Source: Chloroflexus aggregans DSM 9485 (GTDB lineage Bacteria; Chloroflexota; Chloroflexia; Chloroflexales; Chloroflexaceae). Taken from it: a DNA stretch of 64,000 nt. The notes under the pieces were generated by a model. It was given only the letters and a program-made list of their open reading frames with translations. It was not told the DNA's origin and made no database searches. The stretch covers positions 1,313,353 through 1,377,352 of the forward strand of contig NC_011831.1 in assembly GCF_000021945.1 (NCBI RefSeq), in the 5' to 3' direction. Shown one piece after another: positions 1 to 64,000 of the stretch. The translations under genes and the position numbers were made by a program. Position 1 is the first letter of the stretch; each line of letters starts with the position of its first letter.

Positions 1-176
1 GGCTCCGCTTCGGCGATGCCCTGTCCCTCGAAGCAACTGCCCAACAACTCGGTTGCACTGTCTCCGCTGTCAAAGCGCTCCAACACCGGGCGATGACCCT
101 TGCCTGCAAACTGATGCGTGAGCAGCAAGAGATCATTCCCAACCCACGGCGGACGTATACCCCGCCGATGGCGTGA
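1..176 (+). CDS. RNA polymerase sigma-70 family factor, C-terminal region-4 fragment (5' end lies outside the window)
   Basis: Frame 3 translates to ...LSLEATAQQLGCTVSAVKALQHRAMTLACKLMREQ...PPMA*, a sigma-70 region-4 HTH-like pattern. Stop at about 174-176. Confidence 0.4.
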   Translation, partial: LRFGDALSLEATAQQLGCTVSAVKALQHRAMTLACKLMREQQEIIPNPRRTYTPPMA

Positions 177-191
177 ATGGGGGAAAGAGGT

Positions 192-228
192 GTTCAAAAG
201 GGATCAGCGATGCTGATCCCTTTTGAAC
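192..228. terminator. Perfect 17-bp inverted repeat (gttcaaaagggatcagc-gat-gctgatcccttttgaac); likely bidirectional terminator between the convergent sigma and csx1 genes
   Basis: Perfect stem read directly from the sequence. It lies in the 68-bp gap between the two convergent gene ends. Confidence 0.45.
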
Positions 229-243
229 ATGGACGAACACACA

Positions 244-1482
244 CTAGGATGGAAGCCGACAGGTATTTTGCAAAGACTCATATAACCGTTTTGCGCACTC
301 TTCAACCCTTTGCGCGCCCTGCGGTTGTTTCCGCTTGCCGGCGTGCATAAGATCGTTGCGCAAATCACCAAGTTGGTTATAAAGATTAATCACTTCTTTC
401 AGTGAGGGAATGGCATTGAGATCAACAGGTATCTCTGCGCCAGTACCGCCCCTCTGAGCTTGGACAGCCTCGCCAAGCATCTGTTCGACCAGTTGACGCT
501 CTGCCTTTTCCAATATATCACTCTTACCAAGTTGTACCATGACCCACGACACCAACCACTCACGAGCCAATGCCACCGCTTGAAAAACCTGACCGCGATC
601 CAGATACCAGCCAACTAAATTCAGTTCGGTTTGCAGTATGCGTAACGGATCGACTTGTTCGGTTTTACCGAGCGCAATTGGGCGAAAATTGTCAATGATC
701 TGCTGAGCTAGCGGCATAAAGGGCACTGCCAGCGTGCCGATCTCGTGTTCGACAGCGGGCAATTGTTGCATAATCTGAGCACTTGCCTGCATTGCATCAG
801 CCGGACGCACGACGCGCAGTGCCTTTGAGACTTTCGTCAGATTCTTCGCTGTTGCTTTAATTGGTGAATTGTTCCAAGCAGCCATTTCATCCTTACTAGC
901 AGTTTTTGGATCGGGCTTGCCCCGATTATGCTGCGTATGCAGCAACGTAGCCAAATCACGCGCATCGCCGAAACGCACAAACAGGTCGGCCCCGACCATC
1001 CAGTCGAGCAATTCGACAAAATTGGTCAGATCAAGCACAGGCGTGCGATGAGGAGTGACACTCTGATCACGCATTTCAAAATTACCGAAGAATACATGTT
1101 TTAGTTGAATGGACTTGACTTTGCGCAAATAGGCAGCGGCGAGGAAGGATAAGAATGGCAGCGAGCGAAAGCCGTGAGTAATATCGAACACAACCGCTGC
1201 GTTCGGTTCAATGACGTCAACCACAGCCTGAAAGATTCGCCACAGTTCAGCATCATCGCGCCCATCAGGGATGCGAACTGCTTGAATGCTCGCAGCTTGC
1301 GCACTGGCAAAATATTGATGGTAGAATTGAGCCGTCAGTTCAGTAGTAAAAACAACGAAATCCAGATCTGGAAGGTACTGAGCCAATGCTAGCCCGAAAA
1401 AGGGCGCAACATGCTCGCAACCATCTGGAAAGACATAGCATGTTTCTTGCGGTCTAGCGCCGAGGAAGGTAATGGCTTTCAT
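244..1482 (-). CDS. csx1: Csx1-family CARF-HEPN effector (DxTHG / TM1812-MJ1666 type)
   Basis: N-terminal ITFLGARPQETCYV, FDITHGFRSLP (DxTHG) and VFFGNFEM motifs typical of Csx1 CARF domains. C-terminal RNDLMH matches the HEPN Rx4-6H motif. It is the last gene of the cas operon. Confidence 0.7.
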   Translation of the reverse strand: MKAITFLGARPQETCYVFPDGCEHVAPFFGLALAQYLPDLDFVVFTTELTAQFYHQYFASAQAASIQAVRIPDGRDDAELWRIFQAVVDVIEPNAAVVFDITHGFRSLPFLSFLAAAYLRKVKSIQLKHVFFGNFEMRDQSVTPHRTPVLDLTNFVELLDWMVGADLFVRFGDARDLATLLHTQHNRGKPDPKTASKDEMAAWNNSPIKATAKNLTKVSKALRVVRPADAMQASAQIMQQLPAVEHEIGTLAVPFMPLAQQIIDNFRPIALGKTEQVDPLRILQTELNLVGWYLDRGQVFQAVALAREWLVSWVMVQLGKSDILEKAERQLVEQMLGEAVQAQRGGTGAEIPVDLNAIPSLKEVINLYNQLGDLRNDLMHAGKRKQPQGAQRVEECAKRLYESLQNTCRLPS

Positions 1483-1490
1483 CGAACACC

Positions 1491-3587
1491 CTACTCCTTC
1501 TCCTTTGTGAGTAACGGCAAACCCTGCTCATCGCCCGGCTCTTCGAGCACGAGATTAGGACCGGCATCGGCCATTTTGTTCGATTTTACCTTATTGGCCA
1601 CAAACCACTCGAAGTTCTTTCCCTCTGGGTCTGGATGAACATCGGTGCGCGGGTAATGGATGGGAAGCGGTGGAACCGGATCGCGCAGCAAGGCGAGGAG
1701 ATCGGTAATATGCGGTAATCGGTCCAATGATTGACCGTAGCATCGCTGCATCGCCTGTGCAAACGCTGCCACCCATTCACTTCGTTTGCCAACCTCAGCT
1801 CGCCGCCACCCCGATTGCTGCAATGAACAATAGCGAGTGCTGAGTTCGAGCAGATCAACCTGATCTACCGTCAACTTAACGCTGCCAAATCCGAGCGGTT
1901 TAGCATAACCGAGCCGGAAAAAGCATTTTTCTTCGCCCAAGCTTAGCGTCCATAGCAACGCACCAAGCTCAACCGGTGCCAGGTTATGAAAATCGATTGT
2001 GAACTGAAATACGTTACCCGGCACACGTACTCCGCGCACCGTGCGATTCTGATGATCGCGACGCTGTCCGGCACGCTCATATTCGAGCCGATTCAGACTA
2101 TTTCCGTGGTGACGGTAGAACTTCCGTCCACGCAACTGATTGGGTCCATCGTAGCCAATGGTGGTTGCAGAGCCTGGTCTCTTGCGCTCCTCCTCACTCC
2201 ATTCGCCGTCTTTCTTGCGCAGGTAGAAAAGCGTGGTGGTCGGTTTGGGTGAACCCAAGACGGCCAACGGCATGGGTTCGGCATATACGCCTTTGTCATC
2301 AATCAATACTGCGTGGCTAAAGCGCACCCGTCCGGCATAGGCAACGCGATCCTTGCGATCCTCGGCTGGCGTGGCGCGTACCCATCCGAATACGCGCGAA
2401 GCAATGTCTAGCCGCTCGTACTCTTCACTCGGCTTCAGGTGCTCAGGGAGCAGATCGCCGATAGAATGGCGATAGCGCAGCCGCGCCACTTTTGCCAGGG
2501 CAATATTGCGCACGGTCTTTTGATCCGGTTCCAGTTCAACGTACACCAAATTGCCCGATGCCAGCCGATCACTCTGCCCCTGGCTGTGAAAATCGTCACG
2601 TCGTTCGTGGAGTTGGGCCTGCAACACCGCGTTAAAGTCGGCTTCGCGCTCGGCATCGAAATGGACGTGCTTGGCTTTGGCCGGAGCACCTTCTTTGAAA
2701 TAAAAGAAACGCTCATTGCGTTTTGTCTCGATAGTGCGGCCGGTTATTTTCACCCACCCCTTAACCAAGGGTTTGTTGTACTTTAGTAAGCGATTTTTAT
2801 CTTGCTCACGCGCAAGTGCTTCCACCTTCTTCACACCATTCTTGGCGGTGCTCAGAACGGCATACGCCGTTTCACCACAACGCCAATCGCCGTGCAAAAC
2901 GTTCAGGTTACGGTCTTCGTGATACGCACCGATTGTCGCCTCCTCGCAGAGGGCAATGACGCCCGGTTGATCACCGTCCGGCAAACTCAGCACGATGCCG
3001 GGTTTAAACCGTTTGGACTCAATCGGGTCGATACGATACTCGAGCCGTTCCTCGCCATTGAAGACACTGAACGGTGAATTGGTCACCGTTTCAAACAAGG
3101 CACGGATCATACCGCGCAGACTCGTAGCAGGTATAGCGTCTTGACCATCATACTGGAAAAAACGGTAGTTTTTATGCTGAACTTCGCGGTTATCGGCCAG
3201 CAGAATAGTAGTCGATTGCACATCGTGGCTATCCGCAATAAAAAGAGGGGTGACCGCTTCGAGGGTGCAGGTGATACGCCCGGTCAAACCCACATACCGG
3301 TCGTGAGGCGGTGGTGGGCAACGGCCCAGCAACTGCGCATCGGGATCGGTTTCCGGTATATCGGGTGGTGGCAAATAGCGGACGAAATTGTATGGGTTGA
3401 GGAAGCGGTAGGCTTCCCGCGCCTTGGTTGACTCTTTGGCACGTGGCCACGGCACCGTCGGTGGCGATGGTTGAACCACCTGCACCGGTGTCTGATGACG
3501 ATCCCGCTTTTCGGGGCGATTGGCCTTGCCTCCGCTTTGATGCATCTGTCCACGCTTTGGTGTCTGTTTGTTTCTGTGCTTCGCCAT
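1491..3587 (-). CDS. Large RAMP-superfamily protein (Cas7/Cas5 group), paralog A, 698 aa
   Basis: Has a YRFLNPYNFVR N-terminal motif, LTGRITCTLEAVTPLFIADS (beta1-like) and a glycine-rich loop IPATSLRGMIRALFE. A C-terminal G-rich segment YAKPLGFGSVKL is present. It shares a clearly paralogous motif set with ORF 4380..6476. Confidence 0.55.
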   Translation of the reverse strand: MAKHRNKQTPKRGQMHQSGGKANRPEKRDRHQTPVQVVQPSPPTVPWPRAKESTKAREAYRFLNPYNFVRYLPPPDIPETDPDAQLLGRCPPPPHDRYVGLTGRITCTLEAVTPLFIADSHDVQSTTILLADNREVQHKNYRFFQYDGQDAIPATSLRGMIRALFETVTNSPFSVFNGEERLEYRIDPIESKRFKPGIVLSLPDGDQPGVIALCEEATIGAYHEDRNLNVLHGDWRCGETAYAVLSTAKNGVKKVEALAREQDKNRLLKYNKPLVKGWVKITGRTIETKRNERFFYFKEGAPAKAKHVHFDAEREADFNAVLQAQLHERRDDFHSQGQSDRLASGNLVYVELEPDQKTVRNIALAKVARLRYRHSIGDLLPEHLKPSEEYERLDIASRVFGWVRATPAEDRKDRVAYAGRVRFSHAVLIDDKGVYAEPMPLAVLGSPKPTTTLFYLRKKDGEWSEEERKRPGSATTIGYDGPNQLRGRKFYRHHGNSLNRLEYERAGQRRDHQNRTVRGVRVPGNVFQFTIDFHNLAPVELGALLWTLSLGEEKCFFRLGYAKPLGFGSVKLTVDQVDLLELSTRYCSLQQSGWRRAEVGKRSEWVAAFAQAMQRCYGQSLDRLPHITDLLALLRDPVPPLPIHYPRTDVHPDPEGKNFEWFVANKVKSNKMADAGPNLVLEEPGDEQGLPLLTKEKE

Positions 3588-3700
3588 CGCGACCTCATTG
3601 GATATGTGCTACGACAGGTCGTGCTTTCAGATCGTTAATCATCAGTTGAAAGATTTGGTGACACGCATCGAGAATATCCTTCGCGGTGCTCATATCCCAT

Positions 3701-3925
3701 TCATTCTCTGCCGGGATACATGGCAATATTTCGCCTTCTCTGTAATTCTTCCAACAACTGCATCAGCTCAGATGGACAGTTCAAAATCGGGATACGGAGC
3801 ACTTCTAACAAGGCGCCCCAATTCCTTCTTTGGGCCTGTTGATGAGTGACTTTAGAATAGTAGGTTCGTAATACCTCTTCAGTAGCGCGGAGCATAAACA
3901 TATGAATAACACTTTGCAGCTTCAT
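3701..3925 (-). CDS. Small hypothetical protein (74 aa) in an AT-rich insert between the RAMP paralogs
   Basis: ORF in the same frame as 3935..4330, separated from it only by a TAA and 3 codons. Local AT-rich composition differs from the flanking cas genes. Confidence 0.3.
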   Translation of the reverse strand: MKLQSVIHMFMLRATEEVLRTYYSKVTHQQAQRRNWGALLEVLRIPILNCPSELMQLLEELQRRRNIAMYPGRE

Positions 3926-3934
3926 AAACGTCGG

Positions 3935-4330
3935 TTAACTCCAGCATCTCCGTATCGACATCAAAAAACATATTGGATCACGGAGCAGATCGATGATCTG
4001 ATCCGTGCAATCCCGCAACGTTACGAACACTCTCCGCCTGTACCCCTCTTCAGACAAAACGTTACGCACATTTCTAGCGATCTGTCGTATCTTTCTGGCA
4101 TCCCTACCTAAAACATCGGAATGATGATCCTTCTCTATGCAATTCAACACCTCGTCTAAGTCAGCACTCAAAACACGCGCAGCTTGAGATAATTCGAGTT
4201 TCTCCAGGTCTTGACGGAGCATTCTTTGTCGATCAACAATGCCAGGTCGATTGGTACGAGAGGGGTAAATCGGTGTTCGGGCAGTGACATTACCCAGAAA
4301 CTCCAGGTTCAAACCAATATACATGAACAT
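3935..4330 (-). CDS. Small hypothetical protein (131 aa), predicted helical; possible Cas11-like small subunit or unrelated accessory
   Basis: Its size and position between RAMP genes resemble Cas11 (Csm2/Cmr5). No diagnostic motif was recognised, and it lies in AT-rich inserted DNA. Confidence 0.3.
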   Translation of the reverse strand: MFMYIGLNLEFLGNVTARTPIYPSRTNRPGIVDRQRMLRQDLEKLELSQAARVLSADLDEVLNCIEKDHHSDVLGRDARKIRQIARNVRNVLSEEGYRRRVFVTLRDCTDQIIDLLRDPICFLMSIRRCWS

Positions 4331-4379
4331 GACCTCCCACAGCGACAGCTCATTGGTTTTCTCTATGGAACTGCCTCAC

Positions 4380-6476
4380 TCACGGGATTATATTGCCATT
4401 TTTATCAATCAGGGGTAAACCCGCCACATCATCCTCCGCCAGTGGCAATGCGATACGCGGTCCGGGATTGTTACCGCCCCGCTTGTTGCCGACAAACCAT
4501 TCGTACTGTTTGCCATCCGGCTGCGGTTGGCGGGTCGGACGCGGATAGTGGACCGGCAGGGGAGGTGTGTCAGCCAGTAATGCCTTGAGGTCGCAGATGT
4601 TTGCCAACATCTCGAAGGCGGCGCCGAAGCGTAACTTCATTGCCTGCTTGAATTCCTTGATCCATGCATCGATTTTTTGCTGATCCTGATCGTGCCAGCC
4701 GCTACTCGTGAACGAGGCGTATCGCGCTTCAGGGTGCAGCAAGGAAATCTTCACGATGTCAATTTTCGCCGAGCCAAAACCCAGCGGTTTGGCGTAGCCG
4801 ATGCGGTGATGCCATCCTTCGATCTGCAAACTCCAGAGCAGTGCGCCAAGCTCCAGCGGCGCCAGGTTCTCGAAATCCACAGTGAACTCAAAGATGCTGC
4901 CCGCCTGCTGAACGCCACGCACCGTGCGGTTCTGATCGCTCTTCACACCGTTAACACTCCGGTATTCCTGCGGATTGAGCCGCGCGCCATGATGCCGATA
5001 GATCTTGCGCCCGCGCAGGATCTGATTCTGGTTGTTGTAATCTACTTGTCTATCGTCTTGTCCATTTTGTGGTTTGCCGGTGCGTGGACGCAAATAGAAG
5101 CGATAGGTGGTCGGCTTGGGTGTAGACAAAATAGCCAGAGTTTCATCAAACGTTCCGCCATCTTTGGTCAATACGGCATGGCTGAAGCTAACGCGCCCGG
5201 CATACGCCGTTCGTACTGACAGTTCTGGAGGATTAACGGCAGTTTCGTCACCCCACACCCACCCAAACACCCGACACGCAGGGCAGAGCGCATCGTAAGT
5301 CGCGCATTTCTTCAGGTCAGACGGGTACAGCAGATCGCCGATGGTGCGCTCGAAGCCGACACGCGGCACCGAGACGGGCACAATGAATCGCACCTTGTAT
5401 CCACTGTTGCCAACTTTGTCGAGCATGGCATAGACCAGATCACCATCTGTTAGTTTTTGGCGGCCTTCGACAATAAAACGGCTGAAGGCCGGCTCTGTGC
5501 CCTGCGGACGATTTGGATCCCGCCGTTTGCGCACCTCATCGCGGTGACGCTCTTGATAGTCGGCGATCAGTTCTTCGTACTTCTGCCGCACCGTGTCAGG
5601 CAAATCAAGCGGAGAGAGCTTCTGATTGGTGAAGAACAGTCGCTCATCGTGTTTATTCTCAATGTTCTGATTGGTAATACAGAGATACCCGCTCACCTTT
5701 AGCTGATTAGCACCGGGCTCCGGCAGTGATTGAGCCGATTTTGCCAGATGCACCACATTCCAGAACTTGAAATTGCGGCGCGGATGGATCATACGCTCGA
5801 TAATCGCGTGACACAACTCACCATGCGCAAAGCCGGTCAGCGAGAGTTTTTGACGCTGGGCGTAAGGTTTACTGAGCGACTGAGCGACCGTTTTGCTCTT
5901 CTGCAACGGATCGTACACATGCACCCATGCAGCGTACTGCGGACCGGCAGGTCGTTGGCCGGGTGTGATCGTTGTTGTTCCGGGTAACAACTCCAATTCC
6001 CACCGCGTGTTGATTTTGCGCACCCGCGCTGGAACCAGTTGCAGCGCCAGCTCTGGCAACAGGTGATAACTTAATCGCTTATCGCCGGCAAAGTGGGCAA
6101 AGCAGGAATTGGTCGCTGCTTCAAAGATGGCGCGGATTGCACCGCGCAGACTCGTACCGGGAATAGCGACCTTGTTCTCCGGATCGCGAAAGAAGCGATA
6201 GTGACGATGTATCTTGCCGTTGACGTGCTCTTCGCGCACGTTCTCACCATCCGCGACAAAGATCGGGGTGGTAGCGGTGAGCCGGCAATAGATGCGTCCG
6301 GTCAACCCTACATACCGATCATGGGGCGGCGGTGCGCAACGGCCCAGCAATCGAGCAATGTGCGCATTGCGCGTTTCCAGCGTGCGCACGAAGTTGTATG
6401 GGTTGAGAAAGCGGTATCCTTGTGCAGATGAGGTACCGCTCGATATAGACCGGCGTTGGGTTTTAGATTTGCTCAT
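4380..6476 (-). CDS. Large RAMP-superfamily protein, paralog B, 698 aa
   Basis: Has YRFLNPYNFVR, LGRCAPPPHDRYVGLTGRIYC, the G-rich loop IPGTSLRGAIRAIFEA and a C-terminal YAKPLGFGSAKI. It is the same length as paralog A, and its start overlaps the upstream gene's stop (ATGA). Confidence 0.55.
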   Translation of the reverse strand: MSKSKTQRRSISSGTSSAQGYRFLNPYNFVRTLETRNAHIARLLGRCAPPPHDRYVGLTGRIYCRLTATTPIFVADGENVREEHVNGKIHRHYRFFRDPENKVAIPGTSLRGAIRAIFEAATNSCFAHFAGDKRLSYHLLPELALQLVPARVRKINTRWELELLPGTTTITPGQRPAGPQYAAWVHVYDPLQKSKTVAQSLSKPYAQRQKLSLTGFAHGELCHAIIERMIHPRRNFKFWNVVHLAKSAQSLPEPGANQLKVSGYLCITNQNIENKHDERLFFTNQKLSPLDLPDTVRQKYEELIADYQERHRDEVRKRRDPNRPQGTEPAFSRFIVEGRQKLTDGDLVYAMLDKVGNSGYKVRFIVPVSVPRVGFERTIGDLLYPSDLKKCATYDALCPACRVFGWVWGDETAVNPPELSVRTAYAGRVSFSHAVLTKDGGTFDETLAILSTPKPTTYRFYLRPRTGKPQNGQDDRQVDYNNQNQILRGRKIYRHHGARLNPQEYRSVNGVKSDQNRTVRGVQQAGSIFEFTVDFENLAPLELGALLWSLQIEGWHHRIGYAKPLGFGSAKIDIVKISLLHPEARYASFTSSGWHDQDQQKIDAWIKEFKQAMKLRFGAAFEMLANICDLKALLADTPPLPVHYPRPTRQPQPDGKQYEWFVGNKRGGNNPGPRIALPLAEDDVAGLPLIDKNGNIIP

Positions 6477-7063
6477 TGTGTCTCCACCTTATCTGGCCTG
6501 TCACTTAATGCCCGATACCAGACAAACGCCGTGCGCCCCTGTTCGGTGTAGCGCCAGAAATGCAAGTAGACGCGACCAGTTGCATTCAGAGGATACGCCA
6601 GGATAGCTGCTGCAACCCGGTCTTCGAACCAGCGCGGCTGATGATCTTTACGCTCGCCCCATAGCATGACCGACTCCGCGTAGCGGCGAAGCTGACAGTC
6701 AGGATGTTCCTTCCAGAAGTCCCTGGCACCGAAACTCGTGAACGACACTGATGTGCCAATGTAATGCCACAACCAGCGGTTGCCATCGCGTCGCAGCGAA
6801 AGATGACCAAGCTCACCGAAGATCTCGGCACGCTCGAGGAACTCTGGCTGCGTCGGCAGATCGGCAAACTCGATATGGCTGACGTGCTCCCAGATGCGGT
6901 AGGGCATCGCCTGCCAATGCCCTTGCCACGCAGTGAGGAAGGCTTGCAGTTGATCAGGCATACACTCGCCACCCAAAATGGCTGGGCGATCTGAGTTGCT
7001 CAGATTCGCCTTCTGCATCTTTTCGTACAGTTGGGTAAAAAAGTCGTTGCTTTCGTCGCTCAT
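6473..7063 (-). CDS. Hypothetical Trp-rich protein (196 aa) embedded in the cas operon
   Basis: It has 4-nt overlaps with both neighbours, which implies translational coupling. No recognisable motif was found. Confidence 0.4.
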   Translation of the reverse strand: MSDESNDFFTQLYEKMQKANLSNSDRPAILGGECMPDQLQAFLTAWQGHWQAMPYRIWEHVSHIEFADLPTQPEFLERAEIFGELGHLSLRRDGNRWLWHYIGTSVSFTSFGARDFWKEHPDCQLRRYAESVMLWGERKDHQPRWFEDRVAAAILAYPLNATGRVYLHFWRYTEQGRTAFVWYRALSDRPDKVETQ

Positions 7064-8853
7064 GACACCCTCGCCGGATAGAGATCAGGCAACCATGTGC
7101 CGTTGATTTTATCGAAGTAGCTGTCTTTCTTCAAACCGAAGGCATGTTTATATTCCTTGACCGTCACATTGAACGCTCTGATCCAGCTCTCTACCAGTGT
7201 CCTCCAATCGTTCTCTGTTGCCGGATCAAGCATCAACGTGCGATAGACGCCGCTCATCCCGCCTTTCGATTGCAAAAGTTGCTGTTTAGCGGTAATCGCC
7301 TGCTGCGCGGCCGGCTCCTGGTTATTCGGCTCAGACAGCGGAAAATCGCTTTCGTGAATAATACCGAGAGTCACAGCACCGTCTTCGATCCTGCACTGAC
7401 CAAAACCTTTGGCAGCGCCGAAGCCAATAGTGATCAACCCATCGTGCAGATCGCGCAACACCAGCGCCAGCCAACCCAATTCCCACGGCTCTGGATTCTC
7501 AAGGAAGAGCCGCACCCGAAACTTCGGCTGCCACAGCACCACCGCGTCGAACTTGGCCGTATCGCGTCCGCCGCCGGTAAAGCGGTCGATAGCCAGAAAA
7601 TCGAGCACCTTGAGAGTGACCTTGTCGCCGACAAATGGTGCATCTTCGACGCGCAACCGACTGCCGTTCCACGGGCTGCCGAAGAGCCGGCAGGCGAGAC
7701 AGAGTTTCTCCTCTGCCCCTTTTTGCTCCAACGTATCTCGTTCAACCTTTGGTCGAGCCTTGATAAAGCTGTTACAACTTGCAACCGGGTCATCGGTCTT
7801 GGTCGTCAGCGGATTACAGGCGGGGCATGTCGCTAAGAATGACGTTTTGCGACTCTTCATATCCTTACCGTTATCCCACGCGCTGAAGGTTGCCAGAGTA
7901 CGGGCGATCCGCTCGGCCTGACTCCGCAAGGCGCCGCGCAGGCTCGAACCGGGCAACACCGGCTTAGCCCCTTGCTCATAAGCCGCGAACACCGGCGCAT
8001 GATCAAACCCGCTCCGACCGGCTTGAGCCACATCGTTGGTCAGAAAGGGACCGGTTGCGGCCAGTGTAAATTCGGCCAAAACCCATGAACGGGCAACCGG
8101 ATCATTACCTTGGTACGGTTCTACCCACGCCCGCACCTGCTGGACCTGATTGGTCAGCCATGTGCGGTCGCCGTCAGTAGTGTGCCAAGGCGGCCCGCGG
8201 TGTAAAAACTCGATCAGCACCCCTGCCTGATTCAGATCGCGCTCGATCCACTGCACCTCGTTGAGGGTAAACGCACCCAACCCCCGATTGACCCGACCAC
8301 CGATTGCGCCTCGTCCCTGTTCCCATTCGGCCAACGTCGCCGCCAATAAGGGCAGCAGTTTCGGCACATCAGGCAGTTTGGGATCGATCTCAAGCCTCAG
8401 AGTAAATACCGTCCCTGCCGGCAACACTTCGTAATCGAACTTAATCCGTTCGCGGCGCGCAGCCGCACCGGTCACCCGATCAATCCCAACGCCATCGCGG
8501 ATGGTCAGCGATGGGATCGTATCGAGCACGGCATCGTAGACCAGCACCCGGGTAGCAGTGGCGGTATCACTATCTTCCCTTGGATTCACATCGCCGAAGA
8601 GTTGACAGACGAGGCATTGACAGGCGTCGTTTGACGATTGGTTGTCAATCACTTGACACGGACTTTCCCCAAAGCGAGGCGCGAGCCGCGTGGCAATGCT
8701 GCGCAGCACACCGGCGATAGCGGTACCCGGTATGAGCAGCCGCCCCCGCACGTCACGGCGCAAGAGATCGTCGGTCGTTTCCGTATCGCTGCCCGTGCCC
8801 ACGTGAAGCGCTGTACGCAGCGTTAGATTGGCAGTGATGGCACGAAACTTCAT
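7060..8853 (-). CDS. Fusion of two Csm3/Cmr4-like Cas7 domains (Cas7-Cas7), 597 aa
   Basis: Domain 1 has LHVGTGSD, LLIPGTAIAGVLRS, a CQCLVCQLFG zinc knuckle, GIDRVTGAA and GGRVNRGLGAF. Domain 2 has LPGSSLRGALRS, CPACNP...CLACRLFGSPW, AIDRFTGGGRD and IGFGAAKGFG. Both look like complete Cas7 units. Confidence 0.7.
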   Translation of the reverse strand: MKFRAITANLTLRTALHVGTGSDTETTDDLLRRDVRGRLLIPGTAIAGVLRSIATRLAPRFGESPCQVIDNQSSNDACQCLVCQLFGDVNPREDSDTATATRVLVYDAVLDTIPSLTIRDGVGIDRVTGAAARRERIKFDYEVLPAGTVFTLRLEIDPKLPDVPKLLPLLAATLAEWEQGRGAIGGRVNRGLGAFTLNEVQWIERDLNQAGVLIEFLHRGPPWHTTDGDRTWLTNQVQQVRAWVEPYQGNDPVARSWVLAEFTLAATGPFLTNDVAQAGRSGFDHAPVFAAYEQGAKPVLPGSSLRGALRSQAERIARTLATFSAWDNGKDMKSRKTSFLATCPACNPLTTKTDDPVASCNSFIKARPKVERDTLEQKGAEEKLCLACRLFGSPWNGSRLRVEDAPFVGDKVTLKVLDFLAIDRFTGGGRDTAKFDAVVLWQPKFRVRLFLENPEPWELGWLALVLRDLHDGLITIGFGAAKGFGQCRIEDGAVTLGIIHESDFPLSEPNNQEPAAQQAITAKQQLLQSKGGMSGVYRTLMLDPATENDWRTLVESWIRAFNVTVKEYKHAFGLKKDSYFDKINGTWLPDLYPARVS

Positions 8854-8856
8854 CGG

Positions 8857-11193
8857 CTATCTCCTCTCTTCAGCCTTCTGGCGGGCAGGCGCAGCGATCC
8901 GGGCAGCCAGCATCTGCAAGCCGATCTGCAAGCCGATGCGCCATGCCAGCGGATTGTGGTCCAACTTGTGTGACTTGAGTTTATCTACCAACGCATCCAG
9001 CAGCTTATCGATCACATCCATACCGCGCTTCCCGTCAGCCGTGAAGAAATTCGGTTTGTCGCGGCCGGACAACGATTTGCCGAGGAGGTTCTCTGCATTC
9101 CCTGACCGTTGTAAATCCTGCTTGATGGCATCAACCGAGGTGTGCTGAGAAACATGTAACAGCCGAGCAATCGTCTCAAAACGCCCATCGTTGAAACAAG
9201 CGAAGGATGTTGCTTCCGCTTCGAGCTTTTCCTCCCACTCGCGGGTGAAAGCAAGCACGGCCACAAACGGGGGCGACTGCTCGGCAGACGCCATCTGCAA
9301 CGGGGTGAGATCGAGCATCGGACTGGTGATCCCTTGAAGTTGACGGTAGACCGGATGATTGAACGCAACACGACCGAAGCCCTCATTGCGGCGGAGACCG
9401 ATACCCTGCGCCTCTACCTCCCCCAGACGCTGTCGCAGGTCATCCAACGGGATTCCCTTGAAACTCAGGCGTACACTGGAACCGGCAACGATGGCAATAT
9501 CTCGCGCGCGCGGCAACCCTAACGTGGCATTGAAGGAGTCCACCGTCCGCACCGCTGAAAACGCCAGCGCCTCGCCATTCTGGTTGCAATCAATCGAGAC
9601 TGCTGCGCCATTCGGCAACTGCAACTCGCGCTTTAGCCATGCGGTATCGAACCCACGCCAGAAACGTCCCCACGGATCGACGATAATCGCATCACTCAAC
9701 AATAGCATCGTGACATGCTCCGTTGACGTGAGGCGTCCTGTGAGTGACTGCAAGCTGAACAGCGGTTCGTCGATTTTCTGAAACACGGCGCTGACTTTAC
9801 CATAGCCGCGTTGGGTGGCTTTACCGAGGTGCAGTTCGTTTACCGCTCCATTTGGTTGAAGATTGGCCATGCTCTGTAAAAGGTCCCAGACCGTTTGATC
9901 GGTACAGGTTACCTCACCGACAAAATACTGACCCGGCTCTAAAGCTACGTATCCGTACAGATCGCCGGTACGCACCCGCCCACTGTCAGGATCGATGCGA
10001 ATGTGCATTTCCACCATTGTGGACGGTTTGTGCTTGGAACGCGGCATACCACTGACTAATGAAATAAACCCTTCCAAGCTTGTTAACTGGCCGGTACGCT
10101 TACATCGCGGGCATTCCTCTGGCGCACTCGGATCGAACAGACTCCAGACTCCATGGCCTTTATCTCGGCTAGGATCGGCATGCCCCGGATGCAATTCACA
10201 CGTTAGCAGATCGCGCGGGGCAATTATAGTGGGATAACCATTAGCTTTCTGAAACACTTCTACCGGGGTCAACATCGAGAAGCGCACTGTATCACGGTAG
10301 AACAGATCGACAAAATCTTGGTATACCGACCCCTGAAGTTGCTTTCCCAGATGCTTCGCCGCACGCCACGCCAGCGCGCCGCGCAGCACACTGCCGGGAA
10401 TGATGTCGAGCGTCTCGTACTGATTACCGGCTTCGACCCGACGAGCGATCAGTAACGGTTCGTCAAGCCGCATGAGAACGCGCAAGCGATAGGTATGATG
10501 GTTGGGATAGGGGGGCAACTGAAGCGGACTGATGTTGATTGCGCCGGCAGGCAAGGCGGGTTCTGCGACTTGTTCATCTCTTAACCGCTTGGCCAATCGA
10601 TCCAGAATCGCGGTTTCCTGCGCTCGATCAACAAGATGAATCTCGCACTCACCATAGCCACGCCGCTTCCCGGCGCCAAGATTACGCAGCATACGTGCAG
10701 CGGCGACGAGCCATTCAGCCTCGCGCTGCGCATCGGCATCATCATTCTGGCACTCGGCCACGAAGCGGAAGTGCAAGCTGCCATCACCCTCCTCACGGGT
10801 GAACAGTTTATTTTTCTCGGCCCGACGTGTGCGAGGATTAACCCGCACGCGCGTTGTGATCTGCGCCGCCGTTTCGCCCGCACTCCACACGTCCGATGGC
10901 ACGAGCGGTGTCATCATACCCGCAGGTCGTGCAGAAGAGATACGCCAACGCTTTTGGCGGGCGGGCGAACCGAAGATCGTATCCACCACATGGTGATTGG
11001 ACGCGAACACTTGCAGTGTCAGCAGGTTGGTTAAACTTTCGCGCAGGAGACCGGCCAGCACCGTGCCGCGGATTACCGGTACGCCGTCGGCATCGCGGAG
11101 TAGGGCCGAGTCAACTTGCAGACCGAGACCATAACCGGCGCCGATGTGGTAATCGCTCTTGAACTCGATCTCGAATTCGAGACGGATACTCAT
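8857..11193 (-). CDS. RAMP fusion protein (778 aa): N-terminal Csm5/Cmr6-like Cas7 domain, second Cas5 (Csm4/Cmr3)-like domain, helical C-terminal extension
   Basis: Domain 1 has DYHIGAGYG, VIRGTVLAGLLRE, IFGSP and LGAGKRRGYGE. Domain 2 has IIPGSVLRGALAWR, VRFSMLTP (resembling the Csm4 'fS.a.P' motif), an ECPRCKR zinc motif and GIGLRRNEGFGRV. The last roughly 150 aa are predicted helical and could be a fused Cas11. The gene is adjacent to cas10. Confidence 0.5.
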   Translation of the reverse strand: MSIRLEFEIEFKSDYHIGAGYGLGLQVDSALLRDADGVPVIRGTVLAGLLRESLTNLLTLQVFASNHHVVDTIFGSPARQKRWRISSARPAGMMTPLVPSDVWSAGETAAQITTRVRVNPRTRRAEKNKLFTREEGDGSLHFRFVAECQNDDADAQREAEWLVAAARMLRNLGAGKRRGYGECEIHLVDRAQETAILDRLAKRLRDEQVAEPALPAGAINISPLQLPPYPNHHTYRLRVLMRLDEPLLIARRVEAGNQYETLDIIPGSVLRGALAWRAAKHLGKQLQGSVYQDFVDLFYRDTVRFSMLTPVEVFQKANGYPTIIAPRDLLTCELHPGHADPSRDKGHGVWSLFDPSAPEECPRCKRTGQLTSLEGFISLVSGMPRSKHKPSTMVEMHIRIDPDSGRVRTGDLYGYVALEPGQYFVGEVTCTDQTVWDLLQSMANLQPNGAVNELHLGKATQRGYGKVSAVFQKIDEPLFSLQSLTGRLTSTEHVTMLLLSDAIIVDPWGRFWRGFDTAWLKRELQLPNGAAVSIDCNQNGEALAFSAVRTVDSFNATLGLPRARDIAIVAGSSVRLSFKGIPLDDLRQRLGEVEAQGIGLRRNEGFGRVAFNHPVYRQLQGITSPMLDLTPLQMASAEQSPPFVAVLAFTREWEEKLEAEATSFACFNDGRFETIARLLHVSQHTSVDAIKQDLQRSGNAENLLGKSLSGRDKPNFFTADGKRGMDVIDKLLDALVDKLKSHKLDHNPLAWRIGLQIGLQMLAARIAAPARQKAEERR

Positions 11194-12818
11194 GCCTCGT
11201 CCTCCTGCGGTTCATAATCGTCGGGGTTATGACTCAACTCCTGCGCAAACTCCCAAACTTCCAGCAGATCGAGCATGCCGTGAACGACCACATCGCGGTT
11301 ATCGCGCGTGATACTGCGCCAATAGTGAGCGCCATTCCCGTCGTTCTTGGGCTTGCCCAGCACCGCAAGCGCATCGACTACCGCCGAACGTGAAGCTGCA
11401 CTCAATCGCTCCAAAATCCATTCGAGCCGATGCTGCGTCCACCGTTCTAAGTTTTGGGTACGCTGCTGCACAGGAATATCCGTCTGCACCTCGGCAAAAC
11501 AACGGCGCAATTCGGCCAGACGCTTCCGGGGAAGATCTTTCAGGGCATAGCGCTGCGCCAGCAGATGCTTGAGGTCGATCCCGCGCAGCAAGGCGTCTTT
11601 CGAGAGATCGTGCTCTGCGACCCAATACGGACGTAACGAGCGCCGGATGACCTGATCACCGTCTGCCTCGGCCATACCCGCCAACCGATTGCCCAAAATG
11701 ACCTCGAAATTGACCGCCGATAGATGCCCGTTCGTCTTGGCAGCCAGCAATTTGCTCTGGCGCTTGGCATCCTCCAGCAAAGCTTCGGCCCGGCGATGGG
11801 CCAGTGCATACGGATAGGTACGCTTGCAAATCACCACTGCTGCGGCAATCGTCGGGCGAGGCACATTGTGCAGACCTATCTTATTTACCAGCATCTGCAT
11901 ACGCTCTTCCCATTCGAGGCAGAAGCGACGGGCAATATCGAGCGCATACGACGCCGGCACAAGTGCAAAGAGATCATCACCACCGAGAATGAGCGGGAGC
12001 ATCGGCATCATCGTCGCCTGTGCCGGAACTTGCTTGCGGAACTCAATCATCGGAACGGCCAGACTCTCACTCAGCACCGTTGATAGACCTTGCGAAAGGT
12101 TCTGGAGCTGCCCCTGGTCACAATTGCCGAATAATTGACCCATACCGTTGCCGTCGGCCACCAAATAGGCTACGTAGTTTCGTTTACTCAGGTCAAAAAC
12201 GGCAATGGCATCGGCGTCTTCGGGCCAATCGGGTTCAATGTGGGCAGGAATTGCCGCTTTCTTAGCATAAGGATCGTACACTCCACCAAGGAATTCGCGC
12301 AGACCACGATCACGCTCAGTTGCTTTGATCTGACAGGTCGCACACAGATACCTGTGGCGGGAATCGTTCCTTCCCGCCAGCCGATCACGCCGTTCCGCCA
12401 ACCCCACGCCACACGACTCGCAGAATGCGACATACGGCATATGCACTTCGGCTACTACTCCCTGCCGATGACTCTTCGCCCAGCGCAACTTTGTACCGGC
12501 TTCATCATTGGCCGTGCGGAAATCACTGTTCATCGCTACAGGCTCAGCAACTGTCAGACTGCCACCCAACGCCAGCCGGTAGCGTTCAGCCAGATCGGCG
12601 CCGAAAGCAACCGCGTCATTTCGATCGTCAAAGATCACCCGAAAACTACCACCATCGTTGACCACAACCTGACCGTTGTACTGCTTCGCCAAGGTATCTT
12701 CGACGCTACGGCAGAAGCGAGTCAGCAACTGACTCGCCCCAACCACTTCGCGCAAGCGCGAAGAGCGAAAGATGAAATCCTGAATCTTATCGGCCTCGGC
12801 GGCCAAGAGGTAGGGCAT
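11190..12818 (-). CDS. cas10: Cas10 (minimal, no HD domain; cyclase GGDD intact)
   Basis: The N-terminal ADKIQDFIF motif is a palm-domain hallmark. CESCGVGLAE...RYLCATCQ is a treble-clef zinc finger. ILGGDDLFALV is the GGDD cyclase motif. At 542 aa it is too short to carry an HD nuclease domain. Confidence 0.75.
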   Translation of the reverse strand: MPYLLAAEADKIQDFIFRSSRLREVVGASQLLTRFCRSVEDTLAKQYNGQVVVNDGGSFRVIFDDRNDAVAFGADLAERYRLALGGSLTVAEPVAMNSDFRTANDEAGTKLRWAKSHRQGVVAEVHMPYVAFCESCGVGLAERRDRLAGRNDSRHRYLCATCQIKATERDRGLREFLGGVYDPYAKKAAIPAHIEPDWPEDADAIAVFDLSKRNYVAYLVADGNGMGQLFGNCDQGQLQNLSQGLSTVLSESLAVPMIEFRKQVPAQATMMPMLPLILGGDDLFALVPASYALDIARRFCLEWEERMQMLVNKIGLHNVPRPTIAAAVVICKRTYPYALAHRRAEALLEDAKRQSKLLAAKTNGHLSAVNFEVILGNRLAGMAEADGDQVIRRSLRPYWVAEHDLSKDALLRGIDLKHLLAQRYALKDLPRKRLAELRRCFAEVQTDIPVQQRTQNLERWTQHRLEWILERLSAASRSAVVDALAVLGKPKNDGNGAHYWRSITRDNRDVVVHGMLDLLEVWEFAQELSHNPDDYEPQEDEA

Positions 12819-12836
12819 AGGTGGACCTCCAATTAT

Positions 12837-14570
12837 TTATTGGCGCAGACCCGGCGGTAGGAATGTCAGATCGCATACCTCAACCAAACGCGACCACGAA
12901 GGTGCTGCGACTCGCTCTTTCCTTCCTGTAGCAACAGCAACCGTACCTGGATAGAAATACTCTAACCAGTTTTGGATAAACTCATCCACAGCAGCCTTTA
13001 CCCACTCCAACGCGGCCTCGGCAACAGAACGAGGAAGGTGCAGATGGGTATGAATGGCTTCACCGCGCAGTTTGGTGAAACCCTGATAATTCTTGTGAGA
13101 AAAATCGAGCGCTTTGCCGTTCCAATACTTACTGAGTGAAGGGCAGCCCGACGCAATTTCTACTTTTCCAATCTGTCGCAGGTCAAGCGGATCGCCTCCC
13201 ACCAATACCCCTCGCATTGCCCTAGCCCCACTGTGATCGGCGAGAAGTTTGAAACCTTTGATCTGATCGGCATTAGATAAATTACTCACTTTGCTCGTTG
13301 ACCCGCTATTGTCCTTCAGGACGAGGCTATCTTTGAGCCAGGCAATACATAGCCGCGCCTTCAAGAGAAACTCGTCCAGAGCGGCCGCCCGCAAATACGC
13401 CGAACGGTAATCTTCATTCTTCGTAATCAACCGCTCGTTCTTCGCCAGCTCATCGCTCACATACGCCAGCAGCGGTTCTGGTCGGGCAAACAGCGAATGA
13501 GTAGGGGCGGGATCGCCATGTTTCAACTTCAGATGTTCATCCAGCAACTGCTGCGCCGCAGCGGTTGCGGTCGTTGCTGCGGACACATTGGGCCAAATCG
13601 GACCTAAGACATCAATGCTCCACGGCACCACATCATCGGGCAACGGTGGATTGAAGCGATCGCGCATCTGCTTAGCAACGGCGTAATTGCCGTTTTCCCA
13701 CTCTTCATACATTCTGAGCAACTCGGCCAAACGCTGTACCTTCTCCAGATCACACGGCTCAAACAGCGACTCACCATCGGCAGTAACGTCCAGAGTTTGC
13801 GACATCGCGCCGAGGATACCACTCCCCTGACGATCGGGGCTGTGCTTCGTCCCCAACAAAACCAGTGCATTGCGGAAGCTGTAGCTTTCGTACAACCGTC
13901 GCACCTGCTCCCAGTCGCGCAGGTGGAAGGCTGCGTAGGGGTTGGCAACGGTGCCAATGCGACAGGTAAAGCCATAGGGCCGGTGCCAATCACGGTCATA
14001 CTCATCAAAATCGACATAGGTGATCGGCAGACCCGAATGAGCCGCGTAGAGAAATGCGCCCACCACCATACTCTTCTTAGCGCCGGTAATGTCTACGACG
14101 TTGGTGTAACCTGCCGGAGGTTGGGCTTCCTGTTTTTGGAACGCTTTGCAGAGAGTGCGGAAAACGTGGGTAGGCGTATCTTTGGGCAGTTCGATCAGGT
14201 CAAAACTATTGTCCGCCAAGTCGGGACGGAACTGTTCAGGGAGGGGAGCCTGCTTCAGGCTCAGCATATACTGCTTAAGCAGCGTACCATGATCGACGCC
14301 CGGCATCCCGCTATACGATGTATTCAATACCAACACCACCCGCTGCGGCTTCAACACGCAAACAACCTGCAACAACGGCTCAAACGACTCGCCGACGGTC
14401 AGCGCTAAGGTATGCACGGGCCGGTCAACACCGCGTAGCCGATCAGGTTCTTGAGCAGCTATCTTAAGTTCGCAACCCAGCAATTGCTTAATATAATCCT
14501 CATAGTCACGTTTATTCCAGTATTTGCGCGTCTGTTCCCTCAAATTGTCAACATCACACTTGCCACCCAT
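12837..14570 (-). CDS. csm6: Csm6-like CARF-HEPN protein (577 aa)
   Basis: The CARF Rossmann core is HTLALTVGESFEPLLQVVCVLKP...VVLVLNT plus VVDITGAKKSMVVG (DxTGxK type). C-terminal RGEAIH matches Rx4H HEPN. It is the first gene of the operon. Confidence 0.55.
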   Translation of the reverse strand: MGGKCDVDNLREQTRKYWNKRDYEDYIKQLLGCELKIAAQEPDRLRGVDRPVHTLALTVGESFEPLLQVVCVLKPQRVVLVLNTSYSGMPGVDHGTLLKQYMLSLKQAPLPEQFRPDLADNSFDLIELPKDTPTHVFRTLCKAFQKQEAQPPAGYTNVVDITGAKKSMVVGAFLYAAHSGLPITYVDFDEYDRDWHRPYGFTCRIGTVANPYAAFHLRDWEQVRRLYESYSFRNALVLLGTKHSPDRQGSGILGAMSQTLDVTADGESLFEPCDLEKVQRLAELLRMYEEWENGNYAVAKQMRDRFNPPLPDDVVPWSIDVLGPIWPNVSAATTATAAAQQLLDEHLKLKHGDPAPTHSLFARPEPLLAYVSDELAKNERLITKNEDYRSAYLRAAALDEFLLKARLCIAWLKDSLVLKDNSGSTSKVSNLSNADQIKGFKLLADHSGARAMRGVLVGGDPLDLRQIGKVEIASGCPSLSKYWNGKALDFSHKNYQGFTKLRGEAIHTHLHLPRSVAEAALEWVKAAVDEFIQNWLEYFYPGTVAVATGRKERVAAPSWSRLVEVCDLTFLPPGLRQ

Positions 14571-14723
14571 ACACCCCTCCCTTGTGGATAACCACTACGT
14601 ACATCGGTTGGCAGCCTGATCTGCTCTTGCAGTCTACATTACCACTACTGTCGGTGCAGCTCATCCCCACTCCTGCTGATTCTTCCTCATCACTTCTGCT
14701 GATGCGAATCGGTTGAACGGCTG

Positions 14724-15590
14724 CTACACTCCCTCAATAAACATAGCAAAATGATCGCGGATGAAGCGATAGTCGAGTGGTTCGCTGTTCGAAAGTTCCC
14801 ATGCGTTGCGGCACTCGGCCAGGATGGCGGTCTTGTGCGTGTTGACCGTGCTGAGCGAGATCGATAGACGCTCGGCGACCTGGTCGGGGCGAAAGCCCTG
14901 CGCAAAGGCACGAAGTACGTCGCGTTCGCGCGGACTGAGCCGGTCCCAGACTTGACGGCAGCGTGGATCGTCAACCGCAGTGAGTTGGCGTAGGTAAGAA
15001 GGAAGCGATGTCTGTTGGGTGAGTACCCGTAGTCCGGGGAAAAAAGCACCCCACGGCTTGAGAGGAACCGCGATGAGACGCACACCATCGGCGGGCGAGA
15101 CGTGCATCTGCGCACCGTCTTTGACTCGTGCTAGCGTCGCTTCAGGGGTGTGCATGTGCCATAAGCGGTCACTGAAATCGCCGTAGATGGAGATAACTGA
15201 GGTTACCAGTAAGGCCAGCATTCGCCGTCCACCGCTGATGCAGAGGTGCAACCGGCGGCCTTCGGTTTTGAGATTGGTGATAAGGTCGCGGATGGTGGCG
15301 AAGGCGGCATCGGCATCGGCTTCGGTACGGATGTCGTCGAGTTCAATGCCGTTGCGGGTAATCGGTACGTGTCGGAGCCGACAGCGTTGACCGGCGTAGT
15401 AGTCGTCAACGAATTCGGCTTGCAGCCTTTGCCAGGCTTGTCGGATGCGCGGATTGGCCAATGAGAGGTGCAAGATATAGACTTCGTTGATGGCTTCACC
15501 TTGGGCGAGCAGGGCGTCGAGGGCGAAGGTGATCACTTGGGGCTGACCACCAAGGGTTGCGATCAGTGTTGTCGAGTGAGATGTTGTCAT
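14724..15590 (-). CDS. Transcriptional regulator: N-terminal CARF/Csa3-like Rossmann domain plus C-terminal LuxR/GerE HTH
   Basis: Has TLIATLGGQPQVITFALDALLAQGEAINEVYILHLS (Csa3/CARF-like) and C-terminal LSPRERDVLRAFAQGF...LSISLSTVNTHKTAIL (LuxR HTH). The ORF track extends upstream to 15935, but that part reads through the promoter. The likely start is MTTSHS at about 15590, with an alternative at about 15629. Confidence 0.5.
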   Translation of the reverse strand: MTTSHSTTLIATLGGQPQVITFALDALLAQGEAINEVYILHLSLANPRIRQAWQRLQAEFVDDYYAGQRCRLRHVPITRNGIELDDIRTEADADAAFATIRDLITNLKTEGRRLHLCISGGRRMLALLVTSVISIYGDFSDRLWHMHTPEATLARVKDGAQMHVSPADGVRLIAVPLKPWGAFFPGLRVLTQQTSLPSYLRQLTAVDDPRCRQVWDRLSPRERDVLRAFAQGFRPDQVAERLSISLSTVNTHKTAILAECRNAWELSNSEPLDYRFIRDHFAMFIEGV

Positions 15591-15613
15591 AAGACTGTTT
15601 GTCAAGCGTTGTT

Positions 15614-15628
15614 TGCTATATGATAGCA
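15614..15628. promoter_or_regulatory. Inverted repeat TGCTAT-ATG-ATAGCA in the divergent promoter region; candidate operator
   Basis: Perfect 6-bp arms with a 3-bp spacer lie between the divergently transcribed CARF-HTH regulator and the P-loop/Csx3-like gene. Confidence 0.3.
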
Positions 15629-15671
15629 TGTTCACAATGTTTATCACAATATTCTGATCTCGTTTGAAGGA

Positions 15672-16829
15672 GTGAACGTTGTGGCCTCGTCGTCTACCTT
15701 TCCTGCTGTTATGATCGGTGGTCCTCCGCACAGCGGTAAGTCGGTGTTGGTGTATGCGTTGTCGCGTGCGCTGCGTGCAGCAAATACGACCCACTATGTG
15801 TTGCGGGCTTGTCCTGATGGCGAGGGCGATTGGAGCCATGAGACGCCGGAGGAGCGGGTACGGTTGTTGCGACAGAAGGGCCGGTTTAGCAGTGAATTTG
15901 TCGAGCGAGTACGCTGTGCTATTGAGCGTCGCCACTTGCCGTTGTTAGTTGATGTGGGTGGTAAGCCGACGCTTGAGCAAGAGCAGATCTTGCGCGCATG
16001 CACCCATGCGGTGTTGCTGGCAGCTACGCCAGAAGGTTTGGCCGAATGGCGCGAACGAGCCGAGCGGTGTGGGTTGATCATTATCGCCGAATTGCAGTCG
16101 GTATTGCATGACGAAGATCGGGTTGATGAAAAAACACCGGTGTTGCGCGGCGTCATTAGTAAGCTGGAGCGGCAACATCCGCCTCATGGTTTGATGGTGC
16201 AAACATTAAGCGAACGGTTACGGCATCTGTTCGCGTTCTCGCCGGAAGAGCTGAAGGAACGGCTGTTTCCAAGAGCGCCTACGGAGTTTATTGTCGATCT
16301 TGATCGACTTGCTCGCTCTGCCGGGACTACACATTGGCAGCCGTCTGATCTTTCCCGCATCTTACGTGAGATCCCGCTCACAACGTGTTCAATCTACGAG
16401 CGCGGTCCGAATTGGTTGTATGCAGCGCTGGCTTTGCACATTGCACCGGAACCGGTGTTTCTGTTTAACCCGCTCTTAGGTTGGGTTCGTCCGCCGTCAG
16501 TAGTGCCCGGCGAACAGCCATCAGACTTGCTGCAATGGAAACTGCAAACCACACCCACCTTTACGTGGATCGAAGCCAATCCTACCCAAGCCTACCTCGA
16601 CTATGACGAGATGCAGCAGTTGGTTGCACCGGCTCTCGATCCGCAGCGCGGTGTCGTGCTCAGTGGAAAGCTACCGCACTGGTTGTTGATCGGTCTTGCC
16701 CTCGCCTATCGCCAGCATCCGTGGATCGCAGTAGTGCAAGCTCAACAGTACGACAACGGTGTGGTGGTGTGGAGTCGCGATCCGCAGTACCCAATCGGGT
16801 CACTGGTGCCGCTCTCGTCTTTCCCTTAA
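15672..16829 (+). CDS. P-loop NTPase fused to two Csx3/Crn3-like (cyclic-oligoadenylate ring-nuclease-like) repeats
   Basis: N-terminal Walker A MIGGPPHSGKSVL. Two C-terminal segments (GPNWLYAALALHIAPEPVFLFNPLLGWV and GKLPHWLLIGLALAYRQHPWIAVVQAQQYDNGVVVW) resemble the Csx3 core recalled as 'LP.WL.aALAlh....vAVy.prlg.vvv'. This is recalled from memory and not profile-verified. Confidence 0.4.
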   Translation: MNVVASSSTFPAVMIGGPPHSGKSVLVYALSRALRAANTTHYVLRACPDGEGDWSHETPEERVRLLRQKGRFSSEFVERVRCAIERRHLPLLVDVGGKPTLEQEQILRACTHAVLLAATPEGLAEWRERAERCGLIIIAELQSVLHDEDRVDEKTPVLRGVISKLERQHPPHGLMVQTLSERLRHLFAFSPEELKERLFPRAPTEFIVDLDRLARSAGTTHWQPSDLSRILREIPLTTCSIYERGPNWLYAALALHIAPEPVFLFNPLLGWVRPPSVVPGEQPSDLLQWKLQTTPTFTWIEANPTQAYLDYDEMQQLVAPALDPQRGVVLSGKLPHWLLIGLALAYRQHPWIAVVQAQQYDNGVVVWSRDPQYPIGSLVPLSSFP

Positions 16830-16956
16830 CCCTGCTCATCTTAGAGACAAGATCTGTGGGGAACCGCTCCACTCTTCGCACCGGGAACAAAGCCGGGTTA
16901 CAAAGTCACGAAAAGCGAGATTAGGGGGTGAGGACTACACAGACGAGGTAGCAAGC

Positions 16957-19014
16957 TCATCCCTCAAAACAGTACACCCCAAATGCCGCCAACTGAACAA
17001 CCTCACCCACACCACGCCGCTCACGACTGTGCGGAAAGATACCGAGTAGGTCGTTGCCGAGCGGTTCGGTAACGAGCAAATGTGATGGGAGCGCACCGAA
17101 ATTAACTACTCCGGTCAGGATACGCTCACCCAGCGTGCGACGAATCGTCAACACCTCGACCGGTGCCGTGGTAAGCGTTTGATAAGTGACCGTCCCATGC
17201 CGCAACGCCGGTTCTTGCCGCCAGAGTGCGAGCAAACGCGGCAAGACGGTGCGATCGGCATGCTCCTGTCCGTTCCATATCGCCGGTGTAAGCCCGCTAA
17301 ACACCATCACCGCCCACAACGCCTGCACCAAACGCGATCCGCGTAAACCGTCGGCCAACGGGTTGCAATCGGCGGTATCATGCATCTCCAGAAAGCCGAT
17401 CCGGTAGGCTGCCGGATACAGATCGGCGTAATCGGTTTGATAGGCACACCACTCAGCCGGGGTGATCCGACGCATAGCAAGATGGATGAGCATATGATGA
17501 CTGGGGTAATCAAACCACCCGCCGGCGAATTGGGCTGAATGCGGGCCAGAGAGCGTACACAGGAGTGAAAGAGACGGACGTACAGCGATAATCTCACGCA
17601 ATGCCTGTACCATCAGCGCTGTACCAGAACTCGCCCGCAACGGTGGTCGACGGATCCAGGCCGGGGCAGCCTGGTATGGTGCGATGACCCGTAAGCCATC
17701 AAGTGCAAACCGGTCGACCTGCGCGATCACCCATTGCTGCCAGTACAACCGCCAATCGGTGCGCGTCCAGTCAAAGTGATAGCCGTTCGTGGGCAAGCCT
17801 ACACCCGGATGGCGAGCTGCTGCCGGCGCGTCGGTCGGCACACCGATGACAAATGCCCCCGAATCGTCGCGTACAAACCATTCTGGGTGTTCGCTAAGGT
17901 AGCGTGAGTCGGGCGCACAACCTTGCATCGCCACATCGAGCAATACCCGCATCCCATGCTGATGGGCGGTTTCGATCATGCGGCGAATGGCCGGCTCATC
18001 GCCACAGACCGGATCAATCCGTTCAAGATCGCCGATCAGGTGTGGACGTTCGCCAACGGTATGCCACGGCAGTATGCATAGTGTGTCAATGCCAAGGGCC
18101 TTCAGTTCGGGCAATTGTGCGGCAAGACCGGCAGCTCCGCCGTGTTGACGCAGATCGGTTACGTAGAGAATCGCATCGCGCAACCATGCCGCCGGTGGTT
18201 GTGGCAATGAGGTGCGTGCGCGGTATACGGCAAGCGCTGCCGGCCAGGATCGGTGCTGTAAGCCGATCCATTGCGTGCCCACTCTTAATCGTTGTTCAGA
18301 GCGTAACCAACCGGTAACAGCTACTTCATAAGCTAGCGAGACCGCCGTACCGTTGCCCATCACATAAGGTAACGCAGCTTCATCATCACCGATATACCAA
18401 CACAGGAATGTGAGCGGTACGTCGTTATCGTATAACGCCATTACCCCTGCCCCTTGCGTAGGCGACGGTTCAAAGGCGCTCCCACCGCGCAATCCGGGGG
18501 CAAAGAAACGGCGTGGAAGCACGTTGCGATCCTGGCCGGCTGCAATCGTTAGCGGTGTTCGTGGTCGAACGCTATTGCCCGGTGCATCGAAGGTACATCG
18601 ATTCGGATCACCAACCCGCACGTTTGGTACGATCATCCGCACGCCGTATAGGCGCAGGTCGTCACCACTCACATTCTCAATCTCGATCCAACGTTCGATC
18701 ACCTCGCCATCAATGCGGTAGTGATCGAATAGCTTGAGTGGGCCAATCCCAATAATGATCGTCATCACCGGTCGGTGTTCTTGCATGCTCAAGCGGTGCC
18801 AGATGTAGCGGGCAAATGTCTGGGCTGTGATCCAATTCGTTGCACTACCTAACGCAATGTCAATCCCGGCGATCACCGGGCCAAAGCCAAGCACATTCGG
18901 ACCATCGTGTTGTTGGAGACGCACTAATGCGCCATTCTCAGTTGACCAACCTAGCTCGTAGGCGTCGGTACGGAGAACGATCTGATCGGACTGTTCGTAG
19001 AGTTCGTAACTCAT
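16957..19014 (-). CDS. Glycoside hydrolase, alpha-amylase-family (GH13-like TIM barrel) protein
   Basis: GIDTLCILPWHTVG ... IDPVCGDEPAIRRMIETAHQHGMRVLLDVAMQG matches the GH13 beta3/beta4 pattern, but the canonical NH is replaced, so it may be divergent. Confidence 0.35.
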   Translation of the reverse strand: MSYELYEQSDQIVLRTDAYELGWSTENGALVRLQQHDGPNVLGFGPVIAGIDIALGSATNWITAQTFARYIWHRLSMQEHRPVMTIIIGIGPLKLFDHYRIDGEVIERWIEIENVSGDDLRLYGVRMIVPNVRVGDPNRCTFDAPGNSVRPRTPLTIAAGQDRNVLPRRFFAPGLRGGSAFEPSPTQGAGVMALYDNDVPLTFLCWYIGDDEAALPYVMGNGTAVSLAYEVAVTGWLRSEQRLRVGTQWIGLQHRSWPAALAVYRARTSLPQPPAAWLRDAILYVTDLRQHGGAAGLAAQLPELKALGIDTLCILPWHTVGERPHLIGDLERIDPVCGDEPAIRRMIETAHQHGMRVLLDVAMQGCAPDSRYLSEHPEWFVRDDSGAFVIGVPTDAPAAARHPGVGLPTNGYHFDWTRTDWRLYWQQWVIAQVDRFALDGLRVIAPYQAAPAWIRRPPLRASSGTALMVQALREIIAVRPSLSLLCTLSGPHSAQFAGGWFDYPSHHMLIHLAMRRITPAEWCAYQTDYADLYPAAYRIGFLEMHDTADCNPLADGLRGSRLVQALWAVMVFSGLTPAIWNGQEHADRTVLPRLLALWRQEPALRHGTVTYQTLTTAPVEVLTIRRTLGERILTGVVNFGALPSHLLVTEPLGNDLLGIFPHSRERRGVGEVVQLAAFGVYCFEG

Positions 19015-19137
19015 TCATCAACCGGAACGATCAGTAGGGTAGCGGAGATGGGTTGGTTGTCGCATCGATAGTGACTTGTACAAAACAACCAGGATACTTA
19101 AGGGCAGATTATAACACGACGCCTTTTGGTAACCGAG

Positions 19138-19962
19138 CTACGGCCCAGAGTCGGCGATCAGTTCGGCAGTTGCACGAGTGGCGAACGTCAAAATTGCCGG
19201 CGCTTCCCACCCTCTCCACAGACCATAGACGACAGCAGCACGGAAGATGTCACCGGCGCCGGTCGAGTCGGAAACCGCTTGGAAGGACGGCGTCTCTTCA
19301 TACCACGTCCCGTTGACCAACACACGCGCCGGTCGCGCACCATCGGTGACGAAGACAATCGCCCCGCGCACCTGGTGCAGCAGAACAGCGCGCTCACGTG
19401 GCTCAGAACCGAGCAAGGCGGCTGAAGTCACAATGACATCCGCCGCCTGCGCCAGCGGTTCATCCGGTGTGCCTACATCGCCGGCAACCACCAACCGTTC
19501 GTGGCGACGGGCAGCCAGGGCTACTTCGGCAGTATGCAAACCGTACCGACTGACACTGACAATGTGGCTGGCAGCAAGTGCTTGTGATGAAGGCGGTGCA
19601 GCAGCCGTCCCCTGTCGCAAAGCAATAATCGTGCGCTCACCGTCGGGAGTGATCAAGATGTGACATACCGGGGTCGTTACCGTTGCATCACGCTCAACAT
19701 GCGCATCCAAACCCAGCTCCTGCAACGTTGCCGCCACCAGATCGCCGGGCGGATCGTACCCTAGGCGGTCGCCGTAGAGGAGCGGTTGGACGCCCCAGCG
19801 CACCAATGCACGCGCCTCGTTGAGAGCATTACCACCGGTCATCCACCGGCTGCGAAGAGCGTGAACACCGCTGCCCAACGTGGGCCAGTGTGGTAACCAG
19901 ATATGAAGATCGGCACAGATTGAGCCGTAGCAAAGAATGGTAGACATCGATACGATGCTCAA
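19138..19962 (-). CDS. PfkB-family carbohydrate kinase
   Basis: Has the GGNALNEA (GG motif) and C-terminal DSTGAGDIFRAA (DTxGAGD) signatures. Confidence 0.6.
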   Translation of the reverse strand: MSIVSMSTILCYGSICADLHIWLPHWPTLGSGVHALRSRWMTGGNALNEARALVRWGVQPLLYGDRLGYDPPGDLVAATLQELGLDAHVERDATVTTPVCHILITPDGERTIIALRQGTAAAPPSSQALAASHIVSVSRYGLHTAEVALAARRHERLVVAGDVGTPDEPLAQAADVIVTSAALLGSEPRERAVLLHQVRGAIVFVTDGARPARVLVNGTWYEETPSFQAVSDSTGAGDIFRAAVVYGLWRGWEAPAILTFATRATAELIADSGP

Positions 19963-19968
19963 CAGTAC

Positions 19969-20823
19969 TTAGCGTGACCACTCACGGCAATCTACTCGAT
20001 AAGCATCGAGGTCTCGTCGTTTATGAAGCGCATTGACATTCATCTGATTGGCCGTTTCACAGAACAACTCCGGTTCGAGATGATATTCAATCACAAAAAC
20101 CGGCTTCCCGCTGCGGAGAAAAGGCTGCAACGAATCACACTCATCGTAGAAAAAACACGACTCATTCAATGCCCAATCGAAATACGGTGCTAATGCTTCG
20201 CTCTGTTCACCATCATTCTTCAGTCCAATGAACAACCCTCGTTGATGAGCTGCCGTAGCGAGCCAGATGTTGTAGCGTTGTTGATCGGCAGCAGTCAAGG
20301 AAAAGCCGGTCTCATTCACATACCCATTCACGTTATCAGGGTCGACACCGTCACACCCTTTCGCTCGCGCCAAATCAAGCCGAGCCTCCATGATGGGGGT
20401 CAACAGATCAACGCGCCGGATGTCAAGCCATCGTTCACCTGGCCAACCTGCCATTGCTGCTCCCAACACGTCCGCCGGAAACAAATGGGCATCAGAACGC
20501 CAATCCTCATACGAGCCTGCACTAAAATAGCACATCACAAACACACCGCGTTGATGTAGCAACGCAATATCCTCCGGTGACGTATCAAACAAATCGAGAT
20601 TAAATACCTCAACATCAAGATCGAGTTTCAGATCACCGGTATATTGAATCTGCCAACGCGCCTGTTGTGGTAAATCGGGTCGAGGCGTATGAGCGATTGA
20701 TGCGGAGACGGTAGGAGAAGAAGACGATGGCACGTTCATCGGCAACTGACATGCTCCGAGCAACAGAGCAACCCACCCAACGAACCACAACGAACGCAGC
20801 ACATGCATCAAACCTCTCTTCAC
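19969..20823 (-). CDS. Glycoside hydrolase family 114-like (endo-alpha-1,4-polygalactosaminidase-type) lipoprotein
   Basis: Signal/lipobox LLGAC. VMCYFSAGSYEDW ... GCDGVDPDNVNGY are GH114-like motifs. Confidence 0.5.
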   Translation of the reverse strand: MKRGLMHVLRSLWFVGWVALLLGACQLPMNVPSSSSPTVSASIAHTPRPDLPQQARWQIQYTGDLKLDLDVEVFNLDLFDTSPEDIALLHQRGVFVMCYFSAGSYEDWRSDAHLFPADVLGAAMAGWPGERWLDIRRVDLLTPIMEARLDLARAKGCDGVDPDNVNGYVNETGFSLTAADQQRYNIWLATAAHQRGLFIGLKNDGEQSEALAPYFDWALNESCFFYDECDSLQPFLRSGKPVFVIEYHLEPELFCETANQMNVNALHKRRDLDAYRVDCREWSR

Positions 20824-20906
20824 ATTACTTTAGCAATCGGCGACTGCTCACAAGCCAGGCCAGACAGGGGATGCAGTTCACATCCCCTGCCTTATCCCAT
20901 TCTCAT

Positions 20907-23381
20907 TCACGTACCGGCGGGAGCCGGCGAGGGTTGACCGCGGTTGTTGGTATGAGATCCGTTCTGGTTATTGGCCGGTGTCGGCATCCGGCTCAAGGCA
21001 ATCCGCAGCACCTCATCCATCGATGAGACCGGGATCAGGTTCAACTCACGGCGGACTTTTTCAGGTAGCTCGCTGATATCCTTCGCATTCTCTTTGGGTA
21101 AGATGAAGGTGCGAATCCCGGCGCGATGTGCTGCCAGTGTCTTCTCTTTCAGACCACCAATCGGCAACACCTTACCGCGCAGCGTAACCTCGCCGGTCAT
21201 GGCTACATCGCGGCGCACCGGTGTACCGGTGAGCGCACTGATCAGCGCCGTCGTCAGCGTAATCCCCGCCGAGGGATCATCCTTCGGTACCGCACCTTCG
21301 GGAATGTGAATGTGAATATTCGTCTCCTCAAAGGTATTGGGATCGATACCAAAATCGGCAGCCCGCGAGCGCACGTAGCTGACCGCCGTTTGCGCACTCT
21401 CCTTCATCACCTCACCAAGCTGACCGGTCAGTTGCAACTGACCTTTGCCCTTAAACGGCAACACCTCGATACTGAGAATATCGCCGCCGGCACTCGTCCA
21501 CGCTACGCCGGTTGCTACACCAACCTCGTCTTGCTCTTCGGCGATCCCGTATGTGTAGCGCTCCGGGCCAAGGTACTTGACCACGGCAGCTTCATCGATC
21601 ACAAACTTCGGCGGTAGTTCGCCGTTCGCTTCCGTCTGCTCGGCGACTTGGCGAGCCACTTTGCGGCACAAGCTGGCGATCTCACGTTCAAGACCGCGCA
21701 CACCGGCTTCGCGGGTATACTCGCGGATCAGCTTCAGAATCGCGCCCTCGGTAAACTCGATCTGATCTTCTGTCAACCCATGGAACTCACGCTGCTTGGG
21801 AATGAGGAAACCGCGGGCAATTTCCAACTTCTCGTCCTCGGTGTAACCGCCGATCTCGATGATCTCCATACGGTCGCGCAACGGTAACGGGATCGGATCG
21901 AGCTGATTAGCCGTCGCGATAAAGATCACCTTGCTCAGATCGAACGGAATTTCGAGATAGTGATCGCTGAAGGCGTTGTTTTGCTCTGGATCGAGCACCT
22001 CAAGCAGCGCCGACGTCGGATCACCGCGAAAATCCAACCCGATCTTATCCACTTCGTCGAGGATATAGACCGGACTCTTCGACTTAGCATTCTTCATCGC
22101 CTGAATGATGCGACCGGGCATAGCACCGATGTAGGTGCGACGGTGCCCACGAATTTCAGCTTCATCCCGTACACCACCCAGACTGGTGCGCACAAACTTG
22201 CGCCCCAAGGCGCGCGCAATACTGCGACCGAGGCTTGTCTTGCCGACACCGGGTGGGCCAACGAAGCAGAGAATGGGAGAACGCATCTTATCACCGGCCA
22301 GTTTGCGCACGGCTAGATATTCGAGGATACGCTCTTTTACCTTTTCCAACCCATAGTGATCGGCGTCAAGCACTTTCTGAGCCTCGGTAATGCTGATCTC
22401 GGGCAATTCCTCATCAGCCCATGGCAACGAGAGGATCCAATCGAGATAGGTGCGAATGACCCCCGACTCGGGGTTGTTCATCCCCTGCTGGGCCAACCGC
22501 TTCAACTCATGCAACGCCTGATTTTTCACGTACTCCGGCGCATCGAGTTCGTGAATCTTGCGCCGTAGTTCGTCGATCGGATCATCACCCTCTTCATCTT
22601 CACCTAGCTCGCGGCGAATAATCCGCAACTGCTCGCGCAAAAAGTACTCACGTTGGCTCTGATCGAGCACCTCTTTGGTATCTTGCTGAATCTTGACCCG
22701 CAACTTGAGGAGTTCAAGCTGTCGCGCTAACACAAGATAGACCTTGCGCAAGCGCTCAACCGGGTCGAGTGTGTTAAGAACCTCGAGCCGATCTTTAAAA
22801 TCAAACGCCGGTCCCCATGTCACAATGTCGGCTAAGTGGCCGGGACGGTCAATGCGATGGACGAACTGGACGGCCTCTTGCGGCACTTCACCAAGATGCT
22901 CGACAAACTCATCAACTTGCTGCTTGACCGTCTCCATCAAGGCTTCTACTTCCAGACCACTCACCGGCGGGTCAGTGTATGGCCGGCAGCGCACCCGGTA
23001 GAAGGGTGTGATCTGGATCGCCTCAATAATCTGCGCCCGACTCTGGCCTTCCAGAATCACGCGGGCAGTACCGTCGTTCAGTTTGGCAAACTCTTGCAAC
23101 TGAGCAATCACACCAATTGGTGGCAGATTCTGTGGTTGATTGCTCTTGTAGCCTTCAAGCTGGTGCTCGCGGACGAAGATCAACAAGACATCGCGATCTT
23201 CTTCCCACGCGCGCTCCATCGCACGGTAGGATTTCCCTTGCGGCACCTGCAATGGTATCGTCATGTGCGGCATGATGACCATCTCGCCGAGCACCACCAT
23301 TGGCAACCGACGCTCAGGCGCTTCTTGCGGTTCATCATGCTCCTCAGGCAGATCATCAAACAATGACATTGGTTCGTTCAT
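20907..23381 (-). CDS. lon: ATP-dependent Lon protease
   Basis: Lon N-domain, AAA+ Walker A GPPGVGKTS, and protease-domain PKDDPSAGIT (catalytic Ser). Confidence 0.9.
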   Translation of the reverse strand: MNEPMSLFDDLPEEHDEPQEAPERRLPMVVLGEMVIMPHMTIPLQVPQGKSYRAMERAWEEDRDVLLIFVREHQLEGYKSNQPQNLPPIGVIAQLQEFAKLNDGTARVILEGQSRAQIIEAIQITPFYRVRCRPYTDPPVSGLEVEALMETVKQQVDEFVEHLGEVPQEAVQFVHRIDRPGHLADIVTWGPAFDFKDRLEVLNTLDPVERLRKVYLVLARQLELLKLRVKIQQDTKEVLDQSQREYFLREQLRIIRRELGEDEEGDDPIDELRRKIHELDAPEYVKNQALHELKRLAQQGMNNPESGVIRTYLDWILSLPWADEELPEISITEAQKVLDADHYGLEKVKERILEYLAVRKLAGDKMRSPILCFVGPPGVGKTSLGRSIARALGRKFVRTSLGGVRDEAEIRGHRRTYIGAMPGRIIQAMKNAKSKSPVYILDEVDKIGLDFRGDPTSALLEVLDPEQNNAFSDHYLEIPFDLSKVIFIATANQLDPIPLPLRDRMEIIEIGGYTEDEKLEIARGFLIPKQREFHGLTEDQIEFTEGAILKLIREYTREAGVRGLEREIASLCRKVARQVAEQTEANGELPPKFVIDEAAVVKYLGPERYTYGIAEEQDEVGVATGVAWTSAGGDILSIEVLPFKGKGQLQLTGQLGEVMKESAQTAVSYVRSRAADFGIDPNTFEETNIHIHIPEGAVPKDDPSAGITLTTALISALTGTPVRRDVAMTGEVTLRGKVLPIGGLKEKTLAAHRAGIRTFILPKENAKDISELPEKVRRELNLIPVSSMDEVLRIALSRMPTPANNQNGSHTNNRGQPSPAPAGT

Positions 23382-23426
23382 AGTATCCTTATCTCCTACG
23401 TTTGGCGAAAACGTTATTCCTGTTGT

Positions 23427-25235
23427 TCAACCCACTGCGAGCACCGGGGCAGGATCACGGAATTGCAATTCGTAGAGACGGGCGTAGATCCCGCCACGGG
23501 TCAATAATTCACGATGGGTACCGATCTCCATCAATTCACCGGCAACGATCACGGCAATCCGGTCAGCACGTCGTATCGTGCTTAAGCGATGGGCAATAAT
23601 GATACTTGTCCGTCCCACCATCAGGCGCTCGAGCGCCTCTTGGACCAATCGCTCGCTCTCACTATCGAGTGAACTGGTCGCTTCGTCGAGGATTAAGATC
23701 CGCGGATTTTTCAAGATGGCACGGGCAATCGCGATACGCTGGCGCTGACCACCGCTAAGGCGTACCCCCCGTTCACCGACCGGGGTGTCGTAACCTTCGG
23801 GAAGCTGACAGATAAATTCATGGGCATTAGCCATCCTCGCTGCGGCTTCGATCTCCGCATCATCGGCATCGAGCCGGCCATAGCGAATGTTGTCGCGAAT
23901 ACTGCCGCTGAACAGCAGGGTTTCTTGCGGCACAATTCCGATCTGTGTACGCAGCGACTGCATCTGCACCCGGCGCACATCGTAGCCGTCGATGAGCACA
24001 CTGCCATCCTGCACATCGTAAAAGCGCGGGATGAGACTTACGATGGTGCTCTTGCCGGCACCGCTCGGCCCGACGAGCGCTACCATCTCACCCGGCTCGA
24101 TCACCAGCGAGAAATTGCGGAGCACGATTGGCGCAGTGTGACCGTTTTCGACTCGCTGATACGCGAACGATACATTGCGGAACTCAACCCGCCCTTGCAC
24201 CGGTGGCAACGGAATGGCATCAGGCGCATCGGCAACTGCCGGCTGTTGATCGAGTAGCTCGAAGACGCGCGCAACCGCACCGAGCGCCTCTTGCACCTGC
24301 CCAAACAGGCCGGCAAACGCGCCCATCGATCCGGCGACGATCCCGGCGTAGAACAGAAACGCCACCAGATTCCCCGGCGTTAACTCGCCAGTACTTACCA
24401 GATACCCACCCACGACCAACATACCGATGATCGTTGCCCACACGGCCAACGACATCGATGGCTGAAAGAGCGCACGGACCCACGCCCGCCTCATTGCCGC
24501 AGCAAACGTAGCCTCCACTGCCGTGCGAAATCGCTCAACCTCATACGGTTCGCGTCCAAACGAACGCACCACCCGCACACCGGAAACCGTTTCTTCAAGA
24601 ATACTGGTTGCATCGGCCAATCGGTCCTGTACCGTTGTCGAGATTCGCCGCAACCAGCGCCCAAAGAACACGGCAATCAAGACGAGCGTCGGTACCAAAA
24701 CCAGTGCCAACGCACTGAGTTGCCACGAGACCACGATCATCAACGCAATGGCACCGATCAATTGAATCATACCTTGCAGCAGCGTGGTCAGGTTGGTCGT
24801 CACCGTCGATTGGATCAACGTCACGTCGTTGGTAATCCGCGACGTGATTTCACCGGTACGGCGCTGCTCGAAGAACGCGAGGTCCAGCCGTTGGAGATGC
24901 TGATACGCGGCAAGACGGAGATCGGCAACGACCCGCTCACCGACGAAGGTTAGACTATAATTCTGAATCAGACCGGCAACTGTCTGCCCAACAGCCACTC
25001 CACCTAACAACACGGCAATGCGCCCAATCGGCAACGTCTGATCACCGGTGATCAGGTTGACCATCTGACCAATTGCTAATGGCATCACCAAACCCAAGGC
25101 AGCACCGATGACCATCGCCACTACCGCAACGATCATCCAGCCCCGGTATGGTCGCAGATAGCCGAGCAGGCGCGACCACTGAGCGCTTTCCGGTAGCGCA
25201 GGTGAGCGGATGAATTGCCATCGTAATCGCACCAA
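23427..25235 (-). CDS. ABC transporter, fused permease/ATP-binding exporter (MsbA-like)
   Basis: Six TM helices N-terminal, Walker A GPSGAGKST, signature LSGGQRQR, and Walker B ILILDEATS. Confidence 0.85.
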   Translation of the reverse strand: MVRLRWQFIRSPALPESAQWSRLLGYLRPYRGWMIVAVVAMVIGAALGLVMPLAIGQMVNLITGDQTLPIGRIAVLLGGVAVGQTVAGLIQNYSLTFVGERVVADLRLAAYQHLQRLDLAFFEQRRTGEITSRITNDVTLIQSTVTTNLTTLLQGMIQLIGAIALMIVVSWQLSALALVLVPTLVLIAVFFGRWLRRISTTVQDRLADATSILEETVSGVRVVRSFGREPYEVERFRTAVEATFAAAMRRAWVRALFQPSMSLAVWATIIGMLVVGGYLVSTGELTPGNLVAFLFYAGIVAGSMGAFAGLFGQVQEALGAVARVFELLDQQPAVADAPDAIPLPPVQGRVEFRNVSFAYQRVENGHTAPIVLRNFSLVIEPGEMVALVGPSGAGKSTIVSLIPRFYDVQDGSVLIDGYDVRRVQMQSLRTQIGIVPQETLLFSGSIRDNIRYGRLDADDAEIEAAARMANAHEFICQLPEGYDTPVGERGVRLSGGQRQRIAIARAILKNPRILILDEATSSLDSESERLVQEALERLMVGRTSIIIAHRLSTIRRADRIAVIVAGELMEIGTHRELLTRGGIYARLYELQFRDPAPVLAVG

Positions 25236-25284
25236 TGAATTGCTCCTCGCACGACACGGGATACCCCGCTCGTGACTCCATTGT

Positions 25285-25785
25285 TTAGGCCAGGCGTCCC
25301 GTATCGCTCCGTTCGAGCACGCGCACCATTCCGGTTAACACTCCTTCGAGCAGTTCGAGCAAACGATCGGCATCGGCTGACGACAAATGACCGAGTGCTG
25401 CATAAATTTGCTCACGCCGGGCTTGCTTGATTGCGGCAATCAATGCCAACCCCCGCGGGGTCACCTGTACCATTACCTGCCGACGATCCCGCTCGTGCCG
25501 GGTGCGCTCGACCAGTTGCTTATCGAGCAGTCGATCAACGACGCCGGTGAGTGCGGCTGCCGACTGTTGCGTCGCTTCGGCCAGGTCCGACATCTTGCAT
25601 TCACCGTTGGTTTGGGCAAGATGAAGAAGGGTATAGAACTGAGTCAGGGTCAAGTTGAAGCGTTCGTCGTCGAGCAACTGCACAAACTGGCGCTGCGCCA
25701 GCCAACTGATGCGCAGGATCATCTGCTCGATAGCATCGAGTGTTGTATGTTCGGGTAGTGTTTTGGGCTGTTCTGCTTCAGCCAT
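25285..25785 (-). CDS. MarR-family transcriptional regulator
   Basis: Winged-helix pattern LTLTQFYTLLHLAQ...MSDLAEATQQSAAALTGVVDRLLDKQLVER. The real start is MAEAEQ at about 25785. The upstream part of the ORF track is translated repeat DNA. Confidence 0.7.
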   Translation of the reverse strand: MAEAEQPKTLPEHTTLDAIEQMILRISWLAQRQFVQLLDDERFNLTLTQFYTLLHLAQTNGECKMSDLAEATQQSAAALTGVVDRLLDKQLVERTRHERDRRQVMVQVTPRGLALIAAIKQARREQIYAALGHLSSADADRLLELLEGVLTGMVRVLERSDTGRLA

Positions 25786-25877
25786 GCGATCCGTTAATCC
25801 TAGCCCATGTAGATATTCAACAATATTAAGTATATCAGAGGCAAGTAATCTTGTAAAGTCATGAGACGCAACGACGC

Positions 25878-25946
25878 TCACGCAAAGGACGTTAACGCAA
25901 AGACCGCAGAGGGCGCAAAGGCGCAAAGAGGTTAACGCAAAGGCGC
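25878..25946. repeat. Copy A of a dispersed repeat with ACGCAAAG(G/A) motifs at about 11-bp periodicity
   Basis: About 85% identical to 51243..51310. It lies in the 5' region of marR. Confidence 0.5.
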
Positions 25947-25951
25947 TATGG

Positions 25952-26080
25952 GCACCACCCGTAGGGGCACGGCGTGCCGTGCCCTCACTGACGCACAGCA
26001 CGCCACCCGTAGGGGCACGGCGTGCCGTGCCCTCACTGACGCACAGCACGCCACCCGTAGGGGCACGGCACGCTGCGTGG
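25952..26080. repeat. 48-bp tandem repeat (2.6 copies), each unit containing a 9-bp GC hairpin (gggcacggc-gt-gccgtgccc)
   Basis: Direct tandem read from the sequence, with no spacers, so it is not CRISPR-like. It lies between the histidine-kinase gene end and the marR promoter. Confidence 0.6.
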
Positions 26081-26106
26081 GAGAGAAGCGGGGATGAGGA
26101 CCACCC

Positions 26107-27168
26107 TTATGGCGCGGCAATCGGCCAGTGGAACCATGCCACGAACAGATCACCGTGGGGTCGGGCACCGACATACTGACCGGCAATCGCGGCCGCACCG
26201 TTGGGCAAGCCGTAGGCATTTGCGACCAGTTCAGCGCAAATCGCCAAGCCAAAGCCATGGCCTTGAACACCAGTGCTGTTAAAGGTGAAACCACCGCGGA
26301 ACAGGTCACTCCACTGATGCCCAAAACGTTGTTCAAGCGCAGAACGTTGCAATGTATCGATCCGATTCGCCACCACAAACCGCAAACTCGGCGATTCGCA
26401 CTCGGAGATCAGAAAGATACCGATCATCACACGGTGATCGGCGCTATGGCGAGTAGCATTATTCACCAGATTATAAAACACGCGGTCGAGGGCCGAAAAC
26501 TCCACGCAGCGGTCGGCTACCACTCCGTTGTAGCGCGCATCGACGATCACCTGGGCAGTACCATCGGGCAAGCGGTAATCGGCCTGATTCCATTTCTCGA
26601 GCAACAGATCGACGCCGTGCGCGCGTAATTCAATATCGCGCGCCGTGCGGACCGGATCGATATCCGGCAAACAGTTCCGCATAATCTTGAGATGATCGCG
26701 TGTGAGGAGATAGATCCGCTCAATATCGGCGGGCCGCACCTGTTCGACTTCGAGCAACTGAAGCTGCAATGCCAATGCCTGTAACGACCCACCACGCACG
26801 TCGTGGATCACCTGACCCAATACAGGGTCGACGTGGCTAAGCGAGATCCCGCGTAGCTCATTGATCAGATCAGACCAGCCCTTCTCGTGTAAGAACCGGC
26901 GTAAATCGGTGTAATCGAGCCGGCGCTGTTGATCAAACATAGAAAAGATCTGGAGCAGCGTATCGTACAACCGCTGAACTATCTCTTGTACCGCCGGTGG
27001 TAGTGTATTGATGCTGGCGCTGCTCCGACTACGCAAAAAAGGGTCATGGCGCAACAACGGTAAATCGCACGGTGCCAGCGCTTTAACGGCTTCGTCGCTA
27101 AGGGGAAATGCACCGGACATAAGACATCTCCAGTTTATCTGAAGAGGGAGAACACATCTCTCGTTCAC
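26107..27168 (-). CDS. Sensor histidine kinase-like protein (HATPase_c), cytoplasmic
   Basis: Has N-box NLVNNATRHS, G-box GHGFGLAICAELV, and a putative H-box HDVRGGSLQAL. Confidence 0.55.
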   Translation of the reverse strand: MNERCVLPLQINWRCLMSGAFPLSDEAVKALAPCDLPLLRHDPFLRSRSSASINTLPPAVQEIVQRLYDTLLQIFSMFDQQRRLDYTDLRRFLHEKGWSDLINELRGISLSHVDPVLGQVIHDVRGGSLQALALQLQLLEVEQVRPADIERIYLLTRDHLKIMRNCLPDIDPVRTARDIELRAHGVDLLLEKWNQADYRLPDGTAQVIVDARYNGVVADRCVEFSALDRVFYNLVNNATRHSADHRVMIGIFLISECESPSLRFVVANRIDTLQRSALEQRFGHQWSDLFRGGFTFNSTGVQGHGFGLAICAELVANAYGLPNGAAAIAGQYVGARPHGDLFVAWFHWPIAAP

Positions 27169-27274
27169 CCAAGGTGCTTCTATACTTTATTTAAACGTCA
27201 TTATAACCGATCTTTAGAATATTCGGGGAATGATATTTGTTTGATAAAAAATTTACTGTGCAAAATAGAACGAA

Positions 27275-28279
27275 TTATTCACGCAGAAAAGCGGCGCAGG
27301 CTTCGGGAATACTGGGATTGATAAAAATACCGCTCCCCATCTCAAAGCCGGCCATATACGACAGCCGTGGGACAACGGCCAGGTACCAGTGAAAATAGCC
27401 ATTCTCCGGCTCTTTGGCCGGCGTCGAGCGGAGCACCAGATTAAAATCGGGATCGTTGAGGCGATAGTAGAGGCGATAAAACACTTCCCGCACTACATCG
27501 GCCAGACCGTCAAGTTCCGTCTCATCGATATGAAAAAAACTAGCCCGATGTCTACGCGGCAAGATCCAGATGTGGAATGGGGAAGAGGCTGCGTAGAGCA
27601 CAAACGCGACAAAATCATCGTTTGCATACACCAATCGTTCGTTACTGGCCAGCTCATCGGCCAGCATTGCACAAAAGACACACTGGCCGGTATCATCAAA
27701 AAACCGACGCGCCTCCTCAATCCGATGCCGAACATCAGCCGGGACTACCGGCACAGCTATCAGTTGACTATGCGGATGCTGTAACGAGGCACCGGCCCGT
27801 TCACCGTGATTCTTAAAAATAACCACCTGCTCTACCCGCGGATCGGCACTCATTGCCCGACCACGCCGCAGATACATTTCCAGCACAGCCTTTACCTCGG
27901 CATTGGTCATTAACCCCAACGTTGTATTGTGATGGGGATGCTCGACCAGCACCTCGTGGTAACCATAGCCGCTCAGAGTGCGTCGCAGACCATCAAAACG
28001 ACGCATCACCGGCCCCTGATCGTGCAATGCCGGATACTTATTGCGAACAATGCGTAATTGCCACGGCCCGGTCGCCGGGTATCGTTCGACTTCAAGGTCA
28101 AGCTCTTCGTTACCAACACAGAAGGGACAGTGCGGATCGTGCAGTGGACGCTCGGCAGTTCGTGGTTGGTGTCGCGTCTCGGTGAATGCATTGGGACGGC
28201 GGGCACGTTCGCTGGCAATGATTACCCATTCACGGGTAGCAATATTCAGCCGTAATTCCGACATGAGGCTTTGCTCCAC
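27275..28279 (-). CDS. galT: Galactose-1-phosphate uridylyltransferase (HIT superfamily)
   Basis: Zinc motif CPFCVGNE and the active-site HPHSQLIAV (HxHxQ). Confidence 0.75.
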   Translation of the reverse strand: MEQSLMSELRLNIATREWVIIASERARRPNAFTETRHQPRTAERPLHDPHCPFCVGNEELDLEVERYPATGPWQLRIVRNKYPALHDQGPVMRRFDGLRRTLSGYGYHEVLVEHPHHNTTLGLMTNAEVKAVLEMYLRRGRAMSADPRVEQVVIFKNHGERAGASLQHPHSQLIAVPVVPADVRHRIEEARRFFDDTGQCVFCAMLADELASNERLVYANDDFVAFVLYAASSPFHIWILPRRHRASFFHIDETELDGLADVVREVFYRLYYRLNDPDFNLVLRSTPAKEPENGYFHWYLAVVPRLSYMAGFEMGSGIFINPSIPEACAAFLRE

Positions 28280-28421
28280 AGCGGACGGTTAGCCGCAGCT
28301 TTGCACTCTACGCTGTATTGTAGCCCCGATAGGGCAGATCGGCAAGTTGTGCCGGTTGACAAGTCATCCCTTAACGGAATAAACTAAACATCAGATGATA
28401 TGATCTTTTGGCGGAGCCATT

Positions 28422-29102
28422 ATGACAATCACCCGACGACGGCTGGTCGAGCAAGTTATCGAGCACTTACGACAACAAATTGCCACAGGCACTTACCCGA
28501 TCGGCAGCCGTTTACCACCGGAGCCACAACTGATGGCCCAAATTGGGGTTGGTCGCTCGACGGTGCGTGAAGCCATTCGGGCGCTAGCTCACGAAGGACT
28601 GCTCGAAGTCCGTCAAGGTGATGGTACGTATGTACGCGCCTTGGCTACTACCGAACCATTGGCAACGCGGCTCCGCCAGGCTAAAGTGCAAGAAGTGCAT
28701 GAGGTGCGGCGTGCGCTCGAGTTAGAAGTTGTTGCACTGGCCGCCGAACGACGGAATGACGAAGATCTCGCCGTGATCAGGCAGTGGTTGGCCGTCCGCT
28801 CGGCAGCTCTTGCTAACGGTGATATTGCCACCGCGCTCTCTGCCGACATCGAATTGCACTGTGCTATCGCCCGCGCTACCCATAACCCTACGCTTAGCGA
28901 TCTGTACCGTATATTCGCGGTTACCCTCCGTGATGCACTCGGTGTGCTGTGGGATGCGGCTGCACCATCGTCTACCGATCATTCCCACGCCGATCTGGTT
29001 GCTGCCATCGCAGCCGGTGACGCCGAAACTGCCGTCGCGATAACGCGCACGATTCTTGCCCGCCACGAAGCGACTATTCACATGCACACCGCAACCGGAT
29101 AA
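28422..29102 (+). CDS. GntR-family (FadR/FCD subfamily) transcriptional regulator
   Basis: N-terminal GntR HTH (LPPEPQLMAQIGVGRSTVREAIRALAHEGLL) and a C-terminal FCD-like helical domain. Confidence 0.8.
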   Translation: MTITRRRLVEQVIEHLRQQIATGTYPIGSRLPPEPQLMAQIGVGRSTVREAIRALAHEGLLEVRQGDGTYVRALATTEPLATRLRQAKVQEVHEVRRALELEVVALAAERRNDEDLAVIRQWLAVRSAALANGDIATALSADIELHCAIARATHNPTLSDLYRIFAVTLRDALGVLWDAAAPSSTDHSHADLVAAIAAGDAETAVAITRTILARHEATIHMHTATG

Positions 29103-29159
29103 TTTTTTATGTCTCTAATACATCAGATGATCTGATGTTTTGTAAAGTCTTGCGCACTG

Positions 29160-29960
29160 TTGTATTACTGTTGTATTACGCACGAAAGGTTGTTGAACGT
29201 GGAACTCTTCGATCTCGCCTTAATCTTTACCGCTGCATTGCTGGCCGGTGCATTGAACGCGATTGCCGGCGGCGGTAGCTTCTTTTCTTTTCCAGCCCTT
29301 TTAGTCGCCGGCGTGTCACCAATCGTCGCCAATGCGACAAATGCGTTGGCACTCTGGCCGGGCACGCTGGCGAGTGTCGGTGCCTACCGGCGCGAGCTGA
29401 GTGGTCAACGGAACGACATTTGGCTCTTCAGCGGGTTGAGCCTGATCGGTGGACTGCTCGGTGCGCTGTTGTTACTCGCTACCGATGAACAACGTTTTAC
29501 CGCCTTGATCCCGTACCTGTTACTCTTCGCCACCCTGATCTTTACCTTTAGCCCACAGATCACCACCGTAGCCCAACGGCTGGTCGGTCATGGCAGTCGT
29601 CAGCAACGCCTGTTGGTTACGGTTGTCTATTTTGCCATTGCCATCTACGGTGGTTTTTTTGGTGCCGGACTGGGGATTCTCACCCTCGCGGCTTTGGCCT
29701 TGCTCGGTCACGACAACATTCATCGGATGAATGCGCTGAAAACTTTGCAGGCGGCGCTCGTTAACGGGATTGCGGTGGCGACCTTCGTTGCCACCGGCTT
29801 GATCGCGTGGCTACCGGCCCTGATCATGACGATCGGCGCGATCGCCGGCGGCTATGGCGGTGCGGCGATTGCCCGCCGCATAGACGCCCGCCGGGTTCGC
29901 ACCGTGGTTGTGTGGATCAGCATCGGTTTGACGGTCTGGTTTTTTGTGCGTGCATCCTGA
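29160..29960 (+). CDS. TauE/SafE-family (DUF81) anion exporter membrane protein
   Basis: Multiple TM helices with duplicated GxGGG-like motifs (AGGGSFFSFP and GAGLGILT). The likely start is GTG at about 29198. Confidence 0.7.
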   Translation: MYYCCITHERLLNVELFDLALIFTAALLAGALNAIAGGGSFFSFPALLVAGVSPIVANATNALALWPGTLASVGAYRRELSGQRNDIWLFSGLSLIGGLLGALLLLATDEQRFTALIPYLLLFATLIFTFSPQITTVAQRLVGHGSRQQRLLVTVVYFAIAIYGGFFGAGLGILTLAALALLGHDNIHRMNALKTLQAALVNGIAVATFVATGLIAWLPALIMTIGAIAGGYGGAAIARRIDARRVRTVVVWISIGLTVWFFVRAS

Positions 29961-30075
29961 TCGCCATCGGTACGGTCGGATACTGAGTGGGTAGCGGTGC
30001 GCTCCCGCTGCCGACGGCGCCGCACCGCATCCCCGGCGGATCGCCCGGACGTGATCGGAGGTCACGCTACCGGTA
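29912..30075. repeat. Left copy of a 164-bp direct repeat flanking a 13-kb island (includes the last roughly 16 codons of the TauE gene)
   Basis: About 96% identical to 43107..43270. The mismatches are clustered in one 13-bp patch. Confidence 0.7.
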
Positions 30076-30105
30076 CGGTCATACGCACCGCGACAGCGGG
30101 CCAGC

Positions 30106-30516
30106 GTGCCCTTGCTCGCGCTCCGTGCGGCTCCGGGGCGCCACCGCGCCGGTGACGCAATGGATGTGCTCGACGACGGTGACACGAACCTCACGGTACG
30201 CACCACGCGCTTCCCCACCCATCACACCCACGGCACGGGCTGCACCTACGCGACGGCGACCACCGTCCCGCAGCCTGCTGGAGCAGGCCATACGCCGGGG
30301 CCACTCGTCTTTGCCGGGGGACCATCGCTGGCGTGCGGCCCATCGGTGCGGGGTAGAGGCCGGTGGCGCACTGCCGGCGCGCGATCAGGAGTGCGATCGA
30401 TGGGCGCGCGCCTGATCATCGGTGGATCGGGCGCGGTGCAATGGCAAGGCGAGAACGCCAAACGTCTCCATGCTCCCCACGCATCAAACACGACGCCCCC
30501 GTACCGGTCAACGTAA
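30106..30516 (+). pseudogene. thiD: Remnant of thiD (HMP/HMP-P kinase) C-terminus
   Basis: RFPTHHTHGTGCTYATATT resembles the ThiD NTHGTGCTLSAAIAA motif. The surrounding reading frame is disrupted and it sits in GC-rich non-coding-looking DNA. Confidence 0.3.
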
Positions 30517-30779
30517 TGATCGCCGCTGTGAAGGGGCAGGAATACGCCGGTAGGTCCCAATGCCCTCACGTGCAGAGGGTGGATGGGATGAACGCGCTTG
30601 CACCGCCGCACCTCTTCCGATAGCGGCTTGTGCGGTGCGGCGCGCGGAGTGGTTGCAGCGCAGCGCGCCGCGCTCCTGATCGAGCAGTCCGCGTGAATGA
30701 CCGGAAGAAAACATCTGGAACGCATTGACATCAGATAGAGAGTGACCTATAATTAGTTTGTCTACCGCGCAATGTACAA

Positions 30780-31030
30780 CGATAATACAGCAAAATTGCA
30801 TGCGAGTTTCAAGTGCGAAGGTTATCCGTCTATCAGGGCATGCGCGGGCATAGGGCATAGGTGGATGAGGGGCGGCCGAACGCGGTACGGTGCGGGATGA
30901 GACGGACGGTTTGTCTATCTAATGTGGTGCTGGCGAATATCGGCGGATGAAAGGCGGCTGAACGCGGTGCAGGGTGGGAATAGATAGACGGTTCTCCGTC
31001 TAACGTAGTACTGGCTGGGATAGGCAGAGG
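30780..31030. repeat. Degenerate tandem repeats of about 85 bp, with a recurring GGTTnTCCGTCTA(T/A)C motif in three copies
   Basis: The units ggatgaGGggcggcCgaacgcggt... and ggatgaAAggcggcTgaacgcggt... are about 75% identical. This is too degenerate and irregular to be a CRISPR array. Confidence 0.45.
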
Positions 31031-31318
31031 TGGTCAATCTACTTCATATTAGCCCGCTTCGTAGCCATTCGAGAAATAGAAGGGTGCGAATCGGTTATGA
31101 AATCATCTGACGCAAGGCGTAACATAACAATATACAATCAGCGTCTTCTGAAAATCAAAAAGTATAGGTCAGTATGCATGCTTTCAATCTGAGTTAGCGA
31201 GTTAACCAGCGCATGCATCCGACAAACTTCGCCTCGCTGCGCCCGGCTTGCCGTAGGTGATGCGTGGGTCCTTGGGCGTTATCACATTACCGTAATCCAT
31301 ACACAATCAGGCCAGGTA

Positions 31319-32683
31319 ATGAAAACGACAAAGAAATTTTTCGGTATATTCCCCAAAATATTATTCTTTCCAGTTCTGTTTGTTATTATGGCGTTGCCTC
31401 AATTGCTTTCCAAATCACCTTCGCCATTTTTCAGATCTATTAAGCAGCTTTTGGAATCACAATCTATTTTCACGATATTACTCATCGTTTTTGGAATACT
31501 ATTACTGATAGTACTGATAGCTGTAGTTGCTGTTCTGACAGATGATGAGTGGAAAGAAAACATGAAAAGAAAAGTTGACACTACCGAAGCAGTTAAACGC
31601 GAGCGAGGGGGAAACGGAATCTATACAGACCCGATACCGTTCATCTGGATATTTTCTGTCTTAACTTATGTCTATGTAGAGACAGGTAAAGAATGTGCTA
31701 TTGTGGACGGAGAGCGCATTATTGAAACGAAACAATGGATAACCAAATCTTTCTTCCACGATGCAGTTATCCGGTATGTTTTACTTGAGCCACCACCTCT
31801 AATTATGACTATCGAAAATGTTCGCACGCAAGATGATTTGTACCTCACTGCCGATATCTCTGTTACATACAGAGTTCGAGATCCACTTGCTATTATCAAG
31901 AAAGCTGACCCTCTGAAAATTCTACAAGAGCATGTTAAATCACAATGTACTAATTTAATAGGGCGACTAGACTATTACACTATCGCGGATAAAAAAGCCA
32001 AATATGAAAACGAGATATGTGCAGCTATCCAGCGAGAAAGCATATTACCACTTTTTGAGATTACCAGTGTTCATCTTGAGATGAAATTAGCGGTTGACCC
32101 GCGAAACGTTGAAAAGATTGAAGAACTGAAGAGACAGCAAAAAGAGAAGGATCTTCTGGTTGAAGATAGACAGAAAGAGCGTGATCATGCCCGTGAGATA
32201 GATAAAGCGAAAATCGGGGCAGGTTTAACCATTATTAAAGAGACGGCTGAAATTGCAAAAGGAAGATCGGAGTCCACCAAAGAATACATAGATTCTCTAG
32301 GTCCTAGGGCTATATTATCTATGATAGGAACTCCTTATCATAACTTAGAATCGGCTCCAAATCTACCTATGTTGACCGAAGCAACAGAAAGGTCGAGATA
32401 TGAACGTGAAAAGCCTGAACTCGATAATCTGCAAGAAAACGGTGTAATCAAAAACTATGAATCTCGATGGAGTAAAGATGGAAATTTCTGTGGCGTGGTG
32501 ATTGAGGTGGATGATGGACAAATTCATATTTTGTCCCCAAGCTATCCAGATATTGCCCCGACTATTCAATTCATTTCTAGATCAGGTCAAACTTATGAAT
32601 GGCCTATTGAAAAATGGAATGCTAATATGACTATCGTGCATGTTATCACAATTGCACTCAGTAAAATAAAACTTCTTCAATGA
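31319..32683 (+). CDS. SPFH/band-7 (stomatin/prohibitin/flotillin-like) membrane protein with a long C-terminal extension
   Basis: Two N-terminal TM helices. The SPFH core is TQDDLYLTADISVTYRVRDPLAIIKKADPLKILQEHVKSQCTNLIGRLDYY. AT-rich codon usage. Confidence 0.55.
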   Translation: MKTTKKFFGIFPKILFFPVLFVIMALPQLLSKSPSPFFRSIKQLLESQSIFTILLIVFGILLLIVLIAVVAVLTDDEWKENMKRKVDTTEAVKRERGGNGIYTDPIPFIWIFSVLTYVYVETGKECAIVDGERIIETKQWITKSFFHDAVIRYVLLEPPPLIMTIENVRTQDDLYLTADISVTYRVRDPLAIIKKADPLKILQEHVKSQCTNLIGRLDYYTIADKKAKYENEICAAIQRESILPLFEITSVHLEMKLAVDPRNVEKIEELKRQQKEKDLLVEDRQKERDHAREIDKAKIGAGLTIIKETAEIAKGRSESTKEYIDSLGPRAILSMIGTPYHNLESAPNLPMLTEATERSRYEREKPELDNLQENGVIKNYESRWSKDGNFCGVVIEVDDGQIHILSPSYPDIAPTIQFISRSGQTYEWPIEKWNANMTIVHVITIALSKIKLLQ

Positions 32684-32692
32684 GAGTTATTT

Positions 32693-33232
32693 ATGAATAA
32701 TCCTATTGATATAATGATCTTGATCGTCGTAGGATTGGCAACTTTTATAGGCTTTTTCAAATCACCAAGCTCTATTGTGATCGAAATGATATTACTTTAT
32801 GTAGCCGTGGTTCTAACCTTTCAGTATTTGGTGGGAATTAGTGAAATCATCTCAGGTATATTATCAGTAAACGAACGGGTAATATATATTCTAGGTACAG
32901 CGCTCATATTGGGGATCTATTATGGATTGATAAAGACTTACAACCAAATATATAAGCCAAAGCCCAAGAATGAATCAGGGAATCGCGTGTGGGTTTCTCG
33001 GATAATTAGCGGGAGCCTAGCACTGATTCACATTAGCTTTTTGCTAAGTGCGTTGTTTACAATGATTTATCCACTGGCCTTCGAATGTAGAGAAAGTCTG
33101 ACAGACATACCTTATGAACTATGCATTGCAGCAGATATACTTGAACACAGTGAAATCATGAACAGTAATGCGACAATCGAAATGCTTGACGTATATAATG
33201 CGATAATCCAATTTTGGATTCCACCGAGGTAA
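32693..33232 (+). CDS. Small integral membrane protein (about 4 TM)
   Basis: Hydrophobic segments are present. It follows the SPFH gene after a 9-bp gap. Confidence 0.45.
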   Translation: MNNPIDIMILIVVGLATFIGFFKSPSSIVIEMILLYVAVVLTFQYLVGISEIISGILSVNERVIYILGTALILGIYYGLIKTYNQIYKPKPKNESGNRVWVSRIISGSLALIHISFLLSALFTMIYPLAFECRESLTDIPYELCIAADILEHSEIMNSNATIEMLDVYNAIIQFWIPPR

Positions 33233-33245
33233 TTGGAGGGATAAC

Positions 33246-36038
33246 ATGCACTTAAGAGAACCTTACATTTTTACAATAAATGATTCTGTTGGCGCAAAAG
33301 GAGTTCATGCAATTTTTGCAGCGCGAGTTCCGTTTATCCCTAGCTTTATGACCAGTGATTTTACACGCTCTTTGTCGGGTGGTGGAAAAAGCCGGCTAGA
33401 ATTGATAACTGAACGGCAAGTCAGGTTCATTAACGATTTGCTAAATACCCGCAATATTGGTGTTGCCAATGAAAAAAACTCAGCCAATATAACTATTGAC
33501 TTGCGATATATTGCGCGACCAAATGCAGATAAGAAAAGATTTTCGAGTAACATAGATGTTGTTTTCTTAGGTAAAGCTTTTCACGAAGATGAGGCAACAG
33601 CAAAACGCCTTTGTCATCAATTGTGGCGCAAATTTATCGCGCATTTCCCTTTTGAGGACCCTTTTAACTATCCCCTGGAAGCAGTGAGCTTAGGAGGAGA
33701 CAGTCGGGAAGATATTGACAGGTGTATGGAAACCATGAGGGGATTGGTATATCCTATTCCATTTAATCAACTAGATTGCTCAAATAATCCCTTGCTAGAA
33801 ATACGGAAATATGAAGATTTTGATCCAGAACTTTCGCCAGGAGCAATTGAGGGATATTTTCCGCATCGTTTTATGCCCACATTCGATACTTCAGCCCTCG
33901 GCAGATTTTTAGAAACATTGGTACAACAACAGCAATTATGTGTTGCAAGCATCTGTCTTCGTCCTACACAGTTAACAAGGGATGAAGAAATCTTTCTAAT
34001 GGATTTATTAGCTAAAAATGAAACATATATAACTAAACTAACAGGGCGCAAAAAGCTTCACTTTGAAGAAAGATTCCAAGATGTCCGGGACACTTTTTGG
34101 CCCATTATTAACCGGCGTTATCACTTATTTCAAATCAAAATTCAGGTTTTGGGAGAAAAATACCCCCCAACCGATGTTTTAGAAGCACTTGGTTCAGAAT
34201 TGCTCGGAAATACTTACAAGCAAGAACCTCGTTTATGGGCTAAAGAACAACCTGCAACTATTAATGAGCTAAAAGTAGCCCTGTATAATTTTGAATGTCT
34301 GGAATATAAATCCTGGGGAAAACGAATATTATCTGACTCACGTGCTATACGCCTGCGTCAGTTAGTCACACCGACCGAAGCCGCAGGTGCTTTCCGCTTG
34401 CCCATACCACCTGAAAGTGGTTATTTGCCAGGTATTATTGTACGCGATGAGCCTTTTGTCATACCTCAAAGCACTGCGTCCAGTTCAGTAGAAAGTATTT
34501 CCTTAGGGGAGATTTTTCATCATGGTCAAGCTACAGGGGAAAACTTTTTTGTCCCTGTGCGTGATTTAGCTAAACACGTATTGATTGCTGGCGCAACTGG
34601 TAGTGGTAAAACAAACACCTGTTTGCATTTATTATCACAGCTCTATGCTGACTACAAAGTACCTTTTTTAGTTATGTATCCCATTGATAAATCAGACTAT
34701 CGGCTTTTGATCGGCGATCCTGCTATCAAAGATAGCCTTTTAATTTATACAGTAGGCGATGAAACTACATCACCATTTCGTTTTAATCCATTCTATGTTG
34801 CTGATAAAATTCTGCTCAAAACACATATCAGTTTATTGATGCGCTGTTTTTCAGCCGCGTTTAGTATGTGGGATCCTTTACCAGCAGTATATCGCGCCGC
34901 TTTACGACAAGTTTATCGAGCAAATGGATGGGATTTAGACCATGATACAGGAGAAACTGGGCGTATGCGCCAAGCAAAAACTCCTTGTATGTCACAATTT
35001 TACGAAGTTCTACTATCTGTGACAGAACAAATGACCGCAGGTTATGATGAAGAGGCCAAAGGGCGTGTGCGTCAATCGGCAGAGATTCGCTTACATGATT
35101 TGCTGCTAAATGCCGGAACAGTGGTTAATACCGAACAACCTGCGCCTATTGCTGATATTTTAAGATATCCTACCGTAATGGAATTGGGGCGAGTTGGCTC
35201 AACACAGGACACAGCGTTGATTATGGGTTTTTTGATAGTCTTGCTTATCGAGGAAATACAAAGCAACTATAGGAAGATATCAACCGAAGAACGTCAAAAG
35301 CCATTACGTCATGTGCTGCTTATTGAAGAAGCGCATAGATTGATGTCAGCTGTTCAAAACGCCAGTGAAGATTTAGCCAATCCGCAAGCAAAAGGGGGAG
35401 AAGATTTTGCTAATATTCTCGCAGAGGTGCGCGGATTTGGGCAGGGTATATTTATAGCTGAACAAATCCCAACGCAACTTGTAAATGGAGCTCTAGGTAA
35501 TACAAATTTGAAGATTATGCACAGATTGGAAGATCAAGATAGCTTCAAATTGTTTTGTGAAATTCTCAATCTGAATGAGCGGCAAAAAGAATATGTCCGT
35601 TCGTTAGAGCCTGGACAAGTTATAGTACGGGGACGGGATAGCCGACCGGTTTTTGTAAAGGTGGGTAATTATCTTGATCGTTTTCAAACGTCCGATGATT
35701 ATCCTCTTGTAGATGATAGTGACGAAGCGGTCAAAAAACTTATGAGTAGGGCAAACCTATCTGTGCGTATTCCTACCGCAATGCAATGGTATCCAGAAAA
35801 CGCTATATCCACGTCAACAAGTGCAGACATTTTACTAACTGATGACTCTCAACCCTTCTTGGAAACAGTGCAACAGGCCGTGGAAAGTGAAAATTGGGAA
35901 CGAGTTAGACGAGTAATTTCAGGGTGGTTGAATCCAGCAAATTCACAAAAAATTAAGGTCAAGCTGTGTGAGGAAATTGTCAGAAAATTGAATTACACAG
36001 GCACACAGGCCGAAATAATTCTTTCCCTTTTCAAATAA
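33246..36038 (+). CDS. HerA/FtsK-like (DUF87-type) P-loop ATPase, 930 aa, with an N-terminal extension of about 450 aa
   Basis: Walker A VLIAGATGSGKTN and DEAH-like Walker B HVLLIEEAHRLM. A downstream GFGQGIFIAEQ...R segment is typical of HerA/VirB4-type ATPases. Confidence 0.6.
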   Translation: MHLREPYIFTINDSVGAKGVHAIFAARVPFIPSFMTSDFTRSLSGGGKSRLELITERQVRFINDLLNTRNIGVANEKNSANITIDLRYIARPNADKKRFSSNIDVVFLGKAFHEDEATAKRLCHQLWRKFIAHFPFEDPFNYPLEAVSLGGDSREDIDRCMETMRGLVYPIPFNQLDCSNNPLLEIRKYEDFDPELSPGAIEGYFPHRFMPTFDTSALGRFLETLVQQQQLCVASICLRPTQLTRDEEIFLMDLLAKNETYITKLTGRKKLHFEERFQDVRDTFWPIINRRYHLFQIKIQVLGEKYPPTDVLEALGSELLGNTYKQEPRLWAKEQPATINELKVALYNFECLEYKSWGKRILSDSRAIRLRQLVTPTEAAGAFRLPIPPESGYLPGIIVRDEPFVIPQSTASSSVESISLGEIFHHGQATGENFFVPVRDLAKHVLIAGATGSGKTNTCLHLLSQLYADYKVPFLVMYPIDKSDYRLLIGDPAIKDSLLIYTVGDETTSPFRFNPFYVADKILLKTHISLLMRCFSAAFSMWDPLPAVYRAALRQVYRANGWDLDHDTGETGRMRQAKTPCMSQFYEVLLSVTEQMTAGYDEEAKGRVRQSAEIRLHDLLLNAGTVVNTEQPAPIADILRYPTVMELGRVGSTQDTALIMGFLIVLLIEEIQSNYRKISTEERQKPLRHVLLIEEAHRLMSAVQNASEDLANPQAKGGEDFANILAEVRGFGQGIFIAEQIPTQLVNGALGNTNLKIMHRLEDQDSFKLFCEILNLNERQKEYVRSLEPGQVIVRGRDSRPVFVKVGNYLDRFQTSDDYPLVDDSDEAVKKLMSRANLSVRIPTAMQWYPENAISTSTSADILLTDDSQPFLETVQQAVESENWERVRRVISGWLNPANSQKIKVKLCEEIVRKLNYTGTQAEIILSLFK

Positions 36039-36638
36039 GTGAGGTTTCAAATGATATCTGGACGAGTCAACAGCACACGAAACAATGCATCAAGATCGGT
36101 TCGGTCAACGAACATCAAGTCACGCTTTGGTCCATTAAGAGTAAGCACACCATCAAGTTCAACAAGGATCTCTACTCCAAGAATACCGCGAGTTTCCAGC
36201 GCGAGCAAGAAAAAAGCAACGAAATTTGCTAAAACAATGAAAGCAGGACGTACATTTCAGAAGCGGGTTAATAAAGAATTGATGAAAAGGCACGATAAAG
36301 TTTACTCTGAGGTGTATGTACAGGGTAAAAAATCACACAATGCTAGAATTGATCACCTTGTGGATAGTAAGAAACTACAGCCGTATTCCACCAAGAACTC
36401 AAGGTGGCACAAAGTACAAGCGACGACATGGAAAAAATATGTACGTGAGGCCGCCAAATACCCAGACCGGACTATTCTAACCAACAAGCCAGGGTATACC
36501 CATTTGAAAGGACGCAAGGTAGGTAAAAATCCTGTGTTAGTAATGCCGAAAAGGTACTTAAAAAAAGATACCCAAGCGCGTCTGCAAGAAATAAAAACTT
36601 ACGCTAGTAAAAGACGGGTTCGCATAGAATTACAATAG
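36039..36638 (+). CDS. Highly basic (Lys/Arg/Ser-rich) hypothetical protein; possible nucleic-acid-binding or toxin-like component
   Basis: Extreme K/R content. It is immediately downstream of the ATPase, and the probable true start is ATG at about 36051. Confidence 0.35.
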   Translation: MRFQMISGRVNSTRNNASRSVRSTNIKSRFGPLRVSTPSSSTRISTPRIPRVSSASKKKATKFAKTMKAGRTFQKRVNKELMKRHDKVYSEVYVQGKKSHNARIDHLVDSKKLQPYSTKNSRWHKVQATTWKKYVREAAKYPDRTILTNKPGYTHLKGRKVGKNPVLVMPKRYLKKDTQARLQEIKTYASKRRVRIELQ

Positions 36639-36647
36639 GAGGAAAAA

Positions 36648-37058
36648 ATGGACATCAACATTAAGGAAACTCTTACATCTTTGAAAATAGACTTCATTGA
36701 GTTAGAAAATGATGTTTATGGTCTTAGTATAGCTTCCACCGATGAAAGTAGTCGTAGTTTTCCAGTAGTACTATTTCAATGGACAGCTGGAGATGAGCAA
36801 GAATACATACGTTTGATAATCGCTCCTTTTATAGAGCGCCCAAATGAAGGTTTTGCTTTTGACCTGTTTGAACGGGTTTTAGCTATCAATGAACAATTAC
36901 CTAGGGCTAAATTCTTATTAGACAGTGATGGCGATTTGGGATTAGCATTGGATATAGATATTGAAGAATGGCGTTCGGAGAATTTAGCACGTGCGCTGGA
37001 CGTGTTGGGGTCATTTGCTGATTATTGTTACGAAGAATTAGAGTCTTTTGGCAAGTAA
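36648..37058 (+). CDS. Acidic small protein, YbjN/T3SS-chaperone-like; possible immunity or partner of the basic protein
   Basis: D/E-rich with a predicted alpha/beta pattern. It lies 9 bp after the basic-protein gene. Confidence 0.3.
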   Translation: MDINIKETLTSLKIDFIELENDVYGLSIASTDESSRSFPVVLFQWTAGDEQEYIRLIIAPFIERPNEGFAFDLFERVLAINEQLPRAKFLLDSDGDLGLALDIDIEEWRSENLARALDVLGSFADYCYEELESFGK

Positions 37059-37757
37059 TCTACGGTATACAAAGAACCATCCAACAAGCACATGCACCTG
37101 ACGCGTCTGGTGCTGCCGTCATTGACGGTGAAACGGGCATTGCGACTAGATTTTTGGCGAAAGTGTTTACCACGCACCCGCTACGCGGGTGATGCTCAGG
37201 TCATTGGGTTGCGGAAATAAGTTCTCTGCGCGATAACAAAAAGACACATTGCTCACTAAAACTAGAATGGAGGTAAAGAATGGGTGGCCTTGCGCAATTT
37301 CTCTCTGGAGTGAATTTTCGTGTCACTATACAGAAGTACTGTAAAAAGGATGGAGAATCAATGACATTACAGGCATCGTTGCCTTGCCGCAGGTCACCTG
37401 TCTTGTCGTGGTTCGTCTGGCGAGGTGCGCAGCGACTGAAGTCGACCGGGCTGGCAGGGCATGAGGCTTCTGTCGGCGGTGGGGTTGTGCCCGCGATGTC
37501 CTTGCCTGGGGTGGTGTGAGAAGGTCATGGGTGTCTGGGATGTTGCTGCCGTTGTGCTATAATTCTCAGGCGTGATCGTTATGTCACTTTGCTAATAGGA
37601 ACAGGCAGGGCTTGCGGTCGGTGGGGGCTTGCTTCCGTTCTGGGGGTTGCGGCTAACACGCGCATGCAGGCGACTACTCCGCTTTGCTCGGTCGCAGCGG
37701 CTGAAGCGCAGGCCGTTAGCCAGCGCAACGTGGTTCAAGTCAGAAAGGTGAACAAAA

Positions 37758-37982
37758 ATGCTCCAAGTAAATTTAGAAGAAGCGAAAGGTCGTTTGCCCG
37801 AATTGGTTAATGCCGTGCTAAAGGGTGAAACGGTGTTGATTGTTACAGACCTTCAGGCAATCGTCCAACTGGTGCCCGTGATCTCTTCCATGCGCCGCCA
37901 GTTTGGGAGTGCGAAAGGATTGATTGTCATGGCGGATACTTTCGATGCACCACTCCCAGACTTTAACCCGTATATGCCATGA
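37758..37982 (+). CDS. vapB: Type II antitoxin, Phd/YefM-like (VapB-type partner)
   Basis: MLQVNLEEAKGRLPELVNAVLKGETVLI is a classic antitoxin N-terminus. It overlaps the downstream PIN gene start (ATGA). Confidence 0.6.
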   Translation: MLQVNLEEAKGRLPELVNAVLKGETVLIVTDLQAIVQLVPVISSMRRQFGSAKGLIVMADTFDAPLPDFNPYMP

Positions 37983-38364
37983 AACTACCCCTTGATACAC
38001 ACGCTTTCCTGTGGTTCATCGGCGGTGATGAGCGCCTCAGTCCCAGTGCACGGGCGTTGATTGAAGACATGAGCAATGATGCTTATCTTAGCATTGCCAG
38101 TCTATGGGAGATGGCGATCAAGATCAGTCTTGACCGACTGCAATTGGCACAGCCTTTTGAGATTTTCATCCCACACCAATTAAGCCTGAATAGGATCGGG
38201 TTACCTGTATCACGATGAGCCATACCGCTAAGGTAGCTACCCTGCCCTTTCACCATCGTGACCCTTTTGACCGCTTGCTGGTGGCACAGGCCCAGGTTGA
38301 GCAAATGCCCCTTGTGAGCAGCGATGCAGTATTTGACGCATATGGCCTTATGCGTTTGTGGTGA
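37979..38364 (+). pseudogene. vapC: VapC PIN-domain toxin, frameshifted at about 38215
   Basis: The N-terminal 79 aa (LDTHAFLWFIGGDERLS...SLWEMAIKIS) end at TGA. The PIN C-terminus (LPFHHRDPFDRLLVAQAQVEQMPLVSSDAVFDAYG) continues in the -1 frame. Confidence 0.6.
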
Positions 38365-38425
38365 GTGAAAGAAAAGACAAGATGCGCTGGCTACCGATGC
38401 GTTGCACGTGTCAAGTCCCTGCACC

Positions 38426-38956
38426 TTAAGAAAGGACAATAACTGGTTGCAGAGTTGCGGAAGGCTGGCTCTGAAGTGATCCGTGTGAAAGGCAGCTATC
38501 ACTTTTTGCGACATCTCGACGGACAGCGCACTGTTGGTCCCGTTCATCGTGGAGAGACCATTGGCTCAGGGTTGATGTCGAAGATTCTGCGTGACTGCGA
38601 GATGAGCCGTGATGAGTTGGAAAAACTCCTGTAATCGCGTCATCGGTTGCAGTGGAAAGATCGAGCGGCGGTTGCCCGGGACGGCGCAGCACGGCGCGCG
38701 GCGTCTTTCCCTGACGCCGCATCGTCGCGCACCAGGCGTTCAGTTTCTCGGCAATCTTCTCGGCGAGCGCGATGGCAGCGGTCACGCCGGTCGCTACCCT
38801 GCCGATCTCGTCGATCACAACCACGACCGTCTGCCAGTCGATGTCTCTGGTGGGTTCGCGCTGAACTTCAGCGCCCGCAGCGCGGAGAAGCGCCGGTAAG
38901 GACTCACGCTCATCGTTTGGAAAGTCGAGCGTGAAACTGAGATCATGCTTCGTCAT
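38426..38956 (-). CDS. Hypothetical protein (possible mobile-element fragment), antisense or convergent to the hicA remnant
   Basis: The ORF starts at MTKHDLSFTLDF.... Its C-terminal half is low-complexity and reads through the hicA remnant, so it may be spurious or decayed. Confidence 0.15.
   Translation of the reverse strand: MTKHDLSFTLDFPNDERESLPALLRAAGAEVQREPTRDIDWQTVVVVIDEIGRVATGVTAAIALAEKIAEKLNAWCATMRRQGKTPRAVLRRPGQPPLDLSTATDDAITGVFPTHHGSSRSHAESSTSTLSQWSLHDERDQQCAVRRDVAKSDSCLSHGSLQSQPSATLQPVIVLS
38443..38634 (+). pseudogene. hicA: HicA-family toxin remnant (no start codon; preceded by in-frame TAA)
   Basis: LVAELRKAGSEVIRVKGSYHFLRHLDGQRTVGPVHRGETIGSGLMSKILRD matches the HicA fold motif (GSHH..). 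The N-terminus is truncated. Confidence 0.4.
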
Positions 38957-38974
38957 TGATGGACTCCTGCACTC

Positions 38975-39110
38975 AAATGGAAGACAAGCGTAGCATATGA
39001 CGCAGAAGTCGGCAAGGCTCAAGCGCTGTAATCAGCTCTTTGGCAGTTCAACCGTAAGACAAGTGTAGCATATGACACAGAAGTCGGCAAGGCTCAAGCG
39101 CTGATGAGCG
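38975..39110. repeat. Two direct repeats of about 50 bp (agacaagYgtagcatatgacRcagaagtcggcaaggctcaagcgctg) plus a partial third
   Basis: Read directly from the sequence; about 92% identical copies, 70 bp apart. Confidence 0.6.
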
Positions 39111-39164
39111 GAGCACATGACGCAGGAGTCGGCAAGTGTCACTGACCGTCACGTGCGTTGACCG

Positions 39165-39430
39165 AGCAGACCGCCCCCCCTGCGCGCACCCACCGAGGGG
39201 ACGGACGGTGAGATAACGTATCGGGCGCGCATCCTCGTATGGCGCACCCCGGCACATCCACCAGGGGACGGATCCGCGCGCGTGATGCCGGCCTGCCCCC
39301 AAACCTGGCGTCAGCCCTCCGGTCCTCCGCACGCGGAGGGTTCCAGGCGGATTGCCCCCGCGCGCACCCCTGGCACACCCACCGGGGACGGACCCGCGTG
39401 CGTGGCGCCGGTCGTCCTGCTCCTGCGTGC
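39165..39430. repeat. Three degenerate GC-rich repeats of about 90 bp (gcgcgcaccc..ggggacggaYSSg core)
   Basis: Recurrent motif read from the sequence. No coding frame is conserved across the copies. Confidence 0.4.
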
Positions 39431-40369
39431 CGGTTTGGGAATCACCGGGGATCACGTGGGATTACAGGGGTGCCCGTTGGTAAACTCTCCTACACAAATA
39501 GCCCAATGGTTAGCAGAAATCAGGGGACAATGTTGGATAGAATCTGGTATTCGTGTTGCATCCGTGCATTATCAGTGGGATGAACAGATTAACAAAATAT
39601 TTGCTATTACAAATAATTTTAGAAAGCCGTTACCTGATAGAGTATCTGCTATTTTAGCATTTTGGGCTTCTGAAAAAGCGGGCTAACACCGTTTGCAGCG
39701 GGCAGCGGCTCCGCCGCTGCGGGGCACGCGCCGCGAGCCGGCAAGGTAGTTTTTAGACGAAGGAGTCTTGGCCGTCACGCCGCTGCCGCTGAAGCGAACC
39801 GTTGGGTGGCGGGGTGTTGCAACTAGTCTTGGAGAACGTAAACGTAGAGAGAAGCCCACGCGGGGAACGCATCGAGGTACACAGGGGCATGGATGGAAGA
39901 ACCGGCCGTTGTTCGGCATTGACGGCGGCAGTGATGGTAACGTGCTGGTGCAGGTCAATCCCGATAAGCGGGGAGTGGATGTGTCCATCGCGACTTCCCG
40001 GTGGTACAATGGATAAGGTGCGGCTTTGGGCTGGAGGTTTAACGACCGATGCGGGCTTGGTAGGCAGGTCGTTGACCTGTCCCTACGCTCCTAAATACGC
40101 GCATCCAACGGGGAACCGTAAGAGCGAATCGGTGCTTCGCCCCAACACGGGATTGCCCTGCGTATGGTTGAAGGGCGCCCAGAGGCTACGGCAGCTTGCC
40201 CACACACTCCGTACCCTGGTGCGTTCCCGTCACTCATCACGACTAAGGATACCCTTTTTCGCGCCCAACCGCAACTATATTCTTATAACACGCGCTTCTA
40301 GCCGACAGGCTTCGTCCAGCATCCGGCTGAAGCGCTGGCCGTTAGGACGTCAGATAGGAAAGGATTGAC

Positions 40370-41253
40370 ATGAGTCATAGCGGACAGCCATTGGCAGAGG
40401 TCTTCGGTCACCTGGTCACCGATCAAACAGATACGGCGAAACGGTATCGTTCTCTTCGTCTCTGTCCCTTCAACAACAAGGTGCCGAATTGCACAAAGGA
40501 CAAAGCAAAGAATCCCCTTGGCGTGTGCAGCATCTATCATGAGAACGCGCCTGTCATTACGCGCCTGTCATTACGTGCCCCATCCGATTTCGTCAGGACT
40601 GGATCATTGCTGACCATGCCGCAGCTTTCTTTTTTGAGGAAGGAACACGGTGGACCTCTCTGACTGAAGTGCGTTTACATGATGCTTATGGCAAGTCTGC
40701 TGGAAACATTGATGTGGTTCTCGTTGCCTATGATGATAAAGGGCGGGTTATTGATTTTGGTGCTCTTGAGATCCAGGCTGTTTATATCTCCGGCAACGTC
40801 CGTGAACCATTCGAGTATTACATGGGCGATCCGCAAAACAGGGCTTCCATGGATTGGTCCGCTGAGCCGAATTACCCTCGTCCTGATTATCTCTCATCTT
40901 CTCGTAAAAGGCTCGTTCCACAACTCGTTTATAAGGGCGGAATCTTGCATAGCTGGAAAAAGAAGATTGCTGTGGCACTGAACAAGAGCTTCTTTGCTAC
41001 GCTACCCACTCTCGAACAAGTCTCAAAGAATGAGGCAGATATTGCCTGGCTCATCTACGATTTGGAGCTGCGTGAAGGGCGATACTATCTGACGAAGGTG
41101 GACGAGGTTTTTACTGAATTTGAACCCGCGCTGCTTTCTATTACAACACCATTGCCTGGAAGAGTGGAGGATTTCATCAAACTGCTTCAGGAAAAGCTCG
41201 ACGAGCAATTGGAAACTCCTCCGACAAACCAAACCATCGAGAGGCCGTTTTGA
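40370..41253 (+). pseudogene. Type II restriction endonuclease with an N-terminal Cys4 metal-binding motif (NotI-like architecture), disrupted by a 14-bp tandem duplication
   Basis: A Cys4 cluster (CPFNNKVPNC...GVCS...ITCP once repaired). gcgcctgtcattac is duplicated at about 40547-40574, shifting the frame; removing one copy yields a continuous 291-aa ORF (...ITCPIRFRQDWIIADHAAAFFFEEGTRWTSLTEVRLHDAYGK...). A PD-(D/E)xK-like IDVVLV...ALEIQAVY segment lies downstream. Confidence 0.4.
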
Positions 41254-42254
41254 CTATGTCGACACAGAGACAGCTCCCGTTATTTTCTGAGGAAATGGCT
41301 TTGCCACGCCCGGTGAATGTCGCGTCAGTTCCGCAGCGAAGTCCTTTCCGCTACCCTGGCGGAAAGACATGGTTTGTGCCCACATTCCGACGCTGGGTAG
41401 CTAGTCTGAAACGCAAGCCCCTCATACTCGTTGAACCGTTCGCCGGTGGGGGGATCATCAGCCTTACCGCCCTCTTTGAAAACTTGGTCGAAAAGGCGGT
41501 CATGGTCGAATTGGATGATGAAGTGGCAGCCGTGTGGGAAACCATCGTAAACGGTGATGCGGTGTGGCTTGCCAATCAAATCTTGACCTTCACAATGACG
41601 AGAGAAGCCGTTGAAGCGGAGCTTCAGAAAACTCCCACGACCATACGGGAAAAAGCGTTTCAGACCATTCTGAAAAACCGAACGCTTCATGGGGGAATAC
41701 TCGCTGAAGGCTCTCGCTTCATCAGATACGGAGAAAACGGAAAAGGAATCGGTTCTCGATGGTATCCGAAGACACTTGCTCAGCGACTCATCAATCTGAA
41801 TACTGTTGCACATCGGATTGATTTCCGGTGCGATGATGGCTTGAATGTGATGATGGAGTTTGCCCACCGTGAGGATGTTATCTATTTTATTGATCCTCCC
41901 TATACCGTCGGTGGCAAAAAGGCGGGCAAACGGCTGTATAAACATCATCAGCTTGATCACGAACATCTCTTTACAATTTGTGAGTCGCTCGTGGGCAATT
42001 TTCTTATGACATATGATGAAGCAGATGAAGTGAAGGAAATGGCTCGAAAGCACAGGTTTCAGATGCGTTTGATTCCGATGAAAAATACGCATCACGCCAC
42101 AATGAGAGAATTAGTCATTGGAAGAGATGTATCGTGGTTGGACGAGTTGCCTGCCATTCACGAAGCAAGAGTCGAATATCGTGGTACGACATCCGAGCAA
42201 GAAACGTCCTCCCCACGCACTCCGGCCGACCGTCCCTCATGTGCGCAATCGTAG
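41250..42254 (+). CDS. DNA adenine methyltransferase, Dam-like (D12 class)
   Basis: N-terminal FRYPGGKTW (motif I/X of the Dam family) and YFIDPPYT (motif IV, DPPY). Its start overlaps the endonuclease stop (ATGA). Confidence 0.65.
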   Translation: MTMSTQRQLPLFSEEMALPRPVNVASVPQRSPFRYPGGKTWFVPTFRRWVASLKRKPLILVEPFAGGGIISLTALFENLVEKAVMVELDDEVAAVWETIVNGDAVWLANQILTFTMTREAVEAELQKTPTTIREKAFQTILKNRTLHGGILAEGSRFIRYGENGKGIGSRWYPKTLAQRLINLNTVAHRIDFRCDDGLNVMMEFAHREDVIYFIDPPYTVGGKKAGKRLYKHHQLDHEHLFTICESLVGNFLMTYDEADEVKEMARKHRFQMRLIPMKNTHHATMRELVIGRDVSWLDELPAIHEARVEYRGTTSEQETSSPRTPADRPSCAQS

Positions 42255-43106
42255 CGGCCAGGTGCCGTGCGTCAGCACGTCCCCGTGAACGTGATGAAGG
42301 CGGGAGGGATGGATGCGCAGAAGAGAACACCTAGAAACTTCTTGACGTGGTGTATGAAGTGAACTATATGTATCACGATAATACACTGTGTAATATACAC
42401 AACTGAGATTATAGTATCTTTTGCTAGTTTAATCCCTATTTATTAAGAAGATAAGAGAAGTTCTTTTTGACTTGTGACAACACCAAAGACGCACCACTCC
42501 CACATGTCAGCGTTGTCGAGCAGTCACACCCGTGGAAGTTGATGCACTCGTTCGCCCCGGTGACCGGATTCGTGCGCTTGTATCGCTGTTTGCTTTGGAG
42601 GTGGCATCGTCTCCCTTCTCGTCGTCGTTGCCGGTCGGGGTGACGAGAATGCTCGTGTACCATATGTCCGTCTTGTGGTGCGCGTCATCGGTGGGCGTTC
42701 GACGATTGATCACGCAGTGTTATGAAACAAGAACACCAAACGCGATAGAACCAGACCACAGATCGGCAGAAAACGACAGCGAGTGATACGTCTTATCGCA
42801 AAATCTTAGAAGCAGAAGCAACGGTCTTTGTGCAGTGGGAGCGGCAGCAAAGACCTTCCACATTTTTGGAACGATAGTGTGTGATCCGGTGATGACCATC
42901 TGTTGCACGTTGCACCATCTTTACGTTCGTGCTCAGGCCATAACCTCCAAGAGTAGGTTGTAGGATGTTCTTTAGGTTCCAGTTGGGCCAATGCCGATAC
43001 CTTTGAACGCAGTGCGCAACGACGTGAAGGTGGTCTGCTTGTGTGAGACGGCAGCGAGCCACTACCGGATTACGGATTGAGGATGGCAATCGTTGCGCAA
43101 TCCCTG

Positions 43107-43270
43107 GTGGATCAGCATCGGTTTGACGGTCTGGTTTTTTGTGCGTGCATCCTGATCGCCATCGGTACGGTCGGATACTGAGTGGGTAGCGGTGCGCTCC
43201 CGCTGCCGACGGCGCCGTAACACATACCCGGCGGATCGCCCGGACGTGATCGGAGGTCACGCTACCGGTA
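43107..43270. repeat. Right copy of the 164-bp direct repeat; overlaps the 3' end (last 4 codons plus stop) of the histidine-kinase gene
   Basis: See 29912..30075. Confidence 0.7.
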
Positions 43271-44549
43271 AGGTAAACCAGAACGTCGAACCACGCCCTT
43301 CTTGGCTACTGGCCCAAATCCGGCCACCGTGCCCTTCGACCAGATGTTTGGCAATCGCCAAGCCCAAGCCGGTGCCGCCGGTATGGCGGGTACGCGCCCG
43401 GTCAACTTTGTAGAAGCGCTCGAAGATACGCCGAATATCGCGACTAGAAATGCCGATCCCGGTATCGCGCACACTGATCAAGATCCACGTACCTGCCGGA
43501 TGCGGCGGTCGATCTGTCCGCGAGGGAGGATCATCGACGGCAATATGCAATACTTGGGCGGCAACGGTGATTGTGCCACCTTCGGGGGTAAACTTAACCG
43601 CGTTGTGTAACAAATTGAGCAACACCTGCCCAATCCGATCACCGTCCATTAGCGCGGGCGGTAGATCGGACACCGGTTCGGTACAGATAGTGTGGTGTTT
43701 GCGTTCGGCTTGGGGACGGATACGCTCGATCGCCCGCTCTATCACCGGCCAGACGGCGAGCGGCTCCAGCTTCAACGAGACCCGACCCGACTCGAGACGT
43801 GATAACTCGTGCAGTTCATCAACGAGTTGGGTGACGGCATCGATCTCTTGTGCCATCTGTTCGAGCATCCGAGCAGCGATATCGGGTGGTGGGGCCGATT
43901 GCAACGTCTCAACCAACAATTTGAGCGAAGCTAACGGCGTGCGCAATTCGTGCGACACATTAGCAACCAGATCACGCCGCGCGCGCTCTAACATACTGAT
44001 TTGGGTTAAATCACGGATTGTGATCAGCGCACCGACAATATCCCGCGAAGCGGTGTATAACGGGACAAACTGCAAGTGGAGTGTGCGCCCGGTTGCCAGT
44101 GGACGGATCGTTAATTCACGTTGCTCACCATCGGTCATCGCATCGTGCGCCAATCGGTCAGCTTGATGATCGCGCACCAACGTGATCAACCCACTCCCAC
44201 GCATATCAGGCTGACCGGCCAACAAATGAATTGCTGTGTCGTTATGAAAGACGATTTGACATGCGCGATTGACGACGATGACACCGGTATCGATGGTTTG
44301 CACAAGGGCGACAAAGAGGGGCTGACAGTTGGGGAGGCCAAGCTGGAGCGATGGATCGTCCGGTGGAAGTGATGATGAGAGGGTAAGCGTCATTACCTCA
44401 TCCTGTTCCGCAACAGATGGTGCAGCAGTAGACTCTTGGTCACGGGCAACACGTAAGCGTTCAAGCTGACGCCCCCGGCGCACGGTGAAGATCAGGCTCA
44501 CCGTTAACACAACCGTCGCCACCGTCAGCGTCAATTCCAACAGGGTCAT
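43257..44549 (-). CDS. Two-component sensor histidine kinase (PhoR/BaeS-like)
   Basis: N-terminal TM, PAS-like region, H-box SHELRTPLASL, N-box LLNLLHNAVKFT, and G-boxes DTGIGIS and GGTGLGLAI. Confidence 0.85.
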   Translation of the reverse strand: MTLLELTLTVATVVLTVSLIFTVRRGRQLERLRVARDQESTAAPSVAEQDEVMTLTLSSSLPPDDPSLQLGLPNCQPLFVALVQTIDTGVIVVNRACQIVFHNDTAIHLLAGQPDMRGSGLITLVRDHQADRLAHDAMTDGEQRELTIRPLATGRTLHLQFVPLYTASRDIVGALITIRDLTQISMLERARRDLVANVSHELRTPLASLKLLVETLQSAPPPDIAARMLEQMAQEIDAVTQLVDELHELSRLESGRVSLKLEPLAVWPVIERAIERIRPQAERKHHTICTEPVSDLPPALMDGDRIGQVLLNLLHNAVKFTPEGGTITVAAQVLHIAVDDPPSRTDRPPHPAGTWILISVRDTGIGISSRDIRRIFERFYKVDRARTRHTGGTGLGLAIAKHLVEGHGGRIWASSQEGRGSTFWFTLPVA

Positions 44550-45256
44550 TGGCTTATTGTTGTCCCGTCAACCGGAGGTTCAAATCGGTACCCAACACCA
44601 CGCACCGTCTGGATATACGTTGGCTTACTGGGATCAGGTTCAATCTTCTCACGCAACCAGCGAATATGGACATCGACGGTGCGGCTATCACCGATAAAAT
44701 CCTGCCCCCATACTCGTTCGAGCAACAGATCGCGGGTCAGAGCGATGCCACGGTTGCGCATAAGACACGTCAGGAGGTCGAACTCCTTTTGCGGCAGGTT
44801 TAGTTCTTGACCATCACGCCATGCACGACGGCTACTGGCATCAACCCGGATCGAACCTGCCTCGAGGACTTCACGCACAATCGAATGCGGCTGCCGTTCA
44901 CTACGGCGCAAAATAGCCCGCACGCGCGCAAGAAACTCACCGAGGCTAAACGGTTTGCTGATGTAGTCATCGGCGCCGAGTTCGAGACCGGCAATCCGAT
45001 CAACTTCATCTTGGCGGGCGGTAAGCATGATTATCGGTACGTCACTCTCTTGGCGTAGAATCCGACAGACCGAAAATCCATCAAGGCGGGGTAGCATAAT
45101 ATCGAGCACCACGAGATCGGGCTGATCACGGCGGGCACGATCAAGCCCTTGTACGCCATCGCCGGCGATAATGACCGCATACCCTTCTCGTTCAAGATTG
45201 TAGCGTAGTGTTTCGGCCAGTGTCGTCTCGTCTTCGACAATCAAAACCGTCGCCAT
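44546..45256 (-). CDS. OmpR/PhoB-family response regulator
   Basis: Receiver domain LIVEDE...VLDIMLP plus a winged-helix C-terminus (IQTVRGVGYRF). Start chosen at MATVLIVEDE; the longer ORF-track version overlaps the tRNA. Confidence 0.85.
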   Translation of the reverse strand: MATVLIVEDETTLAETLRYNLEREGYAVIIAGDGVQGLDRARRDQPDLVVLDIMLPRLDGFSVCRILRQESDVPIIMLTARQDEVDRIAGLELGADDYISKPFSLGEFLARVRAILRRSERQPHSIVREVLEAGSIRVDASSRRAWRDGQELNLPQKEFDLLTCLMRNRGIALTRDLLLERVWGQDFIGDSRTVDVHIRWLREKIEPDPSKPTYIQTVRGVGYRFEPPVDGTTISQ

Positions 45257-45317
45257 ATCCACTCCACACATGAAGACCGCCGGTACGTAGCCGGCGGTCA
45301 CTGCCTCTCGGCGACAA

Positions 45318-45394
45318 TGGTCGGGGCGGAGGGATTTGAACCCACGACCCCCGCGTCCCAAACGCGGTGCTCTACCAGGCTGAGCCACGCCCCG
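45318..45394 (-). tRNA. tRNA-Pro (anticodon TGG)
   Basis: The reverse complement folds as a canonical cloverleaf: acceptor CGGGGCG/CGCCCCG, anticodon loop tTTGGGa, T-arm GGGTTCAAATCCC, and an encoded CCA. Confidence 0.8.
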
Positions 45395-45429
45395 ACGCCA
45401 TTAAGGTTAGCAGCAACTGGGCCATTTTG

Positions 45430-45942
45430 TCAAGCGCCATCTGTCACTTCAGGCGGAATTACAGGTGGCCCAGAGCGAGGCTGCAATTGAAGCCGGGCGC
45501 GCACGCGAGCCAGTTCTCCCACTGCCAGCCGCACCTCATTCAGCCATTCACGATGTTCGTAAGCAAAGGCGCGGGCAATGTAGGCCAACGCACTACTACG
45601 TGTATCGGCAACGCCAACCGCGACCAACAGATCAAGCAATTCACGTTCAGCGCGGCCCAACCGGGTCATCACCGGCACCGTGCGCGTCGTAAAGAGTACC
45701 TCGTGATCGGCGCTCCGCATCCCCCATGCGACCGGCACGCCGAGGTGGCGCTCGATCTCACGAGCTACCCGCATCCGGTCACGCCGTGTCTGTTCGCGCA
45801 AGAGCGGAATATCATCAAGCGGGCGGGCAATCGGTAAAATGATCACAATCTCGTCACTGTAACGCCGAATCTCGGCAGGACCGGCCCGCACCTCTGCCGG
45901 TAATCGTTGGGCGATTAAACGCTGAATCTCTTCATCATGCAT
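45430..45942 (-). CDS. Hypothetical protein
   Basis: ORF with plausible codon usage; no motif recognised. Confidence 0.35.
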   Translation of the reverse strand: MHDEEIQRLIAQRLPAEVRAGPAEIRRYSDEIVIILPIARPLDDIPLLREQTRRDRMRVAREIERHLGVPVAWGMRSADHEVLFTTRTVPVMTRLGRAERELLDLLVAVGVADTRSSALAYIARAFAYEHREWLNEVRLAVGELARVRARLQLQPRSGPPVIPPEVTDGA

Positions 45943-45967
45943 GACATTTTCCTACGACCAGAGCACC

Positions 45968-47512
45968 TTATCCGGTGTGATGTGTTACCACCCATCTTCG
46001 CATTAACCAACCGGCCACCAGTCCGATGACACACGCTGCGGCGCCAAAGAGAAAGGTTTCGCCGATCACGTTGGCGGCAATCTCCATCAGAAACCGGGCG
46101 GGGTCGGTCATTGCCAGCGGGTTATCGGCGCCGGCCCGCCGTAACACATCTTGCCGATGCACGCCCCACAATGTGAGCAACGCGACACCGACCGTCATCC
46201 CAACCAAACGCAGAGCAATCACCAATGCCGAAGCTGCCCCACGCTGGTCTCCGCCGGCAGCCGCTACAACGGTATCGGCGACCGGTGCGATCACCAAGCC
46301 GAGACCAATACCGGTTAGGGCCAATTCCAACCCCATCCGCAGATAGGTTGCCTCTGGCCCCCAGAACGTCATCAAGAGATAGCCAACGAGCGCTAAGCCT
46401 AAGCCGAGGATGGTCGGCAAGCGCGCCCCAAAGCGTGCCGTCAATAGGCCACCGGGCAATGCGGCGACAGCCATCGTCAAGGTCAATGCCGACAACATCC
46501 AACCGGCATCCCACGCTGCAATCCGCAGAATATCGCTATCGGTTGGGTGGTAAAGCAGCAGACGAGTGTTAATGTACAGTGGTACATTCGTGATCGCGAT
46601 GGCCAAGCCAAAACCAACCATCACATTGATGATACACGCCATCGCCGTATCACGGCGCGTAAACAGTTCTAAGCCGATCAACGGATCGGCGCTGCGTCGC
46701 TCGACCCAGACAAACAGTGCGAACAACATCAACGCTAATCCGACCAGCGGCCCGGCATACGGTGGAGGCCCCAACCGCTCACCGTAGAAGTCGGTCGCCC
46801 CCAACTCACTCCCGGCCGCCAAACCAACGTTCAATACCACCAGACCGGCACTCAACAACACGGTTCCCGGCCAATCGAACGAACCTACGCGCGGCGGGGT
46901 TGGTACATTTCGCAGGGCGTACCACGTCAGCCCAAGCGCCACCGCACCGATCGGGAGATTGAGCCAAAAGAGCAGCCGCCAGTCGTCGAACAGACGCATC
47001 AAGACGCCGCCGTAGAGATGACCAACCATCCAGCCGGCAGTATCGACGGCCCCGATCACACCGAGGGCAGCCGCCCGCTGCCCTACCGAAAAGAGATCGC
47101 CGACCAGTGCCATCGATACCGGTACCATCGCTCCGGCTCCAAGCGCCTGGATAACCCGGCCAACAATCAATATCGTCAAGTTGGGCGCCGCCGCCACGAC
47201 CGCCGATCCAACCAAGAAGGTAATGAGGCAGAGAAAATAGACCTTCCGCCGTCCGAATAGGTCGGACAACCGCCCCATGAAGGTAATACTGACGGTATAC
47301 GCCAACAAGTACCCACTCACCGCCCACGACGCACGGTTCAGCTCGGTATCAAGAGCGAGGCGGAGGTCGATCATCACTTTGGGCAACGCTGCACTGATCA
47401 CGGTGAGATCGACCGCACCGATAAAGATCGCGAGACAGACCAGCGCCAGTGTCAAGCGCGGGTCAACGGTACGGGTTTCAACGTTGGTCAAAGCTGGATT
47501 CTTCATGGGCAT
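45968..47512 (-). CDS. MFS transporter (14-TM drug:H+ antiporter-like)
   Basis: Repeated TM segments. Has the MFS motif GRRKVYFLCL/GPLVGG. Confidence 0.75.
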   Translation of the reverse strand: MPMKNPALTNVETRTVDPRLTLALVCLAIFIGAVDLTVISAALPKVMIDLRLALDTELNRASWAVSGYLLAYTVSITFMGRLSDLFGRRKVYFLCLITFLVGSAVVAAAPNLTILIVGRVIQALGAGAMVPVSMALVGDLFSVGQRAAALGVIGAVDTAGWMVGHLYGGVLMRLFDDWRLLFWLNLPIGAVALGLTWYALRNVPTPPRVGSFDWPGTVLLSAGLVVLNVGLAAGSELGATDFYGERLGPPPYAGPLVGLALMLFALFVWVERRSADPLIGLELFTRRDTAMACIINVMVGFGLAIAITNVPLYINTRLLLYHPTDSDILRIAAWDAGWMLSALTLTMAVAALPGGLLTARFGARLPTILGLGLALVGYLLMTFWGPEATYLRMGLELALTGIGLGLVIAPVADTVVAAAGGDQRGAASALVIALRLVGMTVGVALLTLWGVHRQDVLRRAGADNPLAMTDPARFLMEIAANVIGETFLFGAAACVIGLVAGWLMRRWVVTHHTG

Positions 47513-48225
47513 TGGATCGGTTCACGGACATCCACCGTTTTATCATAGTCACTAAACTCAAGGGTCCACGTACTGGGGTTCGTCGCATCGGTAGCGGTAT
47601 CCACCAGCACGACCCGGCTAGCCCGCATGGTCGCTTGATCGGCCCACATATCGGCGGTTACCGGCCCTACGCCGAGCAAATTCAAACTAATTGCCCGCAA
47701 GGGTTCGGCGGGTAACGTACCACGCAGATGATAATGCGGACGACCGTTGAGATCTTCAATACCCACCAGCGTCACATCGGCCAGTTTATTCGCCAGTAAC
47801 GCCTCAATGCCACTCTCCGGGGCAAACAACGTTGCCGGATCGAACGTTGAACCCGATTGCAAACACATCCATTGGCGTGTGATCGGGTTGGTCGTATACT
47901 GCTTCCCGGCTAACGAGATGGTCCTAATTTCACCGATCGCATTACCGAGCGTGATGTTGAGGATGGAGAGAACAGCATCTGGACGACGCAAATCACCTTC
48001 GATACTGTTGAGAACCGTCACCCCACCACTATCGAGTGCTACCGGCTTTCCGCTGAGGGTAATCCGAAAATGCGCACTCTGACTATTTTGCGTAGCCCGA
48101 CCGATTGCCGCCGCTAATGTGCGTGGATCGGGCGTGGGCGTTGGCGTCGGTAGAGCAGCACTACTGCTACACCCCGCCAGCCATACCACCCAACCGATGA
48201 TAAGCCATCTCCAGACCTGCTTCAT
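47503..48225 (-). CDS. Lipoprotein (LppX/LprAFG-like, DUF1396-type)
   Basis: Signal peptide with lipobox WLAGC. The start was refined to MKQVWRW. Confidence 0.45.
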   Translation of the reverse strand: MKQVWRWLIIGWVVWLAGCSSSAALPTPTPTPDPRTLAAAIGRATQNSQSAHFRITLSGKPVALDSGGVTVLNSIEGDLRRPDAVLSILNITLGNAIGEIRTISLAGKQYTTNPITRQWMCLQSGSTFDPATLFAPESGIEALLANKLADVTLVGIEDLNGRPHYHLRGTLPAEPLRAISLNLLGVGPVTADMWADQATMRASRVVLVDTATDATNPSTWTLEFSDYDKTVDVREPIQCP

Positions 48226-48288
48226 AACGCACCTGTCCATTGCGCGTGCTACCATGGTTGTAACAGTAGTATAACAGAGGTCGTCACT

Positions 48289-49212
48289 ATGAATATCGCA
48301 ATTATCGGGGCAGGTGCGTTGGGCAGCGTAATCGGTTTTCACCTTGCCGCTGTAAGTAACGTGACCCTGATTGACCCCTGGGCCGAGCATGTTCACGCGA
48401 TCAACGACGGCGGGTTACGTTGCCTGATCGATCACGAAGAACGGATCGTTACCCTCTCCGCCACAACCGATCCGAGCGGCGTCAAACCGGTTGAGGTGGC
48501 GCTGATAACTGTTAAAGCGGCTCAGACAGCGTGGGCTGCTGAGGTCGCAGCCCACGTGCTCACACCCGACGGGGTAGCGTACACGTTACAAAACGGTCTG
48601 GGCAACGCCGAAATACTCAGTGTCCGTCTTGGTAAGCAGCACGTTGGGCAGGCGGTGACTACGCTCGGTGCTACCCTCCTCGGTCCTGGCTACGTTCGGC
48701 TTGCCGGTCGCGGCCCGACAACCTTCGGCGCAACACCGGTTCTCCACCTTGCCTATGCTATCGCCGACAAGTTTCGCGCAAGCGGTTTACCTGCAGCCGT
48801 GTCAACCGATCTGATCGGGCTGGTTTGGGGCAAGTTAATTGTGAATGTCGGGATCAACGCGCTCACCGCGATTCTGCGCGTTCCCAACGGCGCATTGGCA
48901 ACAACTCCCGCTGCACGTAGCCTCGTGCGCAAGGTGGTCGAAGAAGCCGTCGCCGTGGCCCAAGCTGCCGGTGTGACACTCAGTCTTACCGATCCGGTCG
49001 CCGAAACATTGGCCGTGGCCCAAGCCACTGCCGTCAACTACTCTTCGATGCTGCAAGACGTGTTACGCGGCGCACCGACCGAAATTGATACGATCAACGG
49101 TGCAATTGTACGCGAAGGGGGACGATTGGGCGTGCCAACACCATGCAATGCGATGCTGTGTGAATTAGTCGCAGCACTCGAAGAAACGGCCCCTTTGCGG
49201 GTACAAGCATAG
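48289..49212 (+). CDS. panE: 2-dehydropantoate 2-reductase (ketopantoate reductase)
   Basis: N-terminal NAD(P) Rossmann MNIAIIGAGALGS and the ApbA C-terminal domain. Confidence 0.7.
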   Translation: MNIAIIGAGALGSVIGFHLAAVSNVTLIDPWAEHVHAINDGGLRCLIDHEERIVTLSATTDPSGVKPVEVALITVKAAQTAWAAEVAAHVLTPDGVAYTLQNGLGNAEILSVRLGKQHVGQAVTTLGATLLGPGYVRLAGRGPTTFGATPVLHLAYAIADKFRASGLPAAVSTDLIGLVWGKLIVNVGINALTAILRVPNGALATTPAARSLVRKVVEEAVAVAQAAGVTLSLTDPVAETLAVAQATAVNYSSMLQDVLRGAPTEIDTINGAIVREGGRLGVPTPCNAMLCELVAALEETAPLRVQA

Positions 49213-49215
49213 ACG

Positions 49216-49557
49216 CTACGACATTTGACGGCGAGCTATGATGGTCATGAGCGCCGCTACCATCTGCTGGGCGCGTAGGAGCAGTTCGTCCATCGCGTCT
49301 CCATCCGGGAGCAGGTAGATAGTCTCACGGAGACCACCAAGGGGAAATGCCGGATGGTGCAGGACATAGGGATCGGGACCGTCGCGGTGATACACATCGA
49401 TGGTCATCGCCTGCCCAAGTGCCTGTACAACTAAGGTTGAGAAGATCGTATACCCTTCGCGCGCTAGCCAACCCATCAGATCGGCGGCAATGTCCTCAGC
49501 GCGAGGTTCCGGTTGACGATCGTAGCGAACTATCTGAAGCACAGGATTCCCTTTCAC
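49216..49557 (-). CDS. Hypothetical protein (113 aa)
   Basis: ORF only. Confidence 0.3.
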   Translation of the reverse strand: MKGNPVLQIVRYDRQPEPRAEDIAADLMGWLAREGYTIFSTLVVQALGQAMTIDVYHRDGPDPYVLHHPAFPLGGLRETIYLLPDGDAMDELLLRAQQMVAALMTIIARRQMS

Positions 49558-50402
49558 GCGGCTCGTTCTACTGCCGAGAGAAATCGTTTGACCGCCTCTT
49601 CAAGACCGATAACACCGGCGATGACCGGCTCGTTGTAGACCGGCACAAAGTCGAATAACAACGAGTGAGCTGTTTCGAGTTCGCGGAGCATAATGTGGGC
49701 AATCGGCCCCGCATTCGGTACCATCAGATCACGAGCAGCGCGTAAGGTTGCTGCCCGATCGTAAGGTAGCCGCACGATCTGCGCCTGCCAGCCCGTGTGA
49801 CACACCATGAGACGGGCATACGCAGCTCGCCAATCACCATCAAACGGCAAGCCAACCGACCCGACATTCACTACCAGCGTTTCGCCGACCCGCCGTACAA
49901 ATGGCATATGGGTGTGTGCAGTACAAAAGACTGCGGCCCGCGGATCGATTTTGGCATGCAATTCGAGTTGGGTATGGCCTGGCAATAACCCATCGCGGTC
50001 GTGATGGATTGAAGCGTGATACGCCATGACAAGGCCATCTCGCGTCGTTACTACCTGATTGGTAGGCAAGGCTTCGATCTGCGGTAACATATCGGCTACT
50101 GCTTGATGTGTCCAGATAATCGGTCCTAGCAGAGCCTGTTTACCACCTTTCGGAGGACAACCGGCGGCTACATCACGTTCATAGGATAAGATGTACCCCT
50201 CATGATTCCCGCGTAACACGTGCCAGCCACGTTCCGCGCGCATACGCAAGGCTAACTCAAGACACGCGCGCGGCTGAGGACCACGGTTGATGATGTCGCC
50301 GGCAATGATCACGATATCGGGGTTCCATCGCTCAATATCATCAATCACCGCTTGAAAGGCGGCCAGATTGGCATGAATATCGGCGAGTACTGCAATCTTC
50401 AT
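49554..50402 (-). CDS. Calcineurin-like metallophosphoesterase
   Basis: MKIAVLADIHANL...IIAGDIINRG...GNHE motifs. The start was refined from the longer ORF-track version. Confidence 0.7.
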   Translation of the reverse strand: MKIAVLADIHANLAAFQAVIDDIERWNPDIVIIAGDIINRGPQPRACLELALRMRAERGWHVLRGNHEGYILSYERDVAAGCPPKGGKQALLGPIIWTHQAVADMLPQIEALPTNQVVTTRDGLVMAYHASIHHDRDGLLPGHTQLELHAKIDPRAAVFCTAHTHMPFVRRVGETLVVNVGSVGLPFDGDWRAAYARLMVCHTGWQAQIVRLPYDRAATLRAARDLMVPNAGPIAHIMLRELETAHSLLFDFVPVYNEPVIAGVIGLEEAVKRFLSAVERAA

Positions 50403-50582
50403 AGACGGTGCTTTATCCTTTCCCGCGAGTTTGTTGCCGTAGAATGCACCATCATAATGCACCATCATGTAGTGTACCATGCAAAGAACTGTCGCGAGAA
50501 AGAACGTTTGATACCCCAAACCATCGGTATGTGGGTGAACCGGTACGCTCCTGTCGTTGGTCGGAGGAGTACCGGTCTGGCA

Positions 50583-51240
50583 TTACGCCTTCACGATAAA
50601 CAAGACCGGGTGTACTTCGGGTTCTGCTATCGGGCTGACAACCGGTGTGTGATTGATGTACGCGGCAAGATCGGCACTGTCGAGCAATGCCGCTTGTGCC
50701 GGTGCAACACCGTTGAGGAGATAGGCACGTACCTGCGGCTGCGTAAACCCGGCCGTTCTCAACAGCCTCGCCCACTCTTCGCCCAGACCATCAGCCGGTG
50801 ATAGCGGGATGTCCGGTGGTAGTGTCTGTACTACGGTGAGCGGATGTTTGCGTAACCGTACCCAGTATTCACCGGCAGTAAGCAGAATCAGTGTTCCACG
50901 GGGATGCAGTACACGCCGCATTTCGGCTAAGGCTTGCTGTGGTTGTGAGAAGAGGGCGAGGGCTGCGATACACCAGATTACATCGATCGTCTGATCGGCA
51001 AAGGGGAGATTGATAGCATCACCAACGATCTGCGATATGCCTTGCGCAGAACCCAAGACGTTGATGTCCCGTTCGAGGCCGATGATCAACCCGTCGGGTG
51101 TACAGCATTCCCGCAACCAGTGTGTTTTGGTACCATCACCACAGCCGATGTCCAGCGCTCTCGCTACACCGCGTGGAGTGACTGCCAATAACGCATGGCG
51201 GATCAACGGTAGGTATGGTTCGTGGAGCAGTGCTATCATA
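50583..51240 (-). CDS. Class I SAM-dependent methyltransferase
   Basis: Motif I LDIGCGDG. The N-terminal part of the ORF track (FAFTFFASFAPFAVF) is translated repeat DNA. The likely start is MIALLHE at about 51240. Confidence 0.55.
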
Positions 51241-51242
51241 AT

Positions 51243-51310
51243 TAACGCAAAGGACGCTGACGCAAAGACCGCAAAGGGGGCAAAGGACGCAAAGAATGTG
51301 AACGCAAATG
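51243..51310. repeat. Copy B of the dispersed ACGCAAAG-periodic repeat, in a divergent promoter region
   Basis: About 85% identical to 25878..25946. Confidence 0.5.
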
Positions 51311-51336
51311 GATATACCGCTGTATAGGAGAAACCG

Positions 51337-52278
51337 ATGACTCCACCCATCACGATTGTCCAACTTGCTGCACTCAAAGGCCCGAATATTTATCGCCCCC
51401 AACCCGGCGTTATCTTACGAGCGAGGACTAACGATGACTACCGTGAACGACTACGTACCGCACTAAAACACGGCGCATTGGCCGTTGGTTTGATGATCGC
51501 CCACCTACACATCACCGCGCACGAGCGGCCCGATGATGTACTCCTCAGTGCCTTTTTTACCACCAACGAGCCAGACATCGGCGCTGAGCTTTGTCAATAT
51601 GTGATCGATGGTCTTAACGCTGAACTGACCGGTGATACAACGTGGGATGCTGACGAACCACTCTTCGTGCTGCGTGATCAGCGTGAAGCACAGGCGTTAC
51701 CGGTCGCTGCGCTTCAGTTGATCGCCAACGCACGCCAACGCGATATTCCAACAACCAGATTACCCGACGGTGGTTTGCTCCTTGGGCAAGGCGAACGGAG
51801 CTGGATCATTACCCGTGATGAGCTATTCGCCATCTCCGATGTGGAACCACCATGGTCACGCCTCGGTCGTATCCCGATTATCGCGATCACCGGTGAACGG
51901 TATCGTAGCCAGGCTGTTCAGGCACAGGCAGCGCGGTATGATGGCATCACCATCGATCATGCCGACCGATCTGCCGTGATACAGGCACTGGCCGATCCGG
52001 CGTGTACCACACTGGTCGTTGGTTTAGATACCGACAGCTTACTGCGCGAAGGGTTACCGTTCGATCGCTGCGATCTGGCGGTGATCACCGACCGGGCCGG
52101 TCAACGCCCGCTGCACGCCTTTGACGATGACGAGTGGTTGAAGGCGCTTGGCTTACCGATGCTGTGCAGTACGATGCCCACGCTTATCAACCTCACCGAT
52201 CCGGCACTACACCCGCTCTTGAGCTATGCACCGAACGGCGTCATCGGGTGGCAGGCGCAGGCGGAAGTGACGGAGTAG
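51337..52278 (+). CDS. Hypothetical protein with an N-terminal domain resembling the cyanophycin-synthetase N-terminal domain
   Basis: ITIVQLAALKGPNIYRPQPGVILRAR resembles the CphA N-terminal signature (..LRGPNYWS..). No ATP-grasp or Mur-ligase domains are present. Confidence 0.25.
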   Translation: MTPPITIVQLAALKGPNIYRPQPGVILRARTNDDYRERLRTALKHGALAVGLMIAHLHITAHERPDDVLLSAFFTTNEPDIGAELCQYVIDGLNAELTGDTTWDADEPLFVLRDQREAQALPVAALQLIANARQRDIPTTRLPDGGLLLGQGERSWIITRDELFAISDVEPPWSRLGRIPIIAITGERYRSQAVQAQAARYDGITIDHADRSAVIQALADPACTTLVVGLDTDSLLREGLPFDRCDLAVITDRAGQRPLHAFDDDEWLKALGLPMLCSTMPTLINLTDPALHPLLSYAPNGVIGWQAQAEVTE

Positions 52279-52331
52279 AGAGCCGCGTGGTATGCGGCTC
52301 TCACCGAGTTATCGGCCACACCCTTCGGCCC

Positions 52332-54041
52332 TTACGCCGACTCGCCATCGAAGCGGTCGGTCACTGCACCAAGGCTAGCCGACGACACCAGCCTGGCATA
52401 CTTCGCCAATACACCACGGGTATAGCGTGGCGGACGGGGTTGCCACGCAGCACGGCGTCGTGCCAACTCTTCGTCCGAGACATTGAGCTGCAAGAGACGG
52501 GCATCGGCGTCAATCGTGATACTATCACCCTCTTCGACCAGGGCAATGGTGCCACCAACCGCCGCTTCAGGGGCAACATGACCGACCACCAAGCCATACG
52601 TACCACCAGAGAAGCGTCCGTCGGTAATCAGGCCAACGCTATCGCCCAAACCGGCACCGATAATCGCCGATGTCGGAGCGAGCATTTCACGCATACCGGG
52701 ACCACCCTTCGGCCCTTCGTACCGGATCACCACGACATCGCCCGGCTTAATCTTGCCACTCAAAATCGCTTCGAGACATTCCTCTTCGGCATCGAAAACA
52801 CGGGCCGGTCCGGTAATCGAGCGCTGCTTAATACCGGTAATCTTCGCAACGCAGCCTTCTTCGGCCAGATTACCACGGAGGATGGCCAAATGTCCTTGCG
52901 GATAGAGGGGTTTATGAAAGGGGCGGATGACATCTTGATCGGCCGGCGGCTCGTCGGGTACATCGGCCAGCACCTCAGCGATTGTCTGTCCGGTAATCGT
53001 CATACAATCACCGTGGAGTAAGCCGGCATTCAACAACATCTTCATCACCTGCGGTACACCACCGACACGGTGGAGATCGGTCGCCACATAGCGGCCCGAT
53101 GGCTTGAGATCGCAGAGCACCGGTACCCGCTGGCGGATCGTCTCAAAATCATCGATGGTCAACGGTACGTTGGCAGCATAGGCAATCGCCAGCAGATGCA
53201 AAACGGCGTTGGTCGAGCCACCTAACGCCATCACTACTGCAATCGCATTCTCAAACGACTTGCGGGTCAACATCTGGCGCGCTGTGCGATTGGCGCGGAT
53301 GGCCTCAACTAACACCTCGCCGGAACGAGCTGCGCTGATCGCCTTTTCCTCGTCTTCGGCAGCCATGGTTGAAGAGCCGGGTAAACTCAAGCCCAGCGCT
53401 TCAATTGCCGACGACATCGTATTGGCAGTGTACATACCACCACACGAACCGACGCCGGGGCATGCGTGACGCTCGATTTCGAGCAACTCGTGTTCGTCGA
53501 TCCGACCGGCACTGTATTCGCCAACTGCCTCAAACACGCTGACGATGGTCAAGTCACGGCCTTTGTAATGACCGGGTTTGATAGTACCACCATAGACAAA
53601 GATGGCCGGAATGTCGAGCCGGGCCATGGCAATTAAGGCGCCGGGCATGTTCTTATCGCAGCCACCCACCGCAAGGATTCCGTCCATCCGCTGTGCGTTG
53701 ACGACCGTCTCAATCGAATCGGCAATCACCTCGCGGCTGACCAAAGAATACTTCATCCCTTCAGTCCCCATCGAGATACCATCGCTGACCGTGATCGTGC
53801 CGAAGATCTGCGGCATACCTCCTGCGGCACGAATAGCGGCTTCCGCCCGCGCTGCCAACGCCCCTAAGCCGGCGTTGCACGGTGTCAGCGTACTGTGACC
53901 GTTAGCCACTCCCACGATCGGCTTCGTAAAATCGTTGTCGCCAAACCCGACCGCGCGCAGCATTGCCCGATTGGGTGAACGCTGTGGGCCTTCGGTAATC
54001 ATACGACTACGGCGATTATCGCTCATCACGAGCCTCCTCAA
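52332..54041 (-). CDS. ilvD: Dihydroxy-acid dehydratase
   Basis: Has the [16 protein letters not shown] Fe-S cluster motif and ILVD/EDD family length. Confidence 0.9.
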
Positions 54042-54187
54042 TGCGTCTGAACCGGATACATGGCATATTGTAACGCGATTCAGATTTGGCGACGCAATAC
54101 GGTTGGGATGTTTGGTAAAAAAACCGGTAGCACCGCACAGCCGTGCGGCGCTACCGATGGGAACATCCGACGGGAGACGGCCCTCGA

Positions 54188-55528
54188 TTAATCACCAATA
54201 TTCGTTGCTTCTTCCCACAACGGCACCGGCGCTTCGCCACGGCCTACACCCCAGTAGATGAAGCCAAGGCTCCGCATCTCACGCGGGTCGTAGAGGTTGC
54301 GTCCATCGATCACTACCGGTTGGCGCATATAGCGTTTGATCCGTTGCCAGTCGAGTTGCTTAAACTCATTCCATTCGGTAACGAGCAGCAGAGCGTCGGC
54401 ATCTTTTGCGACATCGTAGGCGGTGGCGGTAAACGTTACGGTTGGCAACAACTCTTCTGCCCGTGGCATTGCGACCGGGTCGTAAGCCTTTACCCGCGCC
54501 CCTTTCTTCAGCAGTGCGTTGATAATGTCAACGCTCGGCGCTTCACGCATATCATCGGTGTTTGGCTTAAACGACAGACCCAACACACCGATCAAGCGAC
54601 CGGTCAGATCACCGAGTACCGTCTCGACTTTCTTCACAAATCGCTTCCGCGCATCGCTGTTAATATCCATCACCGCTTGCAACAGTTGCGGGTGACAACC
54701 CGCCGAAGCGGCCATATGGTACAGGGCCAGCACATCTTTCGGGAAGCAGGAGCCGCCGTAGCCAACACCCGCTTCAAGAAAATGAGGCCCGATCCGCTTA
54801 TCGGCGCCCATACCGCGCGCCACCTCTCGCACATCAGCACCCAACCGCTCGCAGATTTGAGCAATCTCGTTGATAAACGAAATACGGGTCGCCAAGAAGG
54901 CATTTGAGGCGTACTTAATCATCTCGGCGGTACGCAGATCGGTGATGATAATCGGTGCGCCAAGCGTCTCGTGCAACGCAGCTACCCGCTGTGCTGCTTC
55001 ACGATTTTTCGCCCCTAATACTATCCGGTCAGGCTTGAAAAAGTCGCTTAACGCACTGCCCTCGCGCAGAAATTCGGGGTTCGAGACGACATCAAACTTG
55101 ACATCAGGACCGGCGTGTTCGGCGATGATGTTCTCGACCATATCACCGGTACCTACGGGCACCGTACTCTTGTCGATAATGATCGAGCCGGAGCGCAGAT
55201 ACTTGCCGATACTGCGCGCAGCCGCTTTTACATACGTCAGATCGGCCGAACCATCTTCACTCATCGGCGTACCGACGGTGATAAAGATAAATTCGGCCTC
55301 AGGAATGCCGACCGCATAGTCATCGGTAAAGCGCAACCGCCCGGCGCGCATATTGCGCTCCTGTAACTCTTCCAGGCCGGGTTCATAGATCGGTGATTTG
55401 CCACTGCGCAGCAGTTCCAGCTTTTGGAGATCAATTTCGATACACGTGACCGAATGACCAAGATCGGCGAAACAAACGCCGGTCGTCAGGCCAACGTATC
55501 CGGTACCAACAACACAGATGTTTTTCAC
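54188..55528 (-). CDS. ugd: UDP-glucose 6-dehydrogenase
   Basis: N-terminal NAD Rossmann [14 protein letters not shown] and catalytic GGSCFPKD. Confidence 0.9.
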
Positions 55529-55645
55529 GATGACAACTCCTTACATGTGCGTGGATTGCAGCGGTATCCAGCGCGCTTTACTTCTTGTTGTACAGGGTAC
55601 GGTTAACATTTCGATGAATAACGCTGCTAGACCTGATGAAAAAGC

Positions 55646-56656
55646 TCAGAGCATAACCTCGATTCCCAAACCTAGTTCGGTAGCCCGTTGCAACACCAGC
55701 GCGGCGACGGCCAAATCTTGCACGGCATTGCCCACCGACTTAAACAAGGTTATCTCATCGGCAGTGGTACGCCCACTAACCGTACCGTTAACCAACTCAC
55801 CCAGCTCACCGGCGATATGGTGCTCGTCGATAAGGCCGGCAGCACGGGCCTGGATGAGGTCGCCGGCTTCGGCCCACGCTGCATGACGTTGATCGACAAA
55901 GACACGACTACGGGCCACGACTGCCGGTGGAATCTCGGCCATGTCGGGGCGGTAGGCGCCAATGGCATTGATATGGGTACCGGGCCGCACCAGATCGGCA
56001 GCAAAGAGCGGGGTTGGGCTACTCGTAGCGGTGCAAATGATGTCAGCTTCGGCCAGCGGCAGGGTTGGATTGGTCGCAATGCGCAGATCACCACGAAAGC
56101 CCTCGCCACGCAATCGCGCAGCCAATAACGTCGCCCGATCACGGGTACGATTAACAATCCAGATATTGTCAATCGTCGGACGCACCGCCAGCACGGCCAT
56201 CACCTGCGGCAACGCCTGCGCACCGGCCCCAAAGATGACCAACGTGCGCGCCTCAGGGCGCGCCAGCAGGCGGGTCGCCACCCCTGAAGCAGCCCCGGTA
56301 CGCAGTGCGGTCAGGTACGTACCATCAAGCACTGCCACCGGCCGACCGCTGGTTGGATCGAACAGGGTCACCAAGGCATAGATCGTCGGTTCGGCGCGAT
56401 ACATATTCTGGGGAAAGACCGAGACGGTCTTGAGACCAAGCGCCGGCAACTCACCACCGAGTCGGCCGGGCATGAAGAAGGTCGTTGCTGCATATGCAGG
56501 GGTTGTAATTGCCGTTCGTAGGGGAATATCAGCTTCACCACGTGCCAGTAGGCCAAACGCTTGCGCTACCGCTTCAATCGCAGAGGCCATTGGCGCGGCT
56601 TGGGCTACATCAGCCGCCGAAAGAAATCGCATGCACACCTCCTCGCTGCACCTCAT
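55646..56656 (-). CDS. Ornithine cyclodeaminase/mu-crystallin family protein
   Basis: Rossmann LVIFGAGAQA and the OCD family pattern DGTYLTALRTGAASG. Confidence 0.75.
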   Translation of the reverse strand: MRCSEEVCMRFLSAADVAQAAPMASAIEAVAQAFGLLARGEADIPLRTAITTPAYAATTFFMPGRLGGELPALGLKTVSVFPQNMYRAEPTIYALVTLFDPTSGRPVAVLDGTYLTALRTGAASGVATRLLARPEARTLVIFGAGAQALPQVMAVLAVRPTIDNIWIVNRTRDRATLLAARLRGEGFRGDLRIATNPTLPLAEADIICTATSSPTPLFAADLVRPGTHINAIGAYRPDMAEIPPAVVARSRVFVDQRHAAWAEAGDLIQARAAGLIDEHHIAGELGELVNGTVSGRTTADEITLFKSVGNAVQDLAVAALVLQRATELGLGIEVML

Positions 56657-56742
56657 GCATCACGAGCGTATCATACGACAAAACCGGCACGGTAACGATA
56701 CCATGCCGGTTCTACCGAGGTAAGATGAGCGGATGCCTACGC

Positions 56743-57954
56743 CTATGCCGATGGCTCCTGAGCCTCACTTGGCGTATCGGGTGCAGACAACGACTCATCA
56801 GCAGCAGGCAACGGCTCATCGTCGTTAATACGGCGCAACGACAACCCCATCCGCTGCCGCTGGCGGTCGAGACTAATCACCCGCGCGGTCACGATCTGAC
56901 CGGGTTGCAACACATCGCGCGGCTGTGCTTGGGGGTCGGCCGTAAGCTCGCTGGCGTGGATCAAGCCTTCCACCGCTTCTTCAACCTGCACGAACGCCCC
57001 AAAGGGTGTCACATTCGTCACCGGGCCGGTCACCAACTGACCAAGCGTGTAGCGCTGGTCAATTGTCTCCCATGGATTATCCTGCAACTGGCGGATCGAC
57101 AACCCAATCCGTTCTCGCTCCCGATCAATCTCAACGACGACCACTTTCACCTCTTGACCGGGCTGGAGCACCTCACGCGGATGATTAACCCGCTGCCAGC
57201 TCAGTTCTGAGATGTGGGCCAACCCATCGGCGCCACCCAAATCGATAAACGCGCCGAAGTTGGTAAGCTGATTGACCTTCCCGACCAACACATCGCCCGG
57301 CTGCAACTCGGTGAGCAAGCGATGCTTTTGGGCCTTGCGCCACTCTTGGGTTGCGGCCCGCTCCGAGAGCACGAGCCGGTTGCGCTCACGGTCAACCTCG
57401 ATCACCTTCAACGGAATCTCCTGGTTGATCATCTTCTGCAACGCATACTGTCGCTCATCGGCAGCGGTACGACCGTGCAACTGCGCCACTTGCGAAGCCG
57501 GCACAAAGCCACGGATGCGGTTGAACTGTACCAACAAACCGCCTTTGTTGAAACCGATCACCTTGCAGCGCGTGATGCCGCCATCGCGGAAAAGCTGCTC
57601 GGCAACTTCCCAGTCCTTCGCCACCTGCACCATCGAAAGCGAGAGGATCAGGTCACCGTCGCGGTTTTCCGGCTCTTGGACATACACCTGAACCGTATCA
57701 CCAACCTTCAGCGAATTGATAAAATCTTCGCCCATCTGGCGCAAATCTTGAGCCGGAATGATGCCTTCACGCTTGGTGCCAATCGAGACCAGAACGCCAT
57801 TCTCTTCGATGTGCATGATCAGGCCCTCGCGCAATTCACCGCGCTGCGGGCGAGCATAATCATACGCATCGAGCAACTGGGTCCAATCAAGATCTTCCTC
57901 ATTTTGCCGGGTCACAGGGTCGGGCTGGACAGACATGCTACAAAGCCTCCTCAA
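56743..57954 (-). CDS. rpsA: 30S ribosomal protein S1 (4 x S1 domain)
   Basis: Four S1 repeats (e.g. GDVLVGKVNQLTNFGAFIDLGG). The probable start is MSVQPD at about 57936. Confidence 0.8.
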   Translation of the reverse strand: MRRLCSMSVQPDPVTRQNEEDLDWTQLLDAYDYARPQRGELREGLIMHIEENGVLVSIGTKREGIIPAQDLRQMGEDFINSLKVGDTVQVYVQEPENRDGDLILSLSMVQVAKDWEVAEQLFRDGGITRCKVIGFNKGGLLVQFNRIRGFVPASQVAQLHGRTAADERQYALQKMINQEIPLKVIEVDRERNRLVLSERAATQEWRKAQKHRLLTELQPGDVLVGKVNQLTNFGAFIDLGGADGLAHISELSWQRVNHPREVLQPGQEVKVVVVEIDRERERIGLSIRQLQDNPWETIDQRYTLGQLVTGPVTNVTPFGAFVQVEEAVEGLIHASELTADPQAQPRDVLQPGQIVTARVISLDRQRQRMGLSLRRINDDEPLPAADESLSAPDTPSEAQEPSA

Positions 57955-58333
57955 AGAGATTTTTCGTTATGTCGCAACTTCCGCTTCAGGGCAAAAAGAG
58001 CGCAGCCCGCATAATGCGGTGAGATGCGAGCGACCGCGCAACATCATTTTTACGTGCAGGTTACGAGATGGGCGCGAGCCATCGGCTCCGCCGGTTGATA
58101 CGTGCTCCAAGGCCGTCGTTACCGTTCCAGTCTGTGGAGTACCCGTCGCGGAAGTCGAGACATGTTTTACAATGCCGCCAATTATAGGCGATGATGGTGA
58201 AGCTGTCAACATTTTTCACGAAGTGATCGGATGTTCATTTACGGAGATTATCTGTGGTGTGTGATTTTATTTAGAAGTTCTAACTATCTCATTCCGGCTA
58301 TAATAGCAACGAAGATGGTGAACAGGTTGTTGT

Positions 58334-59266
58334 ATGGCGTTGACATTTGTCTTCTTGGATGGAGTCGGCTTAGCGCCGGCCACCGCCGATAACCCGCTCG
58401 CGCAGGTACCTATGCCGACCATCCGGCGGCTATTGCGCGGTCCGCTCACCACCGAACAGATCGGTTTCCGCGATGAGCTGTTGCTCGCGCCACTCGATGC
58501 CTGTTTGGGAGTAGACGGCTTGCCGCAAAGTGGGACAAATCACGTTGCCCTTTTGGCCGGTGTGAACGCACCGGCGTTACACGGTCATCATCAACCTCAC
58601 TTTCCACCGGTGGCGTTGCGTCCATTATTAGCCGAGCGTTCGCTCTTCCGACGCGCCCGGTTGCAGGGCAAACGGGTCGCCTTTGTCAATGTTGTCACCA
58701 CCGGCTACTGGCAGGCGTTGGCCACCCGTCGCTTGCGTCATTCGGCCGGCGTGATCGCTGCCGAAGGCGCCGGTTTGTATCTGCGCGATTTGAACGATCT
58801 GCGCGCCGGGCAAGCGCTCAGTTGGGACATTACCGGTGAAGGGTTGGCGGCGCGCGATCCAGATGCCGCGACGATCCCACCGATCAGCCCCCAGCTCGCC
58901 GGTGAGCGATTAGCCCATTTTGCATTGGACTACGATCTCGTCTTTTTTGAATGTTTTCTGCCCGATCTCGCCGGACACGGTCGGCTCGGCCCCCACGGCG
59001 CAACGATTGCGCTGAGCCGGATTGACGGCTTATTCGAGGGTTGGCTCCGCGCTCGGCGACCCACCGACACCTTGCTTGTTACGTCAGATCATGGCAATAT
59101 CGAACAGGCGAGCAGTATGACCCACACGACGGCGCCTACGCCATTACTGGTCATCGGACCGCGCGCGGCATCGTTCCGCCACGTGCGCCGGATCGATGAG
59201 GTGGCCGACGCTGTTATGACCGCACTGGCCGACGAGCCATCTCGCGCGGGAACACCGGCCAGATAA
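58334..59266 (+). CDS. Alkaline-phosphatase-superfamily metalloenzyme (cofactor-independent PGM/phosphopentomutase-like)
   Basis: Has VTSDHGNIE (the DHGN metal-binding motif). Confidence 0.45.
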   Translation: MALTFVFLDGVGLAPATADNPLAQVPMPTIRRLLRGPLTTEQIGFRDELLLAPLDACLGVDGLPQSGTNHVALLAGVNAPALHGHHQPHFPPVALRPLLAERSLFRRARLQGKRVAFVNVVTTGYWQALATRRLRHSAGVIAAEGAGLYLRDLNDLRAGQALSWDITGEGLAARDPDAATIPPISPQLAGERLAHFALDYDLVFFECFLPDLAGHGRLGPHGATIALSRIDGLFEGWLRARRPTDTLLVTSDHGNIEQASSMTHTTAPTPLLVIGPRAASFRHVRRIDEVADAVMTALADEPSRAGTPAR

Positions 59267-59351
59267 CCTATGAGGGTTTGGATGCCGCCCGGTCAGGACC
59301 CGACCACCGTGAGGATGGCCCAGATTCGATACTAACCACAACGAGGAGTAT

Positions 59352-59828
59352 ATGTCGCGTAACATCCGAGTGTTATTTGTCTGTATGGGCAATATTTGTC
59401 GCTCACCGATGGCCGAAGCCGTGTTTCGCCATTTGGTCACCGAAGCCGGCCTTCAAGACCGTTTCGAGATCGATTCTGCCGGTACCGGCGGCTGGCATGT
59501 TGGTGAGCCGCCACATCCGGGGACGCAGCGGGTACTGGCCCGTCACCAGATTTCCACCGCCGGGATGCGGGCGCGGCAGGTACGGTCTGCCGATATTGAC
59601 CAGTTCGACTATATTTTGGTCATGGATCACGACAATCTGGCCGACCTGGCGCGTTTTCACCCCAAGGCCCGCGAACGCGCAAAGCTGTTGTTGAGTTTTG
59701 CGCCGGAATTAGGCGTTGACGAGGTACCTGATCCCTACTACAACGGTCGCTTCGATGAAGTGTATCGCTTGATCGAGACGGCGTGCCGCAATTTGTTAGC
59801 CTACATCCGCGAACGCGAGGGAGTGTGA
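59352..59828 (+). CDS. Low-molecular-weight protein tyrosine phosphatase
   Basis: P-loop VLFVCMGNICRSPMAEA (CX5R) and C-terminal DPYY. Confidence 0.85.
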   Translation: MSRNIRVLFVCMGNICRSPMAEAVFRHLVTEAGLQDRFEIDSAGTGGWHVGEPPHPGTQRVLARHQISTAGMRARQVRSADIDQFDYILVMDHDNLADLARFHPKARERAKLLLSFAPELGVDEVPDPYYNGRFDEVYRLIETACRNLLAYIREREGV

Positions 59829-60649
59829 CGCTCAATCACAAACACCAGCTCGTTGGGCAACTCGATGACACGGGGCGACCAACCTTCGGCGGCGGTCAGT
59901 GCATCCATGTAGCCGCGGTAGGTGGTCGCCATACCCACATTGCGCCCGCCTAAACTGCGGGTCGGGAACGAGACCACGAGCCTAGGAGCTTGGATAGCGC
60001 GCAGGAGATCGGCGCCGGCGCCGCGCCGTTGTTGTTCGAGCAGCGGGATCGTTTTCAAAACGAGCGCAACATCAGCCGACACCGGTGGCGGCCCCAACAT
60101 CAAATCGCAGATGGCGGCTTCGCCACGCACACCCAGCAACGGCAACGCCTCGTGCAAAAACGCGCAGAGCGCTGTATCAATATCGTAGGCCGCGTAATAA
60201 GCGTTCGGTGGCAGATGCATCCACGGCACAGCGAGGGGATGCAGTCCACACCCCAAATCGAGTACGCGCTGCGGTGGCGAATCACCGAAACAGGCCGGGT
60301 AGAGATGTTCGAGGACCGGCAATCGTTCGCGGGTCGAGGCATGGCCGGCCAACAACCGCCGACATACCGCCTTGCGCGCCATCTCATCTGCCACCTGCTG
60401 CAACTCCGCCAGCCATTGCCGATACGGCGGGCGATCTTCGGTATACGCACCGATCATCTGGTGCAAGCGGGTTTTGGTCGCTTTAATCGCTGCCTTCAAC
60501 GAGGGGTAGCGCTGGAGCGACTCACGTCCCACCCGTTCGATGACACCGACAGCGATTGAGCGATAGCTCGCACCGGCTTGTACCGCCGCCACCAACGTGG
60601 CAAGGCGGGGATCAGTTTGCTCCATGGCCGTCTTCCTCATAACGTTCAC
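59801..60649 (-). CDS. SAM-dependent methyltransferase, possibly FmrO/Rmt-type 16S rRNA m7G methyltransferase-like
   Basis: LDLGCGLHP is motif I. An N-terminal helical domain, ASTRERLP, and C-terminal VVSFPTRSLGGRNVGM are reminiscent of the ArmA/Rmt family. This is a memory-based match only. Confidence 0.35.
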   Translation of the reverse strand: MNVMRKTAMEQTDPRLATLVAAVQAGASYRSIAVGVIERVGRESLQRYPSLKAAIKATKTRLHQMIGAYTEDRPPYRQWLAELQQVADEMARKAVCRRLLAGHASTRERLPVLEHLYPACFGDSPPQRVLDLGCGLHPLAVPWMHLPPNAYYAAYDIDTALCAFLHEALPLLGVRGEAAICDLMLGPPPVSADVALVLKTIPLLEQQRRGAGADLLRAIQAPRLVVSFPTRSLGGRNVGMATTYRGYMDALTAAEGWSPRVIELPNELVFVIERHTPSRSRM

Positions 60650-61730
60650 GACGGATCAACGCCATTAATTGAGCCATAAAGTGCAAATTGTGGATCGTCG
60701 CCAACCGCAATACCAACGTCTCGCCGATTTTGTGCAGATGGTGCAAATAGCCAAGGCTATAGTGACGGCACGTAAAGCAGGTACATCCCGGCGAAATCGG
60801 GTGATCTGCCTTGATATGTTTCCGATCGGCCAGATAAACGTAGGTAAACCACTCGCCCTCTAACCGAAAACTGGGATGGTGTGGATCGGTGGTAAACGCC
60901 AACAATCGGCCCTGGCGGGCATCACGGGTTGGGAGCGCACTGTCGAACATCTCGTAGCCCATCCGCGCACAAGCGACCACATTCGCCGGATGACCGACAC
61001 CGAGCGCATGCATCGGATAGTGAGACGGAATCTGGGCGCGGGTAAATGCCAGTATCTCGTGCAACAGGTTTCCCTGCGCATCGAGCGGCCACCCGCCAAA
61101 GCCAAACCCATCAAAGCCGATTTCGAGCAACGCAGCAGCGCATTCGGCCCGGAGCCGGAGGTCGCCACCGCCCTGCACCACCGCAAACAGCAACGGCGGC
61201 GGCCCACTCGGTCGCCGTTGCGCCAATTGACGATCAAACTCGGCCCGACATCGTTTCGCCCAGCGCACCGTTCGTTCAACCGAACGACGCTGCTCGGCCG
61301 GCGGATCATCCACGTGTGTGCAATCATCGAGACAGATGACAATATCGGCTCCGTAGCTCAACTGAAGCTGAATACTCTTCTCAGGCGTCAGGTGAAATGG
61401 CCGTTCGGCACCCTCTGGCTGAAACACCAAACCCTGATCGGAGATTTTTCCCTGTTTTGGATTGCTTCGGATTAACGAATACGCCTGAAAACCACCACTG
61501 TCGGTCACGATTGGGCCATTCCACGCCGCCATCCGGTGCAACCCACCAAGCGCATGGATCGTCGAACTACCAGGGCGCTGCATCAGATGAAAGACATTCA
61601 TCACCAGCGCAGTAATCCCGGCCTCGGCGACATCACGACTATCAACGGAACGAACAGTACCAAAGGTAGCATCGGGCAAAAATACCGGTAATGTGAGCTG
61701 ACCATGATGAACGAGTAGTGTTTTTACCAT
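60612..61730 (-). CDS. tgt: Queuine tRNA-ribosyltransferase (tRNA-guanine transglycosylase)
   Basis: LPVFLPDATFGTVRS (substrate pocket) and the C-terminal Zn site CTCFTCRHYSLGYLHH. Confidence 0.9.
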   Translation of the reverse strand: MVKTLLVHHGQLTLPVFLPDATFGTVRSVDSRDVAEAGITALVMNVFHLMQRPGSSTIHALGGLHRMAAWNGPIVTDSGGFQAYSLIRSNPKQGKISDQGLVFQPEGAERPFHLTPEKSIQLQLSYGADIVICLDDCTHVDDPPAEQRRSVERTVRWAKRCRAEFDRQLAQRRPSGPPPLLFAVVQGGGDLRLRAECAAALLEIGFDGFGFGGWPLDAQGNLLHEILAFTRAQIPSHYPMHALGVGHPANVVACARMGYEMFDSALPTRDARQGRLLAFTTDPHHPSFRLEGEWFTYVYLADRKHIKADHPISPGCTCFTCRHYSLGYLHHLHKIGETLVLRLATIHNLHFMAQLMALIRRERYEEDGHGAN

Positions 61731-61949
61731 ATATTCCTAACAAAAGCGTCTCACCCTATGGTTGAAATTTGACGTATGATACTGTATACTAATGCAGAGT
61801 ATTCTGACCGTGATCCTTGTTTGCGCCGGTTTTGTCCCGCCATGTTTGTGGACCACAGTAGATAAAGAATCTACATGTATTCAGCGTTTACTACAACAAC
61901 CGGCGAAACCAAGGTATCGAGGTAAAGTAAGTTGGTTTGAGCTTACGAA

Positions 61950-62213
61950 ATGGAGCATCCAATGTCTGACATCACCAAAAACCTGCTCAATGTCGATCTA
62001 CGGCAAGGCGTCGTGCCTATCTCGAAGGCGGCATCATCACTCGCCGCGCTCATCAAGCTCTCGCAATCAACGCATCAACCGATTATCGTGACCCAAAAAG
62101 GCTATCCCGCCGGTGTCCTGATCGACGTGGAACTGTTTACGGCCTTGCGCGAACTGGCCGAACGCTACGAGGCCGAGCGCAATGGTAACAGTAACGGTAA
62201 GCACGCCGAGTAA
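61950..62213 (+). CDS. Phd/YefM-type antitoxin-like protein with no cognate toxin downstream (orphan)
   Basis: NLLNVDLRQGVVPISKAASSLAALIKLSQSTHQPIIVTQKGYPAGVLIDVELFTALRE is an antitoxin-fold pattern. Downstream is 250 bp of non-coding DNA, then the tRNA. Confidence 0.45.
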   Translation: MEHPMSDITKNLLNVDLRQGVVPISKAASSLAALIKLSQSTHQPIIVTQKGYPAGVLIDVELFTALRELAERYEAERNGNSNGKHAE

Positions 62214-62471
62214 CAGTATCGTCGGGTAAAAGACGAGGTGCGGTTCATACCGACACCATCACGCTCTCCGCGAACGTTCATCTCGGTGGCATATTACCAC
62301 ACACGAACGCAGCCGTATACGCTGGCGGCTGCGTCACATTTTTCACAATTGATCGGCGCGCCGTTTTTCGTTCCAAACACGTAAATACCTCTTCAGAACG
62401 CGGCAAATCTCTCTTCACTACATCCACTTGCACGATTCGCGAACTTGTGCTATACTCTCAGCCGAAGTCAA

Positions 62472-62546
62472 TCCCCAATAGCTCAACGGTAGAGCAGCTG
62501 ACTGTTAATCAGCGGGTTCCTGGTTCGAATCCAGGTTGGGGAGCCA
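62472..62546 (+). tRNA. tRNA-Asn (anticodon GTT)
   Basis: Cloverleaf: acceptor TCCCCAA/TTGGGGA, D-arm AGCTCAACGGTAGAGC, anticodon loop cTGTTAa, T-arm GGTTCGAATCC, and an encoded CCA. Confidence 0.8.
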
Positions 62547-62550
62547 ATCA

Positions 62551-62585
62551 ACAAACCGCCGATACCGGCGGTTTGTTTGTTTTCA
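62551..62585. terminator. Rho-independent terminator hairpin (aaaccgccgataccggcggttt + T-run) after tRNA-Asn
   Basis: 9-bp GC-rich stem followed by TTTGTTTGTTTTC. Confidence 0.6.
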
Positions 62586-62903
62586 AGAGGCTTTGCTGAG
62601 AGCAGGGCCTTTGCAATATGATACCGTTTTTGGTCTACGTATCTGATATATTGTATCTTTTTGGTAGGCATCTGCCGTCAATGTTGACCAAAAATGACGA
62701 TGTGGTCACAGAACTGATCACGCAATCGGTATAATAAACTCTGTTGTACAATCAGCGTGGTGGTTGCGGTGGAATTCACAACGGAGCGATGGCCTGAACA
62801 TCGGCGTGTCTGCGCCTGCCGGCGGATTGGCTGCCACCGGCGCATCGTGCGCGGAGCCACGTGATTGGCAGTCCGGCCGTACAGACAACGGAATACGTGA
62901 GGC

Positions 62904-63374
62904 ATGGTGGAACCCGTGACAGATCAGGTGCTGCGAGCAATTGATCAGGCTCGCGCACGCTACTACCGCTTGATCGTGATTGTGGGGCCGGCGGGAAGTG
63001 GGAAGACAGCCGCGTTGCAGGCGGTTTCGGCATTGACCTCGGCACCGATTATCAACGTCAATCTTGAGTTGTCGCGCCAATTGCTGACCCTGACCGAACG
63101 CCAACGAGCGATCCAACTCTCACGCATCGTGGGCGACATCGTGAAGAAAACGGCAGACGAACTGGTTTTGCTCGATAATACCGAGATTCTTTTTGATGTC
63201 CATCTGCACGTGGATCCGTTGCGTCTGCTCCAGGGATTGGCGCGCAACCGGACGGTCGTGGCGACCTGGAACGGTACCGTCGGGCCGAACGGGCTGACCT
63301 ACGCCGTTCCGGGTCATCCCGAATACCGCCGGTATCCTACCGGCGACCTCGTTATCGTGGAGGCGAAACCGTGA
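62904..63374 (+). CDS. brxF: Small P-loop protein, BrxF-like (BREX type 3 family)
   Basis: 156 aa with Walker A GPAGSGKT and a Walker B-like VLLDNTEILF. Its size and architecture match BrxF, and it overlaps the start of a downstream methyltransferase (GTGA). Confidence 0.4.
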   Translation: MVEPVTDQVLRAIDQARARYYRLIVIVGPAGSGKTAALQAVSALTSAPIINVNLELSRQLLTLTERQRAIQLSRIVGDIVKKTADELVLLDNTEILFDVHLHVDPLRLLQGLARNRTVVATWNGTVGPNGLTYAVPGHPEYRRYPTGDLVIVEAKP

Positions 63375-64000
63375 ACGACGATACACCGATGTTCGATATG
63401 GAAGAGCAGACCACACCGCACGCTCCGGTGGAATGCCTGGGGATGACCTTTGATAACGATGATGCGCGGCGCGTATTCTTTCTCGACCGCTTGCGCGCCG
63501 CCCTTGAGGAACTGCACGCCAGGCTCGGTGGTGTCCCCTTCACGACCGTGGCCGATGCCGTGGAACGGATGAAGTCGCTCACGCACTGGCCGATGGGTGA
63601 TGATGAACGGCTCCGCGAACTGGCCGAACAGATGCGCAAAGCCCACCGCTCGGCGCCCGCCACCGACCTGCTCCGGCTCTGGAAGGATGCGGTCGGCTTT
63701 CCGCACGGGAAGATCGAGGATATTCTAAACCTCTCCGATCCGCCGTATTACACGGCATGCCCCAACCCGTTCATTGGCGATTTCATCCGCTCCTACGGCA
63801 AACCCTACGACCCGCAGACCGACGACTACCGGCGGGAGCCGTTTGCGGCGGACGTGAGCGAAGGCAAGAACGACCCCATTTACAACGCGCACTCCTACCA
63901 TACCAAGGTGCCGCACAAGGCCATCATGCGGTACATCCTCCATTACACCGAACCGGGGGATGTTGTCTTTGACGGCTTCTGTGGCACGGGGATGACCGGC
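63371..64000 (+). CDS. DNA methyltransferase N-terminal part (PglX-like?), continues beyond the window
   Basis: A continuous open frame runs from GTG 63371 to the window end and is not in the ORF track because it has no stop. It ends with HYTEPGDVVFDGFCGTGMTG (SAM-binding motif I, FxGxG). Confidence 0.5.
   Translation, partial: MNDDTPMFDMEEQTTPHAPVECLGMTFDNDDARRVFFLDRLRAALEELHARLGGVPFTTVADAVERMKSLTHWPMGDDERLRELAEQMRKAHRSAPATDLLRLWKDAVGFPHGKIEDILNLSDPPYYTACPNPFIGDFIRSYGKPYDPQTDDYRREPFAADVSEGKNDPIYNAHSYHTKVPHKAIMRYILHYTEPGDVVFDGFCGTGMTG

Follow-up and report, generated by a model that had tools for sequence, protein, structure and literature searches.

Among ATPases, VirB4 counts as the hallmark of conjugation and of type IV secretion (T4SS). 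In type III secretion (T3SS), CesT-class chaperones attach to the N-terminal regions of effectors, from which the export ATPase releases them. YeeF/YezG is a toxin-immunity pair of type VII secretion (T7SS) with an LXG toxin, and flotillin scaffolds T7SS assembly in S. aureus. Here we compare with these systems a five-gene cassette of Chloroflexus aggregans DSM 9485, which a sequence-only reading of the window, i.e. the whole stretch of 64,000 nucleotides that was analysed (NC_011831.1:1313353-1377352), had put forward as a candidate for defence or abortive infection. The combination of genes is apparently undescribed in the literature searched; as that reading had expected, no description of an SPFH protein paired with a HerA-like ATPase was found there.

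The cassette lies on the plus strand within an AT-rich block at positions 31113..37283, delimited by the composition profile. Five co-directional ORFs, A to E in gene order, occupy positions 31319-37058 with spacings of 9, 13, 0 and 9 nt, exactly as claimed before; the stop of C directly abuts the start of D. The low GC content was likewise borne out, with 0.38-0.42 in six successive 1-kb intervals (31-37 kb) vs 0.50-0.64 in the flanks, or means of ~0.40 and ~0.55. The DNA of the block was 94.8% identical to contig L167 of a hot-spring metagenome-assembled genome (MAG), while the flanks differed beyond the block, and the identical five-gene cassette was present in L167/L168. Judged from the DNA, these genes form a genuine operon that was acquired horizontally. 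Its neighbours are an antitoxin-like gene with a truncated PIN gene, HicA, a split NotI-type restriction endonuclease (REase) and a D12 methylase, and the 13-kb segment holding it is flanked on both sides by 168-bp direct repeats. Thus toxin-antitoxin (TA) and restriction-modification (RM) genes do adjoin the cassette as expected for the proposed defence-rich island, but several of them are decayed. A promoter and terminator scan returned AT-rich noise and nothing else, an Rfam search upstream of the operon found no RNA family, and no tRNA is adjacent to the cassette.

Protein C (930 aa, 33246..36038, plus strand) consists of an N-terminal domain (aa 1 to ~400), a P-loop domain (aa ~430-830) and a variable C-terminal tail. 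The motifs GATGSGKT and LLIEEAHRL were found as described earlier, with Walker A at residues 449-456 and Walker B at residues 690-697. Invariant columns in 35 homologues of C were G449/G452/G454/K455/T458 and E694/E695/A696/H697, and the HerA/FtsK-class motor is predicted to be active. The Pfam matches to DUF87 (E 1.1e-5) and HerA_C span only part of the P-loop domain, chains of HerA/DUF87 are the nearest solved sequences, and PADLOC returned partial matches to HerA models (down to 7.8e-12) and to mad8 (3e-15). The N-terminal domain is indeed large, but the label 'unknown function' given to it has to be revised, as two methods applied to a confident predicted model yielded a VirB4/TrwK-like fold. 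Identity to the VirB4 structures (R388 TrwK, PDB 7o42 and 8rtd) was 9-11% with a global TM score of only ~0.4, and the P-loop is nearer to HerA/DUF87 by sequence. None of the VirB4 sequence models of Pfam and NCBIfam was passed; the Pfam families CagE_TrbE_VirB, AAA_10 and TraC gave no match at E<=1, and the NCBIfam models for TrbC, TraC and TraD matched weakly at E 0.012-0.15 (TrbC_conju, 14 bits vs 800; traC_PFL_4706, 9.9 bits vs 520). On the predicted model, C combines a VirB4-type N-terminal domain with a HerA/FtsK-class motor predicted to be active, an order of domains that fits the VirB4-type architecture.

Protein A (454 aa, 31319..32683, plus strand) is an SPFH/Band-7 membrane protein with two TM segments, in agreement with the sequence-only reading. 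It matched Pfam Band_7 (E 2.4e-7, 31.4 bits vs a gathering score of 23.6), and hydropathy marked N-terminal TM-like segments at aa 5-33 and 43-79. These are followed by an SPFH domain on the cytoplasmic side, a charged, coiled-coil-like stretch and an RWD/UBC-like domain (~aa 375-454). The last of these shares homology with the C-terminal domain found in SPFH proteins of the c2 type (hhalign probability 92%, E 6.5e-7), which in turn matches Pfam RWD (E 5.6e-4; the copy in L080 was marked 'RWD (weak)'). The C-terminal domain of A is thus probably RWD-like, i.e. a non-catalytic E2-like domain. A homology search by word index with A, as with the C-terminal domain of D, found only the query itself and one 84-86% relative, from the hot-spring MAG.

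Protein B (179 aa, 32693..33232, plus strand), encoded directly upstream of the ATPase, showed ~4 TM-like segments by hydropathy, which matches the four-TM protein proposed before. Its Pfam matches were all sub-threshold, with a weak likeness to CvpA (Colicin_V/CvpA, 1.7e-3). NfeD gave no match at E<=1, and an SPFH-NfeD operon was rejected for this reason. Relatives of B were confined to loci L083, L088 and L107, and each lies in one operon with the ATPase and with SPFH genes of the A type. By analogy with VirB3, whose position beside VirB4 it shares, we propose that B may be a membrane partner or anchor of C.

Protein D (199 aa, 36039..36638, plus strand, GTG start) is extremely basic, as stated earlier, with a net charge of +42 and a pI of 11.5. 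A leader, MRFQMISGRV, precedes a basic, S/T/P/K/R-rich disordered linker (aa ~10-65) and a C-terminal domain of 130 aa with conserved D105-H106 ... (S/E)-x-K119. From this motif and its position we infer a candidate PD-(D/E)xK nuclease; Pfam NERD matched weakly (0.068) and PADLOC gave a marginal match to PycTIR (E 0.01). Because the AF2 model of the domain, built on an alignment of only two sequences, was poor (pLDDT 61.6, pTM 0.47), it was not used for a fold search. A homologue of D is also carried by L086.

D aligned with the effector of L164 over the first 79 aa only (32%, E 1e-6), and the C-terminal domains of the two are unrelated. The leader MRF[EQ]MxSG was limited to D and the effectors of L164 and L165. 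A second leader, RGWxPSxxTIxAI, occurred in 7 of 8580 ORFs, each directly downstream of the ATPase, and both leaders sit on differing toxin domains. In the 78 loci with a C-type N-terminal domain the gene just after the ATPase almost always encoded a charged-leader effector with a variable toxin domain. This slot held Endonuclea_NS_2 (1.2e-34) followed by a YezG-like immunity protein (5.5e-8), Tox-GHH (3.7e-19), a UPF0102 REase (3e-5) or, in 17-20 loci, the metallopeptidase-like c3 followed by a small partner, c5; toxin-immunity pairs of relatives are arranged in arrays. The basic effectors of L001, L080 and L084 are heterogeneous, and hhalign found no relationship between them and the D family (probability 0.7%). 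A kept N-terminal region with recombining C-terminal toxin domains, as between D and L164 and in the slot of the relatives, is a feature of polymorphic toxins. The gene after the ATPase thus encodes a polymorphic effector composed of a lineage-specific charged leader and a swappable toxin domain. In line with the earlier view, D behaves as an effector of the toxin type and has an acidic partner. The effectors showed no hydrophobic signal peptide; their export, if it occurs, would hence depend on a dedicated machine. An immunity gene specific to the toxin domain of D was not visible in the window.

Protein E (136 aa, 36648..37058, plus strand) has a net charge of -18 and a pI of 4.06 and matched Pfam YbjN above the gathering score (E 4.4e-6, 27.4 bits vs 22), so that its description as acidic and YbjN-like stands. 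Sub-threshold matches were to TY-Chap1 (2.1e-4) and CesT (0.01); the YbjN superfamily is that of the TY-chaperones (PMC9503650). The idea that E is the cognate neutraliser of D fared less well. E and its counterpart in L164 are 64% identical, though the toxin domain of the neighbouring effector differs, and E therefore looks like a chaperone and not like a cognate antitoxin. E-type proteins occurred in 8 loci, in each case downstream of the ATPase and together with a basic effector N-terminus; in L133 one follows a Tox-GHH effector. Immunity-type genes directly after the toxin gene were seen in relatives (YezG-like after Endonuclea_NS_2, c5 after c3); in the window, E follows D but shows no co-variation with the toxin domain. 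The YbjN-like protein thus tracks the type of leader and not the type of toxin, and from its co-variation with leader charge we infer that E may bind the N-terminal region of its client. We propose that E serves the basic effector leader as a chaperone or holder. The likeness to the CesT/SycE-class chaperones of the T3SS extends to its small size, its acidity, its place beside the presumed client and its adherence to the client's N-terminal region rather than to the catalytic domain. Yet the cassette has neither an injectisome nor a flagellar-type (F1-like) ATPase.

More than 200 full-length homologues of C were found. Among the N-terminal-domain loci with enough flank, 22 of 35 had an SPFH gene on the same strand whose product ends in an RWD-like domain, in contrast to 0 of 89 loci of relatives that have only the ATPase domain in common. 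The conserved SPFH-ATPase neighbourhood that had been suspected thus recurs far above chance, across Chloroflexota and in metagenomes. Small membrane proteins are linked with the family as well. In the nearest relatives (L164, L165, L001, L080 and L084) the order Band_7 - ATPase - small basic protein - YbjN is kept. Some lineages add Hsp70 and J-domain/Zn-ribbon membrane proteins, and L001, L080, L084, L087, L089 and L165 carry E1/E2/JAB genes. The latter were absent from the C. aggregans cassette by ORF and Pfam analysis, where the RWD-like domain of A alone remains. The distribution of the ATPase family is patchy, and its rarity shows in 63 representative clusters out of 1.84e9. Direct tblastn/phmmer searches of the first 79 genome loci with A, B, D and E as queries gave no match because the partners of the ATPase evolve too fast; partner genes of relatives were recovered by iterative profiles and BLAST clustering. 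Plasmid and phage collections contained relatives of the ATPase domain only (27-35% identity, with uninformative annotation), and the plasmid-borne ones lie outside T4SS operons.

Taken together, we favor the view that the five genes form one operon and the minimal form of an undescribed toxin-deployment family with a VirB4-like ATPase, with a probability of about 0.45. A, with two TM segments, SPFH oligomerisation and an RWD adaptor, would form a membrane platform with B. By analogy with VirB3/VirB8 and VirB4, and with the HflK/C cage and FtsH, this platform would dock a hexamer of C at the cytoplasmic face. E would hold the strongly basic N-terminal part of D (leader and linker) and so keep a nuclease-type toxin inert, until C, on recognising the leader, strips off E and uses ATP to unfold D and thread it.

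The direction of this deployment is the least certain step. We favor export of D across the membrane because the parts match the logic of secretion systems, with an ATPase of T4SS type, a chaperone of T3SS type and toxin/immunity cassettes of T7SS type. If D is exported, the target would be neighbouring cells. A T7SS proper was rejected, because C has one P-loop domain and the cassette no WXG/LXG match. The cassette lacks the WXG100 and LXG domains (Pfam) of T7SS with LXG toxins (EssC/YukB; YeeF-YezG), C lacks the FHA domain, TM anchor and triple ATPase of EssC, having no real TM segment of its own, and EssA, EssB and EsaA are absent from the cassette. A channel-forming or cell-envelope-spanning component was not identified in the cassette either. 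It also counts against export that D has no visible toxin-specific immunity gene, which one would expect where an exporter protects its kin, and that the E1/E2/JAB modules of relatives and the adjoining TA/RM genes are more typical of intracellular anti-phage immunity. We put forward only tentatively, and as the less probable outcome, a new protein-export or toxin-delivery machine with a VirB4-like motor on an SPFH-RWD membrane scaffold, which would recognise short charged leaders at the N-terminus of polymorphic toxins after a hand-over by YbjN/CesT-type chaperones. Its larger versions would be aided by Hsp70 and membrane J-proteins or by E1/E2/JAB, and the C. aggregans operon would be its five-gene minimal form.

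Alternatively, the toxin may be released inside the cell. The SPFH protein and the ATPase would then sense infection or a membrane perturbation, the ATPase would strip E from D, and the nuclease would destroy DNA in an abortive infection (Abi), which we consider possible though with the odds against it. An acquired AT-rich block beside TA/RM genes, inside the 13-kb segment bracketed by direct repeats, would fit such a role, but these genes are partly decayed. PADLOC did yield the partial matches to HerA and mad8 models, yet A, B and E matched none of its models and D only PycTIR marginally. The closest relatives carry genes of the E1/E2/JAB kind used by CBASS and Bil immunity (E2-CBASS, ThiF, Prok-JAB), D has no toxin-specific immunity gene, and the family occurs rarely and patchily, with fast-evolving partners. 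On the other hand, dedicated immunity-type partners (YezG-like; c5) and toxin-immunity arrays in relatives are typical of delivered toxins and not of Abi effectors, and a VirB4-type ATPase and a T3SS-class chaperone are parts of secretion systems. The defence role proposed by the sequence-only reading stays a candidate, as the toxin domains, immunity genes and common leaders of relatives fit polymorphic-toxin delivery at least equally well.

The cassette and its relatives resemble the NTP-dependent conflict systems described for multicellular prokaryotes and ubiquitin-like E1/E2/JAB modules (Kaur et al. 2020, PMC7159879; Iyer et al. 2006, PMC1779556). Common features are the hosts (filamentous Chloroflexota, Actinomycetota and Desulfobacterota), chaperone-type NTPases (Hsp70 in the relatives), E1/E2/JAB linkage, REase/HNH effectors and polymorphic effectors with common adaptor regions. 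The core NTPase there is MoxR, a GTPase or STAND, whereas here it appears VirB4-like, and passages looked up in Kaur et al. included none that pairs SPFH with a HerA- or FtsK-type ATPase.

It is improbable that the cassette joins two unrelated modules, with D/E a type II TA pair and A-B-C a membrane housekeeping or quality-control device like HflK/C-FtsH, or a DNA translocase. SPFH proteins often have membrane proteases or ATPases as partners, and the Hsp70 and J-domain membrane proteins of relatives suggest protein handling. As in HflK/C-FtsH and flotillin systems, the genes pair a membrane-anchored SPFH protein with a ring-forming ATPase; however, C is not an AAA+ protease, A has the RWD-like adaptor domain and an NfeD partner is lacking. 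Moreover, acquisition by horizontal transfer and rarity are not a housekeeping pattern. D and E are charge-complementary, but a TA pair was rejected in view of the conservation of E beside an unrelated toxin domain in L164 and of the E-type protein after Tox-GHH in L133. The 0-nt gap between C and D, the regular presence of the charged-leader effector after the ATPase in the 78 loci, leaders specific to this position and the lack of co-variation of E with the toxin domain all tie D and E to C.

Less probable still is a remnant or part of a T4SS or conjugative element with C as VirB4/TraC. The sequence-only reading had named a VirB4/TraC with a relaxase nearby as an outcome that would overturn its proposal, and this came true by half: the fold is VirB4-like, but neither a relaxase nor any further T4SS gene is nearby. 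The weak TrbC, TraC and TraD matches also speak for such a remnant. The cassette lacks VirB2, B3, B6, B8, B10, D4, a pilin and a relaxase, and instead has an SPFH-RWD protein, putative polymorphic toxins and a YbjN-like chaperone. Neither T4SS parts nor a relaxase were found in the five proteins (Pfam) or the clustered neighbours of the 78 loci, and no T4SS family was among the best 25 of 132 Pfam families (matched by at least 2 of 150 non-redundant neighbours from these loci). With no co-encoded T4SS parts and no VirB4 model passed, and with plasmid relatives outside T4SS operons, a T4SS or ICE remnant was rejected.

The least probable explanation, a known HerA-based defence system (Sir2-HerA, DUF4297-HerA or NurA-HerA) with unusual partners, has in its favor the related P-loop core, which C also has in common with mad8 of MADS, and the acquired-island setting, but was rejected because equivalog-level similarity to HerA, HAS-barrel N-terminus included, was lacking (NCBIfam models 20-36 bits vs cut-offs of 800; HerA_antiphage 20.4), the N-terminal domain is VirB4/TrwK-like instead, and Sir2, DUF4297 and NurA partners were not found (Pfam, PADLOC). 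The same holds for MADS, as mad8 was matched by C only (PADLOC) and the other mad genes and the methyltransferase core are not in the operon.

If the fold holds, a VirB4 fold in a compact operon without any other T4SS part means that the motor has been re-used for a different job. Should the toxins be exported, the operon would be a novel secretion route of very small size in filamentous monoderm bacteria and would offer, in five genes, a model of how a membrane ATPase is organised by an SPFH scaffold. Should it serve intracellular immunity, it would bring a new motor and a new logic of effector release to anti-phage defence, and its relatives would tie Hsp70/J-proteins and ubiquitin-like E1/E2/JAB modules to the control of toxins. 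In either case a single clonable operon makes the roles of bacterial SPFH-RWD proteins and the addressing of leaders to an ATPase testable.

The sequence-only reading had described an AT-rich five-gene cassette, and this observation was confirmed. The ORFs of genes A to E all lie on the + strand with gaps of 9, 13, 0 and 9 nt, and GC was as low as claimed, with 0.38-0.42 in six consecutive 1-kb windows versus 0.50-0.64 around them. Gene A (31319-32683) encodes an SPFH protein with a Band_7 match above the Pfam threshold and two N-terminal TM-like segments, and gene B (32693-33232) a protein with about four TM-like segments, both as proposed. The 930-aa ATPase C (33246-36038), which is 100% identical to the NCBI entry 'ATP-binding protein [Chloroflexus aggregans]', carries the Walker A (GATGSGKT) and Walker B (LLIEEAHRL) motifs read from it earlier; both are intact and unvarying in an alignment of 35 homologues. 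In line with their first descriptions D (36039-36638) is extremely basic (net charge +42, pI 11.5), while E (36648-37058) is acidic (net charge -18, pI 4.06) and passes the YbjN model, with weaker Pfam matches to TY-Chap1 and CesT. The whole analysis was computational.

The sequence likeness of C to known families was confined to its P-loop part, which matched DUF87, HerA_C and FtsK in Pfam, the HerA and mad8 models in PADLOC and HerA/DUF87 chains in the PDB. The assignment as a HerA-type ATPase was not sustained, as scores against the NCBIfam HerA equivalog were 20-36 bits versus a cut-off of 800. Residues 1-425 were modelled from an alignment of 12 homologues with confidence (pLDDT 77.6, pTM 0.81). 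By the fold matches of this modelled domain, C has a VirB4 architecture, i.e. a VirB4-type N-terminal domain joined to an FtsK/HerA-class motor, at just 9-11% identity. In the first fold comparison no other structure scored above 6.2, and Foldseek agreed independently: 12 of 12 matches at E ≤ 1e-3 were TrwK chains, the best with an E of 2e-6 and a probability of 1.00. None of the VirB4 sequence models was passed by C. The N-terminal domain family is rare: 63 representative clusters out of 1.84 billion matched it at E ≤ 1e-3; full-length homologues of C numbered more than 200 at 40-60% identity.

About 170 loci were gathered via the ATPase and analysed by profile searches and clustering; their genes were called by a simple greedy ORF picker, with some starts over-extended. 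The N-terminal domain of C was present in 78 loci. The pairing of SPFH protein and ATPase singled out earlier does recur: 33 of the 78 had an SPFH gene on the same strand, as did 22 of the 35 that offered at least 5 kb of upstream and 3 kb of downstream sequence, versus 0 of 89 loci whose ATPase has just the P-loop domain in common with C, where the counts rest on profile searches within the collected loci and give the SPFH frequency given the ATPase, the latter having been the bait. The C-terminal domain of the SPFH proteins in relatives matched RWD in Pfam (5.6e-4), and the C-terminus of A was homologous to this RWD-like domain (hhalign probability 92%, E 6.5e-7).

The neighbourhood was elaborated in three lineage-specific ways. 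One combined Hsp70 with several J-domain/double-zinc-ribbon/TM proteins and a Zn-ribbon/TM/TPR protein. Another, seen in the closest relatives Chloroploca (L001), Oscillochloris (L080) and L165 and likewise in L084, L087 and L089, added E1 (ThiF), E2 (E2-CBASS) and JAB genes and several more RWD-tailed membrane proteins. The third, an A-type SPFH protein with a B-type 4-TM protein, was shared by the window, L083, L088 and L107. In the E1/E2/JAB relatives L165 (1-7991) and L001 (2428-7978), no fewer than five different proteins share an RWD-like domain at their end: the SPFH protein, two JAB proteins and several TM proteins. This domain may serve as the adaptor by which the whole system assembles. 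A conserved protein of ~64 aa just upstream of E2 in these two loci lacks a C-terminal Gly-Gly. The A-type SPFH protein of L086:695-1723 has a terminal zinc ribbon (CSSCGG...CPSCGQ) in place of the RWD-like domain, which ties the type to the zinc-ribbon membrane proteins dominating other branches. A sister branch of the ATPase (~1066 aa) was seen in Obscuribacterales/Melainabacteria loci (L008-L079, e.g. L016:2927-10707), where no SPFH gene was found. There a ~200-aa acidic protein comes after the ATPase. The gene ahead of the ATPase always encodes a ~1300-aa protein that combines TM segments, a Zn-ribbon and a long disordered acidic region with a further P-loop ATPase, which resembles a VirD4/TraG-type coupling protein ('VLVLGQGGKGKT').

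In almost every locus the gene that starts at or close behind the ATPase stop has a product whose N-terminus is strongly charged and of low complexity. Judged by sequence, this slot holds polymorphic effectors, whose recognisable C-terminal domains are toxin domains: Endonuclea_NS_2 (1.2e-34) followed by a YezG-like immunity protein (5.5e-8), Tox-GHH (3.7e-19), a UPF0102/YraN-type REase (3e-5), and a metallopeptidase-like protein with HExxH and a small conserved partner in 17-20 loci. Lineage-specific leaders were common to different toxin domains. The motif RGWxPSxxTIxAI occurred in 7 of 8580 ORFs, all seven directly 3' of the ATPase and on differing C-termini. In the metagenome contigs L123, L124, L135 and L138 a common leader reads (E/D)xPRGWxPSxETIxAIxG, on effectors encoded right behind the ATPase with REase-like, ParB-like and metallopeptidase-like C-termini; three of the four contigs carry two such effectors each. 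MRF[EQ]MxSG was found solely at the start of D and its counterparts in L164 and L165, which supports translation of D from the GTG at 36039, four codons 5' of the annotated ATG.

D aligned with its L164 counterpart over residues 1-79 alone (32%), the C-terminal domains being unrelated. On the other hand, E of the window and of L164 are 64% identical over their full length, and E-type proteins also follow the Tox-GHH effector in L133. In the eight loci with YbjN-like proteins the effector N-terminus was basic in every case (+4 to +20 across residues 1-80), whereas loci devoid of a YbjN gene had acidic ones (-5 to -30). Because E is conserved despite the swap of toxin domains and tracks basic leaders, it seems to behave as a leader-binding chaperone or holder and not as a cognate antitoxin or immunity protein; its proposed role as the neutraliser of D is at odds with this conservation across unrelated toxin domains. 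YbjN, CesT and YopN-chaperones form a single peptide-binding chaperone superfamily (PMC9503650). With conserved D105-H106 and (S/E)-x-K119 positions and a weak NERD match, D is a plausible candidate PD-(D/E)xK nuclease; its AF2 model was of too low quality for fold assignment. Downstream of the YbjN gene, L164:5513-11106 and L165:11779-17390 encode on the same strand a ~470-aa TPR-like and a ~1386-aa protein-kinase-domain protein, both absent from the window.

The partners of the ATPase evolve very fast. For A and for the C-terminal domain of D a single further homologue each was detected among 5.8 billion proteins, 84-86% identical and located on a hot-spring MAG contig (L167/L168; GCA_026004375.1, BPJA01000053.1) that carries the same five-gene cassette, with 94.8% DNA identity of L167 to window 31113-37283. 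The MAG is labelled 'Patescibacteria group bacterium', and the contig probably came from Chloroflexus and was binned wrongly. Its right flank is unlike the window; L167:7513-7659 matches window 30444-30590, upstream of the cassette. The ATPases of the window and Chloroploca are 59% identical, while A, D and E were unrecognisable in Chloroploca by BLAST. The cassette is a mosaic, since C, the D leader and E are nearest to the L164/L165 lineage and A and B are of the type of L083, L088 and L107.

A 168-bp direct repeat of 97% identity (29912-30079 and 43107-43274), whose left copy covers the final 49 bp of TauE (29160-29960), encloses ~13.2 kb with the cassette and TA and RM genes. The two copies resemble the attL and attR sites of an island that entered TauE at its 3' end; no integrase was seen for it. 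The defence-rich setting claimed earlier stood in part: TA and RM genes are present, but partly decayed (37758-38218, 38455-38634 and 40370-42254). They comprise an antitoxin-like ORF with a truncated, 79-aa PIN domain, HicA with no recognised HicB, a NotI-type restriction endonuclease broken into ORFs 40370-40663 and 40669-41253, and a D12 adenine methylase, which is intact. In a GC-rich stretch just upstream of the operon lie two adjacent ~80-bp imperfect direct repeats (30858-30940 and 30938-31022; ~72% identity), the second with a short hairpin (AGACGG-TTCT-CCGTCT). The stretch is kept at 89% in L167, had no match in Rfam, and may help to regulate the operon.

The domain composition, the VirB4 fold of the model, the conserved linkage of ATPase, SPFH-RWD protein and effector, the leader kept through toxin swaps and the pattern of E form the supported core of our reading. 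A and B would form the platform in the membrane on which C sits as a hexamer, with the SPFH and RWD domains of A predicted to be cytoplasmic by the positive-inside rule. E would hold the basic leader and linker of D; C would recognise the leader, remove E and thread D. With modest confidence we favor export of D over its release inside the cell, because all recognisable parts most resemble components of secretion systems (a T4SS ATPase for C, a T3SS-class chaperone for E, besides T7SS-type toxin/immunity cassettes and an EccE-like similarity), relatives carry arrays of toxin-immunity pairs, and no Sec signals were found on the effectors. Against export stand the failure to find a channel component, the missing cognate immunity gene of D, and the E1/E2/JAB modules of relatives together with the TA/RM neighbourhood, which are more typical of intracellular immunity. 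The main rival is therefore abortive infection by D released inside the cell.

A conjugative or T4SS module, the alternative named at the outset, is matched in the VirB4-like fold but not in a relaxase or other T4SS parts nearby. No relaxase, coupling protein, VirB6, VirB8 or pilin was found in the cassette by Pfam or in the clustered neighbours of the loci, nor among those Pfam families that had matches in two or more proteins of a non-redundant set of 150 neighbours, and plasmid-borne relatives showed no T4SS operon context. T4SS membership was rejected for these missing parts and because C passed none of the VirB4 sequence models, and membership in HerA defence for the wide shortfall from the equivalog cut-offs. 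T7SS, MADS, SPFH-NfeD and plain TA were dismissed as well, a defining feature of each being absent when tested.

The closest working likeness of the system is a secretion ATPase with a chaperoned, leader-addressed substrate. As the sequence-only reading had supposed, no described system pairing HerA with SPFH was found in the literature searched, nor any in which a VirB4-like or HerA ATPase goes together with RWD, YbjN, SPFH or the effectors seen here. We rate the system as kin to ATPase-driven toxin deployment and polymorphic toxin systems, and there is a real chance that it represents a new kind of secretion system.

Follow-up and report, generated by a model that had tools for sequence, protein, structure and literature searches.

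A NotI-family endonuclease gene split by a 14-nt tandem duplication beside a surviving N6-adenine methyltransferase gene: probable decay of an integron-derived restriction-modification cassette in Chloroflexus aggregans DSM 9485

The locus described here lies in a 64-kb window, which is the whole stretch of 64,000 nucleotides of Chloroflexus aggregans DSM 9485 that was analysed. It holds a two-gene type II restriction-modification (R-M) unit, in which an endonuclease gene broken into two ORFs is followed directly by a DNA methyltransferase gene (Table 1). In the NCBI nr database the truncated N-terminal product (WP_269543908.1) bears the name ‘NotI family restriction endonuclease’, and the C-terminal remnant is present there in a 215-aa form that begins at ATT (WP_269544104.1). 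The 194-aa form of this remnant keeps the catalytic residues and might be expressed, which would speak against a complete loss of function. The most likely start of the methyltransferase is the ATG at 41256, the same as in all homologues. As to the extent of the unit, homology to intact cassettes starts at 40340 in DNA alignments, while the 3′ limit was set by alignment with the sister Chloroflexus loci and with the attC sites of two related loci, L086 and L005.

Table 1. Features of the R-M cassette and its surroundings (window coordinates; residue numbers are those of the repaired endonuclease)
Feature	Coordinates	Strand	Description
Sibling attC-like site	37649..37721	+	GGCTAAC...GTTAGCC
attC-like site of the preceding cassette	40283..40347	+	R″ TTATAAC, 13-bp bulged stem, R′ GTTAGGA
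Whole R-M gene cassette (putative)	40342..42277	+	Starts with the TT of the core site on its 5′ side (G/TTAGGAC) and ends with the G of the cassette's degenerate 3′ core site
NotI-family type II endonuclease pseudogene	40370..41253	+	289 aa after removal of one 14-nt copy
Truncated N-terminal product	40370..40663	+	97 aa: 64 native (3 of 4 Cys) and 33 out-of-frame; WP_269543908.1
Lesion: two perfect tandem copies of GCGCCTGTCATTAC	40547..40574	+	40547-40560 and 40561-40574
C-terminal remnant ORF	40669..41253	+	194 aa, GTG start; catalytic core D110, E129, Q131; without the Cys4 domain
D12-class (alpha-group) N6-adenine DNA methyltransferase	41256..42254	+	332 aa; ACL24008.1 / B8G751
Degenerate attC of the cassette	42207..42277	+	R″ TCCTCCC (ancestrally TCCTAAC), imperfect hairpin, R′ GTCAGCA instead of GTTRRRY
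Former methyltransferase stop	42210..42212	+	TAA in the sisters, TCC here (alignment with L088, L089, L090 and L091)

The endonuclease reading frame is interrupted by a frameshift after codon 64. At this point a second copy of the 14-mer is inserted, between the third and fourth cysteines (Cys53 and Cys65). Read from 40370, the native frame runs into a stop at 40661-40663, and the second ORF encodes the rest of the endonuclease. Compared with the intact cassette of locus L001, the DNA is 92% identical over positions 40340-42169 and the 14 nt are the sole gap. The 14-mer is single-copy in L001, in the sister Chloroflexus loci and in every relative whose nucleotide sequence was inspected. By simple arithmetic, 64000 x 4^-14 = 2e-4 exact tandem duplications of this length are expected in a random 64-kb sequence. 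Identity at a period of 14 spans 40545 to 40575, therefore a 3-nt ACG microhomology flanks the unit. This microhomology suggests replication slippage or microhomology-mediated duplication as the probable origin of the second copy. Two other explanations were considered and rejected. Programmed frameshifting seems a poor fit, as this insertion is missing from the relatives and the lesion of the sisters is a different one. The footprint of an excised insertion sequence seems a poor fit too, as the two perfect copies adjoin with no foreign DNA in between, and a target duplication of 14 nt would be unusually long for an insertion sequence.

The sequence-only reading of this DNA had proposed a 14-mer directly duplicated at about 40547-40574, the removal of which restores a NotI-like endonuclease of 291 aa with an N-terminal four-cysteine cluster, and had described the inactivation as clean and recent. 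Most of this was borne out. The tandem copies are exact, and in silico deletion of one of them does give a single ORF, although its length is 289 aa and not 291. The repaired ORF matches the Pfam family NotI (PF12183) with 227.3 bits (cut-off 22, E=2.2e-67) over model positions 8-228 of 238. Its best intact homologues are 94% identical and 289-295 aa long, and among its more than 6000 homologues the junction HENAPVITCPIRFRQDW is invariant. The cysteines C32, C41, C53 and C65 are invariant across 12 aligned homologues, and the native 97-aa product loses C65. Foldseek placed NotI structures in the top three positions (3C25_B, 3C25_A and 3BVQ_A, E 2e-6 to 1e-4; the next hit had 0.075), using a poor structure model (mean pLDDT 53, TM 0.35-0.41) built on a shallow alignment of 12 near-identical sequences. 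PDB sequence searches with the repaired protein and with the 12-sequence profile gave no matches, so that the NotI structures were reached by fold search only.

Apart from the duplication, no other lesion was found in the endonuclease gene. All 141 of the 141 positions conserved at 97% or more are kept, and dN/dS against L001, the nearest intact copy, is 0.11, with values of 0.05-0.11 for intact pairs. One residue stands out, namely H99, where nearly all homologues have N. Altogether the inactivation looks recent: the duplication aside, the sequence appears indistinguishable from that of a functional allele. As it stands, the endonuclease is very probably null.

In the case of the methyltransferase, the same earlier reading had described an intact, Dam-like DPPY gene that overlaps the endonuclease stop. 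The class assignment holds, since this is a D12-class N6-adenine methyltransferase by its match to PF02086 (42.4 bits, cut-off 22, model positions 1-241 of 253) and by its translation, in which EPFAGGG (the FxGxG AdoMet motif) lies upstream of the catalytic DPPY. The gene is indeed directly downstream, but at a distance of 2 nt; an overlap would exist only if the upstream TTG at 41250 were the start. Its intactness needs a qualification: the ORF is whole and 126 of 127 conserved positions are kept (an L292V change is present), but the native stop has been lost by a TAA to TCC change, which adds 14 residues to the C-terminus. Natural C-terminal tails, counted from the conserved anchor, are 7 to 37 residues long. 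The dN/dS of 0.08-0.09 against the sisters points to purifying selection on the predicted methyltransferase, which would persist as a solitary methylase gene. It is not a Dam orthologue and not of the conserved kind of the Dam/CcrM regulatory orphans (TIGR00571, 36.8 bits against a cut-off of 114.85), and the GATC methylase of DSM 9485 is assigned in PMC4752239 to another gene, Cagg_2087.

The SMRT methylome of this strain is described in the same publication. In its supplementary tables, every palindromic m6A motif is credited to other genes, and one enzyme, M.CagORF1098P, is entered as ‘motif unknown, possibly active’ (PMC4752239). This entry is probably ACL24008.1, by an inferred match of the locus tags. 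UniProt accession order and locus tags are locally consecutive and inconsistent over long range. A literature search for the locus tag or the accessions of the pair found none. Regarding the target, it is reasonable to suppose that it differs from the NotI site GCGGCCGC, because a site shared with an N6-adenine methyltransferase would have to contain A. At 82 loci with the cassette, 647 kb of flanking DNA and the cassettes themselves showed generic palindrome avoidance only (CTAG, GTCGAC, CAGCTG), with no A-containing candidate for the recognition site.

Judged from its junctions and its relatives, the R-M pair is an integron gene cassette by origin. In L086 and L087 a divergent integron integrase gene (TIGR02249, 477 bits) adjoins the pair, which is the first cassette there. 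Integrase homologues stand beside the pair in L005 and L053 as well, and L081 has an integrase remnant. The GTTAGGAC junction at 40341-40348 recurs next to attI or attC in L086, L005, L053 and others. GTTRRR is found at -45 to -15 upstream of the endonuclease in 25 of 77 loci versus 4.6% in controls, an enrichment of about 7-fold. At the other end, a canonical attC overlaps the 3′ end of the methyltransferase in the relatives L086, L005 and L053, reading GTCCTAAC...GTTAGGC in L086. In the window copy the hairpin of this site is kept, whereas, compared with L086, L005 and the sister loci, R″ has changed from AAC to CCC and R′ has GTC for GTT. The AAC of R″ was destroyed by the same two A-to-C changes that removed the methyltransferase stop.

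Upstream, the G/TT of the preceding attC-like site marks the 5′ boundary of the cassette. With an ad hoc detector this was the only such site in the 64 kb, and 0 were found in Markov controls at the same stringency. It has TAACACGCGC and a 22-nt 3′ arm in common with its sibling site, and the 22-mer of these arms occurs twice in the window versus 0.01 expected. Applied to the loci of the relatives, the detector was insensitive and noisy (51 hits versus 29 in controls); the integron case therefore rests on the integrases, the GTTRRRY junction and the attC sites read by hand. A tblastn search of the 64 kb revealed no integrase (best E=0.45), and because of this and of the degenerate state of its own attC, the cassette is probably immobile, that is, fixed in place. 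For the same reasons, the window copy is, by all appearance, a fossil that lies among clustered attC sites and does not belong to an active integron.

In the sister Chloroflexus genomes the cassette occupies the orthologous chromosomal locus, with the same histidine kinase downstream. In these sisters (L088, L089 and L090) the 14-mer is single-copy and the endonuclease has a 1-nt deletion at window position 40484. Unlike in the window copy, the invariant residues N40, P49 and Y56 are changed in their pseudogenes. L081 has a 4-nt deletion, and in the other fetched loci the endonuclease is in one unbroken frame. Because a different frameshift hit the sisters at the same locus, there appear to have been at least two losses of the endonuclease, with the methylase retained each time, and loss of R with retention of M seems to be recurrent here. 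Three independent frameshifts fall within the first 65 codons, i.e. in the Cys4 region: those of the window, of the Chloroflexus sisters and of a Roseiflexus MAG. The dS between the window cassette and those of the sisters is 0.19-0.41, in contrast to 0.05-0.14 for the flanking gene. The cassette is thus more diverged than its flank, and the alleles are not simply vertical. As an alternative to two losses from one intact ancestor, there could have been one loss and a replacement by a fresh allele that was lost again.

Taken together, an integron-derived type II R-M cassette that lost its endonuclease by a recent 14-nt duplication and kept its methyltransferase as a solitary methylase gene is, in our judgement, highly likely. 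The first gene would have encoded a NotI-family endonuclease of the PD-(D/E)XK type, with a metal cluster of four cysteines near its N-terminus, and the second, 2 nt downstream, an N6-adenine methyltransferase of the alpha class (D12), expected to protect the host at the same adenine-containing target. The tandem duplication of the 14-nt segment after codon 64, bounded by the ACG microhomology, shifts the frame, so that the product lacks the fourth Cys ligand and the entire catalytic domain, translation ending 33 codons on.

Three other explanations were weighed against this one. An assembly or sequencing artefact, in which the genome truly has a single 14-mer and an intact endonuclease, is the most improbable of all. 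Mis-assembly can create short tandem duplications, and environmental confirmation is absent, as scans of JGI metagenome contigs turned up neither the duplicated junction nor an exact match to the ancestral allele with its single copy. However, the finished reference does not differ at any base from the Logan assembly of SRR253098, a run that may share its DNA preparation, along 5.8 kb (100% identity over 37370-43136, duplication included), and the RefSeq annotation too has the endonuclease gene as two fragments. A perfect 14-nt insertion is atypical of Sanger, 454 or Illumina errors, and three further perfect tandem duplications of 11-13 nt within the same 64 kb indicate that this class of mutation is real in the genome. 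Only slightly less improbable is phase variation, with gain and loss of the 14-nt unit toggling the endonuclease on and off. Slippage or recombination can precisely delete a perfect repeat and restore the fully conserved ORF, and with the methyltransferase kept, reversion would be tolerated if that enzyme is active. Yet there are just two copies of a long unit and no repeat tract, the two-copy state is found in both assemblies, relatives have exactly one copy with variable copy number in 0 of about 85 loci, and the unrelated 1-nt deletion of the sisters fits plain decay.

The third explanation, that the duplication was secondary or a selected escape, the endonuclease being already compromised or the methyltransferase having first been weakened by its stop loss, is unlikely, though less so than the other two. 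The lineage-specific read-through of TAA to TCC and the L292V change in the methyltransferase would be in its favour, as would H99 in the endonuclease and the published methylome, which credits the methyltransferase with no motif. Against it, the conserved endonuclease positions are all intact and dN/dS is not raised, and given the natural range of tail lengths the 14-aa extension is probably tolerated.

Among known systems, NotI itself (PF12183; 3BVQ, 3C25) has in common with the repaired endonuclease the Pfam family, the four N-terminal Cys and, probably, a PD-(D/E)XK-type core with an invariant D...E-x-Q. It is only about 13-14% identical, however, with 383 aa against about 290 aa, and unlike NotI the endonuclease here is a pseudogene partnered with an N6-adenine methyltransferase. 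R-M systems as integron cassettes are known: the XbaI system is a type II example (cited in PMC10661359), and type II/IV systems occur in sedentary chromosomal integrons (bioRxiv 10.1101/2024.07.02.601686). The pair resembles them as a two-gene unit bounded by a G/TTRRRY junction and attC, by its place first beside intI (L086, L087) or with an integrase beside it (L005), and by its occurrence among toxin-antitoxin cassettes; the window copy differs by the missing integrase and the degenerate attC. Solitary methyltransferases from decayed R-M systems were surveyed in Blow et al. 2016 (PMC4752239), and the present case is like such orphans in its frameshifted endonuclease and its methyltransferase ORF under apparent purifying selection, with the same situation in the sisters. 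In a defence library, the best match of the methyltransferase was component B of PD-lambda-5 (PADLOC PDLC04018, E=2.6e-37), a system described as a compacted RM+Abi system (PMC9519451). The partner protein of PD-lambda-5, by contrast, has no match in the endonuclease here, whose sole hit was to a generic type II REase model (1.8e-7).

The more than 6000 related proteins (70-94% identity) are found in Chloroflexota, Nitrospirota, Planctomycetota, Chlorobiota, Desulfobacterota, Omnitrophota and archaea (Methanothrix, Bathyarchaeia). A broader view, which we regard as rather unlikely, is that the pair could be among the most widespread integron cassettes known, and that copies stranded in arrays without an integrase are repeatedly disarmed, with the methylase selected for an epigenetic or anti-restriction role. 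On this view the duplication of DSM 9485, being perfect, might yet be undone, and the system would then be armed again.

In conclusion, this is ordinary R-M decay, a known kind of event that is well documented at this locus, and the current understanding of R-M biology is unchanged by it. It offers a tidy, datable case of a selfish R-M unit decaying into a solitary methyltransferase gene: a single clean lesion breaks a gene that is perfect elsewhere, and the sister lineages bear an independent one at this locus. The case also flags a methyltransferase with no credited motif in a strain with a published methylome. The repaired ORF is a candidate new thermophile-derived enzyme of the NotI family, with a predicted adenine-containing target, and the R-M pair is documented as an apparent integron cassette travelling across bacterial and archaeal phyla.

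The endonuclease gene (R) of the cassette is interrupted by two perfect tandem copies of GCGCCTGTCATTAC, as the sequence-only reading had reported. The period-14 identity spans 40545 to 40575, which leaves a 3-nt ACG microhomology at the borders of the duplicated unit; by simple arithmetic, about 2e-4 such 14-nt tandem duplications are expected by chance in 64 kb. The ORF starting at ATG 40370 now stops at 40663 after 97 aa, and what follows is encoded in a different frame (40669-41253). In RefSeq both pieces are separate proteins, each named 'NotI family restriction endonuclease'. With one copy deleted, the frame is continuous again over 289 aa, not the 291 aa given earlier. The duplication is included in the Logan de novo assembly of SRA run SRR253098, which is 100% identical to window 37370-43136. 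In the case of L001, an intact cassette on an unrelated metagenome contig, identity over 40340-42169 is 92% and the only gap is the 14 nt. Three further perfect tandem duplications were seen in the window (see table); four of these short events per 64 kb are far above chance, and this suggests a short-duplication mutational process active in this genome.

The repaired protein, with one copy taken out, matches Pfam NotI (PF12183) with E=2.2e-67 over model positions 8-228 of 238. Its homologues number over 6000, and the best of these are 94% identical to it, with lengths of 289-295 aa. Among the aligned homologues the repair-junction residues (HENAPVITCPIRFRQDW), the cysteines C32, C41, C53 and C65 and the residues D110, E129 and Q131 are all invariant. 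The NotI-like, four-cysteine character proposed for the repaired ORF is thus supported, and a lack of endonuclease homology, which had been named as counting against that proposal, was not what we found. A PDB search by sequence for the repaired endonuclease gave no matches. The low-confidence AlphaFold model (pLDDT 53) had three NotI chains as its top fold matches (E from 2e-6 to 1e-4), the next match of this same pLDDT 53 model being at 0.075.

Regarding the age of the lesion, the repaired R compared with L001 shows a dN/dS of 0.11, and six intact R copies among themselves 0.05-0.11. Of the positions conserved at 97% or more across 120 homologues, the repaired R retains all 141, and no stops or indels besides the duplication were found in the repaired R. 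These values agree with the earlier description of the inactivation as clean and recent.

The downstream gene (M; ACL24008.1 / B8G751, Chloroflexus aggregans DSM 9485) encodes a D12-class N6-adenine methyltransferase (PF02086, 42 bits) with the motifs FAGGG and DPPY, and its best match in the defence library is PD-lambda-5 component B. A Dam orthologue was ruled out, the TIGR00571 score of 36.8 bits being well below the 114.85 cut-off. Homologues start at an ATG 2 nt past the endonuclease stop, equivalent to ATG 41256, and give no support to a start at TTG 41250; the overlap with the endonuclease stop claimed earlier is therefore not upheld. The enzyme had also been called intact. This holds for 126 of 127 highly conserved positions (the exception being L292V), but not for its end: where the sister Chloroflexus genes finish in ...ETS-TAA, the window has TCC at 42210-42212, adding 14 codons until the ORF ends at 42254. 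The C-terminal tail past a conserved anchor can be anywhere between 7 and 37 residues long in this family, so the read-through is probably tolerated.

In the SMRT methylome of DSM 9485 (Blow et al. 2016, PMC4752239), 17 motifs are reported along with 25 methyltransferase genes. Its assigned palindromic m6A motifs are GATC (Cagg_2087), TTCGAA (Cagg_1379), TCCGGA (Cagg_2238), CATG (Cagg_2450) and GANTC (Cagg_3343), and the m6A motifs without an assigned gene, CCCASG, CGGAG and CATCC, are asymmetric (PMC4752239). By elimination on neighbouring genes, M is most likely M.CagORF1098P, with CagORF1098P as partner, an entry given as 'motif unknown, possibly active' (PMC4752239). This assignment is supported by consecutive ACL numbers, which place BREX-3 brxF (ACL24028) 20 genes downstream of M, and by a Cagg_1119 entry lying approximately where the BREX methylase is expected. 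Either the enzyme is silent or a different motif masks its target, as possible accounts of the missing motif; palindrome-avoidance analysis for the recognition target gave no lead.

Close Chloroflexus relatives were then compared, namely L088 (GCA_026003795.1), L089 (GCA_017880035.1) and L090 (JGI metagenome). In all three the cassette occupies the orthologous site; their flanks are 94-96% identical to the window, and they share with it the upstream attC and, downstream, the genes for a histidine kinase, a response regulator and an MFS protein. In these sisters the 14-mer is single-copy (3/3), and R has a common 1-nt deletion at window position 40484 (codon 39), accompanied in L088 by an extra +1 insertion. 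Among themselves, the remnants of R in the sisters show non-synonymous to synonymous differences of about 1:1, and the invariant residues N40, P49 and Y56 are starting to change; the sister methyltransferases are intact (318 aa; dN/dS against the window 0.08-0.09). In the case of L081 (6001-6881), a Roseiflexus MAG, R is frameshifted by the loss of 4 nt near codon 54, only ~25 nt from the duplication site of the window. The different frameshifts in window, sisters and L081 indicate that R has been lost repeatedly and M kept. Over 40370-42209, dS between DSM 9485 and the sisters is 0.41 for R and 0.19 for M, above the 0.05-0.14 of the adjacent histidine kinase, and the window R is nearer to the unrelated L001 (dS 0.25) than to the sisters, which suggests that the cassette allele of one lineage was probably replaced through recombination. 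Three MAG loci, L010 (~7070), L036 (7108-7112) and L044 (~7626), show a frameshifted or internally deleted M beside an apparently intact R; such a combination is expected to be lethal, barring protection by a different methylase, a silently inactive endonuclease or assembly errors.

Type II restriction-modification systems in integron cassettes have been documented before (PMC10661359; bioRxiv 10.1101/2024.07.02.601686). In L086 and L087 the pair sits directly downstream of a divergently oriented integron integrase (TIGR02249, 477 bits; cut-off 265) and is followed by same-strand small cassettes, among them an NTase/HepT pair. L005 and L053 also have integrase homologues next to the pair, and L081 has a truncated integrase remnant beside it; no integrase was found in the 64-kb window. 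The cassette begins at a conserved G|TTAGGAC, ~28 nt before the ATG. The hairpins preceding it are unrelated between loci, and GTTRRR occurs at -45..-15 in 25/77 loci compared with 4.6% in controls. In relatives, canonical attC sites (GTCCTAAC...GTTAGGC) overlap the 3' end of M. The A-to-C changes that removed the M stop also destroyed the R'' AAC of the cassette's own attC, whose R' is GTC, not GTT, throughout the Chloroflexus clade.

Features of the window around the cassette
Positions	Feature	Remarks
8912-8937	Perfect tandem duplication	12 nt
25955-26069	48-nt perfect tandem repeat	2.4 copies; internal GC-rich palindrome (GGCACGGCGTGCCGTGCC)
29156-29179	Perfect tandem duplication	11 nt
29912-30079, 43107-43274	168-nt direct repeat	97% identical
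31319-37058	Five-gene operon	Low GC (38-44%)
37649-37721	Sibling attC-like site	
37758-38634	Small ORFs between attC-like sites	Include weak PIN-domain remnant
38455-38634	HicA toxin gene	Between the two attC-like sites
38973-39148	56-nt direct repeat	3 copies, 66-100% identical; GC-rich, apparently non-coding
40283-40347	attC-like site	Ends exactly at cassette boundary
40547-40574	14-nt tandem duplication in R	Two perfect copies
42207-42277	Cassette's own attC	Degenerate
42281-42427	147-nt AT-rich segment just past cassette	In window and L089; absent from L088, L090 and L091
50443-50468	Perfect tandem duplication	13 nt
62472-62546	tRNA-Asn	
62904-63374	BrxF (ACL24028)	PADLOC E=9e-91; directly after tRNA-Asn

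Toxin-antitoxin genes are typical cassette content. The 168-nt repeats bracket a 13.2-kb variable segment containing the low-GC operon, toxin-antitoxin remnants and the cassette; in sister Chloroflexus genomes, NB-ARC/CHAT genes stand in for part of this 13.2-kb segment. The operon encodes SPFH/Band-7, 179-aa, 930-aa HerA-like P-loop ATPase, 199-aa and YbjN-domain proteins; the ATPase matches PADLOC 'mad8' (3e-15), and the operon is possibly an uncharacterised defence system. Beyond position 42537, an additional 1.4 kb in L089 contains four small ORFs, where the window instead has ~400 nt leading up to the shared flank; together with the 147-nt segment, this shows that the stretch downstream of the cassette varies between strains. 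BrxF starts a BREX type 3 island extending beyond the window.

Altogether, the proposed restriction-modification pair with an endonuclease knocked out by duplication stands, with small corrections only. Public databases already assign R and M to their families, and endonuclease decay leaving a solitary methylase is a well-known phenomenon; what is added here is the exact lesion, the evidence for its recency, the independent loss in the sisters and the pair's origin as an integron cassette. Genomes assigned to many bacterial phyla and to archaea (Methanothrix, Bathyarchaeia) share this pair at 70-94% protein identity (loci L005-L084), a distribution consistent with cross-domain spread by integrons.
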